Part shown: positions 1-64,000 of the stretch, piece after piece
Numbering within the stretch: position 1 is the first letter of the stretch
Layout: each line of letters begins with the position of its first letter
From: an uncultured Clostridia bacterium
GTDB lineage: Bacteria; Bacillota; Clostridia; Christensenellales; UBA3700
Assembly (NCBI GenBank): GCA_947038565.1
Contig: CAMQWP010000005.1
Span: 19,763-83,762 of the forward strand
Direction: 5' to 3'
DNA length: 64,000 nucleotides
Position numbers and translations under genes: made by a program
Notes under the pieces: model-generated
Database searches by the model: none
What the model saw: only the letters and a program-made list of their open reading frames with translations
Told to the model about the DNA's origin: nothing

Positions 1-414
1 TTTTAGTAATCCTCGCAGTTGTTCTATGCTTTTCTTTGGTCTAGCTATTCTCGCTGCTACTGCTTTTCCGCAGTCTATTGAAGATCCACCGCCAAAAGAA
101 ATAATAGCCTCACACTTATTGATAATGTACAAATGCAACGCATCTTCGACATTGATTGATGTAGGGTTAGGTTTAGTTTTGTCGTATATTACGTAATTTG
201 TACTGCTTTTATCTATGGTATTAAGTAAATCATCTAGAAGTCCTAACTTTAGAAGTTGTGCGTCAGTGATTATAAGTACTGACTTGAAATTTCTTAATTT
301 ATGCTCTATATTGACATATAAATCATCATTGCTGATGACTTCTGGTGTACGCCATTTAACAAAATATGCACCTATTTTCAGTATTAATTGATAAGCTCTA
401 TAATATAATTTCAT
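1..414 (-). CDS. Iron-containing alcohol dehydrogenase (5' part; runs off the window edge)
   Basis: Not in the ORF track. Minus-strand ATG at 414 with GGAGG RBS; reads MKLYYRAYQLILKIGAYFVKWRTPEV...SFGGGSSIDCGKA, the Fe-ADH GGGSxxD motif. Confidence 0.85.
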   Translation of the reverse strand, partial: MKLYYRAYQLILKIGAYFVKWRTPEVISNDDLYVNIEHKLRNFKSVLIITDAQLLKLGLLDDLLNTIDKSSTNYVIYDKTKPNPTSINVEDALHLYIINKCEAIISFGGGSSIDCGKAVAARIARPKKSIEQLRGLLK

Positions 415-430
415 ATCTTTTTCCTCCAAT

Positions 431-479
431 TGTATTGACAATTGTAGTGTAAATCAAGTATACTATGGTTGTCAATACA
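431..479. promoter_or_regulatory. Palindromic overlapping divergent promoters / probable TetR operator
   Basis: TGTATTGACAA...TTGTCAATACA inverted repeat; + strand TTGACA(435)-N18-TATACT; - strand TTGACA(475)-N18-TACACT. Confidence 0.65.
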
Positions 480-556
480 TTCTTATGGTCTAAATTTATA
501 AAAAGTTATAAATTTGTACGATTAGAACAAAATTAATCATATGTAGGGGATTAAAA

Positions 557-1138
557 ATGGAAAAACACTTGTATAGAAATGCAATGAGATCAAAAAGATT
601 AATTAAAGAAGCATTCCTTAAACTGATATCAGAAAAGGATATAAGTAAGGTTAGGATCAAAGAGGTTGCCGAATTAGCTGATATTAGCAAAGGGACATTC
701 TATGCGCATTTTCAGGATATATATGCTGTTCTTGAGGAGATAGAAGATGATAACATACAGAGATTTATAGGCTTCTTCGATGATAGTCCTTGTATATCAT
801 TACTTGATGATTGTAGACCGTTTATTACAAAAGTATTTAAGCATATAGAAGACAATAGGGGATCTTATGAGTTGCTATTCAAATCTCAGGCAGCATATAC
901 TTTCCTTGCAAAGTTGCAAAATGTATTTGTAGAATACATGATGCAAGATAAGAAAATGATAGCTAGATTACGCGATATTGATGACGCAAGGATGTTTTTC
1001 TCTTTTGTCGCAGTAGGTACAGCGAATCTTATACATGAGCGTTACACTGGCAAAGAAAACATGCCACAAGAGAGACTTATAGAACTGCTTAATGTTTGCG
1101 TTCTTAATGGAATGAACGCTATAGTAAAACAACAGTAA
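557..1138 (+). CDS. TetR/AcrR family transcriptional regulator
   Basis: N-terminal HTH IKEVAELADISKGTFYAHF; divergent from the ADH gene. Confidence 0.93.
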   Translation: MEKHLYRNAMRSKRLIKEAFLKLISEKDISKVRIKEVAELADISKGTFYAHFQDIYAVLEEIEDDNIQRFIGFFDDSPCISLLDDCRPFITKVFKHIEDNRGSYELLFKSQAAYTFLAKLQNVFVEYMMQDKKMIARLRDIDDARMFFSFVAVGTANLIHERYTGKENMPQERLIELLNVCVLNGMNAIVKQQ

Positions 1139-1260
1139 TATAAAGACCAATATTAATTGCGAAGCAATGACAAATTATGTTATAATGTACATAATATAAT
1201 TGTTTATTTGTAATATTATTTTTCGTAGAGAGAAAGTGCCATGACATAAGGAGAATAAAT

Positions 1261-2358
1261 ATGCCTAATTTGTCTGTTATGATAAAACCTTCATCAAGTA
1301 TTTGCAATATGCGATGCAAATACTGTTTCTATGACTCTCTTGCAAGTACAAGGGAAAATTATAGCTATGGTATAATGAATGATGACACGTCGGAAAAACT
1401 CGTCAAAAGTATACTAGAGTATGCAAATGGTGGAAGTGTTAGTATAGCATTCCAAGGCGGAGAGCCACTTATGGCAGGTGTTCAATTTTTTAAATCATTT
1501 ATAGAATTTGTGAAATTGTACAACTTAAAGTCAAGTCCCATTAGTTACGCTATGCAAACTAATGGAACGTTAGTGAACGATGAGTGGATTGAATTGTTTA
1601 AGAAAAACAAGTTCCTTATTGGCTTAAGTTTGGACGGTGATAGTAATGCTAATAAATTTAGAATAGATAGTGCAAAAAAACCAGTTTTCTCAAGAGTAAT
1701 GCAAACAGCTGATAAATTTATACTTTCGGATGTAGACTTTAATGTGCTTGTGGTTGCTACAAAATACACTTCTAAACATATTAAAGAGATATATAGATTT
1801 TTAACCGATAAGGGATATAAGTATTTGCAATTCATTCCATGTCTAAGACCATTTGGCGATATGTCGGAAGGTGAACTATATATGAATGTAAATGATTATG
1901 GCAATTTTTTAGTTGAATTATTTAAGCTGTATGCAGATGACTACAAGAACAATCGTTATACAAGCATTCGCTGGTGTGATAATATAGTAGGCATGTATTA
2001 TGGTGTGCCAGCAGAGCAGTGCGGTATTATGGGGCATTGTAGTACTCAATTTGTTATAGAAGGGAATGGAGATGTATACCCCTGCGACTTCTATTGCAGC
2101 GATAATTGGAAGCTAGGCAATGTAACAATTGATGATTTTACAGTCATAGCAAATAGTGAGAAGGCGAGTAAATTTGTTATGGAAAGTCTTCATTTACCGC
2201 TCAAATGCAAGGACTGTAACCTTCTTGCTGTGTGTCGCGGTGGAGGGTGTAAAAGAAGTCGTGCGGATAGAGACTACTGCAAATCATATAAAAAGTTTTA
2301 TGAAAATTCATTACCTTTATTCAAATTATTTGAGAAAGAATTTATAAGAAAGGTATAA
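1261..2358 (+). CDS. Radical SAM/SPASM protein, anaerobic sulfatase maturase family
   Basis: IKPSSSICNMRCKYCFY (CxxxCxxC), FQGGEP, QTNG, and SPASM cysteines YPCDFY / CKDC...CRGGGC. Confidence 0.9.
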   Translation: MPNLSVMIKPSSSICNMRCKYCFYDSLASTRENYSYGIMNDDTSEKLVKSILEYANGGSVSIAFQGGEPLMAGVQFFKSFIEFVKLYNLKSSPISYAMQTNGTLVNDEWIELFKKNKFLIGLSLDGDSNANKFRIDSAKKPVFSRVMQTADKFILSDVDFNVLVVATKYTSKHIKEIYRFLTDKGYKYLQFIPCLRPFGDMSEGELYMNVNDYGNFLVELFKLYADDYKNNRYTSIRWCDNIVGMYYGVPAEQCGIMGHCSTQFVIEGNGDVYPCDFYCSDNWKLGNVTIDDFTVIANSEKASKFVMESLHLPLKCKDCNLLAVCRGGGCKRSRADRDYCKSYKKFYENSLPLFKLFEKEFIRKV

Positions 2359-2511
2359 AAATAGGAATAAATGTATGTTTCAATGGCCGGAACTGCATGA
2401 CGAATTTTGTCGAATGATGTCAAAAACAACTATTATTATCACATAAATTTCATGAAAATATATAAGTTATGAGCTAAAATAACAAGCAATTTTTTTAAGG
2501 AGAAAAATAAT

Positions 2512-3549
2512 ATGGAACAAGAGTATAAGCGTCGAGTAAGATATAAAGGCACGCACCCACATACATTTAATGAGAAGTATAAGGAACTAAACCCTGAGCA
2601 GTATCAGGCAGAAATAGAGAAAATAATAAAGAATGGTAAGACTCCAGCGGGTATGCATATATCTATTTGCGTAAAGGAAATAATAGAATTTTTGCAAATT
2701 AAACCAAATATGATAGGTCTTGATGCTACTTTAGGTTATGGTGGACATACACAAAAAATGCTTGAATGCCTAGAGGGTAAAGGGCATATTTATGCTACAG
2801 ATGTGGATCCGATCGAGTCTGAAAAAACTAAAGCAAGGCTTGAGTCATTAGGTTATAATTCTGATATTATTACTATCAAGAACATGAATTTCGCTAATAT
2901 TGATGAGGTCAATCCAGATGAAAAATTCGACTTTGTTTTGGCTGATCTTGGAGTGTCATCAATGCAAATAGACAATCCAAATAGAGGATTTACTTTCAAA
3001 AAAGATGGTCCATTAGACTTGAGACTTGATCCTACAAAAGGAATTACGGCGGCAGAAAGACTAGCACAATTAAACTATATGGAGTTAGTTGCCATGCTTA
3101 CAGATAACGCAGATGAGCCATATGCCGAGCAAATCGCTAAGGTTGTCATGCGAACTTTTAAGAAAGGTGGCGTTATAGATACTACTAGAAAACTTTATAG
3201 TGCTGTGGAAGAAGCTCTATCGTTCTTGCCTAAAAAGCTACTTAAAGAAAGTGTTAAGAAGTCATGCCAGAGAACTTTTCAAGCGTTGCGAATTGATATT
3301 AATTGCGAGCTTGAGGTGTTAATCCAATTCTTGGAAAAGTTGCCAAACGTGTTGAAAAGTGGCGGAAGAGTAGCGGTTCTGACATTCCATTCGGGAGAGG
3401 ATAGGCTTGTTAAAAGGTGGTTTAAACAATGCTGTAATGATGGCTTATATAGTGAAGTAGCAAGAGATGTAATACGTCCTAGCTATGAAGAAAACAACCA
3501 AAATCCACGTGCTCACTCTACTAAAATGCGATGGGCGATACGTGCATAA
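2512..3549 (+). CDS. rsmH: RsmH/MraW-family SAM methyltransferase (stand-alone paralogue)
   Basis: DATLGYGGH, DLGVSSMQID, GPLDLR, FQALRI, TFHSGEDR, NPRAHS motifs; not in a dcw cluster. Confidence 0.85.
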   Translation: MEQEYKRRVRYKGTHPHTFNEKYKELNPEQYQAEIEKIIKNGKTPAGMHISICVKEIIEFLQIKPNMIGLDATLGYGGHTQKMLECLEGKGHIYATDVDPIESEKTKARLESLGYNSDIITIKNMNFANIDEVNPDEKFDFVLADLGVSSMQIDNPNRGFTFKKDGPLDLRLDPTKGITAAERLAQLNYMELVAMLTDNADEPYAEQIAKVVMRTFKKGGVIDTTRKLYSAVEEALSFLPKKLLKESVKKSCQRTFQALRIDINCELEVLIQFLEKLPNVLKSGGRVAVLTFHSGEDRLVKRWFKQCCNDGLYSEVARDVIRPSYEENNQNPRAHSTKMRWAIRA

Positions 3550-3574
3550 TTAATATAAATTTAAGGAGATATGT

Positions 3575-4108
3575 ATGATATATGATATAAAAGTTTTGGA
3601 TATAAAAGGTGAAGAATTAAGTATGTCCATATATAAAGGAAAAGTTTTGCTAGTCGTGAATACTGCTACGCAATGTGGTCTTACGCCACAGTATCAAGGT
3701 TTGCAAAATCTGTACGAGGAGTATGCGAATCAAGGGTTTGAGATACTTGAATTCCCATGCAATCAATTTTTTGAACAAGCCCCAGAGAGTGATAGTGAAA
3801 TCAATGCTTTTTGCGAGCTTAGATATTCGACTACTTTTAAGCGCTTTGCTAAAATAGATGTCAATGGCGATAATGCACATGAATTATATATGTTGCTTAG
3901 GAGTAAAGCTCCTAGTGCAGACGATAGTATCACTGCCGAAGTCATGTATAAGATATTAAAGGCGAAGGGTTTCGATAGTAGTGATGATGAAATCAAATGG
4001 AATTTTACTAAATTTTTAATAGATAGAAATGGTAATGTTATTAAAAGATTTTCACCTACCGATAAGCCTAAGAAGATAGAAAAAGATATCAAATTACTAT
4101 TAAAATAA
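3575..4108 (+). CDS. Glutathione peroxidase (Cys type)
   Basis: VNTATQCGLT, FPCNQF, WNFTKFL motifs. Confidence 0.95.
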   Translation: MIYDIKVLDIKGEELSMSIYKGKVLLVVNTATQCGLTPQYQGLQNLYEEYANQGFEILEFPCNQFFEQAPESDSEINAFCELRYSTTFKRFAKIDVNGDNAHELYMLLRSKAPSADDSITAEVMYKILKAKGFDSSDDEIKWNFTKFLIDRNGNVIKRFSPTDKPKKIEKDIKLLLK

Positions 4109-4313
4109 ACAATTAACAAAATTATACTTTGCTTTAAGTAAAGTATACTTGTTCTATTTTATGGCATAATGTAGATGTTATTTAAATTATGTATAAATGA
4201 TATTATGTCTAAAGTTGTGTATTAAAGTTGTTTTAATATATTTAAATAGTATAATATTGAAATCGACCTAAACAAAATCTTAAATATAATTAGATAGATA
4301 AAGGAGTAAGTTT

Positions 4314-5474
4314 ATGACTAAAGCATTAGAAAAACATGAGAATTGGGGTGGCAAGATAGAAGTAATATCAAGGGTGTCGATGGATACTCAAGAACAATTA
4401 TCTATAGCCTACACGCCAGGAGTAGCAGAGCCATGCTTAGAGATATCAAGGGATAAAGAGCTGAGTTATAAGTATACTAGGCGACATAACTTAGTAGCTG
4501 TAATCACTGATGGAAGTGCAGTATTAGGACTTGGTAATATAGGTGGGCTTGCGGGCATGCCAGTTATGGAAGGTAAGTGTATATTGTTTAAAAAATTCGG
4601 CGATGTTGATGCCTTTCCTATATGTATAAACACGCAGGATACGGATGAGATAGTATCTACTATAGCAAATATAGCTGATTCTTTCGGCGGTATAAATCTA
4701 GAAGATATATCCTCACCTCGATGTTTTGAAATCGAAAAGAGGCTACAAGAGATATGCGATATACCAGTATTTCATGATGACCAGCATGGAACAGCGATAG
4801 TTACCGCAGCTGCACTTATAAATGCACTAAAAGTAACAAACAGGACAATGCACGAATGCAAAATAGTCATTATTGGTACGGGTGCGGCAGGAACTGCAAT
4901 AGCAAAATTATTATTAGTTATGGGGTATAGTGATATCATAATGTGCGATAGAAAAGGAATAATTTACGAAGGCAGGGACGGCATGGATAAGAATAAGATC
5001 GAGCTATCATTGCTAACAAATAAAGAAGATATAAGTGGCGGGATATCGGACGCTCTTAAGGGGCGTGATGTGCTAATAGGTGTCAGTGGTGCGAATACTG
5101 TCAGTGCGGATATGATAAGGCATATGAATGTTGATCCGATAGTCTTTGCTCTTAGTAATCCTATCCCCGAGATTATGCCTGATGAGGCAAAGAACGGTGG
5201 TGCTAAAGTGATCGGCACGGGTAGATCCGATTTCCCTAATCAGATAAATAATGTACTTGCATTCCCGGGTATATTTAGAGGTGCATTAGACGCAAAAGCT
5301 ACGCGTATTACTGATAAAATGAAACAATCAGCCGTGTATGCGATAGCAAATCTAGTGGATGATAGTCAATTAAATGCTGAATATGTGATACCTAATGTAT
5401 TCGATAAAAGAGTATCCGTAGAGGTGTCAAAGTCGGTATATGAGCAGGCTAAAGCGGAGAATATATGCAGATAA
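4314..5474 (+). CDS. NAD(P)-dependent malic enzyme
   Basis: AYTPGVA, VMEGK, INLEDI, FHDDQHGTA, NQINNVLAFPG motifs. Confidence 0.95.
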   Translation: MTKALEKHENWGGKIEVISRVSMDTQEQLSIAYTPGVAEPCLEISRDKELSYKYTRRHNLVAVITDGSAVLGLGNIGGLAGMPVMEGKCILFKKFGDVDAFPICINTQDTDEIVSTIANIADSFGGINLEDISSPRCFEIEKRLQEICDIPVFHDDQHGTAIVTAAALINALKVTNRTMHECKIVIIGTGAAGTAIAKLLLVMGYSDIIMCDRKGIIYEGRDGMDKNKIELSLLTNKEDISGGISDALKGRDVLIGVSGANTVSADMIRHMNVDPIVFALSNPIPEIMPDEAKNGGAKVIGTGRSDFPNQINNVLAFPGIFRGALDAKATRITDKMKQSAVYAIANLVDDSQLNAEYVIPNVFDKRVSVEVSKSVYEQAKAENICR

Positions 5475-5636
5475 TGATAGATTGACAGCCTATTATGTGA
5501 GATGAACACTCCCCCTTATACTGAGTATATAATATATATAATAATGTCTTAATTTAAGATAATAGTAGGGTAGCGGACATTTTTAACTGATAACGTGATA
5601 TCAGCTGTTCGTTAAGTATATATATTTTACAAATTA

Positions 5637-5665
5637 TTGACTAAGCAAAAGTTATGTGTTAGTAT
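5637..5665 (+). promoter_or_regulatory. Sigma-A-type promoter of the Hsp70-SNF2 operon
   Basis: TTGACT-N17-TAGTAT with extended -10 TG, ending 33 nt before the ATG at 5699. Confidence 0.55.
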
Positions 5666-5698
5666 TATTATATTATACAATAAGGGGAACAAAATAAC

Positions 5699-7216
5699 AT
5701 GAAAAAAATACTTTACAGTTTGGATCTAGGTAATGATTCTTTAAAAATGTGTTATTCTTATGAGCATAAAGGAAAAGCTGTTGTAGGTAATCTACAGCTT
5801 TTAGATGATAGAGACACTGTGCCTGCGGTTGCTTTATACGATTTAGATAATGACAGCTGGAATTATGGTGCTGAAGCGTTAGCTCTCGCGGAAAATTCTC
5901 AGCGTCCTATAGTTAGAATTAAAGAACTTATGGAAGGGGCTGGTTCAGCAGATTTTTATAATGGATATGATTTTGAAAATACTGATTTTGCATACAAGTT
6001 TAGATCGGTTTCTTTAACAGTAAAGCAAGTACTTAATGGCTTTTTCGATTATGTATTAGTTGACTTGTTAGCTAAGGCGATTGCTAAACTGGATATTGAT
6101 GATTCGGAGCAAGCTAATCAAATCATATTTACTTTCCCAAGCAAGGTAAGCGATGATTGCAAGATAGTGATGAAGAGTATTATACAGTCGCTAGGCTTTA
6201 ACCCTCGTGCTATCGCTGAGCCTACTGCGGCGGCTGCGTACTGTATGAATGACGGCGTGAAGCTGGGCAAACATGTTTTGGTAGTTGATATTGGTGTGAA
6301 GGAGTCTTCTATCGCAATATTTAATCCTAATTCTAGTACTGTTGATAGTCTTAATATGCTAAAGATCGATAGTATCAATCAGGGAAGTAAGGATTTCGAT
6401 AATGCTTTGTTTGAGCATGTTGTTTCTCAATCAGGTAAGGTAGAGGAAATAACTAATTATCAGAAATTCAAATTGTTAGAGCAGATAAGAGCTGCTAAAG
6501 AAAGTTTGAGTTCTGGTGAGCAAGAAGTAATGCTTGAGTATCAGTCTGACTCGGTAGTGTATGTAAACGTGTCTAAAGAACAGTTTAATGATATTTGTAA
6601 TCCTATCATGGTAGATATTGCAAATTCAGTTTTAAATCTGATAAATGAGAATCCTGATATTAATCAAGTTATTTTGTCTGGTGGATCGAGCAAAAACCCA
6701 CATTTGATAGATGTAGTAAGTGAGCTTGTAAACAAAAAATTCCCAAGTGTTAACTTATATAATATCTCTAAAGGAATTTTTGGTGTTGCGCATGGTGCTG
6801 GTATTATCGCAACAGGAGTTTCTAGTTTTCAAAGCATTGCGACTAAGGGTTATGGTTTCGCTTGTACTAAGGGTTCTAATAAAAAAGCTCCTTTCGGTCT
6901 GCAAATAGTAATCAATAAAAATGATAAACTTCCTATATCCGTTACGAAGAAAGTTGCACTCAAAGAAAAAAATCAGAAGAGCGTGGAAATCAATGTGATG
7001 TCTACTGATATGGAGACTAAAGCAAATGCTTTTATTACTCCTATAGGCGAAACTGAAAATTCTCTTCAATGCGGTGTAATGGAGTTTGATACTAAAGTGC
7101 GTAAAGGTGCTTTAATAAAGGTTCGAGTGTTTATTGATGAGGACGGCATCGGCGGAGTTGAAGTCGTAGGACCAAAGAAAAAAGGCACTTATAAGACAAG
7201 TTTTGAAATAGACTAA
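5699..7216 (+). CDS. Divergent Hsp70-family protein (NBD plus beta substrate-binding domain, no helical lid)
   Basis: LDLG, AEPTAAA, VVDIG, DFDNAL, AKESLS, LSGGSS, VAHGA motifs; SBD-like INKNDKLP...NQKSVEINV...IDEDG; only 505 aa. Confidence 0.88.
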   Translation: MKKILYSLDLGNDSLKMCYSYEHKGKAVVGNLQLLDDRDTVPAVALYDLDNDSWNYGAEALALAENSQRPIVRIKELMEGAGSADFYNGYDFENTDFAYKFRSVSLTVKQVLNGFFDYVLVDLLAKAIAKLDIDDSEQANQIIFTFPSKVSDDCKIVMKSIIQSLGFNPRAIAEPTAAAAYCMNDGVKLGKHVLVVDIGVKESSIAIFNPNSSTVDSLNMLKIDSINQGSKDFDNALFEHVVSQSGKVEEITNYQKFKLLEQIRAAKESLSSGEQEVMLEYQSDSVVYVNVSKEQFNDICNPIMVDIANSVLNLINENPDINQVILSGGSSKNPHLIDVVSELVNKKFPSVNLYNISKGIFGVAHGAGIIATGVSSFQSIATKGYGFACTKGSNKKAPFGLQIVINKNDKLPISVTKKVALKEKNQKSVEINVMSTDMETKANAFITPIGETENSLQCGVMEFDTKVRKGALIKVRVFIDEDGIGGVEVVGPKKKGTYKTSFEID

Positions 7217-10026
7217 TGTCAGAGGGAAAATTTATGAAAGATAATAAAATAGCAAAATGTGTACTTAATGGAGAAGAGAAGCTAGGATCATTGTCTAATA
7301 CTAATCCAATTAACTATGTCGAGAAAAAAGAATATCTGGATGAAGCAGAAAAGATAGATAAAATGGATATGTTTGATCATTTAGCAATAGATGATTATGA
7401 TTATGGTCAAAGAGAGTATCTTGTCGATAATAAAATAAAGACTGTCGGTATTAAGATCGATAATGCAATACATTATACTGGTTGTCCTATTTTACCACAT
7501 CAAAAAAACGCAGTTAAAAAATTCTTAGGAGATTTTAGAGGCGTGGGCATACTTGCAGATGAAGTTGGTATGGGTAAGACTGTAGAGGCTGGAATGGTTG
7601 TATGTGAGCTTGCTGAGAGAAATCTAGCATCATCAATCTTGATTGTCTCTGCATCTGATGATAACTGCAATGACTGGGAATACACTATGTCAGTATTCTT
7701 TGGCATGGTAGGACTTGTTCGTGTTCACAACTCGAGAGAGATCCGTGATAACTGCGAAAAGCAAATCCCGTCAGTACCACTTATAATAACTTTTGCTGAT
7801 TTTTGCAAAATACATAAAGACGAGTTTCAAAACGTACTATTCGATGTAATAGTATTTGATGAGGCTCATAACATGGATAATAGCGATATAGGTAAGATAG
7901 GTATGTCAAATCTTAGGACGCTAATGGCTACTAAGAAAGTTAGGAATAAACCTTATTGTATTCTAGTTTCAGGTACGCCACATAAAGGTAATCTAGACTC
8001 AATGTTCCCGCTATGGTACTTTATAAAGGGTGGTAATGATGAGGAAATCGCACGAGAGCATTATAAAAAATTCTTGTGTCATGAGGCATCTACTATAGCA
8101 GAGTTTGTGGAGTCATATAAGATAAGTGAGCTAAACAAGGACATGGAGTTCTTGAAGTTCATGAACTCTAAGCGTGACTTATTAAAGGATGAGGATCCAG
8201 TGAACTGGGCTCAGAACTTTAAACTTTTTGAGTATCACTACAGGGATGAGTTTATAAAAGACAAGGGTAATAAAGTCAAAATTGCTGAGATCAATAAAAT
8301 AACTCGTGAGGCTTATAAAAATCTTATTGATTGCTTTATGATAAGGCAGTCAAGAAAATGTAATCAAGGTAGGTTTGTTAGTAAAAGAGCGTCTAACTAT
8401 TTCTTCGCACCAGTCAATAAGACTGGAGGTAGTAAAGTTATCGAATTTAATAATTATGAAAACCCACAGTTTACCGATCTTTCTTGCAACTTCTCGTTTG
8501 ACCTAAATGATATTTATGGTCCAAAGGCTATTCTATATAGAGATCAGTACAAGACTATAGAAGAATTTGTTAGAGGCATGGTAAGAAGTAATGTATTAAA
8601 AGATGATGCGGAGCTTAATAGACTTAAAAATCAGCTTATATTCGAGTCACTAGAGCAATTAGATGGTTTTTATGATAAATTCGATGATCACGGTAAGCGT
8701 AGAATAATCGACGGTAAATATTACTTAGACTCTGTAGGTAATTACTACAAACACGATATAAAGAATTATTTCGGTATTGTAGATGAGACTGAAACTGATT
8801 TATTTACTCTAAAAGCTGAGAAATTAGCACAGATTATCATGGATCCTTCTAGATTAAATGAAAAGATGATTATTTTCTTCGATTATTATAATATCGATAA
8901 GAGTGATGAGAATGCTCGTCTTTATGAGTATTACAAAGAAAAATATCCAAAAATATACGAGAGGATTATATTCTCTGATGACGATGGATATGCGGCGGAT
9001 GTGTTCTCTGCAAAGAAGAGCAATCCGAATGAAAGGGAGACATTGCAAGCTAAAAGTGGCTTATTATTCTCTTCAGAGCCTCTAAGCGAGAGCTCAAACT
9101 TCCAGTTCTGCCATTTGGCAGTAAACTTCTCTATATGTTATAGCCCTATTAAGATGGATCAAAGAATTGGTCGTATTGATAGAATTGGTCAAGAAAATAA
9201 CATGGAAGTAATATCTTTTGCGACAATGGAGACATTAGAGGGCTATCTATTAGCATTCTTTAACCAAATCCAGATATTTAGTGGTTGGAAAGATGATATT
9301 ATCCTAGTTACAGGCTGTGATAATAAGAATACTTCTACAATGAGATGTTTAGAGTGTGGTAAGATAGTAAGAAGTTTTGATGGAAGTACTAGTTGTCCAA
9401 ACTGTGCTACGATCGACTCTCTAAGACCACTAGTTAATGCTTATAGTTATAAGTGTCCTAGCTGTTCATATAAGTTTATGCGTATGGCTACAGGATCTAA
9501 GACTGAGGGACATTCTTACGTTTGTTCTAGAAACAAGAAACTTACTGAGCACAACAATGATCGAAGGCTTGGTATTGATAATACTTTCTACATATGTAAT
9601 AAAAAGTGTTCTATCCTACATTGCAGACGTGCTGAAAAAGTAGAATGTGCTGTATATGCAGAACTGAAGAACGACTACAACACTGACATAAATGTACTTA
9701 GAAAACTATGTAATAATTGTACGAATAAAATATGTGATACTTGTCACATTATGATAGATACTCTTGGTACTGATATCGTTACTAAAGAACATATGGGACA
9801 AAGCTGTATAGAATGTCCTTCAAAGAACGCTCTATGTACTACTAAGGTTAATATCAATAGCCCTATATGCGAGATGTGTCATAGTGAGCTAGAGCCTATA
9901 GTACCTGCTACGTTTGATGAGTTTGCTGAATTCATTTGGAATGAGCCTACTTTCGTAAGCGATTTCTCGTTTGAGGTAAGAAAAATCAGTGAAGTAGTAA
10001 ACGTATTAAGAGAGGAGGATAAGTAA
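7216..10026 (+). CDS. SNF2/RapA/YqhH-like helicase-ATPase with Cys-rich C-terminal domain
   Basis: LPHQ, LADEVGMGKT, DEAH, SGTP, QRIGRIDRIGQ; seven CxxC pairs after motif VI; start overlaps the upstream stop (TAATG). Confidence 0.9.
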   Translation: MSEGKFMKDNKIAKCVLNGEEKLGSLSNTNPINYVEKKEYLDEAEKIDKMDMFDHLAIDDYDYGQREYLVDNKIKTVGIKIDNAIHYTGCPILPHQKNAVKKFLGDFRGVGILADEVGMGKTVEAGMVVCELAERNLASSILIVSASDDNCNDWEYTMSVFFGMVGLVRVHNSREIRDNCEKQIPSVPLIITFADFCKIHKDEFQNVLFDVIVFDEAHNMDNSDIGKIGMSNLRTLMATKKVRNKPYCILVSGTPHKGNLDSMFPLWYFIKGGNDEEIAREHYKKFLCHEASTIAEFVESYKISELNKDMEFLKFMNSKRDLLKDEDPVNWAQNFKLFEYHYRDEFIKDKGNKVKIAEINKITREAYKNLIDCFMIRQSRKCNQGRFVSKRASNYFFAPVNKTGGSKVIEFNNYENPQFTDLSCNFSFDLNDIYGPKAILYRDQYKTIEEFVRGMVRSNVLKDDAELNRLKNQLIFESLEQLDGFYDKFDDHGKRRIIDGKYYLDSVGNYYKHDIKNYFGIVDETETDLFTLKAEKLAQIIMDPSRLNEKMIIFFDYYNIDKSDENARLYEYYKEKYPKIYERIIFSDDDGYAADVFSAKKSNPNERETLQAKSGLLFSSEPLSESSNFQFCHLAVNFSICYSPIKMDQRIGRIDRIGQENNMEVISFATMETLEGYLLAFFNQIQIFSGWKDDIILVTGCDNKNTSTMRCLECGKIVRSFDGSTSCPNCATIDSLRPLVNAYSYKCPSCSYKFMRMATGSKTEGHSYVCSRNKKLTEHNNDRRLGIDNTFYICNKKCSILHCRRAEKVECAVYAELKNDYNTDINVLRKLCNNCTNKICDTCHIMIDTLGTDIVTKEHMGQSCIECPSKNALCTTKVNINSPICEMCHSELEPIVPATFDEFAEFIWNEPTFVSDFSFEVRKISEVVNVLREEDK

Positions 10027-10030
10027 GATT

Positions 10031-11632
10031 ATGGCTAAAAGAATAATAATACCGAATGAGGACGAGTTCTTTAGTGTTTGTAAGCTAATTGATGCTAACC
10101 TCTCTCAAAAAGATACTAGGTACAATCACAGCGAAGATAGTATATATGTAGATGGTTTAGAGTTTGTAAGGTCAAAAGACTTTAAGGAAGAAGAAAGCGA
10201 AGAAAATGGATATGTAGTGACCGAGTTCGGTAATACAAAGAAATTCACTAGGTTTGATAATTTCTCTAAAGCTACTCGCAGCGAAGACAATGACATGACT
10301 TGGGATAACGTTGTAAGCGAAAACCTTGACACTTTCTATAAGCTAAATAGCTTTTTGATATACGCGCCTTATGATGAGGATACTTTTGCTAGTGATAGCG
10401 AGATAGTTAAGCAAAGACTTGTGAAAATGCTGCCTGCTATACATGATAGACTTGTTATCAAGCATACAGAATCAGCTGATAAAGAGACTATTTACGAAGT
10501 AGCAATCAAGTTCAGATTCGTCTTTAGAGGCGAGCCAAAATACATAATTAATAAATTTTACTTTGACGCGGAGTATAATGTATTCACTCCTTCTCAGTCA
10601 AAAATGCTACACGAACAAATAAATATCATTATCAAGGACGCGAAAAGCGGTGATCTTGATGAGGATAGCAAGATAAGCATAGAGTCTGATCAAGTAATCA
10701 GGATTACTAATAATATCTTAGAAATCATGAAGATGAATGATGGTTTCCAGAGTTATTTAGTAGGTGAAGCTAAGCAAATTTTTGATAATTACGTTATCGA
10801 CTCGAGACATAACGGTCAGTTTAACGTGGAAGTAAGTTGCGATAGAGCTAAACTTAGATATATTGCACACTTGAAGATGCGTTTGAAAGAGTATAAAGTC
10901 ATCGACTCTCATTCTCAACAAGAGATATTTATAGCTACTGTAGGTATGAATGGAGATATAGATCTTACTTGTACCAAGTGCGGTACAAATGTAATATCTC
11001 AAGACGTTGTTGCTTATGCTACTATCGGTGCTAACGGTAAAGAGAGTATCGAGTATGATAATATTAATGATATTACGGATCTAAATATTTCTAATTCGTT
11101 GTTGGCTAAGCATTGTATGCTACCTCCAGCAATGTGCAAGAACTGTAATATGCTTTTATGTAATGAATTGCTTGCTACTTGTACAGAGTGTGGTAAGACT
11201 TTATGTGTCGACTGTAATGCTGGTAATATCGTTGATCAGTATACGCTAGATAACGAATTGCATTATTTCCACACTAGTTGTGGTGTATATTGTGAAGATA
11301 CTTTTCAGACACTGCCTAAGTCATTTACTAAACGTTGTGGCATGTGTGGTAAAGTAAATTCTAATAGTTATTATTCTGAAAAAAGTAACATGTGTAGTCT
11401 ATGTGAGCCTATATATACGGACGAAATTTTTGACGACGAAGAGTACAGAAAATTATATGCTATTAATAAACAAATTTTACCTCTTCACTTGAGGAGAAAG
11501 AATAATATCTGTAATGAGAATTTTGATAGTGTTTTGTTTAAAGTAGTTAAGGGTAAAAAAGAGCTGTTTTATAGATTTGATAAAAGTCAACTTGCAAAAA
11601 ACAAGGCTTTAAAATTAACTAAAGTTCACTGA
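10031..11632 (+). CDS. Hypothetical protein with multi-CxxC (Zn-binding) C-terminal half
   Basis: 533-aa ORF with AGGAGG RBS; CTKC, CKNC, CTEC, CVDC, CGMC, CSLC. Confidence 0.85.
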   Translation: MAKRIIIPNEDEFFSVCKLIDANLSQKDTRYNHSEDSIYVDGLEFVRSKDFKEEESEENGYVVTEFGNTKKFTRFDNFSKATRSEDNDMTWDNVVSENLDTFYKLNSFLIYAPYDEDTFASDSEIVKQRLVKMLPAIHDRLVIKHTESADKETIYEVAIKFRFVFRGEPKYIINKFYFDAEYNVFTPSQSKMLHEQINIIIKDAKSGDLDEDSKISIESDQVIRITNNILEIMKMNDGFQSYLVGEAKQIFDNYVIDSRHNGQFNVEVSCDRAKLRYIAHLKMRLKEYKVIDSHSQQEIFIATVGMNGDIDLTCTKCGTNVISQDVVAYATIGANGKESIEYDNINDITDLNISNSLLAKHCMLPPAMCKNCNMLLCNELLATCTECGKTLCVDCNAGNIVDQYTLDNELHYFHTSCGVYCEDTFQTLPKSFTKRCGMCGKVNSNSYYSEKSNMCSLCEPIYTDEIFDDEEYRKLYAINKQILPLHLRRKNNICNENFDSVLFKVVKGKKELFYRFDKSQLAKNKALKLTKVH

Positions 11633-11648
11633 TTTACAAGGAGTAACG

Positions 11649-14600
11649 ATGAATTATAAAAGTAAAAAATCAATTTTCCATGATAATGTTATAAACAAGG
11701 AAGAATTGTCTCAAGATACAAATAAAAAACTAAAGGATAGCAAATATTTGATATTATTACTTGACGTGCTTATGTTATGTGTTAATATTTTCATGCTTGC
11801 GTACTTTGTTATAAAAGGTTTTGATATCATAGCTATTTCTATACTAGGACTTATCGTCCTACTAGATTGCATACATATGATATTATCTATATTCTTTAAT
11901 CATAAGTTTAGATCAAGTATAATATTTACGAGCATTTACAGCTTGGTGTTATTGATATTGACAGCTTGCGTGTACACTATGAGTTATTTCATTTTTGATG
12001 GAGTGACTATATTTGAGAACGTAGGTATTGCTGTATCTGTTGGTATAAGGTTGGTATACTTTATAACTACTATAGCAACTCTTATCCTTATAACTAAAAA
12101 TAAAATAAAGATCGCACAGCCAATTATTATTATAATTTTGGCGGTGAGTTTATTGTTCGGATCTGTAGCTTTTGGTGCTATAAGAGGTGTATACGGTTCT
12201 GGTAGCGGTATATTAGAAGGCAATAAAACTCTAGAGTATAAGCTACGTGAAGCAGATGAATTCTATCCTGAAACTCACTATGAGGTAGTAGGCAGTTTGG
12301 ATAGTAAATATTCTAATATTATAGTTCCTGATGAGTTCAACGGTCAAAAAGTCCGTGCTATTGATTATGAAGTATTGCTTACAGAGGGCGTTACGAATAT
12401 CAATATCGATACAAAAGAAGCTATAAGTGTCAAGAATACTGAGAAAGAAGGCGTTATAAGTAATGATCTTTCTATCAATATGCCTAAAGACGTTATAGAT
12501 CAATTTAAGCAAAATATTTATAACAACATTGATGCTAGTAACGTTAACAAAATTGCACTAGCAAATATGGTAGATCCACAGCTTGGTGAGGGCGAGTATG
12601 CTGTTAAATTTAACTACGATACTACTAATTATCCAGAGGATCTATTGAATGCTGATGGTACATATAATTATGTTAAAACTTTTTATGGTGCTGAGAAATC
12701 AAACACTACTTTAAAGTCAATATTCGATGCTAATACTGATTATAAAGATTACTATACTAATAATTACGAGACACAAGATTATCAGTGGAGTTATGATAAT
12801 AAAAGCCAGATGGCGATGATACTAAAGTCTAACTTGGATAGCGATGATATCAGTAAAAGTACTACTATAAATATTAGTTTTGAAGATGTTTACAAAGTCA
12901 ATTATGATTTTACTCATAATGAAAATGACAATTTTATCGCTACCCGCGACGACAAAACAGTAAAGACTGATAAATACATTATCGAGTCGGATCTAAGTGA
13001 TATAGAGTTTTATGAGGATATAAGATTCGGCTGTGATGTTAGCTGGAGTGTTAATTCTGATGGCGCAACAACTGAAGTTATTTCAAATGCATCGGAAGTC
13101 TTATCATTCATTCAGTCTAATAATATTAGCACTGAAAAAGAGATAAACATGAAAGCCACTTGGAACATGAGAGTTCCTGAGGGATCAAATCTTTCTGTTG
13201 ATAGTAACGGAATTGCGACTGATAAGATCACTTATGGTGATGATTTAGCAGTTAAATTCTATACAAGTGATGGCTATGCAAAAGAGAAGTATAATTGGTC
13301 TATCATGCAAGGCGATAAAGAAATCGCGAACGTAAATTGGATCTATACTAGTCAACTAAGTAATAATATTGTCTTTGTACAAAATTCTACCGATGGTGTT
13401 ATGTATAATAAAAAGGGTACTTTTGCACCAATTTTTGAGAAGTTTGCACTGCTTAATGCTTCGGAGTTGACTATCAAATTAGATTATATAGTTATAGACG
13501 AGTTCTGTAGTGAAATAACAGCAAATTATGAGCATGAGACTAGTATTACTGTTACTCCAAAGACCGTTAATTTAGACTGGACTATTGATGAAGCGGAGTT
13601 AAATTCTGTACAAGATCATATTGTATATAACAATGCTATTCATACCGTAAGTGCGACTATTTATAATGCTGATATTTGTTCAGTTGATGATACAAATGGA
13701 ACTAGTCCACAAGCAAAAATATCTGATAATAAACTTAAGTATTCTAAAATTTACTCAGTTAAAGCTGAAATAGTTGGCAACCTTAATTATGTTATCAGTG
13801 ATGATAATGGTATTAGTCCTTCTACTATTAAGAAAGTCGAAGTAAAGAAAGCTAAAATACATATATCGTACGATTATACTTATGACGGAGACTTATCACC
13901 TCAAGTCGGTAAGACTTCACTAGAAGGATTGATGTATGTTGGTAAACAATACAAGATCACTCCAGTGTTTAAGATCGAAATCGCTCCTGATACCTTTAAA
14001 CTTCTTAGTGAAGCTGATGGTATAGATCCATATAGTATTTACACTTATGACCTTGATATCAAGGACGCAAAAGGATATACTATTAAGTACGATTTTTCTA
14101 CTGTAAAATCAAGTTCTGATGATAAAGTAGCCGTTTCGAAAAGTTATGAGTTTAATACTAATGAGTGTAAGTTCAAAATTGGTAAAAATATAATAAAAGA
14201 TACTGATATTACATGGACTGAAGAAGAGCTTACATATACTGCGGGAGAGCAAAAGTATCTAGGTACTTATAATTTAGTAGGCGATGATGTTAAAACTGTT
14301 ACAACTAATCAAGTTTCTACTGAAGCTCTTATTATTGCAGGCAGTCATGAAACAAAAGTTAGCTTTGACGCTGAGTCTGCGAACTATGAATTAGCTCCTA
14401 ACGTAATCAAAACACTACTAATAAGAAAGAAAGTAGTAACTGATATTGCATTTAATACAAATACAGCAGTTTATGCTAATAAGTCATTAAATAATAATAA
14501 TAGTGGATTTAATTCTACTGCTATAGGTGTTGATTCATTAAATCTTATTATCGAAAATGCGACTTACAATGCAGGTAATGTTACCGAGTTTAAAAATGTT

Positions 14601-17600
14601 GGTGAATATAGTGATGTAGCTGTAGCGTTGTCAGTAACTGATAGTGCAAACTATACATTTACTGTATATGATCCTGCAAATACTGAAAATAACGGTTATA
14701 CTAATAAACTTGCAACAGTACAGACACTATCTATTACAAAATATAAGCTGTTGGAAGATAATTTAAATAAAATCAAAGAGAAAATATACGATGCTGGACT
14801 AGTTGAAGCTCCAAAAACCCTGACGGGTAGCTATTGTGGTGAAACAGTTGATTTTGCTGTTACATTTTACAAGAGTGAAATCGGTTATGGTAAAAATGTA
14901 GGAGTGGTTAAGTATTCAATCAAAATGGATAGTGCAACCGCGGGAAATTATGACGCGTCAGGAGTGGAATCACTTGTATCACTTTCATATAACATAACTC
15001 CTAGATATGTATCAGTAAATCTAATCGATCCAGCTAGCATTATATACAGTGCTGAACGTCAAGTATTCGATTATCAGTTAATACCTCAAGGTGTGAATTC
15101 TACTGCATGTCAGGATGAGATTGCGCAGGGCGAGTTAGATGGCAATAAATTTATCAACTTTGCTACATTGAATGCTATACAGGCTAAAGATTATATATTA
15201 ATTGATGATCATTTGGATAGTATATATACAGCAAATTATAAAGTAAATAATACTATTTTCACCGTGCATGCACGTGATATCACTGATGGGAAAATTACGT
15301 GGGGCACGTTTAAAGCTCAGTATAACGGATCTGAACAAGGTCTTACTGGTACATTTAGTGGACTTGGAACGGATAAAGTTACCGTTTCGGGCACTAAATA
15401 TATGGATGTAAAACGTGCAGGAGGAAGTTACGATGGCGAGGTACTTGCTTACGAGTATAGAGCGGGTGATTTAACTGTCAATAATAAAAATTATATTGTT
15501 ACAGGACTACCAAAAGTTTTGGTAGGTGATATTTTAGTGGGTGTAACATTCACAATTGAGCCTAAGACTATGGTGTATACAATAACGGATAATAAGTTAA
15601 TTGGCAATACGCTAACTTATACATATTCTGGTGTAGATAATAGACCGACATTTACAACCCCTGATGGTGCAAATAATATATCTATTAATACATTTATGGG
15701 TGATGAACATAGTACAAACTTTACTGATGCTACTGTTGATGCTAATAATTTAGTTATAGATAAGAAGTTGGTGATGGTGTCAGCTAGTCCTAACTATAAT
15801 ATCGTGGCAGATAACAAAAATTATGCTGTTAGAATTAATAAAAAGGAAATTGATCTTAACATACCAACTAGTGTGACGTATAATGGTAAAGAAAACTTAC
15901 CTGCATCTAAAGATTTTGCTAATAGTGCATTATATACTGGCGTGTCTGGTAGTGATAATATGAGCGTAGGTGCACATAAAGTTAATGTAGAACTAACTGC
16001 AGAATATAAGAAAAATCATACAATAAAAGGATCTACAGTTGGAGACAAGTCAACAATTATACATGACTATACTATTACACAGGCTACGCTTGATAATACT
16101 AACGTTGAGTACAGAGCTACTCAAAACATCGGTGAAGAGTTTAATAATATGGTACCTCTTAGTGCTGTAGTATATAATGGTGTAAGTTGGACTATTGTTG
16201 CGAAGATTACGAAAGACTGGGGTACGGGCTCTCCTCAATCAGTATTTATTTATACTGGTGTTGGTGTTAATGTAGCTCAAACTGATTACTCGGTAGGCGG
16301 TTACAAGATAAACGTTGCTATGGAAAATAATCAATTATATAATCCTACTAATTTTGACATTAGTAACTATATCTTGTCAGGTAATTTAGAAGCAAATTAT
16401 AATATCGCTCAGTATGCTGTAAGTGCAAAAGATAAATTGAATGTTTTCTTAGTAGGTAATGAGGACATAAACTTAGTTAAAACAAGTGTAAATCCTGTGT
16501 TTAATAATATTGTCAGAGTGCCAAGCGCAGAGTTTACTCCTAATATTCCTAATCCAACATTGATGAAGATTGATACTATTACAGAGGAAAGTGGGTTGGT
16601 GATAAAAGACGCACAAAATTATGTATTATTATTATCAATATCAAATACGAACTATGTATTCGAAGTTGGCTCTGATAGGATACTATTTACTATAGATGCT
16701 AAAACAATTGACGCAAGTGATATTCCTACGGGCGATCTTGTTTGGGATAATAACGCAACTGTTCAGTTTGATAATTCTGATAAATACATATTTACAGGTA
16801 ATATAGCAATTGACACTTTGAATATTAAGATTACTTCTAACTTTAATGCAAACATTGCTCGCAAGTATACTAACGAAGATTATGCAGACTCTAATTTCGT
16901 GTTAGATAATAACAATTACAAAATCATTAATATTTCTCAGGTGTTCACTGTTCTTCAAGCTACTATTGATCTGGCAAATATTAAGTGGTCAGTTAATGAT
17001 GTAGAGACTGTTGGAGAATTGAGCGCAGTATATAATCATGGTGCGATGCCGGTAATTACTGCAGTATATAATGCTTTTAATGCTATCATATTGAAGTTTA
17101 CAATAGTACCAGAAGTTGAAGGTCAAGTCTACAACGCAAATGAAGGCAATCCGGATGTTATTTATAACTTCATAGCAACAAATACAAATGCAAATTTTGA
17201 ATTCAATTCTGCTACAAGTATTACGAAAGCGGTCACTATTACGCGTCTAAACATTAGCGATCCGACTAGTATCACATGGACTTTAGCAAATGAAGAAAAA
17301 TATAACGAACTACCTGCAAGCAGATATACAGGAGCTGCTATTGTTCCTACTGCTACTATTGAAGGCGTATCGTTAAAGTTAAGTGCTGATTATTCTAGTA
17401 ATATCAATGCTAATATCACAGATCCTTATAAAGTTACTATTCTTGCAGCGCAAGATAACTTTAATATTGATTCTGGATTATTAAGCTATACATATTATAT
17501 TTTAAAAGATAGCATTATAGCAAAAAATATAAAGTTTGAAAATAATGTATCTACTATGCCAGGACGTAATGAGTTTACATATAATGAATCATTACCGATT

Positions 17601-18329
17601 GTGTTTGTTTCATATATTATGTATAATGATGAAAAGATAATTCTTAATGCTGTCGATTCAAAAGAACAGACTGATGTTCGTCCTACTCCATACCAGGTTA
17701 CTGTAACACTTGGCGAGAATGCGAATTTTGAACTTGCTGAAACAGTGATTGATTATTATATCGTGCCTAAGACTATTACATATACTTGGTCAAATTTGGA
17801 TAACCAATCTTATTTAGTTGCTACACTTTTACCGAGTTTAACTATATCGGGTAATGCAAAGCCTCAAAACATGACTAAAGACTTGTATATAGTATATAGT
17901 AACGGTACTACTAAATTAGTAGAAGCTGGTAAGGATTTAATCAACGCTGGCAGTTACAAGCTACTTTATAAGTCTAAAAAATATAATGGTAATAGCAATT
18001 ATAAAATTATTGATGAAAAAGCTGATTTTACGATAAATAAAGCAGATATAAGTGGATTTGATGATGAGATGATAAAACTTGTTGGTAAAACAAGTGTTAC
18101 GTATACGGGATCAGCTATAGTTATGCCTAAGTTGGTGATAGCAGAACAAAATATTTTAGGCGGATTAGATTATTATCGTGTAGTTGATGGCGTGATTAGT
18201 ATTGCTCCTATTCGTAAAATTGTCGATGTCGGCGAGTATGCTCTAAAAGTAAATTGCAATCAAGTAATTGGTGGAAACTTTACAGGTAAGCATACGAAAA
18301 CATTTAAGTTTTTTGTGAATGCAAAATAA
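11649..18329 (+). CDS. Giant membrane-anchored surface protein: about 5 N-terminal TM helices plus a long beta-rich repeat stalk (MBG/YDG-like)
   Basis: 2226-aa ORF with AAGGAG RBS; hydrophobic helices at about aa 32-178; recurring W...Y[NT]G and NY...TI[KP] units; no C-terminal anchor. Confidence 0.85.
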   Translation: MNYKSKKSIFHDNVINKEELSQDTNKKLKDSKYLILLLDVLMLCVNIFMLAYFVIKGFDIIAISILGLIVLLDCIHMILSIFFNHKFRSSIIFTSIYSLVLLILTACVYTMSYFIFDGVTIFENVGIAVSVGIRLVYFITTIATLILITKNKIKIAQPIIIIILAVSLLFGSVAFGAIRGVYGSGSGILEGNKTLEYKLREADEFYPETHYEVVGSLDSKYSNIIVPDEFNGQKVRAIDYEVLLTEGVTNINIDTKEAISVKNTEKEGVISNDLSINMPKDVIDQFKQNIYNNIDASNVNKIALANMVDPQLGEGEYAVKFNYDTTNYPEDLLNADGTYNYVKTFYGAEKSNTTLKSIFDANTDYKDYYTNNYETQDYQWSYDNKSQMAMILKSNLDSDDISKSTTINISFEDVYKVNYDFTHNENDNFIATRDDKTVKTDKYIIESDLSDIEFYEDIRFGCDVSWSVNSDGATTEVISNASEVLSFIQSNNISTEKEINMKATWNMRVPEGSNLSVDSNGIATDKITYGDDLAVKFYTSDGYAKEKYNWSIMQGDKEIANVNWIYTSQLSNNIVFVQNSTDGVMYNKKGTFAPIFEKFALLNASELTIKLDYIVIDEFCSEITANYEHETSITVTPKTVNLDWTIDEAELNSVQDHIVYNNAIHTVSATIYNADICSVDDTNGTSPQAKISDNKLKYSKIYSVKAEIVGNLNYVISDDNGISPSTIKKVEVKKAKIHISYDYTYDGDLSPQVGKTSLEGLMYVGKQYKITPVFKIEIAPDTFKLLSEADGIDPYSIYTYDLDIKDAKGYTIKYDFSTVKSSSDDKVAVSKSYEFNTNECKFKIGKNIIKDTDITWTEEELTYTAGEQKYLGTYNLVGDDVKTVTTNQVSTEALIIAGSHETKVSFDAESANYELAPNVIKTLLIRKKVVTDIAFNTNTAVYANKSLNNNNSGFNSTAIGVDSLNLIIENATYNAGNVTEFKNVGEYSDVAVALSVTDSANYTFTVYDPANTENNGYTNKLATVQTLSITKYKLLEDNLNKIKEKIYDAGLVEAPKTLTGSYCGETVDFAVTFYKSEIGYGKNVGVVKYSIKMDSATAGNYDASGVESLVSLSYNITPRYVSVNLIDPASIIYSAERQVFDYQLIPQGVNSTACQDEIAQGELDGNKFINFATLNAIQAKDYILIDDHLDSIYTANYKVNNTIFTVHARDITDGKITWGTFKAQYNGSEQGLTGTFSGLGTDKVTVSGTKYMDVKRAGGSYDGEVLAYEYRAGDLTVNNKNYIVTGLPKVLVGDILVGVTFTIEPKTMVYTITDNKLIGNTLTYTYSGVDNRPTFTTPDGANNISINTFMGDEHSTNFTDATVDANNLVIDKKLVMVSASPNYNIVADNKNYAVRINKKEIDLNIPTSVTYNGKENLPASKDFANSALYTGVSGSDNMSVGAHKVNVELTAEYKKNHTIKGSTVGDKSTIIHDYTITQATLDNTNVEYRATQNIGEEFNNMVPLSAVVYNGVSWTIVAKITKDWGTGSPQSVFIYTGVGVNVAQTDYSVGGYKINVAMENNQLYNPTNFDISNYILSGNLEANYNIAQYAVSAKDKLNVFLVGNEDINLVKTSVNPVFNNIVRVPSAEFTPNIPNPTLMKIDTITEESGLVIKDAQNYVLLLSISNTNYVFEVGSDRILFTIDAKTIDASDIPTGDLVWDNNATVQFDNSDKYIFTGNIAIDTLNIKITSNFNANIARKYTNEDYADSNFVLDNNNYKIINISQVFTVLQATIDLANIKWSVNDVETVGELSAVYNHGAMPVITAVYNAFNAIILKFTIVPEVEGQVYNANEGNPDVIYNFIATNTNANFEFNSATSITKAVTITRLNISDPTSITWTLANEEKYNELPASRYTGAAIVPTATIEGVSLKLSADYSSNINANITDPYKVTILAAQDNFNIDSGLLSYTYYILKDSIIAKNIKFENNVSTMPGRNEFTYNESLPIVFVSYIMYNDEKIILNAVDSKEQTDVRPTPYQVTVTLGENANFELAETVIDYYIVPKTITYTWSNLDNQSYLVATLLPSLTISGNAKPQNMTKDLYIVYSNGTTKLVEAGKDLINAGSYKLLYKSKKYNGNSNYKIIDEKADFTINKADISGFDDEMIKLVGKTSVTYTGSAIVMPKLVIAEQNILGGLDYYRVVDGVISIAPIRKIVDVGEYALKVNCNQVIGGNFTGKHTKTFKFFVNAK

Positions 18330-18346
18330 TAAGGGAGGGATTATAT

Positions 18347-19564
18347 ATGATATGTGATTTTTGTAAAAAAGAGATAGTAAAACCTATTATAGCTAATAAT
18401 GGCAATATGTATTGTGATCAATGTTTATCTAGTATATTTGGAACTCAACTTATGGAAAGCGTTTCACTTGATTTTGGCGTAGATACTACTAATAAATATA
18501 TTAAGTCAGAGCAGTTGTTTAATGAGAGCATTGCGATAGCTGATAAAGATTATGAGAGATCTATCAGCCTTAAAAATCAAGCATTAGATCTTTGCTTGCA
18601 ATCAAGCATAAAAGGTAACCCTTTCGCTATGGTAAACTTAGGTTTCTATTTTGAAAACGGCTACTTCGATGGAGATAGACTTGATATCATCTTAAATGCT
18701 ATGCGTTGGGATGTTGCTATCGCTATATACGAGCCAGAAGTGGCAAATATTTTAGGCATGAAACCTCTTGCAATAGAATCTGATAAGCTCATTTCTATTA
18801 GCGAGCTAATTGGCACTGCTATTTATAATTTACAGTGCTTGCTTAAGAATAATTATAACTTTATTGAAAATAGTAATCTGAAAAATTTATTTAAGATGGA
18901 GACTATTACCGTAATTAGATTATTGCAAAACACTTTAGTTAAAAAGGGTGTATTTGTATCAAATGAAAACGATGAATCAGCTAATAATATAGACGCGGAA
19001 GAGCTAATCAATGCAAATGCGATAGTTGCTAGCGAAGATCCACGTGATATTATAATAAATTTAGCTAGTAGTAGCGATCATATGATATTCGATATTCGTA
19101 ATCAAAGCGGTAATTTGATTTATAAAGAATTGTTTGATATGAATAAGTTAAGTAGAAAATTATCAAAACAATTTTTTAGTAAATACATAGTAGTTATCAA
19201 GACTGATGAATTAAGTATAACGGCTAGTAGCGTTTCGGATTATGCAGAGCAGTACAAAAAGAGGCTCATAACATTTAATGGTATCAGCACTCTTGGTGTT
19301 ATTGCTAAAAAAGATAAGAATGTGAAGATGGCTTTTAATACGATCGGTGGAAAGAAACAAGCATTTAATGTGAGTTTCAACTCGGCAAAGTGTAAAGATT
19401 ATATAATCAACAATGTCGATGAGGATATGCTTTTTGGTAGCTTTACGGCGGAGCGAGTTAAGGTGCTTGCAGCTAGCATGTATCGCAACTCAAAAGTTGG
19501 TAATAGTACTGATTATAAGTCTGAAATATTACAAAAAGCAAGCAGTTTTATCAAATTAAAATAA
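18347..19564 (+). CDS. Hypothetical protein with N-terminal C4 zinc finger and a Sel1-like repeat
   Basis: CDFC-x16-CDQC at the N-terminus; GNPFAMVNLGFYFENGY fits the Sel1 pattern; GGAGG RBS. Confidence 0.8.
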   Translation: MICDFCKKEIVKPIIANNGNMYCDQCLSSIFGTQLMESVSLDFGVDTTNKYIKSEQLFNESIAIADKDYERSISLKNQALDLCLQSSIKGNPFAMVNLGFYFENGYFDGDRLDIILNAMRWDVAIAIYEPEVANILGMKPLAIESDKLISISELIGTAIYNLQCLLKNNYNFIENSNLKNLFKMETITVIRLLQNTLVKKGVFVSNENDESANNIDAEELINANAIVASEDPRDIIINLASSSDHMIFDIRNQSGNLIYKELFDMNKLSRKLSKQFFSKYIVVIKTDELSITASSVSDYAEQYKKRLITFNGISTLGVIAKKDKNVKMAFNTIGGKKQAFNVSFNSAKCKDYIINNVDEDMLFGSFTAERVKVLAASMYRNSKVGNSTDYKSEILQKASSFIKLK

Positions 19565-19588
19565 AAATTGCAATAAAATCTGATAATT

Positions 19589-19634
19589 TAAATCAAATAA
19601 TACGCTACTTAATTGTAGCGTATTATTTGATTTA
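19589..19634. terminator. 20-bp perfect hairpin closing the five-gene operon
   Basis: TAAATCAAATAATACGCTAC-ttaatt-GTAGCGTATTATTTGATTTA. Confidence 0.8.
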
Positions 19635-19753
19635 TAAGCATTATCTTACTATTGGCCAGTATGATTATTTTGCATTATTGGATACAAAATTGATTTAATT
19701 GCACTATATACGAGTAGATTGAACTGGAATAACTAAGTAAGTTATTTAATCTA

Positions 19754-19782
19754 TTGCAAAATAGATATTAATGTGTTATAAT
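19754..19782 (+). promoter_or_regulatory. Sigma-A-type promoter of the ABC exporter
   Basis: TTGCAA-N17-TATAAT with extended TG. Confidence 0.55.
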
Positions 19783-19819
19783 TTACATTATATATATAAA
19801 AATAATTAGAGAGGCGAAA

Positions 19820-21547
19820 ATGAGCAGGAATAAAAAGAAAACACGGAAAGAGCTAGTAAAGAAAATATCTAAGCCGTATATGTTTTGGCTTATACTTGAC
19901 AGTATTATCATGCTTGGTAATACTGCTGTTGCTATGTACATGCCTTGGATGGTAGGTCAATGGCTAGAAGGAAGTGTTGATTTTATCACCTTAGCGGGGT
20001 TTGCGTCTTACTTGTCGGCTATGGGTATCTTTTTCGTAGCAAAGGTTATATCTGGTTTTATTCTTAGACGTAAAAAATATAAGATGGTAGGTAAATTTAG
20101 GTGTGATATATATGGTCGTATACTGAAATATCCTATGAGTTTCTATAATGGACTTACTACGGAAATGCTTACGGGCGTCATTATTGAAGATAGTATAGAG
20201 ATAAGAGATTACATATTTACGGACATTCCTAAGATGTTTGTCAATTTTATAACAGTAGTCAGCTGTATAAGTATGCTTTTCACAATTGACCCTGCTATTG
20301 CGGGAGTGATGATTACAGGTATTCCTATTTGCATTTTGGCGACTTTGCCTATTAAAAATAAATTATACAAAACATCTAAAAAACAAAAACAAGTTACTAT
20401 GGATATGCGATCTAATATTCATGATACATTGTACAATATAGAACAAGTAAAGATCAGTGGAAGAGAAAATAAAGAAAGGTCTATTGGTAAAAAACTGTTT
20501 AAAAAAGAATCTACAGTGCTGAGAACTCAGCGGTGGTTAGATGCTGTTTTGTCACCACTTATGTCTTTTATAGGCATTGGACTGTTTTTAGTAGTTGGAG
20601 GGTACTCTGTATTCAGGATTATTGAAGGTTATATTACTTTTGGTGGCATAATCAGTTTTATGCTTTATTTTACTTTAATTGTTACTGAAGTAGTAGGTAT
20701 TATTTTATCTATTACAAAGCGTGATAAGATATTAAATGTGCTTGATAGAGTACATGAAGTCTATGAGTGTAGTCCAGAGCAGTTGCAAATTGGCGAAAAA
20801 CTATCTTCGTTAGATAGTATAGAGTTTTCAGATGTGGCATTTAGCTATGGTGATAAAAAAGTATTGGACAGCATAACATTTAATGCTAAAAAAGGGGAAA
20901 TGGTTGCATTGGTTGGTGGCAGCGGTGCGGGTAAGTCGACTATATTCTCTCTTATAGAAATGTTCTACAAGCAAGACAGTGGTGAAATTAAAATAAATGG
21001 TGTAAAATCAAATGCATACTCATTGAATTCTGTTAGGAATGCAATTGCTTATGTTAATCAAAATTGCACACTGATGGAGTGTAGTATCAGAGATAATTTG
21101 ACATATGGTATCGAAAGAAATATTTCAGATGAAGAGCTCTTCCAGTATCTTAAGGTTACAGGTAGTGAAGAGTTTGTAAACGGATTGCCTTTGTCTCTTA
21201 ACTTTAAAGTGGTAGAAGGTGGTAAAGCGTTCTCAGGTGGTCAGCGACAAAAGCTCGCACTAACGAGAGCAATAATAAAAGATTTCGATTTGCTGTTGCT
21301 AGATGAAGCTACTGCAAGCCTAGACTCCGCGTCAGAAGCATTAATAGAAGGTTATGTGCGTGATATCAAAAATGACAAGTTAGTTATAATGATTGCTCAT
21401 AGATTATCAACTATTGTTACTGCGGATAATATCATTGTGCTAAAAGACGGTGTGATAGTCGATCAAGGTAATCATAAACAACTTCTAAGATCATGTCCGT
21501 ATTATAAGGATTTAGTAGATGAACAGTTTATTGATACTGAGCAATGA
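19820..21547 (+). CDS. ABC exporter, fused permease/ATPase
   Basis: N-terminal TM domain; GGSGAGKST, FSGGQRQ, LLLDEATASLD, IAHRLST. Confidence 0.95.
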   Translation: MSRNKKKTRKELVKKISKPYMFWLILDSIIMLGNTAVAMYMPWMVGQWLEGSVDFITLAGFASYLSAMGIFFVAKVISGFILRRKKYKMVGKFRCDIYGRILKYPMSFYNGLTTEMLTGVIIEDSIEIRDYIFTDIPKMFVNFITVVSCISMLFTIDPAIAGVMITGIPICILATLPIKNKLYKTSKKQKQVTMDMRSNIHDTLYNIEQVKISGRENKERSIGKKLFKKESTVLRTQRWLDAVLSPLMSFIGIGLFLVVGGYSVFRIIEGYITFGGIISFMLYFTLIVTEVVGIILSITKRDKILNVLDRVHEVYECSPEQLQIGEKLSSLDSIEFSDVAFSYGDKKVLDSITFNAKKGEMVALVGGSGAGKSTIFSLIEMFYKQDSGEIKINGVKSNAYSLNSVRNAIAYVNQNCTLMECSIRDNLTYGIERNISDEELFQYLKVTGSEEFVNGLPLSLNFKVVEGGKAFSGGQRQKLALTRAIIKDFDLLLLDEATASLDSASEALIEGYVRDIKNDKLVIMIAHRLSTIVTADNIIVLKDGVIVDQGNHKQLLRSCPYYKDLVDEQFIDTEQ

Positions 21548-21598
21548 GTTGATAATACAGTTGAATTATTTGTCAATTTACAAGAAAAAATAAATAAG

Positions 21599-21636
21599 AA
21601 AAATAGCACCAATCAAGTATTGGTGCTATTTTTTTT
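21599..21636. terminator. Bidirectional intrinsic terminator
   Basis: AAAAATAGCACCAAT-caagt-ATTGGTGCTATTTTTTTT between convergent genes. Confidence 0.88.
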
Positions 21637-21655
21637 CGTAAGTGATGATTTAATA

Positions 21656-22447
21656 TTATTTATGCGTGCATTTAATTATGGGCGTATTTTTTCTAGCCTC
21701 AGAAGGCGTTATACCTGTGATAGATAGAAAGTTCCTATTAAAGTTACGAGTGCTGTCGTATCCGCACATTGAAGCAATGTTTGTAATAGTGAAGTCATCA
21801 TGTCTAAGCAAAGTTAGTGCATATTCTATTCTGTAATCATTTAGTGTTTGAGCGAAATTTTTATTGAAACATTTGCTAAATAAATTCGACACATAATGAC
21901 TATTGTATCCCAGTATTTTAGATAAATCTACTAGTGATGGTGATTTGTTGAATTCGGACTCGAAGTAATTTAGTGTTTTGATTACAAAAGAACGATACTT
22001 TTGATCTCTGTCAAAAAATTCATTGTTATCGTAAAGATGTGCGATAATAGTGCATAATTTAGCCGATAATTTGAATTGATTATCCTTATATAGAGCAATC
22101 TCAGATATTAAATCTTCAATATTGTCCATATGTAATATTGGTGTAGTAGTATATATATCCTTAAATGTCGAATATAGTCCTGGTACATAATGAGTAGAGA
22201 ACACCCCAATGAAACAACTAGATGAAATAGATGTGGTAATAGAGTGTGTTTGATTAGGAAGTATTATGCATATCTCATGAGTATGTAAAACATGTTCTAA
22301 GTTGTCGATTTTTATTGTTAAATTGCCTGAGTGGCAGTATATAACCTCGAAGTTTTTGTGATAATGTAATCCAAAATTAAGGTCATGATGTTCTTCTATT
22401 GAATAGTATCTTTCAGTGTTAACATGCTTTGATTCGTAAAATATCAT
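21656..22447 (-). CDS. AraC family transcriptional regulator
   Basis: Cupin N-terminus LHYHKNFE; C-terminal ITNIASMCGYDSTRNFNRNF...GITPSEAR. Confidence 0.93.
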   Translation of the reverse strand: MIFYESKHVNTERYYSIEEHHDLNFGLHYHKNFEVIYCHSGNLTIKIDNLEHVLHTHEICIILPNQTHSITTSISSSCFIGVFSTHYVPGLYSTFKDIYTTTPILHMDNIEDLISEIALYKDNQFKLSAKLCTIIAHLYDNNEFFDRDQKYRSFVIKTLNYFESEFNKSPSLVDLSKILGYNSHYVSNLFSKCFNKNFAQTLNDYRIEYALTLLRHDDFTITNIASMCGYDSTRNFNRNFLSITGITPSEARKNTPIIKCTHK

Positions 22448-22829
22448 TATGTGCCTCCTTAGAATAATTATTTCTATATGCTATGATTTAAAATGCAGAT
22501 TTGGTATATTCTTACTTTATGTCTACTATTGTAGTACAAATATCTTGTATTGTCAATAGAAATAGTGTAAAATATTAATATAATGTTATTAATGTGGAAT
22601 AGTGACATATATCTACGTGTTTTTGTTGTTAATATAATAAGTAAATAGAGATAATAATATTAGTTTAATTTGCATTTGCATTCTATTGACAATATTAGAT
22701 ATAGTAGACAACCATAAATTAATGCAGTTATATTATTTTAGTGGGTGAGATTATTTAATTAAAAGTACTAAATTGTATATATAATTAAAATATTACAATT
22801 GATAAGAAATGGGAAAATTAGGAGAAAAT

Positions 22830-24617
22830 ATGAGCGATAATAAGCAAGAAATGAATGTATGTAGTGAAAGTGTGGATAATGTTGAATTGAATTCGGAACC
22901 AAACACGATCATTGGAGACGAATTTAGCGATGAAATGTCTTCTATTCCAGATATGTCGGGAGATGATGGTGATAATAGTGGTAAAAAATCAGCATTCAAA
23001 AAACTAGCTAGGTATTGGAAAGCACCTGCACCTGGTAGATACATGCCTTTTAAAGAAATAGCAGCATATGGTGTAGGAGGAATGGGTATCCATTTTATGA
23101 TATCATTCTTAAACTGTGCGTTTGCTCCGCTTATACTGATGATCATGTATGGGTTGACGCCTATGCATGCTACTACTATTACAGTAATCGTTGCGGTGAT
23201 AAACCTAGTTATCATGCCGTTTTTATATAGGAAATTTGATACTGTTGATACAAAACGTGGTAAATTTAGGACATTTATAGGTATACTTGCTCCATTACTT
23301 GCTGGATTGATAGTACTATCATCATTCGCACCTCAATTAGGTGCTACTGGAAAGATGATATACGCTTATTTTACTGTTATACCTACGTTAATTTTATCAG
23401 GTTTACTTACAAATATCTACAACATGATGCCTACTACCCTTACTCCAAACTCTCAAGAGCGTGCGGATATGTTAAGTCCCGCATCACTAATATTTTCGAT
23501 AGCACCGACAGTTGTAAATTTCGTATTTATGCCAATTCGTGGTATTTTCCAGAAATTAGGAAAAGAGTACCTAGCGTTTAGATATATGGGTATAGTATTT
23601 GCGATATTAGGCTGTGCGATAGCATTCATATTAGTAAAGTGGACAAAGGAAAAGGTCTTCGTTGTTGCAAAAAAAGCTGATAAAATAGATACTAAACAAG
23701 CATTAAAAGACTTGTTTAAGAATAAAGCATTTATTCTATTGACCATCTTTAATATACTTGGACCGCTAAAAGTAATGTTCGATGCAAATATTGCAATACT
23801 GTTTGATTATAGATTTAGTGCTGAAATAGGTGACGGCAATATTTGGTCAGCGCTTATAAATTTAACTGCTCCTCTTGCTACAGTATCAATGCTTGCAATT
23901 CCATTTATATTAAGAAAACTTAAGAAAAGAGATTTGCTGATCGGTATTAACGTGGTCAATGGTCTTATGATGCTTATTCTGGGTATCGTTGGTTTTGAGA
24001 ATATCCCGATCGGTGTTCCGACAATGGCGTTGACTTTCTTCATAAAGGCAATTTCAATGTTCAATGTGGGAATGACCGTTATAATTATCCCTACAATAAC
24101 TTGCGAGCTATATGATCAACAGCAATTAATTACAGGTAAACGTCTTGAAGGATTTATGAGTACTGTTACTGGATACATAGGTATTGTTGGTATTATATTG
24201 GCTTTCGTTCCAGCATTAATACAAGAACAACTAGGATTCTTGCCAGGTGAAAATATTTTCAGACCAGGTAATGAGCTTTACGATCCAAACTTTGCTATAC
24301 CTATTGCAACAAATTGGCTTAATGTTACTGCATGGATATCAGCAGGTACTACACTTGTATCTATAATACCTCTGTTCTTTTACAAACTTACAGAGAAAAG
24401 ACATAAAGAGATCATTGAAGAGTTAAAAGAGAAAGCTACTCAGTATCAATTGGAGACTGGCGAAGTGAATGGCGATGCTATCAACGTACTGCATGAAGTA
24501 CAGTATGATGATGAAGGAAACGTTATTGATAAAATAGATTGTACGGAGGAGTTGTTAGAATCAATTGATATATCATTAGTTGATGACGATGATAATAAAG
24601 ATGACTCTACAGTTTAA
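22830..24617 (+). CDS. MFS sugar transporter, GPH/MelB-like
   Basis: About 12 TM segments; DTKRGKFR, TPNSQER, TGKRLEG motifs; start placed at ATG 22830 behind AGGAG (ORF track starts at 22809). Confidence 0.85.
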   Translation: MSDNKQEMNVCSESVDNVELNSEPNTIIGDEFSDEMSSIPDMSGDDGDNSGKKSAFKKLARYWKAPAPGRYMPFKEIAAYGVGGMGIHFMISFLNCAFAPLILMIMYGLTPMHATTITVIVAVINLVIMPFLYRKFDTVDTKRGKFRTFIGILAPLLAGLIVLSSFAPQLGATGKMIYAYFTVIPTLILSGLLTNIYNMMPTTLTPNSQERADMLSPASLIFSIAPTVVNFVFMPIRGIFQKLGKEYLAFRYMGIVFAILGCAIAFILVKWTKEKVFVVAKKADKIDTKQALKDLFKNKAFILLTIFNILGPLKVMFDANIAILFDYRFSAEIGDGNIWSALINLTAPLATVSMLAIPFILRKLKKRDLLIGINVVNGLMMLILGIVGFENIPIGVPTMALTFFIKAISMFNVGMTVIIIPTITCELYDQQQLITGKRLEGFMSTVTGYIGIVGIILAFVPALIQEQLGFLPGENIFRPGNELYDPNFAIPIATNWLNVTAWISAGTTLVSIIPLFFYKLTEKRHKEIIEELKEKATQYQLETGEVNGDAINVLHEVQYDDEGNVIDKIDCTEELLESIDISLVDDDDNKDDSTV

Positions 24618-24676
24618 ATGAATGATTAAAATTGTCTCACATTGCATAGTTGCTGTGTGAGGATAAGGAGAACTTA

Positions 24677-26650
24677 ATGAAAAAATTGTCGATAATTAAA
24701 GGCGACACTACCTTATATTTAAATAGTGATAATTTAGATTATAGTGTATGTAAAAATGGTTTTGAGTGGGTAAGTCAAGGTGCTGAACCTGTGATATATT
24801 TCCAAAGAAAAATACTAGGAAGATATATAAGCATTGCTAAAAAGTTTAGCTCTGCTGGACATATCGAGCATAATGTTTTTCGGGATACAATTGTAAGTTC
24901 ATTTTCTGAATTCACAGTATTCGGTAAAAAACTTAAGATTAGTTTGTTTGTAAAAGGTCAAATCATTGATAATGGCAAGGTCGATTTTAGTATTGTAGCA
25001 AATCATGAGAAGGGGATGAATATAAAAAGTATATATTTCCCAAGACCATTCAATGCTAAAGAGTATGATAAAAGCAATTCTTATACTATTGATCCTATGC
25101 GTCAGGGATTTATCTTACCTGATAATCATAGCGATAACATACAAGAGATAAATAAAATTACTAAGCGTACAAGAGTGATAAATACTGGCGATGCTTACCT
25201 TCCTATATGGGGAAGAGTATGTGGCGAAAGAGGTTATGCGGGCATAATAGAAGATAGTCATGACGCGAATCTAAAATCTAGCTTTGGAGCTGATGGTGCG
25301 TTTTTAACTTCTTCTAGCTTCTTAGGTAGTCTAGGTAAGTTAGAATATAAGAGAATAGTTCATTATCATTTTTATGACAAGTGTGACTACGTTACTATAG
25401 CTAAAGAGTTTAGAGCACAAGAAATTTCGCAAGGGAATTTTATTACTATTGATGACAAAATAAAAGCTAACTCGAATGTGTCTAGCTTGATCGGTGCACC
25501 TATAGTCCATTGGCGTATAATGGAAAATAACGTTACAACTAGCGGTATATATAAAGAGCTAAAGATCGGCGAAATTTTCCATAATACTTTTGGAGAAACT
25601 GCTGATTTATTTAGAAAATATCAGTCGCTTGGTCTTAATAAAGCTTATGTTCATACGGACGGATGGGGAAAAAGGGGGTATGATAATCTACATCCTTATA
25701 TACTACCACCGTGCGAGAATGCTGGCGGTTGGGAAGGATTGAAAAATCTATCCGATACCTGTCATGAGTTAGGATATAAGTTTGGATTACATGATCAGTA
25801 TCGTGATTATTATCAAGATAGCGAAGTGTATAATCAAGAGCATTGCATCGTGGATATTAATGGTAAAAAAGCTTATTGCGATTACTGGGCGGGTGGTGCT
25901 CACAACGTACTATGTTCTCAGTTAGCTAAAGAGTATGTAGAGAGAACGTACAGAGAACTTTCAGAACACAACATTAAAGTTGACGGTACATATTTAGATG
26001 TGTTCGGCATTATGAATGGTGACGAATGTTATCATAAAGACCATAGGATTACTAGGAAAGAGAGTATCGCTTACAGAGCTGAGTGTTTTGAAATGCTTAG
26101 AGCTGATGGAATAATAGTAAGTAGTGAAGAATTAGGTTGCCAAATGGTTAAAAATTTGGACATGGTTCATCACGCACCTTATGCCGTTTCTCCTCAATGC
26201 AGGGGTGATCAAGTAGGTATACCTATCCCTCTTGCAAATCTTGTTTATCATGACTGTGTATTTGTGCCGTGGCACATAGAAGGCACTGGCGGTTGGGGTA
26301 TTCCTAACTCTGATGCGGGATTCTTGCACTGCATGCTTAATGGTCAGTCGCCGTACTTTAATGACTCTATGAAACCGATGTCTAAAGATACTGACGAGCA
26401 ACTAGTTGAGAGGATTAGAAAAGTCAATATAGCAGCTGATTTTAATGCAAAAGTATATAATGCTGAGATGGTAAGCCATAAGTTCATAGACGAAAAATAC
26501 AGGATCCAACAAACTAAGTTTTCTAATGGTGTGAGTGTCGTTGTTAATTTCGACAATAATACCTTTAAAATATATAGGTGTAATATTGAACGCGTATCTA
26601 ATATTATGTGCGTAGCGAAAATTTACAATGTTTTTATGAAAAAAATGTGA
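24677..26650 (+). CDS. GH129-like alpha-N-acetylgalactosaminidase (DUF5696 type)
   Basis: HTDGWG..GYDNLHP, AGGWEG, GLHDQYRDYY, YLDVF, SSEE motifs; ATG 24677 behind AAGGAG; no signal peptide. Confidence 0.8.
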   Translation: MKKLSIIKGDTTLYLNSDNLDYSVCKNGFEWVSQGAEPVIYFQRKILGRYISIAKKFSSAGHIEHNVFRDTIVSSFSEFTVFGKKLKISLFVKGQIIDNGKVDFSIVANHEKGMNIKSIYFPRPFNAKEYDKSNSYTIDPMRQGFILPDNHSDNIQEINKITKRTRVINTGDAYLPIWGRVCGERGYAGIIEDSHDANLKSSFGADGAFLTSSSFLGSLGKLEYKRIVHYHFYDKCDYVTIAKEFRAQEISQGNFITIDDKIKANSNVSSLIGAPIVHWRIMENNVTTSGIYKELKIGEIFHNTFGETADLFRKYQSLGLNKAYVHTDGWGKRGYDNLHPYILPPCENAGGWEGLKNLSDTCHELGYKFGLHDQYRDYYQDSEVYNQEHCIVDINGKKAYCDYWAGGAHNVLCSQLAKEYVERTYRELSEHNIKVDGTYLDVFGIMNGDECYHKDHRITRKESIAYRAECFEMLRADGIIVSSEELGCQMVKNLDMVHHAPYAVSPQCRGDQVGIPIPLANLVYHDCVFVPWHIEGTGGWGIPNSDAGFLHCMLNGQSPYFNDSMKPMSKDTDEQLVERIRKVNIAADFNAKVYNAEMVSHKFIDEKYRIQQTKFSNGVSVVVNFDNNTFKIYRCNIERVSNIMCVAKIYNVFMKKM

Positions 26651-26680
26651 AGATCTATGTGAAAAAACACAAAAAACTAC

Positions 26681-26708
26681 TTGACAAATACAAATATGGT
26701 GGTACAAT
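26681..26708 (+). promoter_or_regulatory. Sigma-A-type promoter upstream of the large lipoprotein gene
   Basis: TTGACA-N16-TACAAT with extended TG. Confidence 0.6.
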
Positions 26709-27090
26709 AAAAAAGTAAGTACAATAAATACGTTGCATATTAGTTCACATATTGCATGCATGCTAATCATTTTTTTAGTTTGAATTCAATTGTATTAGAA
26801 TGGTCGAGTCTGTGGCTAGCATGTATGGTGTTTGTTTTTGTGTTCCAGTAAAGGATTGCGATTAATTAGACCTCAATATCCAATGCGTTTTGAATAATTT
26901 GTAACTAATATGATTGTTAATACAACCAGTAAAGTTATATGTTAGCCTTTAAAACAAAGCGTATATGATTATAATAGGTATTACATTGAGTATTACCTAT
27001 TAAATTGATGATTTTACTGTCTTTCTATATGTGTAAATGCATATGTAGATTACAGTTTAATACATAAATTAAAATAAAGGAGAGAAATAT

Positions 27091-30000
27091 ATGAAAAAGA
27101 AAATAACGGTGATGTTTTCTGTCTTACTTGTATTAGTTTTGCTTGTCAGCACGCTAGTAGCATGTAAGAAAGAAGACGACGAAAAAAAGAAGCCAACACC
27201 TCCTACTGCTAATGATATAGCAGAAGGTTATGCTGGTGAAATGAAAGATCTATTAGTTAATAGTATCGGTGCGGATATCGCAAACGGCTTCAACATGGAT
27301 TTGACAGGTGAGGTCGGTTTTGACTTTAAGTCGGCTGATAAAGATAAATATGACTGGAACTACAGTTACGATATTGCAGGTAATGTTTTATCAAAAGCTG
27401 GCGTTAACAGTGATTTCAGAATTGTAATCAAAGACGGAGCGAATGTAAAGTTTGGGCTTTGGAACAAGGGAGGAGATTTATTTATCCAAGCATCGGATAA
27501 GCAGTATAAGTATGATGACACTTCTATCATGGTATTGTTAAATACACTTATAGCTAAGCATGTTCCGAATTTTGCTGGCTTAACTACGCTACCAGAGATC
27601 AGTGTAGGTGGAGGCACTATTGGTGAAATTCTTCAACTATTAGACATGGGACTACAAATGCTTTGTGCTGATCCGAATGTGGAGGATTTAGACGCTAACC
27701 TAATGATATCTAAGGTAGATAATACATATACTGCAAAAATTCAAGTTGACGTATTGAAGTCAATACTTGGATTAGCTCTAAAAGATATGGATTTAAGTTT
27801 TATACCAAGCGGACTAGTAGTAGATCTTGTTATGGTTGCAAATGATGATAAGACTATTAAAAAGTTAGACGTGAAGGCTGATGTTACGGGTACAGAAGAG
27901 GGCAAATTGAATTTTGAACTTAACACTTCTAACCGTGGATTATTCGCCGCAGTAAATGCTGATTTTAAAGTAAATGTACCTGATGCACTACTTGCAGTAG
28001 AAAGTAAACACAAACTTATCAATTTTAATATTGATAGCACTGTAAAGTTTATGGACGCTGATAAGAAAGTTGTCCGTGATATGGTATCAAGCATTGATGT
28101 AGATATCAATCCGACAGTATTAAGCCAGGGATATACTAAAGAAACATTTATGAAACTAGGATACTTCAGTATGACAGTTAAAGTTAATGATGGACCATAC
28201 CTAATAGGTTTAAGCTTTAACCCAGAGGCAACAGGCGACGATTGCGTAAATGTTTTTCTAATGTTAGCGCAAGACAATAACGATATATCAAATCCTGCAA
28301 AGGATATGGCATACGCAGGTCAATTTAGTATTAGTACATTAATTGCTAGCTTGACTAAAAATGTAGATTATACTAATCCTGTAAAGCCTGCTCCAGTATC
28401 TACTATGGTTGCAGCAGAAGGTGGTATAAACTCTACTATTAAAACTATTCTTAATACTATATTACCTATGTTAGGTATTAAAGTTGACATTAGTCCTATA
28501 ATCGACTGTATTGATATTAAAAATGGTATTTCAACTATAGATTGTAAGACTCTTTTCGTAGAGCTTGACAAATTAATCGGTTCTAATATCTTTAGTAAAC
28601 CAATTTTAGGCGAACTAAGCGTACCTAATCTATTATTCGGCAAGGGCGTACAGTATATAGAGCTTGATACAACTAAATCAGAATACGGCACTGCTCAAAA
28701 TGTCGTACTTGATCCAAATATGTTCATAGCAAAAGGTATGGAACGCAAAGTAAATGAAGGAAACGGATTCATTAAGACAAGTACTATAAAAGTAGATGAG
28801 ACAAAATTTGTTGGAAAATTTGAGTTCGGTACAGCTATCGAAGATGTATATCCAACAGTTCCAGTAAGCTATAGTAACACTAGTGGAGAGTTAAAAGAAA
28901 GTAATCTTATGATCGGTGGTATTATCGGTTATAATCCACTTATAGCAGGTAAACAAAATATTACTTTACAGTGCATAATGATTTCAGAGATCGGTGGTCT
29001 AGTTGATATCATTGGAGGATTTATTGGAGGAGATAAACCACTTTCTTTAATGCCATATATATCTTTCATACCTATAAATATGGAAGTAGAAGTATATGAA
29101 AAATCTGCAGTAACTATAGTAACTGAAGGTGTTACAACAATGAAAGTTGGAGATAATTTATTCGATACTATAGCTACAAAATTATCTGTAGGCGGTAGAG
29201 AATATCCAATAGCAGATAACAGACACTTTATCAAAACAAAACTTATTGATATTATTGATGGAAGTGATCTTGCAAAGAAAGCAGGAGTATACACTTTAGA
29301 GTTTAATATTTCTGGAGAAGTTTGCACAATGGCTATAACAGTAGTAGACGTGAAAAATGCAAACATAGTTCTTGGATCAAATCTTGCAGAAACGTTAAAA
29401 CCAACTATGTTTACGGACGTAGAAACAGCTCTAGCCGCTGATGATATCACATCTATTATGATAGACGATATTGATGTGAAGAGTGATCTTATTACTGCTG
29501 ACGGCATAATTGCAGAACTAAAACAATATTTAGGAAAAACAGCTACTATTAATTACAGCGTAGTGGTGAATGATATTACAATGACATTTGCACGAGAAGC
29601 TGTTGTATGTCCGAATGGTAAAAATGTAACCGTAATGTATACTCAATCATCTTTTTATAGTGATCTTACAGTTAATTCAACTTTAGATTTTGTTATATGT
29701 ATTGACTTATATGATAATGGTGTTAAATTAGAACAAGATATTAGAATCAGAATGAATGCAATAGTTAATCATAATATGGATTATACATATTTCGTTAATA
29801 ATGAAAATGTAACAGAAAGTAATATCGTTGTAACTATATTAGATACAAATGGTGCTGATGTTACAGCTGAAGTATTAAATGATAATGGTACATTTAAAAC
29901 AGCTGGCACTTATGATATTAAAGTAAGTGGAACATTTAAGTATAATGGCGAGTTAGTAACAATTAAAGATAATGAAAAAGATGGCTATATTTTAAATGGT

Positions 30001-31083
30001 GGTGCTACTGTAATCCCTGAAATGAGTGAAATCGTGACAAATAGTTTGGGAGAATCATTGGCTAACTTTAGTCAGGGTCAAAAAGTTGAATTTAAATATT
30101 CACCAGTAACTGTTTATGACTATAAATTTGCAAGTTATCCTCTTGGATTTACTACATATTGGGGAACATGGAACTGGGATGATGCCGCGAAAAACTACTA
30201 TTTAAGCTCAAGAGATGCAGTAGACAATGTTGCTAATAAAATTCCTGAGGCATTTAGGGCTGACATAATGAATTCGTTCGGTCATTTAAATTTAGATATT
30301 AAATATTCTAGTGACAATGGTTCAAGCTGGAGTAACTTCTTCGATGCTAATGGATGCATAATTCCTGCTGGAAAGATGATAATAAAGGTGACAGTAGTTC
30401 TTGAAGGTGTAGAGTATTCAAGTACTTGTGCAGAATTTACGGTAAAAGACAAAACTGTAAATATTGCTGAAGGTGCAGATAACAATCTATACGTGAATGA
30501 AAAATTGCCAGAAATTAGTGTTGTCTATTATGTTAACAATGTGAAGACAATCGATGTAATAAACTTAGACGCAATCACATTAACTGGTAATAATGCAGCA
30601 AACTTTAATAAAGAGGGTTATGCTAAGTTTGCTGTTGCGGGTAATTATGCGCTTGATGTAACTCATAATGGTACAGTCTTAAACGTATCATTTACAGTCA
30701 TAGATCCAGTAGTATCTGTCCCTGTACATGAAGGAGTAATTAAAGTTGACACTCATTTGAATAGTTCATGGACAGATGTTGTGGTATTTAAAGGTCAATC
30801 AATATATGATATGTTAGCTACATCTGGTGCTTATCAAAATATAAGCGTCGATGCAAATGGAGCTGTCGTAGGTGGAGCATTAACAGCGGCCGAAATTAAA
30901 GAAATAACAACTATTGGTATGATTATGTCTTTAGCTACATTTGCACCAATGGCTGAGTTCGATGCGGACTTTATTCTTACTGCTGACCTTAGTGTTGGAG
31001 CAAATCCAAATGGTATTATGGTAATGGCTAAAATTAATGGTGCTGATGTTACTATAATGATTAATTGGAAAAATCCATCATAA
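27091..31083 (+). CDS. Large surface lipoprotein with Ig-like beta-rich domains, function unknown
   Basis: MKKK plus hydrophobic stretch plus LVAC lipobox; AAGGAG RBS; GYNPLIAGKQNIT resembles bacterial Ig-like repeats. Confidence 0.85.
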   Translation: MKKKITVMFSVLLVLVLLVSTLVACKKEDDEKKKPTPPTANDIAEGYAGEMKDLLVNSIGADIANGFNMDLTGEVGFDFKSADKDKYDWNYSYDIAGNVLSKAGVNSDFRIVIKDGANVKFGLWNKGGDLFIQASDKQYKYDDTSIMVLLNTLIAKHVPNFAGLTTLPEISVGGGTIGEILQLLDMGLQMLCADPNVEDLDANLMISKVDNTYTAKIQVDVLKSILGLALKDMDLSFIPSGLVVDLVMVANDDKTIKKLDVKADVTGTEEGKLNFELNTSNRGLFAAVNADFKVNVPDALLAVESKHKLINFNIDSTVKFMDADKKVVRDMVSSIDVDINPTVLSQGYTKETFMKLGYFSMTVKVNDGPYLIGLSFNPEATGDDCVNVFLMLAQDNNDISNPAKDMAYAGQFSISTLIASLTKNVDYTNPVKPAPVSTMVAAEGGINSTIKTILNTILPMLGIKVDISPIIDCIDIKNGISTIDCKTLFVELDKLIGSNIFSKPILGELSVPNLLFGKGVQYIELDTTKSEYGTAQNVVLDPNMFIAKGMERKVNEGNGFIKTSTIKVDETKFVGKFEFGTAIEDVYPTVPVSYSNTSGELKESNLMIGGIIGYNPLIAGKQNITLQCIMISEIGGLVDIIGGFIGGDKPLSLMPYISFIPINMEVEVYEKSAVTIVTEGVTTMKVGDNLFDTIATKLSVGGREYPIADNRHFIKTKLIDIIDGSDLAKKAGVYTLEFNISGEVCTMAITVVDVKNANIVLGSNLAETLKPTMFTDVETALAADDITSIMIDDIDVKSDLITADGIIAELKQYLGKTATINYSVVVNDITMTFAREAVVCPNGKNVTVMYTQSSFYSDLTVNSTLDFVICIDLYDNGVKLEQDIRIRMNAIVNHNMDYTYFVNNENVTESNIVVTILDTNGADVTAEVLNDNGTFKTAGTYDIKVSGTFKYNGELVTIKDNEKDGYILNGGATVIPEMSEIVTNSLGESLANFSQGQKVEFKYSPVTVYDYKFASYPLGFTTYWGTWNWDDAAKNYYLSSRDAVDNVANKIPEAFRADIMNSFGHLNLDIKYSSDNGSSWSNFFDANGCIIPAGKMIIKVTVVLEGVEYSSTCAEFTVKDKTVNIAEGADNNLYVNEKLPEISVVYYVNNVKTIDVINLDAITLTGNNAANFNKEGYAKFAVAGNYALDVTHNGTVLNVSFTVIDPVVSVPVHEGVIKVDTHLNSSWTDVVVFKGQSIYDMLATSGAYQNISVDANGAVVGGALTAAEIKEITTIGMIMSLATFAPMAEFDADFILTADLSVGANPNGIMVMAKINGADVTIMINWKNPS

Positions 31084-31172
31084 AAATACAAATTAATAAT
31101 ATCTTATACGAATAGAATAGATTATAACTTAATATGTTTTATGTAGAGATAATTAATTGTATGAAAATACAT

Positions 31173-31210
31173 AGTAAGCTCACCGCGTTTGCGGTGGGCT
31201 TACTTTTTTT
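31173..31210 (+). terminator. Intrinsic terminator
   Basis: AGTAAGCTCACCGC-gttt-GCGGTGGGCTTACT followed by a T run. Confidence 0.92.
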
Positions 31211-31230
31211 TGCAAGTTTCAAAAAAAGTG

Positions 31231-31259
31231 TTGACAAATGAGAAACATAGTGCTATACT
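31231..31259 (+). promoter_or_regulatory. Sigma-A promoter of the GntR/ABC operon
   Basis: TTGACA-N17-TATACT with extended TG. Confidence 0.8.
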
Positions 31260-31281
31260 ACAGTAGGGTACTAGATAGATA

Positions 31282-31306
31282 AGTGTAGTAAATCGATAAC
31301 TACATT
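31282..31306. promoter_or_regulatory. YtrA-type operator
   Basis: AGTGTA-N13-TACATT, one mismatch to the B. subtilis YtrA site AGTGTA-N13-TACACT, between the promoter and the regulator gene. Confidence 0.7.
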
Positions 31307-31346
31307 ATAATGTATCTGTTTTTGAGATAGTAGTACGGGAGGCAAA

Positions 31347-31724
31347 ATGAAACTAAATCCATCAAGTTTGAAGCCAATATTTGTACAAGTGGCGGAGTGG
31401 ACAGAAGACGAGATACTAAAAGGCAATATAAAAGACGGGGATAAGATTTGTTCGCAAATAGATTATTCTAAGGCTTTTAACATCAACCCGATAACTGCAG
31501 GAAAGGGTGTTAGTCTTCTTGAGGCAAGGGGTATAGTCGTTAAAAGACGCGGACTGGGCATGTTTGTAACTAAAAATGCTAAAGAAATAATTTTTAGTTG
31601 TAGGCGTAATGAGGAGCTTACTTATATTATTGACGATCTAATAATCGAAGCAAAAAAGCTGGATCTTAATAATGAACAATTAATTAAGCTAATTAATGAG
31701 CGATATAATAAGATAGATGATTAA
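31347..31724 (+). CDS. GntR family regulator, YtrA subfamily
   Basis: 125 aa; PIFVQVAE, INPITAGK, KRRGLGMFV; precedes ABC transporter genes. Confidence 0.92.
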   Translation: MKLNPSSLKPIFVQVAEWTEDEILKGNIKDGDKICSQIDYSKAFNINPITAGKGVSLLEARGIVVKRRGLGMFVTKNAKEIIFSCRRNEELTYIIDDLIIEAKKLDLNNEQLIKLINERYNKIDD

Positions 31725-31780
31725 TATCGACGTTCAATTAAATAAAAGTGCAATTGCCAATATGGCAGTGGAGGTATGTA

Positions 31781-32566
31781 ATGAATAAATTTAAACAAGT
31801 GTACATAGAAACAAAACTCAAACTTAACAGCATGAGTATAATATTGTTAATTGCGGGAGGATTATCATTCTTATTTGTGATGATATCTATGCTGATAGGA
31901 TATTATCCTGTGCCAGCCACACTAGGATCAGGTTATTATGATGGAATGGCGATCTGCATAAATATGTTTTCAATTATGCCGATAATTATATCATCTATAG
32001 TAATCGGAATATTATATAATATCAAAAACAATAAGAAGAGCTATGACAATATAGGCGCTACTAATGAGACATATTGCATATCCAACATAGCAGGGCTTAT
32101 GCTTATTACGATTTTACTTAGTGTTAGCATGATGGTGTTTGAGGTACTAATAGTATTGATTGCTGGCACATTGCCGTCAATGCCTACAGTTAATATTAAT
32201 AATCTTGATTTGTTATCGGCTGTTGGTATCAACCTGCTTTGGTATATTTGCTTTTCGTTTATGATATTGAAAATAATTACCCTTATAGCGAATAACCTCA
32301 TGAATAGAAATTATTTTAGGATAATAATTCTAATAGCTATTCCTGTAGCAATTTGTGTGATACTTCTACTGGTAGTAACATTGGCCTTTGATACTAATTA
32401 CATATATGGCAATGGTGGCGACGGACTGCCTGAAGGACATATAATTAGAGTTTTATACAGATTTTTGTCGGACGAAAAGACTATATTTATTGCGGTTGCT
32501 GTAGGGTTGTTGATAGCTGATCCGGTAGAGTATTTATTATGCGTAAAGAGAGGTAGATTAAGATGA
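31781..32566 (+). CDS. Membrane protein, probable ABC-2-type permease
   Basis: About 6 TM helices; ATG 31781 behind GGAGG; operon context. Confidence 0.75.
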   Translation: MNKFKQVYIETKLKLNSMSIILLIAGGLSFLFVMISMLIGYYPVPATLGSGYYDGMAICINMFSIMPIIISSIVIGILYNIKNNKKSYDNIGATNETYCISNIAGLMLITILLSVSMMVFEVLIVLIAGTLPSMPTVNINNLDLLSAVGINLLWYICFSFMILKIITLIANNLMNRNYFRIIILIAIPVAICVILLLVVTLAFDTNYIYGNGGDGLPEGHIIRVLYRFLSDEKTIFIAVAVGLLIADPVEYLLCVKRGRLR

Positions 32567-33222
32567 AAAATATAATAAGTTTTATAACAAAAAATAAATT
32601 TGTAGTAATTAGTAGTTGTATTATAATGATAATAGTACTATTATTGATACCCGCGCTTACGGTGCAAAATAAGTATCTCGTGGTAGGAGAGTACAAGGAT
32701 GGTTATATGCAAAATGTCGATGAGCATAACTTCGATGATGTATACAATGGTGACTATCCGAATGTACGAGTATTTGAAAAGAAATCGCTAAATAATAAAG
32801 AGTTGAAATCTCTTAGTGAAGATCTAATTCCTTCTGTTTGGGGTAGTTTTAATAGTAGTGGTGATAAAATTATTGTTGTGAAAAGTGATGATATTAATGC
32901 ATCAAAAATTACGTACGAGCCTTTAAAGATAAATAATTATACTGATCAAGTTGTGTATGACTCATTATATCAGTTGGAGTTCCATGCGAGTTTGGAATAT
33001 TATGAGACATCATCAGTATCTAGTAGTAGTAGTAGCTCGGTAGGATTTAGAAATAAAAGTAACAACTTACAATTAGTGAATGGGGAATCCGATAGAGATC
33101 GAAGTTTTATGAATAAGATTGTTATTAATAAAAGTATTATTAGGATAACAATAAATCCATTAATGATGGTAGACGAAGAACTACTTAATGATCAAAGTAT
33201 AACTTTTGTAAATTTTGACTGA
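32563..33222 (+). CDS. Hypothetical protein with a single N-terminal TM anchor
   Basis: ATGA overlap with the upstream gene; hydrophobic residues 13-33. Confidence 0.75.
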   Translation: MKNIISFITKNKFVVISSCIIMIIVLLLIPALTVQNKYLVVGEYKDGYMQNVDEHNFDDVYNGDYPNVRVFEKKSLNNKELKSLSEDLIPSVWGSFNSSGDKIIVVKSDDINASKITYEPLKINNYTDQVVYDSLYQLEFHASLEYYETSSVSSSSSSSVGFRNKSNNLQLVNGESDRDRSFMNKIVINKSIIRITINPLMMVDEELLNDQSITFVNFD

Positions 33223-33289
33223 TAGATAATGTATAGTTGCTAAATAAATTATATCTATATTTTTAGATAATAATATAAAGGAGAATAAC

Positions 33290-34219
33290 ATGCTTAAAGC
33301 TGAGAATTTAACTATAAAATTTGGAAAGAAAACTGCATTAGATAATGTGAGCTTTGTGCTTTCTAGTCCTGGTATAGTCGGATTAGTTGGTAATAATGGT
33401 GCGGGTAAAACTACACTTATAAATACTATCATGGGATACTATAAGCCTACATCAGGACGAATGATGTACAATAAATATAATACTTTTAATAATGTAGTAA
33501 GTAGTAATAGTATAATCATTATTGATGAGAAGTTAGGTCATGACTATATGCTTAGTCTGGAAGGCAATGCTAAAAAGATAGCATCAGTTCGCACCGACTT
33601 TCAAATCAATAGGTTTTACGAATATATGGAGATATACGGATTGTCAAAGAAACAATATTATACAAGATTGTCTAAGGGTATGAAAAATCAATTTAATATT
33701 TGTATAGGTCTGGCTTTTGATAAGGAAATATATGTACTTGATGAGCCAGTGTCTGGTCTTGATGAAAGTGCAAGGGATAAATTCTATGCAATGCTTAATC
33801 GTGAGTTTTGTAGAAATCCTAAGACATACATTGTATCTACACATTTATTTGCAGAGATACAAAATATCACTTCTGATGTTATTATATTACGTGATGGTAA
33901 GTGTGTGTATTTTGGTGCGACTGATGATCTTGCGGGTAGATTTATAACAGTAGGCGGTGCAAGTGCATGCGTGGACGGTTTGTGTAGTGGTAGAAATGTG
34001 TATAATCGTGAGAGTATTATGAATATCACAAGCATACTGATAGATAATAACCTAAGTAGGCTAGAGAAAAAGTACATCGAAGAAAATGCACTTATCGTGA
34101 TGCCTAGTACTGCAAATGAAAGCTGTAAGGTGCTTTGTAATAATGATATTGAGATGCCGAAAAAAGCAGAGGAAAAGGAAAACACTGAACGCGACGACAT
34201 TATGTCGACAGAAGAGTAG
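33290..34219 (+). CDS. ABC transporter ATP-binding protein (YtrB-like)
   Basis: GNNGAGKTT, LSKGMK, LDEPVSGLD, STH. Confidence 0.93.
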   Translation: MLKAENLTIKFGKKTALDNVSFVLSSPGIVGLVGNNGAGKTTLINTIMGYYKPTSGRMMYNKYNTFNNVVSSNSIIIIDEKLGHDYMLSLEGNAKKIASVRTDFQINRFYEYMEIYGLSKKQYYTRLSKGMKNQFNICIGLAFDKEIYVLDEPVSGLDESARDKFYAMLNREFCRNPKTYIVSTHLFAEIQNITSDVIILRDGKCVYFGATDDLAGRFITVGGASACVDGLCSGRNVYNRESIMNITSILIDNNLSRLEKKYIEENALIVMPSTANESCKVLCNNDIEMPKKAEEKENTERDDIMSTEE

Positions 34220-34264
34220 ATACCTATAATATTTGCTATATGTTACAATATTAATGATAACTAT

Positions 34265-34301
34265 AAAAAACCAACTATGTAATGGTAGTTGGTTTTTTTT
34301 T
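34265..34301 (+). terminator. Intrinsic terminator
   Basis: AAAAAACCAACTA...TAGTTGGTTTTTTTTT. Confidence 0.85.
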
Positions 34302-34465
34302 CTGTCACAATAAACAAATAAAAATCATAAATTTCACTTTTGATATTGTATTAAACAAGGTAATGTGTTAAAATTAAATTATATATAATCATTTTTATCT
34401 TTACAGTGAATGAGAGTTAAAAGTAATGGTATTGGAATGAAATCTAAAGTGCATTGAGAGGGGTT

Positions 34466-35428
34466 ATGAATAACAAGTTTTCGAACATAATGGATATCCA
34501 TGAAATAGAAGATAGTATGGCAGAGGTAGAAGAGGCTAAGCTATATGCAATAATTAATAATCTATTTTCTAATCCAGAAGAAGTGATATGCTTCATTAAA
34601 AACACGTTGCGTGTGAGTCCGAGCGAATACAATTCATTTGAGCGTATGGACTTTTCCGATAAAATGATACCGATCAGAACGGAAAGCGAATTTAGGATCA
34701 GAAAGCACACAAACACTCAAATACCTTACTTTCACGCGCATGATTTTTATGAGATAATAGCTGTCATAAAAGGTAGATGTGTTCAGCATATAGGTATGGA
34801 GAAGTTAATCGTTATCATGAATAAAGGGGATATATGCATACTGCCACCAAGCGTATCGCATATTCTTGAAAAACCATGTAAAAGCGACATTGTCTTGAAG
34901 ATGCATATTCCTAAAAGTATATTTGATAACGCAAGAGGAAAAAGCGAGTTTAATGAATACAGAATGTATAATAATATATCAAAACAATCGGAGTATTTTG
35001 TGTTGAAATTATTATCCGAGTGCGATGAGGCGCAAGTCAATTTTGACACATGCATTATTCATTATTTGGCTTTATTGTTAATAGAAATATCTAGGACGAA
35101 AGAAGTAAAATTTAATAAAATAATAGCGGATCTAAATAAATATTTGAGTAAAAATATCAAGAGTGCTATGCTGTCACAGTTTTCAAAGTCAATAGGGTAT
35201 AGCTCTGTATACGTAGGTAAAGTAATAAAAGAAAATACTGGTAAGAGTTTTACTGACTACTTGACTGATATCAAAATGAGTACTGTTGTAGAACAATTGA
35301 TCAATACAAATAATACTATTGACGATATTGCAAGTAGTGTAGGCTATGCTGATGCGTCAGGCTTGCATAAGCAATTTTTAATCACCTATGGCATGACTCC
35401 TACGGCGTATCGTATTAATTTTAGTTAG
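34466..35428 (+). CDS. AraC family transcriptional regulator
   Basis: Cupin FHAHDFYE; C-terminal IDDIASSVGY...YGMTPTAYR; ATG 34466 preferred over TTG 34454. Confidence 0.92.
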   Translation: MNNKFSNIMDIHEIEDSMAEVEEAKLYAIINNLFSNPEEVICFIKNTLRVSPSEYNSFERMDFSDKMIPIRTESEFRIRKHTNTQIPYFHAHDFYEIIAVIKGRCVQHIGMEKLIVIMNKGDICILPPSVSHILEKPCKSDIVLKMHIPKSIFDNARGKSEFNEYRMYNNISKQSEYFVLKLLSECDEAQVNFDTCIIHYLALLLIEISRTKEVKFNKIIADLNKYLSKNIKSAMLSQFSKSIGYSSVYVGKVIKENTGKSFTDYLTDIKMSTVVEQLINTNNTIDDIASSVGYADASGLHKQFLITYGMTPTAYRINFS

Positions 35429-35515
35429 GTTGCTTAAGGCAATGTAATAGCTGTCTGAATACATTGAATTGCACTGTCTTTTATGTTATTCTATATGCAT
35501 AAGGAGATATAAATT

Positions 35516-36523
35516 ATGAAAAACACTACGAAATTTATCGCGACTGACGCACATATTAAGCTAGCATTTACAAGGTCTGGTATTGGTGATGTTGAGCAAA
35601 TAAAAGAGTTATCAGGTGGGTGGTTTAATCGAATATATTCAGCATGTTCTTGCATTGATGGTAAAAGTTATGTTATAAAATTTGCACCTCAAAAAAACGC
35701 ACCAGTACTTACTCATGAGCGAAATATCATGAAGTCGGAAGTGGAGTGTTATAGTTTAGTTGCAAATCAAACTGATATTAAAATACCACAGGTTATATTT
35801 TCGGATTTTACTAATACAATTGTGCCGACTGATTATTTTATAATGGAGTTTGTGGACGGCGTGAGGTTAGATAAGGCAAAATTATCTAAAGCTGATCGAG
35901 ATAGCGTTGATGATAAAATGGCATGGATACTATCCGAGTTCCACAAGGTGAAAAGAGATGGATATGGTTATGATAGAGTAGGGCTTAAAAACGATTTTAA
36001 ATCGGCACTAACACACATGACAAGCATGCTTATAAAAGATTGCTCTGCACATAATAAAAGCTGTAGAATAGGCGAGAAGTTATTATCTTATATTGAGATA
36101 TTTGCTAGTGAACTTGATGACGTGCCTAGCGTATTAGTAAATTTCGATCTAAATAGCCTTAATGCATTCTATAATAAAAATGAAAAAGGCGAGATAGATA
36201 TTGCAGTAATCGACCTTGAACGATTCTATTTTGGTGACCCTATAGGCGACTTTGTAATACAGAATATTTCAAAGCCTATGAAGGGCAAAAGCATAGTGAG
36301 CTTGTATAATAAATATGCTACTGATAAGATTAATTGCGATAAGAATGCGGACATAAGGCTTCAGCTATTATGTGCGTACCTAAGTGCTATAATGTATACG
36401 GAGAGATTTTCTAGGTTTGTAGGGATAGGTAAATACTTCAATCCTGTTTACATTATGGGGACTGTAGCGTATAAGTTTTTGCAAATACAGTCGCTATCTA
36501 GACTGAAGAAATATGCAAAATGA
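35516..36523 (+). CDS. APH/choline-kinase-family phosphotransferase
   Basis: LSGGWFN, VIKFAP, YFIMEFVDG, NFDLNSLN, IDLER..GDP. Confidence 0.85.
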   Translation: MKNTTKFIATDAHIKLAFTRSGIGDVEQIKELSGGWFNRIYSACSCIDGKSYVIKFAPQKNAPVLTHERNIMKSEVECYSLVANQTDIKIPQVIFSDFTNTIVPTDYFIMEFVDGVRLDKAKLSKADRDSVDDKMAWILSEFHKVKRDGYGYDRVGLKNDFKSALTHMTSMLIKDCSAHNKSCRIGEKLLSYIEIFASELDDVPSVLVNFDLNSLNAFYNKNEKGEIDIAVIDLERFYFGDPIGDFVIQNISKPMKGKSIVSLYNKYATDKINCDKNADIRLQLLCAYLSAIMYTERFSRFVGIGKYFNPVYIMGTVAYKFLQIQSLSRLKKYAK

Positions 36524-37878
36524 GTACGTTGAATAGTCATGGATCTACAAATACTCGAGATGAGTTGAAATACATTGATCTGGAGAGTAAGAGTATTCCG
36601 AAACTTTTGATAAGCTACTCTATAACTACTTTTATGGGACTTTTTTTAAGTAGTATTTATTCTATAACGGACGCTTTATTTGTCGGTCACGGTTTAGGCA
36701 TAGACGCACTAGGTGCAATATCGGCGGTACTCCCGTTCACTATTATTCAAGGTGCAATATCCGCCACTATTGGTGGTGGTGCATCTGTCATTATATCAAG
36801 GCTGATCGGTGCTAAGGATTATAAAAAATCAGGCGAGATTGTAGTTAATAGTACTGTGTTCTTTTGGTTAGTTAGCATAATTATAAGTGTAGTCGGATTG
36901 GTGTTTATAGATGAATTAGTGATAGTTCTTGGCGTTGCGGATAACCTTTATGATTACGCTAGACGATACTTAATCATCATTTTAATAGGCAATGTGTTCT
37001 CGACAGGCTTTTCGTCAATTATGCGTGCAGAAGGTAAAATGGTGTATTCGCTTTTTCAATGGATTATACCTATAAGTATCAATATATGTCTAGATGCGAC
37101 GTTTGTTTTCGGTATGGGAATGAGTGTGGAGGGCGTAGCTTGGGCGACTGTAATATCACAAGTTTTTGGATTTGTAATGTCGGCATTCTATTTTATAAGA
37201 ATATCTAAGTTTGACTATAAGGGTGCGAGGCTTAGCGTTAATAATATTTTAAATATTACCAAAAACGGGTTACCCTCACTACTTCAGCAAGCAATCATCA
37301 GTGCTACGTTAATAGCACTTAACTGGGTGATGGTGACTGTCGGCGGAAGTAATATGCAGACAGTGTTCGGTATATTAAATAAATTATTTATGTTAGGAAT
37401 AGTGCCTGTTGTGGCGATTACGCAAGCACTCCAGCCTATTGCGGGGTATAATTATGGCGCGGGTAATGGTAGTAGAGTAAAGGCGGTTTTAAATTGGTCG
37501 ATATTTATTTCATTGATTATGTCTTTTTTATCGCTAGGAATATATGAGTGCATTCCAAGTTATTTGATAAGAATATTCACTGATGATTATCTTGTGATAG
37601 AAGAGTGTGTTTATGCTCTCAAAATAATTGCTACTTCTCTGCCGTTATTATTTTTGCCTTCAGTAGTTGGTGCAATTGCACAGTCTATAGGAAAAAAGGT
37701 GCTTGCTATATTCATGTTTGCCTCAAATTATATATTTGTGCCTCCACTAGCTATACTTATATTCAATCTATGCGGTCAGCCGTATATGTGGTATTCGTTC
37801 GTCATTGCTGGTGCTATAGCGAGCGTTATGTCTATATCGCCTCTAATGCATGTATATAAGGCCTTACGAAGGTGCTAG
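36520..37878 (+). CDS. MATE family efflux transporter (MepA-like)
   Basis: About 12 TM; ITDALFVG, MRAEG, QPIAGYNYGA; ATGA overlap with the kinase gene. Confidence 0.93.
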   Translation: MSTLNSHGSTNTRDELKYIDLESKSIPKLLISYSITTFMGLFLSSIYSITDALFVGHGLGIDALGAISAVLPFTIIQGAISATIGGGASVIISRLIGAKDYKKSGEIVVNSTVFFWLVSIIISVVGLVFIDELVIVLGVADNLYDYARRYLIIILIGNVFSTGFSSIMRAEGKMVYSLFQWIIPISINICLDATFVFGMGMSVEGVAWATVISQVFGFVMSAFYFIRISKFDYKGARLSVNNILNITKNGLPSLLQQAIISATLIALNWVMVTVGGSNMQTVFGILNKLFMLGIVPVVAITQALQPIAGYNYGAGNGSRVKAVLNWSIFISLIMSFLSLGIYECIPSYLIRIFTDDYLVIEECVYALKIIATSLPLLFLPSVVGAIAQSIGKKVLAIFMFASNYIFVPPLAILIFNLCGQPYMWYSFVIAGAIASVMSISPLMHVYKALRRC

Positions 37879-38028
37879 GTGTGCTATATTAGGTGTGGAT
37901 GCATGCTGTGCAGTTTACAAGAGATAACTTATATTACTATTGATTTTATATTAAATACTTTATTGACTTCTGGGCGCATATATGATAGTATTAAATATAG
38001 TGATTATATAATATTAAGCGAGGGTGTA

Positions 38029-40242
38029 ATGAGAGTAATCAAAAATAATAATAATGTAATATTTCATATAAATACACAAAATACAAGTTATGTATTTTGT
38101 GCGAATAAAATGAATGATATCCAACAATTGTATTATGGAAATAAGATAAATTATATGGATAGCTATGAAGCGTTTTTTGAAAAGAGAAATTTGCTTTTAG
38201 TGAGTTCGCTTTATAATGACATGGATATGACGTATGCATACGAGGATATGTGTTTTGAGATGTCGTGTCCGTACCGTGGTGACGGCAAGGATTCGTCAGT
38301 TAAGCTCGGTGGACGTAGTGTTGTGTATGACTTTAAATACGCTGAATACGCCGTAAATGAGCCCTGCATGTCGAGGAATATTGCACATAGTCACGGAAGC
38401 GATGAAAGCCTTGTGATTACACTAATAGATAAAACTTCTAATATAACATTAAAGCTATGGTATTTGGTATATACTGATAGTGATAGTATTGTTAAATATA
38501 CAGAATTAATCAATGACTCTGATAGAGAAATACTTATAAATAAATTAGCTAGTAGCCAGCTAGACATGAGAAACAACGATTATAAAATCATAACTTTTAA
38601 TGGTGCGTGGAGTAGGGAGCGATACAAAAGCGAGCAGTCTATAAACTATGGTAAGTATGTTTCTGAGAGCAACTCTGGTAACAGCGGTGCGAAACACAAT
38701 CCTTTTATAATGATAGCGAATGCAAAAGCCGATAATCATACTGGTGACTGCTACGCGTCTAATCTAGTGTACTCGGGCAGTTATGCAAACAGTATTGAGT
38801 TGTCACAGTACGGCGTGGTTAGGCTGATTTGCGGTATCAATGAGAGTAATTTTGCTTGGTATCTTGAGCGGGGTGATGTGTTTACGTCACCCGAGTGTGT
38901 GCTATCTTTTTCAACTAAAGGATATAATGGAATAAGTACAAACATGCACAAATTTACGTGCAACCATGTCATAAATGGTTATTGGGCAAACAAGCAAAAA
39001 CCAGTCCTTGTTAATAGCTGGGAAGCAATGTATTTTGATATTAATGAAGAGAAAATATTGACCTTAGCTGATAGTGCTGTCGATATCGGAGCAGAGTTAT
39101 TAGTTATAGACGATGGATGGTTTGGTGGTCGAAATGATGATACATCATCGCTTGGTGACTGGCGTGAGAGTGAGAGTAAGTTCCCAAAAGGACTTGCGGA
39201 TTTGTCTGATAAAGTACACGAGAAAGGCTTAATGTTTGGATTGTGGTTTGAGCCTGAAATGGTAAATGAGGATAGCGATTTATATAGAAATCACCCTGAC
39301 TGGGTATGGAAAAAAGACGGTATCACTAATATTGTTGGAAGAGGTCAGTATCTGCTAGATTTGACTAATCCAGAGGTGCAAAAATATCTTGTAGATACAT
39401 TATCTTCTGCTTTAATCAGATATGATATCGACTATGTTAAGTGGGATTTTAATAGGGAAATAAGTGATATTAGCTCTAGTCTATATCATGAAAGCGAATT
39501 ATTACATCGTTATATATTAGCTCTATATACAGTGCAGTCTAGGCTGATTGAAAAATGTCCTAAAGTGCTTTTTGAGTTTTGTGCTAGCGGAGGTAATCGC
39601 TATGATCTAGGCATGATGTGCTATAGTCCAGTCGGCTGGGTGTCTGATAATACTGATGTGTTGTCTAGAAGTCTGATACAAGAAGGCACGAGTTATGGCT
39701 ATCCACTAAGTAGTATGAGTAATCACATATGAGCGGTGCCAAATCATCAAACAACTAGGATTTCAAGGCTAGAAGACAGGTTTAATGTTGCTAGTTTTGG
39801 AGTGCTAGGTGTACAGCTTAATCCTGATACGCTAACAGTAGATGAAAAGCAAAAATTGAAAAGTTTTATAGCAAGTTATAAAAGTGAACGTTGCCTTCTG
39901 CAGTATGGAACATTTTATAGGCTTGAAGATGGCTTTAGTGATAATTATTGGAGTTGGATAACTGTAGATAGTGAGAAAAACATTGCAAAGTTGATCGTGG
40001 GGCTAAAGATATTTAAGCCTGTACAGGGTAGTAAGATAATTAAGCTAAAAGGCTTAGATGATAATAAGAATTATAGAATAAAATGTGATAGTATCGAGTT
40101 TTGCATATATGCAAGCGGAGAGACGTTGCGTAATTATGGCTTAATGTTACCACAAAATTATCAGGGCAATGAGCGACATAATAATGCAAGGTATATGGTT
40201 GATTTTAGTACTATCGTTTTTGATATCAAAGCCAAAGTATAG
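38029..40242 (+). pseudogene. GH36 alpha-galactosidase interrupted by one in-frame TGA (39730-39732)
   Basis: NSWEAMYF, IDDGWFG, GLWFEPEMV, VKWDFNR, CASGGNR, WVSDNTD; reads NHI*AVPNHQT and the frame continues to 40242; start 38029 follows TTGACT-N17-TAGTAT. Confidence 0.85.
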
Positions 40243-40413
40243 ACATTTATAATAAGTCGAATTAATTTATCTGAATCACTATAGCTATTTTGCTGTAGTG
40301 TTTTTGCATTATGTATGAATACAAATATAAATTAACAATCGAATACTCAAACAATAATTAAAAAGATAATGTAAATGTTTGTGTATGTAAATATTGCTAA
40401 TTGATAATATGTA

Positions 40414-40442
40414 TTGACATTTTACATGGCGAAGAGTATAAT
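40414..40442 (+). promoter_or_regulatory. Consensus sigma-A promoter of the GNAT gene
   Basis: TTGACA-N17-TATAAT exact match. Confidence 0.85.
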
Positions 40443-40473
40443 TAAGAAAATATATATTATAAAGTGGTGTAGT

Positions 40474-40938
40474 ATGGAAGGAAATAAATTGACAATTAGA
40501 CGTTTGGAAGTGCACGAATGGAGCACGATAACTCAGCTAAAAGTGACTGAAAAACAGAAGAATTATATAGAATCATCAGCGGAATGCTTGCATGATGCGG
40601 TAACAAATGCTTACAGAATAAAGTGGAATTTTTACGGTATTTATCTTGAAAATGTCCTTGTCGGATTTGCAATGCACGGCATTCAAAAGATATTATTCTG
40701 GAGTCAAACTTGGCTGGATAGGTTTATGATTGATGAGAAATATCAGGGTAAAGGGTATGGTAAAATGGCTTTAGAACTTGTAAAAAAGCAACTTCGAGAA
40801 GACTACGGACGTACAAAAATATATCTATCTGTACATAAGGAAAACCATCTCGCGATCAAAATGTATGAAAAATCATTGTTCAAAAAAACTGCATTTAAAG
40901 ACTCACATGGAGAGGTTGTTATGACCGTGAAACAGTAA
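40474..40938 (+). CDS. GNAT acetyltransferase (spermidine acetyltransferase/BltD-like)
   Basis: WLDRFMIDEKYQGKGYG, N..A...Y motifs; ATG 40474 lies downstream of the promoter. Confidence 0.88.
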   Translation: MEGNKLTIRRLEVHEWSTITQLKVTEKQKNYIESSAECLHDAVTNAYRIKWNFYGIYLENVLVGFAMHGIQKILFWSQTWLDRFMIDEKYQGKGYGKMALELVKKQLREDYGRTKIYLSVHKENHLAIKMYEKSLFKKTAFKDSHGEVVMTVKQ

Positions 40939-41317
40939 TTAAACATACATAATTTGCTATATTGTATGACGTTTTTTCTATATATATGATTTTGTTGCCT
41001 TGATTAGATGTAGGTTTTAGGACGGAAAAATCTCGCGATATAATGTAAATTTACTTAGGTATTCAACACGCTTAACAGTTATAATCAGTGGATAAAATAG
41101 CATTTATAATGTATATTTCTTGCATAATGTTAGGCTTGATTGCAAATATAGTCTCATTTTAGCTCGAAATTTTATAGATTTTATAGCATTTGAGTATGTG
41201 TAAATGAACAGGGTGTATAAATGGTGACAATTTTAGTGAGATTCTTAGGATAATTATGTAGTACTTAATGAGATTATTATTTATTTAGAGCTGTTTTGTT
41301 ATACTATTATAAATTAC

Positions 41318-41346
41318 TTGCTATTGATGGAAAATTAATGTATAAT
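41318..41346 (+). promoter_or_regulatory. Promoter P1 upstream of the polysaccharide locus
   Basis: TTGCTA-N17-TATAAT. Confidence 0.65.
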
Positions 41347-41385
41347 ATAGGCTCAATATAATACGTGTACACATACGCATTATTA

Positions 41386-41434
41386 AAGTATAGAGTTAAT
41401 GATTGTGCGTCCTGGTATTGCTGGTTGGGCACAA
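41386..41434 (+). pseudogene. Short remnant of a priming glycosyltransferase gene
   Basis: KYRVND(+1 nt)VRPGIAGWAQ versus KYGANDVRPGLTGWAQ in the intact gene at about 42283-42330. Confidence 0.65.
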
Positions 41435-41624
41435 TGTTAGGTATCTATAAGACATATTTAAGCAATTGATAATGCTAATATAAGACTAGAAAATATAATT
41501 TAAACTATTAGCCTATATGAAATTAAACATTTTGCTAGCCGATAGAGTATGTTTTTATTATATACTTAAGTGTAAATATTGAGGACATTATATAAATACC
41601 AGAGAGAAGATTGAGGGGATTTAC

Positions 41625-41653
41625 TTGCTTAATTATTTAATTAGGTGTATAAT
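41625..41653 (+). promoter_or_regulatory. Promoter P2 upstream of the polysaccharide locus
   Basis: TTGCTT-N17-TATAAT; shares TTACTTGCT and TGTATAATATAG with P1. Confidence 0.65.
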
Positions 41654-41898
41654 ATAGTTTAACAATAATTTAGACAATGCGTTTGAGTTGTGATAGTGAA
41701 ATGTATAAGTTAATCGGCAGACCTTATGCTACGCATTATCTATTGGAAGTGCTGAGATACATTTAGAGTTGATCTTGGTGTAGGTAGGGGCGATATTGTT
41801 TTTTTTGATCTAAATTCGCATTTTAGCGATAGTGGCAATGCTATTGATTATAATGCGTGTGTGTTTGTGATATTACTAGTTATGGAGGAATTGTTTGA

Positions 41899-42633
41899 AT
41901 GTATAAATCATTTTTTAAAAGAATTATAGACTTAATATTATCGTTTTTTGGTATATTGTTTTTATGTCCGATATTGCTTGTGTTTGCAATTATCATTAAA
42001 TCAACGTCTAAAGGCCCAGTGCTTTTCAAACAAGTGAGAGTGGGAAAAAAACAGAAACCTTTTACAATATATAAATTTAGGTCAATGCGTATTGATACGC
42101 CTGATATGCCTACTCATTTACTAGAGAATCCCGATTCATATATTACTAAAGTCGGTGCATTTATGAGAAAGACAAGTATAGATGAATTGCCTCAGTTGCT
42201 TAATATTTTTGCAGGTTCTATGGCTGTTATCGGCCCTCGTCCTGCACTATTTGCTCAAGAAGACTTGATCGCCGAGCGTGATAAATACGGTGCTAATGAT
42301 GTGCGTCCAGGTCTTACTGGCTGGGCACAGATTAACGGTCGAGATGAGCTAGCAATTGAAGTCAAGGCGAAATTTGATGGTGAGTATATCGAAAAGCTTT
42401 CTTTTGGTATGGATCTTAAATGCTTTTTTGGAACAATTATGCAAGTATTAAAAGGCGATGGTGTTGTCGAAGGTAAGTCAAATGATGATGCTCAAGATAT
42501 AGAAGTTGATGAATGTTTAAAAAATATAGAAATCAACAGTGAATTTAATAATGAAAATTGTGAGAATGATACATGTAATTACGAATTGCATGATGACAAA
42601 CAATCTACAGAAGAACATAATGATGCTATATAA
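41899..42633 (+). CDS. Priming (initiating) sugar-phosphate transferase
   Basis: KRIIDL, FKQVRVG, YKFRSM, IDELPQL, IGPRP, RPGLTGWAQINGR. Confidence 0.95.
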   Translation: MYKSFFKRIIDLILSFFGILFLCPILLVFAIIIKSTSKGPVLFKQVRVGKKQKPFTIYKFRSMRIDTPDMPTHLLENPDSYITKVGAFMRKTSIDELPQLLNIFAGSMAVIGPRPALFAQEDLIAERDKYGANDVRPGLTGWAQINGRDELAIEVKAKFDGEYIEKLSFGMDLKCFFGTIMQVLKGDGVVEGKSNDDAQDIEVDECLKNIEINSEFNNENCENDTCNYELHDDKQSTEEHNDAI

Positions 42634-42667
42634 TTAGCAATATTATAACTGTAATAAGGAGATTAAA

Positions 42668-43891
42668 ATGAAAATATTATATTTATCGTTGCCAGGAATG
42701 AAATCTTTTAAGGATCGAAATATTTATTGTGATTTATTGCGAGAACTGATCGAAAAAGGACATGAAGTGTATTCTATAGTTGGTGATGGGGGCTATAATG
42801 AGTCTGGGGATTTTAGTCATACAACTACATCTCTAGGAAGTGAGATATTACACATTAATGTAGGTAGAGTAGTCAAAGCCAAAAATTTGTTAAAAAAAGG
42901 TATGGATATTCTTACTTTAGAAAGGAAGTTCAAAAAAGCTATAAAAATAAACTGTAAAGATAAAAGTTTTGATTTAGTGCTTTATTCAGCCCCACCAATT
43001 ACTTTAGCAGGTGCTGTTAAGTATGCTAAAAAGAAGTTTAACGCAAAGTCTTATCTTATGCTTAAAGATATTTTCCCTCAAAATGCAGTAGACTTAGGTA
43101 TGATGAGCAAGACGGGCATTATGGGCATTGTATACAAAATGTTTAGACGCAAGGAAAAGAAACTATATAATATTTCTGATACTATCGGTTGCATGAGCAA
43201 AATGAATGTTGAATACATCTTGAGTCATAACAAGTACGTTGATGAGAGTAGGGTTGAGATTTTTCCAAATGCGTTGTACAACTCTAGTGAAATAGTAACA
43301 GTAGATAAGGATGCTATTTTTGAAAAATACAATATACCTCAAGACAAAATAATATTTATCTATGGTGGTAATCTAGGTAAGCCACAAGGCTTAGATTTTT
43401 TAGTAGATGGTATAAAGGCTTGTGAGAGTATTGATAATATTTGCTTTATAGTTGTTGGCGATGGAAGTGAACGTGAAAGAGTTTTCGCAGCATTAGATGG
43501 GGTTAAGAATGTAATATGTATGCAGGAAATGCCTGCGTCCGACTATAATAATATGTGTGCTAGCTGTGATGTTGGTATGATTATGTTGGACAAGCGTTCA
43601 ACTATCCCTAATTATCCATCTAGGACATTATCATACATGCATAATGCGATGCCAATGATGGCTTGTACTGATGTTAATACTGATATTAGAAATTTAATAG
43701 AAGACGATGCGAAGTGTGGAAAGTGGTGTCACTCTGATAATGCAGAAGATTTTGTAGATACAATAAGATGGTTTGTGTCTAATAAAGACAATTTCGATGA
43801 AATGGGTCAGAATGCAAAAAAATATCTAATAGAGAATTTCGATACAAAAATATGCGTGCAAAAGATAGAGAGATTGGTAACGAATAAATAA
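42668..43891 (+). CDS. GT4 glycosyltransferase (WbuB-like, probable L-FucNAc transferase)
   Basis: KDIFPQNAVDLG, YGGNLGKPQG, PNYPSR; adjacent to fnlABC. Confidence 0.85.
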   Translation: MKILYLSLPGMKSFKDRNIYCDLLRELIEKGHEVYSIVGDGGYNESGDFSHTTTSLGSEILHINVGRVVKAKNLLKKGMDILTLERKFKKAIKINCKDKSFDLVLYSAPPITLAGAVKYAKKKFNAKSYLMLKDIFPQNAVDLGMMSKTGIMGIVYKMFRRKEKKLYNISDTIGCMSKMNVEYILSHNKYVDESRVEIFPNALYNSSEIVTVDKDAIFEKYNIPQDKIIFIYGGNLGKPQGLDFLVDGIKACESIDNICFIVVGDGSERERVFAALDGVKNVICMQEMPASDYNNMCASCDVGMIMLDKRSTIPNYPSRTLSYMHNAMPMMACTDVNTDIRNLIEDDAKCGKWCHSDNAEDFVDTIRWFVSNKDNFDEMGQNAKKYLIENFDTKICVQKIERLVTNK

Positions 43892-43937
43892 CGCAATGTG
43901 TGTGCATTAAGATTTATAAATTAAGGAGAAAGAATAA

Positions 43938-44993
43938 ATGAGTATTTTTAAGGGTAAAACATTAATGATAACTGGTGGTACTGGTAGCTTTGGTAACGCT
44001 GTGCTTGATAGGTTTTTAGCAACCGATATTGCTGAGATTAGAATATTCTCTCGTGATGAGAAAAAACAAGACGACATGCGTCATAAGTATCAGTCAATAA
44101 TGCCTGAGGCGAGCAATAAAATTAAGTTTTATATTGGTGATGTTAGAGATAAAGAAAGTGTTCAGAATGCTATGCACGGAGTCGATTATATTTTTCATGC
44201 GGCAGCACTAAAGCAAGTTCCATCTTGTGAATTTTTCCCAATAGAGGCTGTAAAGACAAATGTTATCGGCACTGAGAATGTGCTTAATGTTGCAATAGCC
44301 GAGGGTGTAAAAAAGGTTATATGTCTATCTACTGATAAGGCAGCGTATCCTGTAAATGCTATGGGTACTTCAAAGGCTATGATGGAGAAAGTTATAGTTG
44401 CTAAGTCAAGGACGGTTAGCCCTGATAAGACTACTATTTGTTGCACAAGATACGGTAACGTTATGTGCTCTCGTGGCAGTGTTATCCCACTATTTATTGA
44501 CCAAATTATAGCAGGTAAAGATTTGACTGTAACAGCAAGCGAGATGACAAGATTTATTATGAGTCTTGATGAAGCTGTAGATCTAGTGCTATTTGCTTTC
44601 GAGAAGGGCAATAGTGGTGATATTCTAGTACAGAAAGCACCAGCTTGTACAATTGGCGTGCTTACTGATGCTGTTAAAAAACTATTTGACAAAGATGACA
44701 ATAGCAAAGTTAAAGTAATCGGAATCCGTCATGGAGAGAAAATGTATGAGACATTACTTACTAACGAAGAGTGTGCGAATGCTTTAGATTTAGGTGACTT
44801 CTACAGAGTTCCATGCGATAAGCGTGACCTTAATTATGATAAGTTCTTTAATGACGGCGATAAGGAAAGAAACACTTTGACAGAGTTTAACTCTAATAAC
44901 ACGGAGCTTTTAGGTCTTGACGAAGTTGTTGAGAAAATATATAGCTTAGATTATATTAAAAATCGCATGAAAAAATTGGGGATATCAAAATGA
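43938..44993 (+). CDS. fnlA: UDP-GlcNAc 4,6-dehydratase/epimerase (FnlA/CapE/WbjB)
   Basis: TGGTGSFG, SRDEKKQ, AALKQVPSCEF, STDKA, RYGNV, GIRHGEK. Confidence 0.92.
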   Translation: MSIFKGKTLMITGGTGSFGNAVLDRFLATDIAEIRIFSRDEKKQDDMRHKYQSIMPEASNKIKFYIGDVRDKESVQNAMHGVDYIFHAAALKQVPSCEFFPIEAVKTNVIGTENVLNVAIAEGVKKVICLSTDKAAYPVNAMGTSKAMMEKVIVAKSRTVSPDKTTICCTRYGNVMCSRGSVIPLFIDQIIAGKDLTVTASEMTRFIMSLDEAVDLVLFAFEKGNSGDILVQKAPACTIGVLTDAVKKLFDKDDNSKVKVIGIRHGEKMYETLLTNEECANALDLGDFYRVPCDKRDLNYDKFFNDGDKERNTLTEFNSNNTELLGLDEVVEKIYSLDYIKNRMKKLGISK

Positions 44994-46132
44994 AGATATT
45001 AGTAACTGGCGCAAAAGGTTTTGTAGGAAAGAATATAGTTGCAGAGCTTAATAATGTGAAAGAAAACAAAACAAAGATTTATCCGTTTTTAACTGATGTG
45101 ACTATTTTTGAGTGCGATATTGATACTACAAGCGATGAACTTAAAAGTTTCACTAAAGAATGTGATTTCGTATTGCATTTAGCAGGAGTTAATCGTCCAG
45201 AAACCACTGACGAATTTATGGAAGGGAATTTTGGTTTTACTACCATTTTGTTGGACAACCTAAGAGAATTTAATAATAATGCTAGTATTCTAATGAGTAG
45301 CTCTATTCAAGCTGCACTAGATAATGATTACGGTAACTCAAAGCGTGCAGGTGAAGATTATTTAAGGCAGTATGGCATAGATAATTCTGTGAAAACATTT
45401 ATCTTTAGATTGCCTAATGTCTTTGGTAAATGGTGTAGACCTAACTATAACAGTGCTGTCGCAACTTTTTGCAATAATGTCGCAAATGACTTGCCTATCA
45501 CCGTTAATAGTCGAGAGTATGAAATGACTTTAGTTTATATAGACGATGTCGTTAATGCCTTTTTGAATGCTATCAATAATGATGTGATAATGAGTGATGA
45601 GTTTTGTAAAGTGCCAGTAGAACATACTGCTACTCTAGGATTTATTGCAGATAGTTTACATATGTTTAAGGATAGTCGTGAGAGCTTAGATATCCCTAAT
45701 ATGTCCGACCCTTTTGTTAAAAAATTGTATAGTACATATTTAAGTTATTTGCCTACAGATAAGTTCAGCTATCCACTAAAATCGCATTGTGATGCGAGGG
45801 GGTCTTTTACAGAGTTCTTGCACACTATTAATAATGGTCAGGTTAGCATAAATGTGTCTAAGCCACATATTATCAAAGGTCAACACTGGCATCATACAAA
45901 AAACGAAAAGTTTTTAGTAGTCAGTGGTAACGGTGTAATTAGATTTAGAGATATAAATAGCACTGATATTATTGAAGTATTTGTCAGTGGGGACAAGCTA
46001 GAGGTAGTAGATATCCCGACTGGATATACGCATAATATAGAGAATTTGGGCAATGCTGATATGGTAACAGTAATGTGGTGTAATGAGATATTTGATCCGA
46101 GCAAGCCAGACACGTATTTTGAAGAGGTGTAG
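44990..46132 (+). CDS. fnlB: FnlB/CapF/WbjC reductase with C-terminal cupin
   Basis: TGAKGFVG, HLAGVNRP, GKWCRPNYNS, KGQHWHHTKNEKF. Confidence 0.92.
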   Translation: MKILVTGAKGFVGKNIVAELNNVKENKTKIYPFLTDVTIFECDIDTTSDELKSFTKECDFVLHLAGVNRPETTDEFMEGNFGFTTILLDNLREFNNNASILMSSSIQAALDNDYGNSKRAGEDYLRQYGIDNSVKTFIFRLPNVFGKWCRPNYNSAVATFCNNVANDLPITVNSREYEMTLVYIDDVVNAFLNAINNDVIMSDEFCKVPVEHTATLGFIADSLHMFKDSRESLDIPNMSDPFVKKLYSTYLSYLPTDKFSYPLKSHCDARGSFTEFLHTINNGQVSINVSKPHIIKGQHWHHTKNEKFLVVSGNGVIRFRDINSTDIIEVFVSGDKLEVVDIPTGYTHNIENLGNADMVTVMWCNEIFDPSKPDTYFEEV

Positions 46133-46133
46133 T

Positions 46134-47264
46134 ATGAAAAATAGCAAGATGAAAGTGATGACAATACTTGGCACAAGACCTGAGATAATTAGGTTGAGTG
46201 CAGTAATTAAAGCATGTGATAAGTATTTTGACCATGTTCTAGTGCATACAGGTCAGAATTGGGACTATACTCTTAATGAGGTATTCTTTAATGATTTAGA
46301 ATTGCGTCAACCTGACTATTTCCTATCAAGTGTTGGTGGGAGCTTAGGTGAGACAATGGGTAATATTATCGCTAAATCTTATGAAGCGATAGAGAAAGAA
46401 AAGCCTGATGCAGTAATTATCTTAGGCGATACTAACTCTGCTTTATCTGCAATAAGTGCTAAGAGATTAAAAGTGCCTATCTTCCATATGGAAGCAGGTA
46501 ATAGGTGTTGGGACTGGAATGTTAGCGAGATGATTAACCGTAAGGTTGTTGACGCTATATCAGATATTAATATGCCTTATACTGAGCACAGCCGTAGATA
46601 TTTGCTTGAGGAAGGAATAGATGGTAAGACTATATTCGTGACAGGTAGCCCTATGCGTGAAGTATTAGGTACTTACGAGGATAAAATTAATAATAGTAAT
46701 GTTCTTAGCGAGTTAAAATTACAAGAAGGTAAATACATATTGTTATCATCTCATCGTGAAGAAAATATCGACAATGAAGATAACTTTATGAGTATTATGA
46801 CAGCTGTAAATAATATAGCTGAGAAGTACCAGATGCCAGTGATATACTCTACTCATCCAAGGAGTGCGAACATCATTGCTAAGCGTGGGTTTGTGTTTAA
46901 TCCATTAGTTAAGAGCTTAAAGCCGTTCGGTTTCTTTGATTATAACAAGTTGCAAAAGAATGCTTATTGCGTGCTGTCAGATAGTGGAACACTTAGTGAG
47001 GAGTCGGCAATGCTTGACTTCCCTGCAGTGCTTATTAGGACTTCTACCGAGCGACCTGAAGTATTGGATAAAGGCAGTGTCGTAGTAGGTGGCATAACTG
47101 AAAAGGATATCTGTCAAGCAATGGATATGGCAGTTAGTATGAAAGATAACAACGAACCATATGTAATGGCTGAAGATTATGCTGATACTAATGTATCATT
47201 AAAAGTCGTAAAAATAGTTCAGTCATATGCTAAAATAGTGAACATTACAACTTGGAGAAAATAA
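46134..47264 (+). CDS. fnlC: UDP-N-acetylhexosamine 2-epimerase (FnlC/CapG/WbjD)
   Basis: GTRPEIIRLS, HTGQN, GDTNS, HMEAGNR, SDSGT, TERPE; ATG 46134 behind GAGGTG. Confidence 0.92.
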   Translation: MKNSKMKVMTILGTRPEIIRLSAVIKACDKYFDHVLVHTGQNWDYTLNEVFFNDLELRQPDYFLSSVGGSLGETMGNIIAKSYEAIEKEKPDAVIILGDTNSALSAISAKRLKVPIFHMEAGNRCWDWNVSEMINRKVVDAISDINMPYTEHSRRYLLEEGIDGKTIFVTGSPMREVLGTYEDKINNSNVLSELKLQEGKYILLSSHREENIDNEDNFMSIMTAVNNIAEKYQMPVIYSTHPRSANIIAKRGFVFNPLVKSLKPFGFFDYNKLQKNAYCVLSDSGTLSEESAMLDFPAVLIRTSTERPEVLDKGSVVVGGITEKDICQAMDMAVSMKDNNEPYVMAEDYADTNVSLKVVKIVQSYAKIVNITTWRK

Positions 47265-47330
47265 CCAGGTTGCAATTTATAATTAAAGGTATTCTAGAAG
47301 CCATAATTATTCTGGAAAAGTAGGTATAAG

Positions 47331-48023
47331 ATGAAATTGAATCATAATGGGACTGTGATAAAATATAATAGAAAGATATTGGTTATAAATAATAAACCGT
47401 TAAATAAAGAAGTTTGTCTTGAAAATCTGACTTTATTAAATGATTTTTGCAAGAATAATAATCTAGATTATTTCTTGACATTTGGATCACTACTCGGTGC
47501 TATTAGAGAAAATGATTTTATTGAACATGATGAAGATATTGATGTTGGAATGTTTGTAGATAGTTATGATAAATTGTTTTTGCATTATGATGAGTTAAAG
47601 TCAATGGGCTTTGAAATTATAAGATATGATGAGACAGGATTGGTATCGATTATGCGTAAAGGTTATTATATTGATATCTGTAGTAATATAAGAAGGGAAA
47701 ATTACTACTCTAGTTGTGATATGGCATTCTATCCATTAGAAATGATAGAAAATACGGTTGATTATGATTTTTTAGGCATTACAACTCGTATTCCGTCTAT
47801 GGCGAAAGAGATGCTTAAATATGAATATGGTGACAATTGGATGACTCCTATTGTTTATAAAAATTCAAAATCTAACATAATTTCCCAGTATATAAGAGCT
47901 TGGACTAAACGATTTATTCCAAAAAAATTAAGAGCTAAAATTACTATACGATTAAGGAAATCTTCAGTCGACATGTATATGAAACGAATAAAGGAATATG
48001 AAAATGAAAGTATTGATAATTGA
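47331..48023 (+). CDS. LicD family phosphotransferase
   Basis: FGSLLGAIR..DFIEHDEDIDVG, YGDNWMTP. Confidence 0.88.
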   Translation: MKLNHNGTVIKYNRKILVINNKPLNKEVCLENLTLLNDFCKNNNLDYFLTFGSLLGAIRENDFIEHDEDIDVGMFVDSYDKLFLHYDELKSMGFEIIRYDETGLVSIMRKGYYIDICSNIRRENYYSSCDMAFYPLEMIENTVDYDFLGITTRIPSMAKEMLKYEYGDNWMTPIVYKNSKSNIISQYIRAWTKRFIPKKLRAKITIRLRKSSVDMYMKRIKEYENESIDN

Positions 48024-49116
48024 TAATTATATCGCACCTTACAGGGTTGATTTATATAATTTAATAGCCGAAAGCGTAGATTTGACTGTTTGTTACGGTG
48101 CACAGCAAGACACAACTAGGGATCAACGCTATACAAATGAAAATATAAATTTCAAAACGATTTTTCGCAAACATATTAAGATTGGATCACGTGCAGATTT
48201 TTCATTTGAAATCCCTAAAATTATTAATAAAGGAATGTATGATTGTGTGTTAGTTGGTGGGTATGATTCTCCATCATTTATGTATGCTATTTCGTATATG
48301 CGAAGAAAGAAAATACCTTTCATGTTAAATGTTGACGGTAGCTTTATAAACTATAATCAGAATTTCTTTTTGAAAAAACTTAAATCTTATTTTATAAAAA
48401 GCGCTAATATGATAATTACTTCGGGAGAATCTAGTGCAAAAGCTTTAGAGTTTTATGGAGCAAATTTAGAAAATATTGAATATTATCCATTTGCTTTTAG
48501 TTTCCCAGAAGAATTAGTTTTACCAAGTTCAAGTGACAAAATAGCAATCAAATCCAAACTTGAGATTAATGAAGATATTGCAATTTTATTTGTTGGTAGG
48601 GCTATGGAGTGTAAAAAAATCGACGTGTTATTAAGAGCATATGCTAGTCTGAAAGGGGACATAGCTCTATATTTCGTTGGAACTACATTAACTAATGAAT
48701 ATAGCGAAATTATAAAAGAATTGGGTCTTGAAAATGTAAAGTTCATTGATTTCAAAACGGGTAAAGATTTAACTGATTACTTTCAGGCGTGCGATTTTTT
48801 TGTCTTGCCGACTGACGGAGAAGTTTGGGGGTTGGTTGTAAATGAGGCTATGATTAATTCGTTGCCAGTCATAACTACGACGCGTTGCAACGCAGGATTA
48901 GAGCTTATTGATAATGGTATAAATGGATTGTTGATTGAGCCGAATGATGTTGAAATGTTAAGCAATGCTATGATCAAGCTTATAGATAATCAAGAGTTGC
49001 GGGACCAGATTTCATACAACTCATATAATTCTATGAAGGACCATAATATTGTAAAAAATAAAGAAGCACATATCAGAGCTTTTAATAAGTTTATTACTGA
49101 AAATGCAGTAAAATAA
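47998..49116 (+). CDS. GT4 glycosyltransferase
   Basis: IAPYR, LFVGR, EVWGLVVNEAM. Confidence 0.9.
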   Translation: MKMKVLIIDNYIAPYRVDLYNLIAESVDLTVCYGAQQDTTRDQRYTNENINFKTIFRKHIKIGSRADFSFEIPKIINKGMYDCVLVGGYDSPSFMYAISYMRRKKIPFMLNVDGSFINYNQNFFLKKLKSYFIKSANMIITSGESSAKALEFYGANLENIEYYPFAFSFPEELVLPSSSDKIAIKSKLEINEDIAILFVGRAMECKKIDVLLRAYASLKGDIALYFVGTTLTNEYSEIIKELGLENVKFIDFKTGKDLTDYFQACDFFVLPTDGEVWGLVVNEAMINSLPVITTTRCNAGLELIDNGINGLLIEPNDVEMLSNAMIKLIDNQELRDQISYNSYNSMKDHNIVKNKEAHIRAFNKFITENAVK

Positions 49117-49222
49117 TAATATATAGTATATTTTATACTTAATTAGGTTTGGTTTAGTGAGTTGAGAGTAAGAATGGAAGACTTTTCTGTATGTTGATTA
49201 TAGAAGTATTAAGGAGGAGATA

Positions 49223-50389
49223 ATGAATATAATTTATGCGTCTAATGCGTGCGATGATGTTACGTATAATAATGAAATATTATCGGAGAAAAACTTAAGT
49301 TTTCAAGCACAAAAATTCAATTCGCTAATAATAAAGGGCATGGCACAATCAGTCGAATCGATCGATGTGATCAGTGGTAGGCCTATTAATCATATAATAC
49401 ATCCTATTAAGTATTACGCAAAAAAAACAGTAGCTGTTGGCAACATATGTTACAATTATTGTGGATTCTTTAATTACAAGTACATAAGGCAGTTAATGCT
49501 CTTTATTAATACCATGAGGATTGCACGCAGGATTGTGTCATCAAAAACAGAGATGTATATGGTATGTGATGTACTTAACTACTCTACGAGTTTGGCGGCA
49601 ATGAATGCTTGCAAGAGAAAGAATATTAAAATTGTTGGAGTGGTGACAGACTTGCCAGAGTTCCTAAGTGGCAAACAAAAAACTATTCAAATGCTGGATA
49701 AATTGATTGACAATTGTGATGCATATGTGATTTTAGCAGAGAAGATGAATGAAAAAATTAATAAGGCTAACAAGCCCTATGTCGTTATAGAGGGTTTTGC
49801 TGATTCTGACATGTCACAACTAGACAATGCGTTAGAGAATAAATATGATAAGAAAGTTGTACTATATTCTGGAGCATTATCTAAGAAATACGGGTTAGAA
49901 ACTCTAGTGCAAGGATTTATCGACGCTAATGTACTGGATAGTGAATTGCATTTATATGGTTTGGGTGATTATGTGCCAGAGATAATGAAAATCATTGAGA
50001 CTAATGATAGTATAAAATACTTTGGGTGCATGCCAAATGAAGTAGTTGTAGGTGCACAGATGAGAGCAACGCTACTAGTTAATCCGAGATTCACTAATGA
50101 AGAATTTGTACATTATTCATTTCCGTCTAAAAATATTGAGTACGTCGCAAGTGGCACACCAATGCTTACAACGAATCTTCCATCAATGCCTGAGGAATAT
50201 AAAGAATTTTGCTATGTGCTAGATGATGAAAGTTCAAAGGGTGTTGCCGAAGCTATTAAGAATATATTATCAAAACCTGATATAGAAGTCCATGAGCTGG
50301 GCTCAAAAGCAAAGGCATGGGTGCTTGATACTAAGAACAACAATAAACAGTCTAAGAAAATAATAGATTTAATTAAGTCGTTAAAATAA
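49223..50389 (+). CDS. GT4-type glycosyltransferase
   Basis: LYSGAL, LLVNPR, YSFPSKNIEY..SG. Confidence 0.88.
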   Translation: MNIIYASNACDDVTYNNEILSEKNLSFQAQKFNSLIIKGMAQSVESIDVISGRPINHIIHPIKYYAKKTVAVGNICYNYCGFFNYKYIRQLMLFINTMRIARRIVSSKTEMYMVCDVLNYSTSLAAMNACKRKNIKIVGVVTDLPEFLSGKQKTIQMLDKLIDNCDAYVILAEKMNEKINKANKPYVVIEGFADSDMSQLDNALENKYDKKVVLYSGALSKKYGLETLVQGFIDANVLDSELHLYGLGDYVPEIMKIIETNDSIKYFGCMPNEVVVGAQMRATLLVNPRFTNEEFVHYSFPSKNIEYVASGTPMLTTNLPSMPEEYKEFCYVLDDESSKGVAEAIKNILSKPDIEVHELGSKAKAWVLDTKNNNKQSKKIIDLIKSLK

Positions 50390-50427
50390 TAACCGAGTCG
50401 CAATTCATATTGTATTTAGAGGTGAAG

Positions 50428-51663
50428 ATGAAAGAAATGAATGAACCGAAATTAAATAAAAGAGTATTGCATCTCAATTCTTGCGGTGCTTTTAGCACTG
50501 GAAATATAGCTGGACAAATACTTGAGGAGCTGCCAGACACGTGGGGTGGAAAACTGATTTTTGCACATGATGATAGCAAGTATCCTTTTGCACAGAAAAT
50601 AGCAGGCAAGAATACTATTTTTTGGCATGTTGTTTTTAATAGGTTGTTTGGCAGGCATGGTCGGTATTCAATAATAAACACATTTAAAATATTAAGAGAA
50701 ATAAAAAAATTTAAACCAGATATCTTGCATTTGCATAATATCCATGGGTATTATATTAACTATTCTATGCTGTTTAAGTTTATTAAGAAAGTGGAATTGA
50801 AAGTTGTATGGACTCTGCATGATTGCTGGAGTTTTACGGGCTTTTGCAGTCACTATGATTATAATCAATGTCAAAAGTGGCAAAGTCAATGTGGAAACTG
50901 TGAGTATATTCATAATGAAGGATACAAAAGTTGGTATTTTGACATCTCTAAAAGCGAATTCGAACGCAAAAAAAAATCTTTTACAAATGTAAAAGATTTG
51001 GAGATAGTTTGTCCTAGTGAGTGGCTAGCTGGTGAAGTCAAGAAGTCATTTTTGAGCCAGTATCCAACTTGTGTTATTAATAATGGAATTGATTTGAAAA
51101 ATTTCACTAAAGTAGATAATCATTCCTATGACGAAGTTATTGACAGAACTAAAAAGATAGTGTTAGCAGTAGCTAGTACTTGGGACGAGAGAAAAGGGTA
51201 TAAAGATATTATTAAGTTGTCTCAATTATTATCTAACGAATATCAAGTCGTTATGGTTGGAGTGAGCAACGCTCAATATGAAGAGTTGAGTGATTCTAAA
51301 ATAGTAGCGATACAGAGTACAAAGAATCAAGTGCAATTAGCTGAGCTATACTCAATGGCGTGTGTTTTTGTTAATACAACAAATGAAGACAATTTTCCAA
51401 CAGTTAATATAGAGTCCATAGCGTGTGGGTGTCCAATGATTACTTACAATTCAGGTGGAAGTGTTGAGATTCCTAATGCGTTTAACGGATTTATTGTGCC
51501 TAAGGCTGATTTGAATGCAATGATTAATACTATTCAATCAGTTGATTGGATTAATGAGAGAACGGTATTAGAATCAAGAAGTGAAGAGATATTCACGAAG
51601 TATTCGAAAGAAAGAATGGCGAAAGATTATTTGAAAATATATATGGATAGGATAGATGAATAA
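50428..51663 (+). CDS. GT4 glycosyltransferase (WcaC-like)
   Basis: STG, HLHNIHG, WTLHDCW, DNFPTVNIES; ATG 50428 behind GAGGTG. Confidence 0.88.
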   Translation: MKEMNEPKLNKRVLHLNSCGAFSTGNIAGQILEELPDTWGGKLIFAHDDSKYPFAQKIAGKNTIFWHVVFNRLFGRHGRYSIINTFKILREIKKFKPDILHLHNIHGYYINYSMLFKFIKKVELKVVWTLHDCWSFTGFCSHYDYNQCQKWQSQCGNCEYIHNEGYKSWYFDISKSEFERKKKSFTNVKDLEIVCPSEWLAGEVKKSFLSQYPTCVINNGIDLKNFTKVDNHSYDEVIDRTKKIVLAVASTWDERKGYKDIIKLSQLLSNEYQVVMVGVSNAQYEELSDSKIVAIQSTKNQVQLAELYSMACVFVNTTNEDNFPTVNIESIACGCPMITYNSGGSVEIPNAFNGFIVPKADLNAMINTIQSVDWINERTVLESRSEEIFTKYSKERMAKDYLKIYMDRIDE

Positions 51664-51745
51664 TTTATAGCTAATAATGTTAGACTGAAAAAGTGAGCAA
51701 AGAGATGTAGTATCTATTAACGTAAAAAACAAGGGAGGGATTGAT

Positions 51746-52414
51746 TTGGATAAGTTGAAATTTATAAGTAGCCATAAATTTATCATTGGCAGTCTATTAG
51801 TAGCATATAATAGATTGAACTTGCATAATAGATTAAGAAATCGAGGAAACAAACTGGAATGTAAATTATCTTTATTAAACAATGTGAAAATTAAAATAAA
51901 AGGAAAAGGGAATAGTATTACAATAGATGAATTATCCAGAATTCATGACACTTTAATATATATTAGTGGCAACAATAACGTAATAGTTATTGGTAAAAAA
52001 TGCTATACTAGGAATCTGAAACTTCATATAGAAGACGACAGTAATATGATATCTATTGGCGATAATACTTCTGTGTGTGGAAAAACACATCTAGCGGCTA
52101 TTGAATCAACTCGTTTGATTATAGGAAAGGATTGTATGTTTTCTAGTGATATTCGAATCGTGACAGGTGATTCTCATAGTGTTGTGGATATGCAAGGGGA
52201 AAGAATTAATCCTTCTAAGGATGTAGTGATAGGCAATCATAATTGGATTGGTGCTAAAGTTACTTGTTTGAAGGGCGTTTGCACGGCAGATAATTGTATC
52301 ATTGGAGCGTCGTCTACTGTTACTAAAAAATTCGATAACCCTAATTGTGCAATCGCTGGTGTTCCCGCTAAAATTGTTAGCACCGATCTCAATTGGTTAG
52401 CGAAAAGAATTTAG
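51746..52414 (+). CDS. Hexapeptide-repeat acyltransferase
   Basis: IGKDCMFS, DSHS, IGNHNWIG, AGVPAK; TTG start behind GGAGG. Confidence 0.88.
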   Translation: MDKLKFISSHKFIIGSLLVAYNRLNLHNRLRNRGNKLECKLSLLNNVKIKIKGKGNSITIDELSRIHDTLIYISGNNNVIVIGKKCYTRNLKLHIEDDSNMISIGDNTSVCGKTHLAAIESTRLIIGKDCMFSSDIRIVTGDSHSVVDMQGERINPSKDVVIGNHNWIGAKVTCLKGVCTADNCIIGASSTVTKKFDNPNCAIAGVPAKIVSTDLNWLAKRI

Positions 52415-52641
52415 ATAAATATTTGAAATATACACTGATAGGTCAGGTCGATCATGGTCGTTGACGAGGAATCATAATATGCACTTACTTAAAAAAGTAT
52501 CGAGAAAATAGAAGTAGCATTAGGTTCTTTGTAATATGCTTAGGAATGAAAATCTTAAATGTTTATGGTAAGAAATCTTTAGCGTGATGACGTTAAATAG
52601 CACTTAATGAAAGAAGTAATTGATTTTAGAAAGGAGAAATA

Positions 52642-53928
52642 ATGTTAAATACAAAAATAAATTTTAACAAAATATTAGATGTGAAAATTGATTTGAATTT
52701 TTTTAATCAATTGTTTTTGCTTTTATATGCTATGTTTTTCACATTAACATTTTCTGACAGTTTATCTAAAGGAATAATCTTATATGCTATATTATTTTGT
52801 TGGCTAGTGACAGCTATATTTATCGATTGCAAATGGATAGAAAAATCAAAAATGTTAATTTTATGTTTTGTGGTTTATTTTATATTGTTGCTGATTAGAG
52901 CTTTGGTTACAGGAAGTTTTGAGGGACTAGATACGTTTTTTCGTAATAACATATATTTCTTCGCATGGATTGTTATAGGAGTTTTTTATTCGAATAATAT
53001 CGATAAATTTGATTTAAAAACAGTGTTAACAATTGTAATAGGTTTCTTGTTTGTAAGTTATTTTGCGACAGTTGTTGGGTTGCTGGAATATCCATCTGCA
53101 TCAAGAGATCTTGCATCTTCGGGTATACATATGTTAAACCCTTTATATAAGAGCTTAGGAATCGGAGGATTTCCCTATATTTATCAAATTCCTTATCTTA
53201 TTATCGTTGCTATAGGCACTATAGGTTTTAAAAGTGGAAAAGGCAAAAATATCTCGTTTATGGCATTGTTATTGTTGGTTATCATTGTTGTTTTACTTGC
53301 AGATTACACAACGGCTTTGATAATTAGTGCAGGTAGTTTTGTGTTGGCAGTTATTCTTAAAGGAGATAAACATATTGCAAACAAATTAATTGTTGTCGGA
53401 GTAGTTTTAATTATAGTTCTTATTTTTAGGGTTCAGCTTTTGACGTTTTTAGTTGATGTTTTTTTTACGGATACAAGTAGTGCCTTTAGGTTAAGACTGA
53501 CTCAACTTATTGATGCAATGTCTGGCGCAGGTGTTGGATCTATGCAAAGATTTGAAATGATGGAAAAGTCTTTTTATGTGTTCTTCAATAATCCATTTTT
53601 CGGAACACTGTTTACTGACGGTGTTGGAGGCGGGCACTCAGATATCGTGGATGCTTTAGGGTCGTATGGAATGTTGTCTATATTTTATTATGGTATTTTT
53701 GAGGTTGCTGCATATTATCAGTATAAACAATTAGAAACAAAATCAAATAAAGTTTCATTTATTCTAATACATTTAGTGTTTATTTTTGCGAGGATAACTA
53801 ACCCTGCTTTGGCTTCAGCATCGATTGCGTGTACGGTTTATTTTATTTGTCCGACTATATTATACTTTAATGAAAATAGATATTCTAAACAACAACTAAT
53901 CAAGGAACAAGAACAGGAAAAATTATGA
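52642..53928 (+). CDS. wzy: Polysaccharide polymerase (Wzy/O-antigen-ligase-like)
   Basis: About 11 TM; NPFFG...GGHS..D...YG loop; position within the locus. Confidence 0.75.
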   Translation: MLNTKINFNKILDVKIDLNFFNQLFLLLYAMFFTLTFSDSLSKGIILYAILFCWLVTAIFIDCKWIEKSKMLILCFVVYFILLLIRALVTGSFEGLDTFFRNNIYFFAWIVIGVFYSNNIDKFDLKTVLTIVIGFLFVSYFATVVGLLEYPSASRDLASSGIHMLNPLYKSLGIGGFPYIYQIPYLIIVAIGTIGFKSGKGKNISFMALLLLVIIVVLLADYTTALIISAGSFVLAVILKGDKHIANKLIVVGVVLIIVLIFRVQLLTFLVDVFFTDTSSAFRLRLTQLIDAMSGAGVGSMQRFEMMEKSFYVFFNNPFFGTLFTDGVGGGHSDIVDALGSYGMLSIFYYGIFEVAAYYQYKQLETKSNKVSFILIHLVFIFARITNPALASASIACTVYFICPTILYFNENRYSKQQLIKEQEQEKL

Positions 53929-53996
53929 GAATAGTATTTATTAGCAATTTTTCAAATCATCATCAATTGCCATTGAGTGTTGTAAGAAGTTTTTGA
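53925..53996 (+). pseudogene. 5' stub of a deleted glycosyltransferase gene
   Basis: ATGA-coupled to wzy; MRIVFISNFSNHHQLPLS resembles GT4 N-termini and stops after 23 codons. Confidence 0.65.
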
Positions 53997-54137
53997 GTCG
54001 AGATATCCTAAGAAATCAAGTTTTTAATTGTAATACTGATTGCTCAATACGTTTCAAAGAAATATAACTTCAGGAATAATAGATGATTTTGAATCAAAGC
54101 ACTTGAAATAATGCTTAATACAAATTTAGGAGAATAT

Positions 54138-55139
54138 ATGGAAAAAATTAAAGTAAGTATAAAATGTTTGGTTTATAATCATGAACAATATTTAAGAAAG
54201 TGTCTAGATGGATTTGTAATGCAAAAAACTAATTTTAAATTTGAAGCAATAGTACATGATGACGCATCTACTGATAATAGTGCTAACATAATTCGTGAGT
54301 ATGCTTTGAAATATCCAGATATTATCAAGCCGATTTATCAAACAGAAAACCAGTATACGAAGAATGATGGTAGCATTGGAAAACTAATGAATAAAGAATG
54401 TACTGGAAATTATATAGCATTGTGTGAGGGTGATGATTATTGGACAGATATGAATAAGCTCCAGTTACAATCAGATTGTCTTGATAGCAATCCAGACTGT
54501 ACATTTTGTTTTACCAATGCAGACCTTTTTGATGTTAGTACAGGTAAAACCAATTTGTTTATAACGGAATTGAATAATGAAGATATTAGTGGTAAAGAAA
54601 TTATGTCCATTGGAGTTGGAGAACTGATTAATACACCATTTATCCCAACAGCGTCATACTTTTTTCGGGCATCTAATTATAACAAGTTTCCAACATGTTT
54701 TAATGAAAACATGGGTGCAGGAGACAGAAAGCTGTCATTATTTTCAACAGCTATAGGAAGAGCGATTTTTATTAATAAAAAAACTTGTGTTTACAGAAAA
54801 AATGTTCCAAATTCAGTTATGACAAAATGGCAAACATTAAATTATGAGGAATCATACAATCTTGCTAAATCGTTTCATTTATTATACGAAAAGATTGATG
54901 AATTTACGAACTATGAATATTCTCATATTATAACTCCATTGTATGATGCATACAAAAAACAAATGATAGTATCGGGAATCGCAAAGGGATTGAGAAAGAA
55001 TAAAGACTTTAATGATTGTATTAAAAGGCAAAGTTTCAAAGTAAAGACGAAGCTATTGATTGCAGATATCTGTCCTAAAATGTTGCACGCAATATTAAAG
55101 ATTAAACATAAAATTCCAAGAAAGATAATAAGGAGCTAA
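54138..55139 (+). CDS. GT2 glycosyltransferase
   Basis: YNHEQY, HDDASTD, ALCEGDDYW; ATG 54138 behind AGGAG. Confidence 0.92.
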   Translation: MEKIKVSIKCLVYNHEQYLRKCLDGFVMQKTNFKFEAIVHDDASTDNSANIIREYALKYPDIIKPIYQTENQYTKNDGSIGKLMNKECTGNYIALCEGDDYWTDMNKLQLQSDCLDSNPDCTFCFTNADLFDVSTGKTNLFITELNNEDISGKEIMSIGVGELINTPFIPTASYFFRASNYNKFPTCFNENMGAGDRKLSLFSTAIGRAIFINKKTCVYRKNVPNSVMTKWQTLNYEESYNLAKSFHLLYEKIDEFTNYEYSHIITPLYDAYKKQMIVSGIAKGLRKNKDFNDCIKRQSFKVKTKLLIADICPKMLHAILKIKHKIPRKIIRS

Positions 55140-55144
55140 GATGA

Positions 55145-56788
55145 ATGCTTGATAATAATTTAAAGCAACAGGCCGCAACTTCGTTAATATGGAAGCTTTT
55201 CGAAAAATTCGGAACGCAATTGATATCGTTTACTTTATCAATTGTTCTTGCTAGAATACTTATGCCAGAAGATTATGGCACGATAGCTTTGCTGTCCATT
55301 TTTGTGCAGGTTGCGAGTGTTTTTGTGCAGTCAGGATTTGCTACTGCATTAGTTAGAAAAGAAGATGCAGATGATTTAGACTTTTCAAGTGTGTTTTATT
55401 TTAGTTTAGCAGTTTCGATAATTTTGTACTTAGTTTTATTTTTTACTGCTCCACTTATAGCAGAATTTTATGAAATACCAATGCTAAAAAATGTGCTTAG
55501 AGTGATGGCTCTTACGATTATTGTGGGCTCTTATAATGGCATGCAGAATGTAAAATTACAGAAAGAAATGATGTTTAAAAAGTTGTTTATAAGTTCTTTT
55601 GGTGCTGTTGTATTGTCTGGTATAGTTGGTATTACCATGGCGTACTTGGGTTTTGGTGTGTGGGCTCTTGCGGGGCAACAGATTACTGCGGTGGTTGTGA
55701 CTTCTGTTGTTATGACATTCACAGTAAAGTGGCGACCTAGGTTAATGTTTAGTTTTAAAAGATTAAAATCCCTTTTCAAATTCGGTTGGAAATTGTTGTT
55801 TTCTGGATTACTTGATGTGCTTTACAATAATATCTATTCTTTGATAATTGGTAAAAAATACTCTTCTTCCGACCTTGGATATTGGAATAAAGCAAAGCAG
55901 TTTCCTTCTTTAGTTGTTGATAATATTAACGGCTCAATTGCATCAGTTATGTACCCTGTTTTTTCAAGATTGCAAGGCGATAAGCCTGCTTTGAAGAGTG
56001 CTGTACGAAGGTCAATAAGAATAAGCTCATATATGGTTTTTCCGCTAATGATGGGACTGGCAATGTGTGCAGAGCCAGTTGTGCAACTTGTTTTAGGTGA
56101 TAAGTGGATGTTGTGTGTTCCATTTTTGCAAGGTTGGTGTTTTTGTTACGCGCTTATGCCTGTCCATGTGACAAATCTACAAGTTTATAATGCACTAGGC
56201 AGAAGTGATGTTTTTCTTGCTCTTGAGATAGTAAAGAAGGTTATAGGTGTTGGTGTATTGTTTGCGACATTGCCATTTGGTTTGGAGTGGATGATGTTCG
56301 GCAAGATGTGCTCCACTATTGTCAGTGGCTTAATTAACGCGGCTCCTAATGTTAAAATACTAGGCTATAAAGTGAGTGAGCAGTTGATGGATCTCTTGCC
56401 GTCAGTAGGTTTATCTATAGTTATGGGTGGATTTGTTTTTGGTGTTTCGTTCATTCCAATGCATTATATTGGAGTGCTTGCAGTTCAGATAATAGTGGGA
56501 GTGATAATTTATGTCGGATTGTCGGCGTTGTTTAAACTCGAGTCATTTAAGTATATTGTTTCGAATATTAAAGTGGTTATTTCAAAGCTAAAAGATAAAC
56601 TAAACAATAAGAAGAATAATAACAGTAATGTGAAAGAAAATGATGTTGTTATTGATGTTGTTATTGATGTTGTTAATGATGTTAGTGAAATTGAATCCAC
56701 TACTGATAGTGATGACAATATTGAAAAAGCGAAATCAGATAGTTTTATAGATAAAGAAGAAGGTAGTTTGCAAGATAATAAAGACTAA
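55145..56788 (+). CDS. wzx: Polysaccharide flippase (WzxC-like)
   Basis: LARILMPEDYG, WRP..FS, IIGKKYS, LGDKW; 12-14 TM; acidic tail. Confidence 0.92.
   Translation: MLDNNLKQQAATSLIWKLFEKFGTQLISFTLSIVLARILMPEDYGTIALLSIFVQVASVFVQSGFATALVRKEDADDLDFSSVFYFSLAVSIILYLVLFFTAPLIAEFYEIPMLKNVLRVMALTIIVGSYNGMQNVKLQKEMMFKKLFISSFGAVVLSGIVGITMAYLGFGVWALAGQQITAVVVTSVVMTFTVKWRPRLMFSFKRLKSLFKFGWKLLFSGLLDVLYNNIYSLIIGKKYSSSDLGYWNKAKQFPSLVVDNINGSIASVMYPVFSRLQGDKPALKSAVRRSIRISSYMVFPLMMGLAMCAEPVVQLVLGDKWMLCVPFLQGWCFCYALMPVHVTNLQVYNALGRSDVFLALEIVKKVIGVGVLFATLPFGLEWMMFGKMCSTIVSGLINAAPNVKILGYKVSEQLMDLLPSVGLSIVMGGFVFGVSFIPMHYIGVLAVQIIVGVIIYVGLSALFKLESFKYIVSNIKVVISKLKDKLNNKKNNNSNVKENDVVIDVVIDVVNDVSEIESTTDSDDNIEKAKSDSFIDKEEGSLQDNKD
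56642..56677 (+). repeat. In-frame 12-bp tandem repeat, three copies, in the wzx tail
   Basis: GATGTTGTTATT GATGTTGTTATT GATGTTGTTAAT (DVVI DVVI DVVN). Confidence 0.7.
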
Positions 56789-56900
56789 ATGAGATGTGTT
56801 TATTTAGAACAAAATAGAATGGGTTCAAATATAGAATAAAAATATTAATTGGACAGAGAAAGATCGTTGTGAATTATTAAAGAGCAAAGGAGAACTGTAT

Positions 56901-57599
56901 ATGAAAATAGGTATTATGCAACCATATTATTTCCCGTATATTGGATATTGGCAGCTTATGAATGCTGTTGATAAATATGTAATATATGACGATGTCAATT
57001 TTATTAAAGGTGGCTGGATTAACAGGAATAGAGTGTTGAATAATGGAAGTGCAAGTTTTTTTAACGTGAAGATGTCTAATGCTAGCCCCAATTTATTTAT
57101 AAATGAAATTGGTGCACCTAATGATTTAATATATAAAAACAAACAAATCAAGACGCTTGAGATGTTATATAAGAAAGCTCCGTATTATGATGAGTGTATA
57201 GAGCTGATAACAAGCGTGATAATGTGCGAAGAAGAAAATTTAGCGTTATATCTTAAAAATGGCATAATAGAAATAGCACACTTGTTAGATATGAAAACAG
57301 AGTTCACTTTATCTTCTGAATTGACTAAGGATAATGCTCTAAAAGGCAGCGATAAAGTAATTGCGATTTGCAAAGAATTAGGTGCGACAGAGTACTTAAA
57401 TGCTATTGGTGGACAGGAATTGTATGATAGAGATGATTTCAAGAGCGAAGGTCTAGGATTAAGTTTTGTCAAGACAAACATAGTCGAATATAAACAGTTC
57501 AAGGCAGATTTCGTTGCTGGGTTGTCAATAATTGATGTACTGATGTTTAATGGCAAAGAAAAAACTAAAGGCATGCTTAATAGCTATGAGTTGGTGTAA
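56901..57599 (+). CDS. WbqC family protein
   Basis: IMQPYYFPYIGYWQL, WINRNR, YLNAIGG..LY, LSIIDVLMF. Confidence 0.92.
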   Translation: MKIGIMQPYYFPYIGYWQLMNAVDKYVIYDDVNFIKGGWINRNRVLNNGSASFFNVKMSNASPNLFINEIGAPNDLIYKNKQIKTLEMLYKKAPYYDECIELITSVIMCEEENLALYLKNGIIEIAHLLDMKTEFTLSSELTKDNALKGSDKVIAICKELGATEYLNAIGGQELYDRDDFKSEGLGLSFVKTNIVEYKQFKADFVAGLSIIDVLMFNGKEKTKGMLNSYELV

Positions 57600-57633
57600 T
57601 ATGGATAAATTATTTGAAGATGGAGGAGTATTT

Positions 57634-58653
57634 ATGGCAAAGAAAATAATAATTTTTGGAGCAACAGGAGATGTAGGTTTATATCTGACAGATTATCTTG
57701 CAGAAACAGTTGATAGAAGTAAATATGATATAATTGCTTCAGGAAGAATGCAAACAAATTTTTTTGATAGGTATAACGTTGAGTATATTAATCTAGATTT
57801 AACTATAAAAGCAGATTTTGAAAAATTGCCTAATAGCGATGTTCATGCTGTTATTATGTTGTCTGGATTAATGCCAGCCCACGTAAAGGAGTATAATCCT
57901 CAAGATTATATTGACGTTAACATTACGGGTGGACTGAATGTTTTAGAGTATTGTAGACGAGTACAAGCAGATAGAATAATATATGCTCAAAGCATATCTG
58001 ATATAATAGGATATTTAGGGACAGAAAAATTACTAAAGCCTGACCTAGCTAGGAGTATTAAATATACTGGCGATCATGCGATGTATATAATCAGCAAAAA
58101 TTGTATGGTTGATATAATAGAGCATTATAGACAAGAATTCGGGCTAAAATCTATAATCGTTAGGTTGCCGAATATATACATGCATACAGCAACACCTTAT
58201 TATTTTGTCAATTGTGAACGTCGCATGAAAGCACATAACGCAATAATCGAGAAGGCAATTAAAGGTGAAGATATCGAGATATGGGGTGATTCTAATCAAG
58301 AAAAAGACATGGTTTATGTCAAGGATTTAGCGCAAATAGTAGAGAAGAGTTTATGGATTGATAGGGAATATGGGTTATACAATATCGGAACGGGTATTGG
58401 AATAACAATAGAGAATCAAGTGAAAGGTATCGTAGAAGTATTTTCTCAAGAAGGAAATAAGTCAAAGATTTCTTATGCTCCTGACAAACCAAGTGGTAAC
58501 GAATATATAATGGATGTAACTAATGCTAAAGAAGATCTGGGTTATGAGCCAAAATATGATTACATTTCATATTTACGAGATTTGAAACAAGAAATGGAAA
58601 TTGATAGATTTAAAGATTTTCACGACGAAAAGTGTAGGAAGGTAATTAAATGA
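57634..58653 (+). CDS. NAD-dependent epimerase/dehydratase
   Basis: FGATGDVG, YIISK (YxxxK), KDMVYVKD, YNIGTG; ATG 57634 behind GGAGG. Confidence 0.9.
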   Translation: MAKKIIIFGATGDVGLYLTDYLAETVDRSKYDIIASGRMQTNFFDRYNVEYINLDLTIKADFEKLPNSDVHAVIMLSGLMPAHVKEYNPQDYIDVNITGGLNVLEYCRRVQADRIIYAQSISDIIGYLGTEKLLKPDLARSIKYTGDHAMYIISKNCMVDIIEHYRQEFGLKSIIVRLPNIYMHTATPYYFVNCERRMKAHNAIIEKAIKGEDIEIWGDSNQEKDMVYVKDLAQIVEKSLWIDREYGLYNIGTGIGITIENQVKGIVEVFSQEGNKSKISYAPDKPSGNEYIMDVTNAKEDLGYEPKYDYISYLRDLKQEMEIDRFKDFHDEKCRKVIK

Positions 58654-59768
58654 GTGTTGTAAAAGAGAGATATTGTCAAAATAAGCGTATTAATGCAATT
58701 AATTTTAAGTATAACGAAGTAAAGTTCGTAATGAAGAGTCTTTCGAAGATTAATGCCTTAGCGAATGAAAAAAGCTATTATCCGGAAAAGGAAAGAAAGT
58801 CGCTAAAAGTGAGAAAGAAAGAATTGAGGAAATGGCTTTTTCAACATAAGGACTTGAATATGTACTATAATTGTTATGGACAGGATGTTGTCAATTGTGA
58901 TTGTTATGATGATTATATGCCGTTCTATGAGTTCGTAAAGTTAAGAAGAGAGCAGTTGAGGCTTACTGATGTTAAAAACAAGTCAAGTTACGAAGTGCTT
59001 TTGCAAGATAAAGCAGTTTTTCATAACTTTTTTTCATCAATACTTGATCCTAAGTACTTGACTACTGTTATAGGTAATATTAATGCGGGGAAATTGATTC
59101 TCACCCGTAATCTAGAAGAGTTTGAAGGCAAATATCTGATAGTAAAACCTGTTGCAGATGATTCTAGTAGTGGCGTTCGGAAACTGTTATACAAAGATGG
59201 ACTACTTATAGAAAATGGTGTTGAATATACTGTTAATGAGTTTGTCTCTCACTACTCTAATGTTACAGCTTTGATTGAATTGTGTCAAGAACAACATAAA
59301 GACTTAGCAGCTTTGAATACAACAAGTTTGAATACAATAAGATTTATAACAATTATGAATCAAGATGATTTTGATATACAAATATTGGCGTCTAGCTTAA
59401 GAATTGGATCATCGATTAGCTCTTGTACAGATAATGCAGGAAGTGGTGGTCTCTCAGTTTCATTAAATGAATCTGGAGTGTTGTCTGAAATAGGTAAATA
59501 TTATAAACAGTTTGGAACAATAACTACTGTTCATCCAATATCAGGAATTGTATTCGCTGGGTATGTTGTACCGATGTATGATGAGGTTATTGCATTGGCT
59601 AAAAAAGCACATAGTGCCATTCCTCAAATTAAAAGTATTGGTTGGGATATCGCAATATCACCTAATGGACCAGTTCTTATTGAAGGAAATCCTGATTGGG
59701 CAATACAGCATATTCAAATGTCATGTGGTCCATTGAAGTCAAAAATTTACAAATTATTTCAACAATAA
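58650..59768 (+). CDS. Sugar-transfer-associated ATP-grasp protein
   Basis: DK..F, VKP, QH, SLNTIR..T, DN..SGG, IGWDIAI...GPVLIEGN. Confidence 0.85.
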   Translation: MSVVKERYCQNKRINAINFKYNEVKFVMKSLSKINALANEKSYYPEKERKSLKVRKKELRKWLFQHKDLNMYYNCYGQDVVNCDCYDDYMPFYEFVKLRREQLRLTDVKNKSSYEVLLQDKAVFHNFFSSILDPKYLTTVIGNINAGKLILTRNLEEFEGKYLIVKPVADDSSSGVRKLLYKDGLLIENGVEYTVNEFVSHYSNVTALIELCQEQHKDLAALNTTSLNTIRFITIMNQDDFDIQILASSLRIGSSISSCTDNAGSGGLSVSLNESGVLSEIGKYYKQFGTITTVHPISGIVFAGYVVPMYDEVIALAKKAHSAIPQIKSIGWDIAISPNGPVLIEGNPDWAIQHIQMSCGPLKSKIYKLFQQ

Positions 59769-59839
59769 TCAAAAATAATCTGACATAAAAGAGTGAAATT
59801 AAATAGTTTGCCGTATATACTTCTAATAAAGGAGTGTGT

Positions 59840-60175
59840 ATGGCAAATTTTTAGGATGTAGCTCGAATGGCTGATAAGATAGTGTGTGATGAGTGGGAGT
59901 GCGTTAAGCATAGAACACAAACGCTTAGTAGATTATATAAACTTGGAGAATTAAAGGATAGCGATATACATGCTAATATTGGAGATATAATAGCTGGAAC
60001 GAAGTCTGCTCGTGAAAATGAAGAGGAATTTATATATTACAATACTGTTGGATTAGCATTTATTGATGTTGCATTGTCAAAGTATTTCTATGACGAAGTT
60101 GTTAAAAATAATAAAGGAATGCTATTGAATTTATCAAATGATTCTATGATTGATTTAATACTTAATCAAAAATAA
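59840..60175 (+). pseudogene. Ornithine cyclodeaminase/mu-crystallin (SbnB-like) remnant, C-terminal portion only
   Basis: AAGGAG RBS then ATG GCA AAT TTT TAG, in frame with ADKIVCDEW...IGDIIAG...RE...YNTVGLAFIDVA; 102 aa versus roughly 330 aa for the family. Confidence 0.72.
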
Positions 60176-60195
60176 AATGTTATAATTTAATAAAT

Positions 60196-60238
60196 AAGTG
60201 CTCGATAAATAATTTATTATTAGCGAGCATTTTTTTTT
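60196..60238 (+). terminator. Probable intrinsic terminator
   Basis: TGCTCG...CGAGCA stem followed by T9. Confidence 0.6.
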
Positions 60239-60254
60239 AATAATGGAGATTATA

Positions 60255-60283
60255 TTGACATAAATTCATCCATATTTTAGTAT
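60255..60283 (+). promoter_or_regulatory. Promoter of the phage-tail-like cassette
   Basis: TTGACA-N17-TAGTAT. Confidence 0.55.
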
Positions 60284-60313
60284 TATTGCTATTATTTATA
60301 TATGGAGGTAAAT

Positions 60314-61618
60314 ATGATAAAATATTATAGTGATAGTAGAATTGATGTAAGTACTGTGGAGTTGCCACAGGATGGTGGTGAATATACTGAACAGATTGTG
60401 GTGATGGATGATGATTTGGATAGTGATTATTTTCTGGAGTTTGAATGTCCTAAAAGCATTAAATGTGTGAGTGGAAAGCTAGTGAATACGGGTGATAATA
60501 ATTATGAAATAAAGTTGCCGTATGTTATTATGCAAAGTATCGGTGACGTGTATGTTCAGCTTATTAAAGTAGATAGGATTACAAATGAGATAATAGGTAA
60601 ATCTTTGATTAGTAGTATGCCTGTATATACAATATCTAGATCAATTATGGCTGGTGAAACAGCAGTGCCACCAGATAAAGAGGAGTTTTTTGACTATGCT
60701 GTTAAAGTCGCTACAATGTGTGGTAATGTAGCTGATAATACTATGCAATTAGGCGAGAAGATATCTAAAGATATGGCAGTTATTAGTAATGATATGAATA
60801 TTTTGAGTGAAAATTTAGTTAATGAAATGGATGTTATCAATAATAATGTAACCACTTTAAATGCAAATATTATTTCGGATATGAATATTATAAATGAGTC
60901 GGCAAGCAAATTGGAAACGGACTTAGGTGTAAAGGTGGATACAATGTGCTCTACTAGCGAGGGCAAAATCGATACTGCAATAGAGAATGTAAATAAAATG
61001 GCTAGTAGTGGAGAATTAGACGGCGCCCATCTTGAAAATGCTGGCGAGTGGAAGATCGGCAATACTTATTATTCATATAATAACAATGAACATAATAAAA
61101 AAATCAGCATTGTTCACATACAGACAAAGGAAGGCATGAAGTGTTATTCTTGCAAGATTGGAGGCATTGCAACAGTACAAAATATGCCGCCGTTTGCAGT
61201 TTGTTGGGAGTTGTTTTTTGAATGTGAAAATGGGGGTGATGTGCCTGTTGTTGTCTATGATAATTTAGACTCTAATTTGGTAGGTGGAGTGGCATATCCT
61301 CAATCATTGCCATATGAAATAGTTGTTGATTTAAGTGCGTACAAGATGATTAACGTGCATATGCAGTTTTATGAAGGTAATACTATTTTCAGTACTAAGC
61401 TAGTTGATTTGTATCAAAATTTAGCAATGAGTGGTAGCATGAGGGCTGGCAGAAGTACGCTAACCGCAGAGTACTATACGATTGTATATAGTACAGTAAC
61501 TAATGTGCTTAAATCAGGTATTTTTGTAAGAAAATTCAGTGAACCATATGATCCAGGAACCATGTATGATGCAAGTAGTCATATAGGAATTAAAAGAATT
61601 GAGGGGATATTAAAATGA
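60314..61618 (+). CDS. Phage baseplate/tail-fibre-like protein
   Basis: BppU-like N-terminus (YFLEFE...GDVYVQL...KS...ISRSI), coiled-coil middle, GELDG..GEW..G.TY...YSC segment, beta-rich C-terminus; ATG 60314 behind GGAGG. Confidence 0.6.
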   Translation: MIKYYSDSRIDVSTVELPQDGGEYTEQIVVMDDDLDSDYFLEFECPKSIKCVSGKLVNTGDNNYEIKLPYVIMQSIGDVYVQLIKVDRITNEIIGKSLISSMPVYTISRSIMAGETAVPPDKEEFFDYAVKVATMCGNVADNTMQLGEKISKDMAVISNDMNILSENLVNEMDVINNNVTTLNANIISDMNIINESASKLETDLGVKVDTMCSTSEGKIDTAIENVNKMASSGELDGAHLENAGEWKIGNTYYSYNNNEHNKKISIVHIQTKEGMKCYSCKIGGIATVQNMPPFAVCWELFFECENGGDVPVVVYDNLDSNLVGGVAYPQSLPYEIVVDLSAYKMINVHMQFYEGNTIFSTKLVDLYQNLAMSGSMRAGRSTLTAEYYTIVYSTVTNVLKSGIFVRKFSEPYDPGTMYDASSHIGIKRIEGILK

Positions 61619-61998
61619 TAATAGCAGTTAGAGATAAAGAGATATTTGCAAATTGGCAGGATAGGTTTACAGAGGATGAAATTGTAAATGCACCATACTC
61701 TTATGAATTGGTATTAGTACCTGATTTTATAGATGTTAATGATGTGAAAAGCTCCGATATAGTAAGTGGACAATTTGATGCAAATAAATATAATGAACGA
61801 ATTAGATTAGCTAGTGAGGGTAAATATGCACATAAAGTATCTGAGATGATCAGGCAACAGTACGCAATAGATGATGAATTATCAATATTAAGACAGAAAG
61901 AGGTAAAGCCTGATGAATTTGCGATTTATAATGAATATTGTGAAAACTGTAAGCAGATGATAAAAAAACCCCAGTGTTCAAATGTAAAACTTTGTTAA
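61615..61998 (+). CDS. Small phage tail-fibre-associated (chaperone-like) protein
   Basis: ATGA-coupled; IRQQYAIDDELSILRQKEVKPDEFAIYNEYCENCK resembles small proteins encoded after phage tail fibres. Confidence 0.62.
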   Translation: MIIAVRDKEIFANWQDRFTEDEIVNAPYSYELVLVPDFIDVNDVKSSDIVSGQFDANKYNERIRLASEGKYAHKVSEMIRQQYAIDDELSILRQKEVKPDEFAIYNEYCENCKQMIKKPQCSNVKLC

Positions 61999-62003
61999 AA
62001 TGA

Positions 62004-62032
62004 TTGAATTAAATAGTAAAAAGTGCTATAAT
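62004..62032 (+). promoter_or_regulatory. Promoter restarting transcription of vioA-rfbA
   Basis: TTGAAT-N17-TATAAT with extended TG. Confidence 0.6.
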
Positions 62033-62060
62033 TATAATAATAATTAAAGTAAGAGGGTTT

Positions 62061-63170
62061 ATGGATAACAAAATCTTAGTAACACAAACATCTATGCCAA
62101 GTTTTGATGAATATTGTGAAGAAATAAAATCGGTTTGGGACAGCAAATGGTTGACTAATAATGGACCTATACATAATAAATTTAAGAGTCAGCTTGCTGA
62201 TAAAATGAATTGTGATAATATAGAATTATTTGTTAATGGTCATCAGGCGTTAGTTAATGTCATAAAATCAATGGGGTTGTCGGGTGAGATAATAACGACA
62301 CCTTTCACATTTGCCTCAACTACTAATGCAATTATTGAGGCTGGACTTGTTCCAGTTTTTTGTGATGTTAAATTAGATGATTATACCTTAGATTCTTCAA
62401 AAATCGAGGATCTTATTACTGATAAAACTTGTGCAATAATGCCAGTGCATGTATTCGGTTATATTTGTGATATTGATGCAATAAATGATATAGCAAAAAA
62501 ACATGATCTAAAAGTTATATATGATGCAGCACATGCATTCAGTGTCAAATACAAAGGTCAAGATATTGCTAATTACGGCGACTGCTCAATGTTTAGTTTT
62601 CATGCTACAAAAGTATTTAATACAATAGAAGGCGGATGCTTAGTGTTTACAGATAGTGCATTGAGTGAAAATATTGCTATGTACAGAAATTTTGGTCTTA
62701 ATCCATTAACCGGTGATATCGAGATTTGTGGTTCAAATGCTAAAATGAACGAGTTTCAAGCTGCAATGGGTATTTGTAATTTGCGTCATCTTGATAATGA
62801 AATCGCTAAGCGAAAAATTGTCAGTGATAAATATGATGAGCTGTTGAGCAGTGTCGATGGTATTTCAATCATGAGTGCTCAAGCTGATGTAGATAGGAAT
62901 TATGCTTACTATCCGATAGTGATTGATGATCAAGTTTATCCTTTAGATAGGGAGCTTTTAATCGAATTATTGAATGAAAATAATATTTTCCCTAGAAAGT
63001 ACTTTTATCCATCTTTGAATGATACGAAAGCTTATAAGGGTTTATATAAAGGCGTTACGCCAAACTCAAGCCAGATATCTGAAAGGGTCATTTGCTTACC
63101 TATGTATGCTGATTTGGATGTATCAAGTGTAGAAAAGATTTGCAGTATAATCTGGAGTGTAAACAGGTAA
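62061..63170 (+). CDS. vioA: DegT/DnrJ/EryC1/StrS aminotransferase (VioA-like)
   Basis: WLTNNGP, TTPFTFAST, YDAAHAF, SFHATKVFNTIEGG, RKYFYP. Confidence 0.88.
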   Translation: MDNKILVTQTSMPSFDEYCEEIKSVWDSKWLTNNGPIHNKFKSQLADKMNCDNIELFVNGHQALVNVIKSMGLSGEIITTPFTFASTTNAIIEAGLVPVFCDVKLDDYTLDSSKIEDLITDKTCAIMPVHVFGYICDIDAINDIAKKHDLKVIYDAAHAFSVKYKGQDIANYGDCSMFSFHATKVFNTIEGGCLVFTDSALSENIAMYRNFGLNPLTGDIEICGSNAKMNEFQAAMGICNLRHLDNEIAKRKIVSDKYDELLSSVDGISIMSAQADVDRNYAYYPIVIDDQVYPLDRELLIELLNENNIFPRKYFYPSLNDTKAYKGLYKGVTPNSSQISERVICLPMYADLDVSSVEKICSIIWSVNR

Positions 63171-63228
63171 TATTAGTAGTGATTTTTATTCAGTAGTTTA
63201 ATGATTGATACTTAACTTAGGAGGAATT

Positions 63229-64000
63229 ATGAAAGGAATTATTTTAGCAGGTGGTACGGGGAGTAGGCTTTATCCTATGACTAAAGTTGTATCAAAGCAG
63301 CTTTTGCCACTATATGATAAACCAATGATTTATTATCCATTGTCCGTCTTAATGCTTGGTGGTATAAGGGAAGTTTTAATAATAACTAATCCGTCAGATG
63401 AGGATATTTTCCGTGAGTTGTTTGGTGATGGAAGTCAGCTAGGTATGAATATTGAATACAAAGCTCAGGATAAACCTAATGGTCTTGCTGAGGCATTTAT
63501 AATTGGTGCTGATTTTATCGGCGATGATTCAGTTTGTTTAGTATTGGGCGATAATATTTTCTATGGTCAAAATTTATCTAAAGCAATGTGGAATGCTCAA
63601 AAAAAACTCGATGGTGCATACATTTTCGGCTATCCTGTTAATAATGCAAGCGAATTTGGCGTGGTAGAGTTTGACTCTAATATGAATGTCATCTCTATAG
63701 AAGAAAAGCCTAGTGAGCCTAAGTCAAACTATGCAGTGCCTGGGTTATATTTTTATGATAATACTGTAATTAAAAAAGCACTAGAGGTTAAGCCATCTCC
63801 TAGAGGTGAACTTGAGATTGGAAGTATAAATTTAGCTTATTTGAATGATGGCAAGTTGAAAGTAGAGCTTTTAGGCAGAGGAATGGCATGGCTTGATACA
63901 GGTACACCGAAGGGAATGCTTAAAGCAGCAGAGTTTATTGAGGCTGTACAGTCAAGGCAAGGTTACTATATTTCATGCATTGAAGAGATTGCTTGTAGAC
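63229..64000 (+). CDS. rfbA: Glucose-1-phosphate thymidylyltransferase (3' end beyond the window)
   Basis: Not in the ORF track. AGGAGG RBS; [60 protein letters not shown]. Confidence 0.96.

Follow-up and report, generated by a model that had tools for sequence, protein, structure and literature searches.

Five neighbouring genes in the 64,000-nucleotide stretch of DNA analysed here (the window) are supported by our sequence analysis as one conserved operon of a kind that appears to be previously undescribed, and they probably act together as one multi-protein machine: a divergent Hsp70-like ATPase, a RapA-like SNF2 ATPase, a cysteine-rich protein, a giant membrane-anchored surface protein and a zinc-ribbon protein. 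The role that we tentatively put first for this machine is that of an envelope-anchored conflict system directed against phages or mobile elements.

Layout, conservation and distribution of the five genes

The five open reading frames lie co-directionally at positions 5699-19564 of the + strand and are joined by a 1-nt overlap followed by gaps of 4, 16 and 17 nt, exactly as an earlier note on this DNA had claimed (Table 1). That note had also placed one promoter in front of the genes and a 20-bp hairpin behind them. The hairpin proved sound: at -28.7 kcal/mol (z -10.3) it was matched in stability by none of 200 shuffled sequences. A promoter-like site was found as well, inside the 224-nt intergenic region that follows a malic-enzyme gene, but because such matches are no commoner than in shuffled sequence (105 vs 94.7 +/- 10.9), its assignment as promoter of the operon is plausible, not demonstrated. 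Housekeeping genes flank the operon: that for malic enzyme on the upstream side and one for an ABC transporter on the downstream side.

Table 1. Features of the five-gene locus, in positions of the window
Feature	Position	Strand	Basis
Promoter-like site TTGACT-17-TAGTAT, TG-extended	5637..5665	+	9/12 consensus positions
Ribosome-binding site AAGGGGA	5682..5688	+	10 nt before gene 1 ATG, read from sequence
Gene 1, divergent Hsp70-like ATPase, 505 aa	5699..7216	+	Pfam HSP70
Gene 2, RapA-like SNF2 ATPase, 936 aa	7216..10026	+	Pfam SNF2-rel_dom and Helicase_C
Gene 2 Cys-rich C-terminal tail, aa 701-888	9316..9879	+	7 CxxC in Cys map
Gene 3, Cys-rich protein, no known family, 533 aa	10031..11632	+	Family and fold searches empty
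Gene 3 zinc-ribbon cluster, aa 314-458	10970..11404	+	Six CxxC pairs
Gene 4, membrane-anchored surface protein, 2226 aa	11649..18329	+	Hydropathy, homologue domains
Gene 4 five-helix TM anchor, aa 30-183	11736..12197	+	Hydropathy, alignments of 15 homologues, charge distribution
Gene 5, N-terminal zinc ribbon and one Sel1-like motif, 405 aa	18347..19564	+	Cys map, family alignment
Terminator-type hairpin, 20-bp stem, 6-nt loop	19589..19634	+	24 nt after gene 5 stop

We defined the module by a member of the gene 3 family that has an Hsp70-like gene and a gene for an SNF2 protein with Cys tail upstream, and genes for a five-TM surface protein and a zinc-ribbon protein downstream, all on one strand. 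Five-gene synteny across genera, which had been named beforehand as a check, was indeed observed: The order 1-2-3-4-5 on one strand is kept in all 21 loci examined (16 complete, five broken off at contig ends). These comprise the window plus 20 others, 20-45% identical to it, and represent at least 12 genera in two orders. The reading frames are intact across these loci, apart from one split gene 4 in L033.

The distribution of the module was followed with the gene 3 profile. Within the window's order, it had matches in 18 of 401 genomes, spread over 12 of 173 genera and 6 families; in a second order, 4 of 301 genomes were positive. Elsewhere among 399 class-wide genomes it matched nothing except one zinc-ribbon segment of 57 residues. 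The carriers are a scattered minority of uncultured, small-genome, gut-type Firmicutes. Moreover, the tree of the SNF2 proteins contradicts taxonomy: The window clusters with a genome of f107 (100/100 support) and not with its own family, L033 (f117) clusters with f8, and L036 (f18) with f104. These patterns suggest a rare and patchy module that, over evolutionary time, has behaved as an accessory, mobile unit. Most loci have flanking genes of their own; in the window and in the 10 neighbours examined, these genes serve metabolism or housekeeping, and no restriction-modification, integrase, transposase or other defence-island genes were found among them.

Many related loci contain additional co-operonic genes, often an SF1 helicase, an HExxH protein and an IetA/Cdc48-like AAA+ protein. 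In PADLOC, these accessory genes match PDC-S37 (1.4e-103), Hhe (5.8e-46) and IetA (1.7e-34); the AAA+ protein resembles a Cdc48/VAT-like unfoldase (5.8e-67), and the HExxH motif is invariant. The rest of the window's genome yielded no copy of accessory genes 6 and 7, and for gene 8 only distant SF1 paralogues.

The five gene products

Gene 1 (P0001) matches the Pfam family HSP70 (PF00012) at 4e-23 (81.9 bits vs a cut-off of 20.6) over positions 113-483 of the 599-position profile. Because the match stops at position 483, the protein is assigned no helical lid, in agreement with the lidless Hsp70 proposed before; it combines a nucleotide-binding domain with a beta substrate-binding domain and belongs to a 'short' subtype, while three scanned homologues of the long type (L005, L006, L025) gave no Pfam match at E<=0.01. 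The best PDB matches of the family profile are DnaK nucleotide-binding domains (3.6e-10). Nevertheless, we rejected gene 1 as an orthologue of DnaK or HscA: The respective NCBIfam equivalogs score far under their cut-offs (47.3 bits vs 648 and 67.9 vs 708), the lid is missing, and neither DnaJ nor GrpE is encoded in the window's operon. The protein is 21% identical to a canonical DnaK, and a separate canonical DnaK is encoded elsewhere in the same genome. The family retains the ASKHA phosphate-1 and adenosine motifs; since the phosphate-2 aspartate is replaced by asparagine in 5 of 16 homologues, some members may hydrolyse ATP weakly.

Gene 2 carries the Pfam domains SNF2-rel_dom (5.6e-12) and Helicase_C, and its tail contains seven CxxC pairs, so that the zinc-finger SNF2 helicase named in the earlier note is borne out. 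The motifs GxGKT, DEAH, TP and QRIGRxxRxGQ are invariant in 16 homologues, and with these ATPase motifs intact the motors of this family are probably active. In the tail, 17 cysteines are invariant among the 16 homologues, which predicts multiple zinc ribbons. A region-limited search found this tail confined to the gene 2 family (5 of 253 candidates), and hhalign detected no homology between it and the cysteine region of gene 3 (probability 3.8%). The closest solved relative of the family is RapA (2.6e-28); gene 2 was not accepted as a RapA equivalog, as the NCBIfam RapA model (6.9e-24) gives 84.1 bits, far short of its cut-off of 576.

Searches of Pfam, NCBIfam, PADLOC and PHROG with gene 3 came back empty, as did those of the phage, plasmid and viral-contig collections; the gene 3 family comprises 41 clusters among 1.84 billion representatives. 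Eleven cysteines (C314, C317, C369, C372, C377, C392, C395, C436, C439, C455 and C458) are invariant in 37 homologues. The AF2 model (pLDDT 80) has no Foldseek match at E<=1e-3 in PDB or BFVD. Together with gene 5, whose N-terminal zinc ribbon reads CxxC-x16-CxxC (residues 3-26), genes 2 and 3 make up the three proteins with CxxC clusters counted in the earlier note. For gene 5, the zinc ribbon of the earlier note stood; its Sel1 part is weakly supported, by one conserved Sel1-like helical motif at about aa 83-106 (15 homologues aligned) with no match to Pfam Sel1 (PF08238). ESM-Atlas look-alikes (0.88, a lead only) and a PDB Sel1 chain (E 0.35) are weak pointers in the same direction. The AF2 model of gene 5 is poor (pLDDT 50) and confident only for residues 1-110, and the C-terminal half is uncharacterised sequence to which no family was assigned.

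Gene 4 is the only non-cytoplasmic product of the operon and fits the giant multi-TM surface protein that had been described: Its hydrophobic segments are confined to about five TM helices. By the positive-inside rule, the positively charged N-tail and loops 2 and 4 imply an N-in, C-out topology with the large ectodomain outside. Alignments of 15 homologues revealed a conserved N-x-[KR]-F motif in the predicted cytoplasmic loop 2 and a near-invariant aspartate (D73) within TM2. The window's protein (P0004) has no Pfam match even at E<=10 and no PADLOC match; its homologues carry MBG_2 (1.7e-43), YDG (3.4e-13) and MBG_3 (1.1e-5) repeats. Gene 4 is also the fastest-evolving of the five, diverging about twice as fast as the others: Close pairs share 33-42% identity in gene 4 vs 52-81% in the other four genes (two examples for genes 1-5: 63/77/66/33/59% and 71/81/65/42/69%), a divergence that may be read as an arms-race-like signal.

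Domain and profile searches found no nuclease, methylase, integrase or transposase in the five proteins, as claimed beforehand, and profile searches detected no toxin or other effector domain. The companion claim that DnaJ and GrpE are missing is true for the window, but 3 of the 21 related loci directly adjoin a canonical hrcA-grpE-dnaK-dnaJ or dnaK-dnaJ operon, and the arrangement takes two forms.

Comparison with described systems

The composition of the operon matches no PADLOC system and no NCBIfam entry, and no description was found in the literature searched, which agrees with the initial impression that no named system is built in this way. The best PADLOC models for gene 2 are BrxHI (4.8e-31) and DrmD (9.4e-27), with further PADLOC/NCBIfam values of 3.3e-29 for DrmD and 7.2e-16 for DpdE; all these matches are restricted to the helicase lobes and score far under the curated cut-offs. 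Among genes 1, 3, 4 and 5, the only PADLOC match is that of gene 1 to PDC-M61B (6.3e-6).

Like DrmD of DISARM, BrxHI/HII of BREX and DpdE of Dpd, gene 2 falls into the bacterial RapA-like SNF2 clade. In contrast to these systems, the window's operon contains no DrmA/B/C, methylase, PglX, PglZ, BrxA/B/C/L or Dpd genes, and none of their helicases was found to share the Cys-rich tail in the region-limited search. Accordingly, DISARM was rejected (DrmD, 101.8 bits vs a cut-off of 610; no DrmA/B/C or methylase match in the other proteins), as was BREX, where the match of gene 2 to BrxHI is partial and no other protein of the operon fits any BREX model. RapA (HepA) itself, an RNA-polymerase-associated SNF2 ATPase, differs in being a stand-alone housekeeping gene with neither a zinc-ribbon tail nor Hsp70 or membrane partners.

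Zorya, which comprises ZorAB, ZorC and the SNF2-type ZorD, likewise encodes, within one operon, a component embedded in the membrane together with an SNF2-family ATPase of the cytoplasm, and the TM aspartate of gene 4 recalls the one conserved in MotB/ZorB-type stators. However, gene 2 lacks Mrr and any other nuclease domain, gene 4 combines five TM helices with a huge ectodomain and showed no MotA-like domain, the window's operon has no counterpart of ZorB or ZorC, and Zorya has no Hsp70. An assignment to Zorya was rejected (ZorD model, E 0.0067 and 14.4 bits vs a cut-off of 1500; no Pfam or PADLOC match for gene 4).

Recruitment of a divergent Hsp70 unit of nucleotide- and substrate-binding domains into a dedicated operon appears to have parallels in HscA, HscC, CnuD of CoCoNuT and the GTPase-tubulin-HSP70 systems. 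In the parts of the two sources drawn on here, CnuD-type Hsp70-like units are argued to be poor ATPases used for binding (PMC11090510), and HSP70 is placed in GTPase-centred conflict systems (PMC7159879). Gene 1 differs from HscA and HscC in having no J-protein in cis, and the window's operon differs from CoCoNuT and GTPase-tubulin-HSP70 systems in lacking McrB GTPase, DUF2357, tubulin and DO-GTPase. Type III CoCoNuT, as far as its features are given in those parts of PMC11090510, was rejected, as the window's five proteins include no McrB-type GTPase or CnuC/DUF2357. A partnership of SNF2 with a membrane MBG protein is not described in the parts of PMC11090510 and PMC7159879 drawn on here.

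Candidate functions

In the conflict system that we favour, the five helices of gene 4 would hold the protein in the membrane and display its long, rapidly diverging beta-repeat ectodomain, which could serve as sentinel or receptor, and its short cytoplasmic segments, including the conserved loop motif, would be the docking point for the cytoplasmic proteins. The lidless Hsp70-like ATPase would act on this assembly as an ATP-driven clamp or switch and not as a general chaperone. The RapA-like SNF2 protein would be held or targeted via its zinc-ribbon tail and the zinc-ribbon proteins of genes 3 and 5, and would then translocate on the invader's DNA or transcription complexes. The window's copy, with no recognisable nuclease, would represent a minimal form, and the SF1 helicase, the HExxH protein and the Cdc48/IetA-like AAA+ pair of many relatives may be effectors. 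Circumstantially, a role in defence, and with it the earlier note's proposal of a surface receptor coupled via the Hsp70 to a nucleic-acid ATPase for defence or contact-dependent regulation, is made plausible by the patchy spread, the incongruence of tree and taxonomy, the fast-evolving surface protein and the defence-type accessory genes. The conflict reading also draws on the BrxHI and DrmD matches of the SNF2 protein and on the conserved motor motifs of genes 1 and 2.

Several observations speak against this role. The window's version has no effector nuclease, its flanks are housekeeping genes and not a defence island, and accessory genes 6-8 are missing from its genome or distant there. 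Gene 3 is absent from the phage, plasmid and viral-contig collections, and genes 1, 3, 4 and 5 have no PADLOC model apart from the one match of gene 1, in whose family the phosphate-2 aspartate is partly exchanged. RapA, the nearest solved relative of the SNF2 protein, serves in RNA-polymerase recycling, not in defence. Finally, proteins with MBG/YDG repeats are typically adhesins, which can evolve fast without phage pressure.

Alternatively, though this is unlikely, the operon is a module dedicated to the biogenesis and quality control of a giant surface adhesin: Its Hsp70-like protein would keep the long ectodomain export-competent with the zinc-ribbon proteins as co-chaperones or adaptors, the RapA-like SNF2 protein would keep RNA polymerase moving through the very long gene, and the AAA+ and HExxH proteins of relatives would extract and degrade failed copies. 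Gene 4 as sole non-cytoplasmic product, the adhesin-type repeats of its homologues, the kinship with RapA, the three loci beside dnaK operons, the unfoldase and the invariant HExxH protein among the accessories and the housekeeping flanks all suit this explanation. However, some gene 4 homologues of just 959-1073 aa retain all four cytoplasmic partners and, therefore, size alone does not call for them; to our knowledge, other MBG proteins do without such partners. Moreover, the PDC-S37/Hhe-type SF1 helicase has no obvious part in protein export, and the rarity of the module (18 of 401 genomes) and the tree incongruence are more in keeping with an accessory conflict module than with a housekeeping aid to export.

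Contact- or ligand-dependent signalling, in which binding to the ectodomain would pass through the TM bundle to an Hsp70-like switch that releases the SNF2 and zinc-ribbon proteins to reprogramme host transcription, strikes us as quite improbable. The conserved cytoplasmic loop motif and the near-invariant membrane-embedded aspartate of gene 4, the RapA-like clade of the SNF2 protein and a minimal form without effector enzyme would agree with it. Yet Pfam reveals no DNA-binding regulator domain (HTH, sigma, anti-sigma) in the five proteins, the helicase, AAA+ and HExxH accessories resemble effectors and not regulators, and, with flanks that vary among most loci, the operon has no conserved target genes beside it. 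That the genes are chance neighbours or a lineage-specific leftover without joint function, such as a degraded mobile element, is scarcely credible: It is true that no family is known for three of the five proteins and that the window's version lacks accessories present elsewhere, but the synteny in two orders at such low identity already contradicts it, as do the intact frames, the invariant catalytic motifs and Cys ligands and the absence of a nearby integrase or transposase.

The fullest form of the conflict system is possible, though doubtful in its entirety: a new immune machine in which a hypervariable surface sentinel is wired via a five-TM bundle to a lidless Hsp70 signalling clamp that licenses the RapA-like SNF2 motor and two orphan zinc-ribbon subunits against invading DNA or its transcription, with optional helicase, protease and AAA+ effector modules in relatives. 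If true, an Hsp70 would for the first time be seen to transduce a trans-envelope defence signal. Any defence or conflict role would mean a new architecture of membrane sentinel, Hsp70-like ATPase and SNF2 motor, a non-chaperone job for an Hsp70 and a parallel to Zorya in how envelope events reach nucleic-acid motors. Three protein families without known relatives would, moreover, enter the catalogue of prokaryotic immunity, and they would do so from uncultured gut-type Firmicutes with small genomes, a group whose defences have been little explored. Should the operon instead serve adhesin biogenesis or contact signalling, it would still be a conserved machine in which a surface protein is tied to an Hsp70 and a RapA-like ATPase. 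Whatever its role, the gene 3 family provides a clean marker for locating the five-gene system.

Gene order and layout of the operon

We used gene 3, which encodes the Cys-rich protein, as the marker of the module. A word-indexed search recovered 4 clusters and an exhaustive HMMER profile search 41 clusters among 1.84 billion representatives: These are mostly 510–635 aa long, the majority aligned almost end to end, and the few named members are 'hypothetical protein' entries from Clostridiales or Christensenellales MAGs. Profile A2 was made from 37 gene 3 sequences, and up to 20 kb were fetched around 16 gene 3 hits, which together with the window gave 17 loci; one carrier (G679) was excluded, its marker being divided between two short contigs. 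All 17 loci have genes 1-2-3-4-5 collinear on a single strand, each gene touching or overlapping the next; 15 loci are complete and 2 truncated by contig ends. A search limited to the tail of SNF2 (gene 2) led to a MAG labelled Anaeroplasmataceae, one contig of which begins within gene 2 and then carries genes 3, 4, and 5, while a gene 1 of the short type lies at the end of a different contig. Three further loci from the order of this MAG have the same gene order, one complete and two truncated by contig ends. The five-gene synteny across genera to which the earlier note had looked for support is therefore found in 21/21 loci, at 20–45% identity to the window, and chance adjacency of the five genes is effectively excluded.

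In the window, ORF calling reproduced exactly the five proposed genes, which are joined by a 1-nt overlap and then by gaps of 4, 16, and 17 nt. The malic-enzyme gene upstream is separated from the cluster by 224 nt, and an ABC-transporter gene begins 255 nt downstream. A single promoter in front and a 20-bp hairpin behind had also been claimed: The hairpin is real and strong, and the promoter motif is present, but promoter-like matches in the region are not enriched over shuffles (105 versus 94.7 ± 10.9).

Features of the five-gene operon in the window
Feature	Position	Strand	Basis
Promoter-like TTGACT-17-TAGTAT, TG-extended	5637–5665	+	Consensus match
Gene 1 (lidless Hsp70)	5699–7216	+	ORF calling
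Gene 2 (SNF2)	7216–10026	+	ORF calling
Gene 3 (Cys-rich marker)	10031–11632	+	ORF calling
Gene 4 (surface protein)	11649–18329	+	ORF calling
Gene 5 (zinc ribbon)	18347–19564	+	ORF calling
Terminator-type hairpin	19589–19634	+	20-bp stem, −28.7 kcal/mol, z −10.3

GC content is about 0.33 throughout the window, without a compositional break at the cluster edges, and a single contig of DNA sequencing run X1, possibly the source sample, holds the entire stretch. From an RNA run with the same organism label (X10), 13 short reads of at least 95% identity map to window positions 5400–19800, scattered over 7/30 bins and too sparse to interpret; two other RNA runs gave zero reads there. Elsewhere in the window (27091–31083, + strand), a 1330-aa ORF matching no Pfam family at E≤0.001 has genes for an MFS transporter and a DUF5696/GH101-like protein upstream of it.

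Properties of the five proteins

The product of gene 1 (505 aa) matches Pfam HSP70 at 4e-23 over profile positions 113–483 of 599. This confirms its description as a lidless Hsp70: The match spans the nucleotide-binding domain and the β substrate-binding domain, and the helical lid is absent. Its score lies far under the DnaK and HscA equivalog cut-offs, canonical DnaK is 21% identical to it, and a separate canonical DnaK is encoded on another contig of the window genome. Two subtypes of gene 1 occur, both of them in both orders: a short one of 494–505 aa (window, G652, and G795) and a long one of 638–707 aa, which has an insertion in the nucleotide-binding domain and a C-terminal extension. 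The phosphate-2 aspartate is replaced by asparagine in 5/16 homologues (L006, L031, L033, L035, and L036; alignment A4), which suggests, as judged from the residues, that ATP hydrolysis may be weak or absent in part of the family. In PADLOC, the sole match of gene 1 is the candidate model PDC-M61B (6.3e-6).

Gene 2 encodes a SNF2 ATPase (936 aa; Pfam), in which GxGKT, DEAH, TP, and QRIGRxxRxGQ as well as 17 cysteines of the tail are invariant among 16 family members. Its closest solved relative is RapA (2.6e-28), followed by eukaryotic remodellers at about 1e-13. The best matches among defence models are BrxHI (4.8e-31) and DrmD (9.4e-27 in PADLOC, 3.3e-29 in NCBIfam), both partial and far under the curated cut-offs. 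Within the tail, residues 831–858 (window 9706–9789) give a borderline match to Pfam 'Yqai' (PF09466; 21.1 bits, cut-off 20.2) and a 25-nt unit is repeated 2.3 times at window 9688–9744, which probably reflects zinc-ribbon similarity and internal duplication. A relationship of the tail with gene 3 was rejected (hhalign probability 3.8%).

The gene 3 protein (533 aa) has no match in Pfam, NCBIfam, PADLOC, or PHROGs, nor does its profile match the PDB. Its AlphaFold model, computed from 37 homologues, is confident (pLDDT 80), and Foldseek returned no neighbour for it at E≤1e-3 in the PDB and among viral models; look-alikes among Rep proteins in the ESM Atlas were discarded, the score of 0.81 being inside noise. 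Eleven cysteines are invariant: five CxxC pairs and C377.

In gene 4 (2226 aa), hydrophobic helices are confined to residues 30–183, and positive charges lie in a lysine-rich N-tail and in loops 2 and 4. From this distribution we infer an N-in, C-out topology that would put some 2000 residues on the outer side of the membrane. The window protein matches no Pfam family; homologues match MBG_2 (1.7e-43), YDG (3.4e-13), and MBG_3 (1.1e-5). Common to 15 homologues are N-x-[KR]-F in predicted cytoplasmic loop 2, GQG right after TM5, and a near-invariant aspartate within TM2. No tandem DNA repeats were found in the gene. In one relative (L033, 7780–11041), gene 4 is broken into ORFs of 504 and 580 aa, perhaps through a frameshift, pseudogene formation, or misassembly.

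Gene 5 (405 aa) had been described as a ZnF/Sel1 protein. A CxxC-x16-CxxC ribbon lies at its N-terminus, and the one Sel1-like motif behind it is conserved in 15 homologues; the zinc-finger part of the description holds, and beyond this motif Sel1 is a lead only. The AlphaFold model is poor (pLDDT 50) and unusable past residues 1–110. A complex prediction for the gene 4 TM domain, gene 1, and the N-terminal half of gene 5, run without controls, reached 0.23 against a mark of 0.32, a score that favours neither binding nor its absence.

Accessory genes, distribution, and descent

Downstream of gene 5, the operon is extended in many relatives (L006, L030–L034, L039, L040, and L050) by accessory genes that include defence types. 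Of the first 17 loci, 9 carry a coiled-coil gene of about 495 aa (gene 6) overlapping the end of gene 5, 7 carry a protein of about 636 aa with an invariant HExxH (gene 7), and 6 carry a DUF4011/AAA_11/AAA_12 SF1 helicase of 1481–1491 aa (gene 8; PADLOC PDC-S37 1.4e-103, Hhe 5.8e-46). Seven loci, among them the short-type locus of the Anaeroplasmataceae MAG, then continue with a pair made up of a helical protein of about 240–256 aa (gene 9) and an AAA+ protein of 367–384 aa (gene 10). The latter matches IetA (1.7e-34, PADLOC), has VAT/p97 as its nearest PDB relatives (5.8e-67), and is 65–70% identical across loci whose core genes are 30–48% identical. As searches of the window genome gave no homologues of genes 6 and 7 and only distant SF1 paralogues of gene 8, the window represents the minimal five-gene form.

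Another contig of the window genome holds a cluster (L042; G000:C1:197000–212000, ORFs 5239–8930, minus strand) with a 384-aa AAA+ protein amid three helical proteins of 138–204 aa, two of which start with MGFF, and an adjacent 318-aa protein with C-terminal zinc ribbons. This AAA+ protein is 33–38% identical to gene 10, with a weak Vps4_C match (0.0057) and an N-terminus that looks TPR/MIT-like by eye; one of the helical proteins has a full-length, insignificant Snf7 match (E 0.22). The cluster is possibly Vps4/ESCRT-III-like. An ESCRT-III/Vps4 identity of genes 9 and 10 and of this cluster was not adopted and is kept as a lead, since the Pfam matches are limited to Snf7 (E 0.22) and Vps4_C (0.0004–0.006).

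Carriage is rare and patchy. With profile A2, carriers in the window's order amount to 18/401 sampled genomes (12/173 genera, six families), and a class-wide sample gave 4/399: the window's genome, two others from its order, and a genome whose hit is a zinc ribbon of 57 residues. The order of the Anaeroplasmataceae MAG has 4/301. The module occurs in 4/5 sampled genomes of genus g10 and in 3/10 of g18, and in the window's own genus in 0/2 genomes with the profile and 0/8 with a single sequence. A search of 40 relatives with a single gene 3 sequence found none, a weak negative, since carriers that were detected afterwards with the profile (G017, G019, G022, and G031) had escaped it. Scans reaching close relatives only gave no match for gene 3 in genome contigs (query A1), metagenome contigs, viral contigs (queries A1 and P0024), or phage and plasmid collections (tblastn).

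In a maximum-likelihood tree of SNF2, the window groups at 100/100 support with an f107 genome, which belongs to a different family, and is distant from the four own-family carriers included, and two more groupings cross families; only the starred forks were used because the window has a long terminal branch and a deviating composition. In an empty-site comparison with same-genus genomes, the malic-enzyme flank was matched in 0/5 and the ABC transporter at only 24–40%, which is paralogue level. In most cases the flanking genes vary from locus to locus, and their roles are metabolic or housekeeping: In the window they encode the malic enzyme and the ABC transporter, and elsewhere a symporter, DAP epimerase, glycosidases, MnmA, and alcohol dehydrogenase, with no integrase or transposase among them. 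A canonical chaperone operon directly adjoins the module in 3/21 loci (L005 1299–6043, L023 133–4895, and L034 1–1886). Two of these genomes belong to one genus and have hrcA-grpE-dnaK-dnaJ on the downstream side; the third has dnaK-dnaJ on the upstream side. This hints that housekeeping co-chaperones may be shared with the orphan Hsp70. Gene 4 is always the fastest-evolving gene, its TM anchor being only slightly better conserved than the ectodomain; identities of genes 1–5 in close pairs are 63/77/66/33/59, 71/81/65/42/69, and 50/64/49/35/42%.

Comparison with described systems and possible function

The operon fails the membership tests for DISARM, BREX, Zorya, RapA, DnaK/HscA, and CoCoNuT. 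Zorya is nearest in outline, both combining a membrane component with a SNF2 protein; the SNF2 of gene 2 groups with DrmD, BrxH, DpdE, and RapA. The accessible text of two sources places Hsp70-like units in McrBC-type systems (PMC11090510) and Hsp70 in GTPase-centred systems (PMC7159879), both unlike the five-gene operon. PADLOC has no model covering genes 3, 4, or 5, and a full-text literature search, whose coverage excludes supplementary neighbourhood tables that could hold related contexts, did not return the combination. The view that no named system has such a composition agrees with both resources. The five genes form a real and conserved module of which no description seems to exist, and three of its protein families are without known relatives.

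As to its function, we tentatively read the operon as a conflict system, to which we give somewhat less than an even chance. This reading has to accommodate a minimal form without an effector enzyme, housekeeping flanks, and the lack of matches in phage, plasmid, and viral collections. A dedicated module for adhesin biogenesis and quality control appears unlikely, even though SNF2 resembles RapA, some loci adjoin a dnaK operon, and relatives carry unfoldase and HExxH accessories, all of which speak for it. Contact-dependent signalling to transcription is more doubtful still, and the remaining probability falls to functions outside those named. As a conflict system, the operon would work through its cytoplasmic products (genes 1, 2, 3, and 5), which would come together at the short part of gene 4 that faces the cytoplasm; in this assembly, the Hsp70-like ATPase would serve as a clamp or switch, and SNF2 would target invader DNA or transcription complexes.
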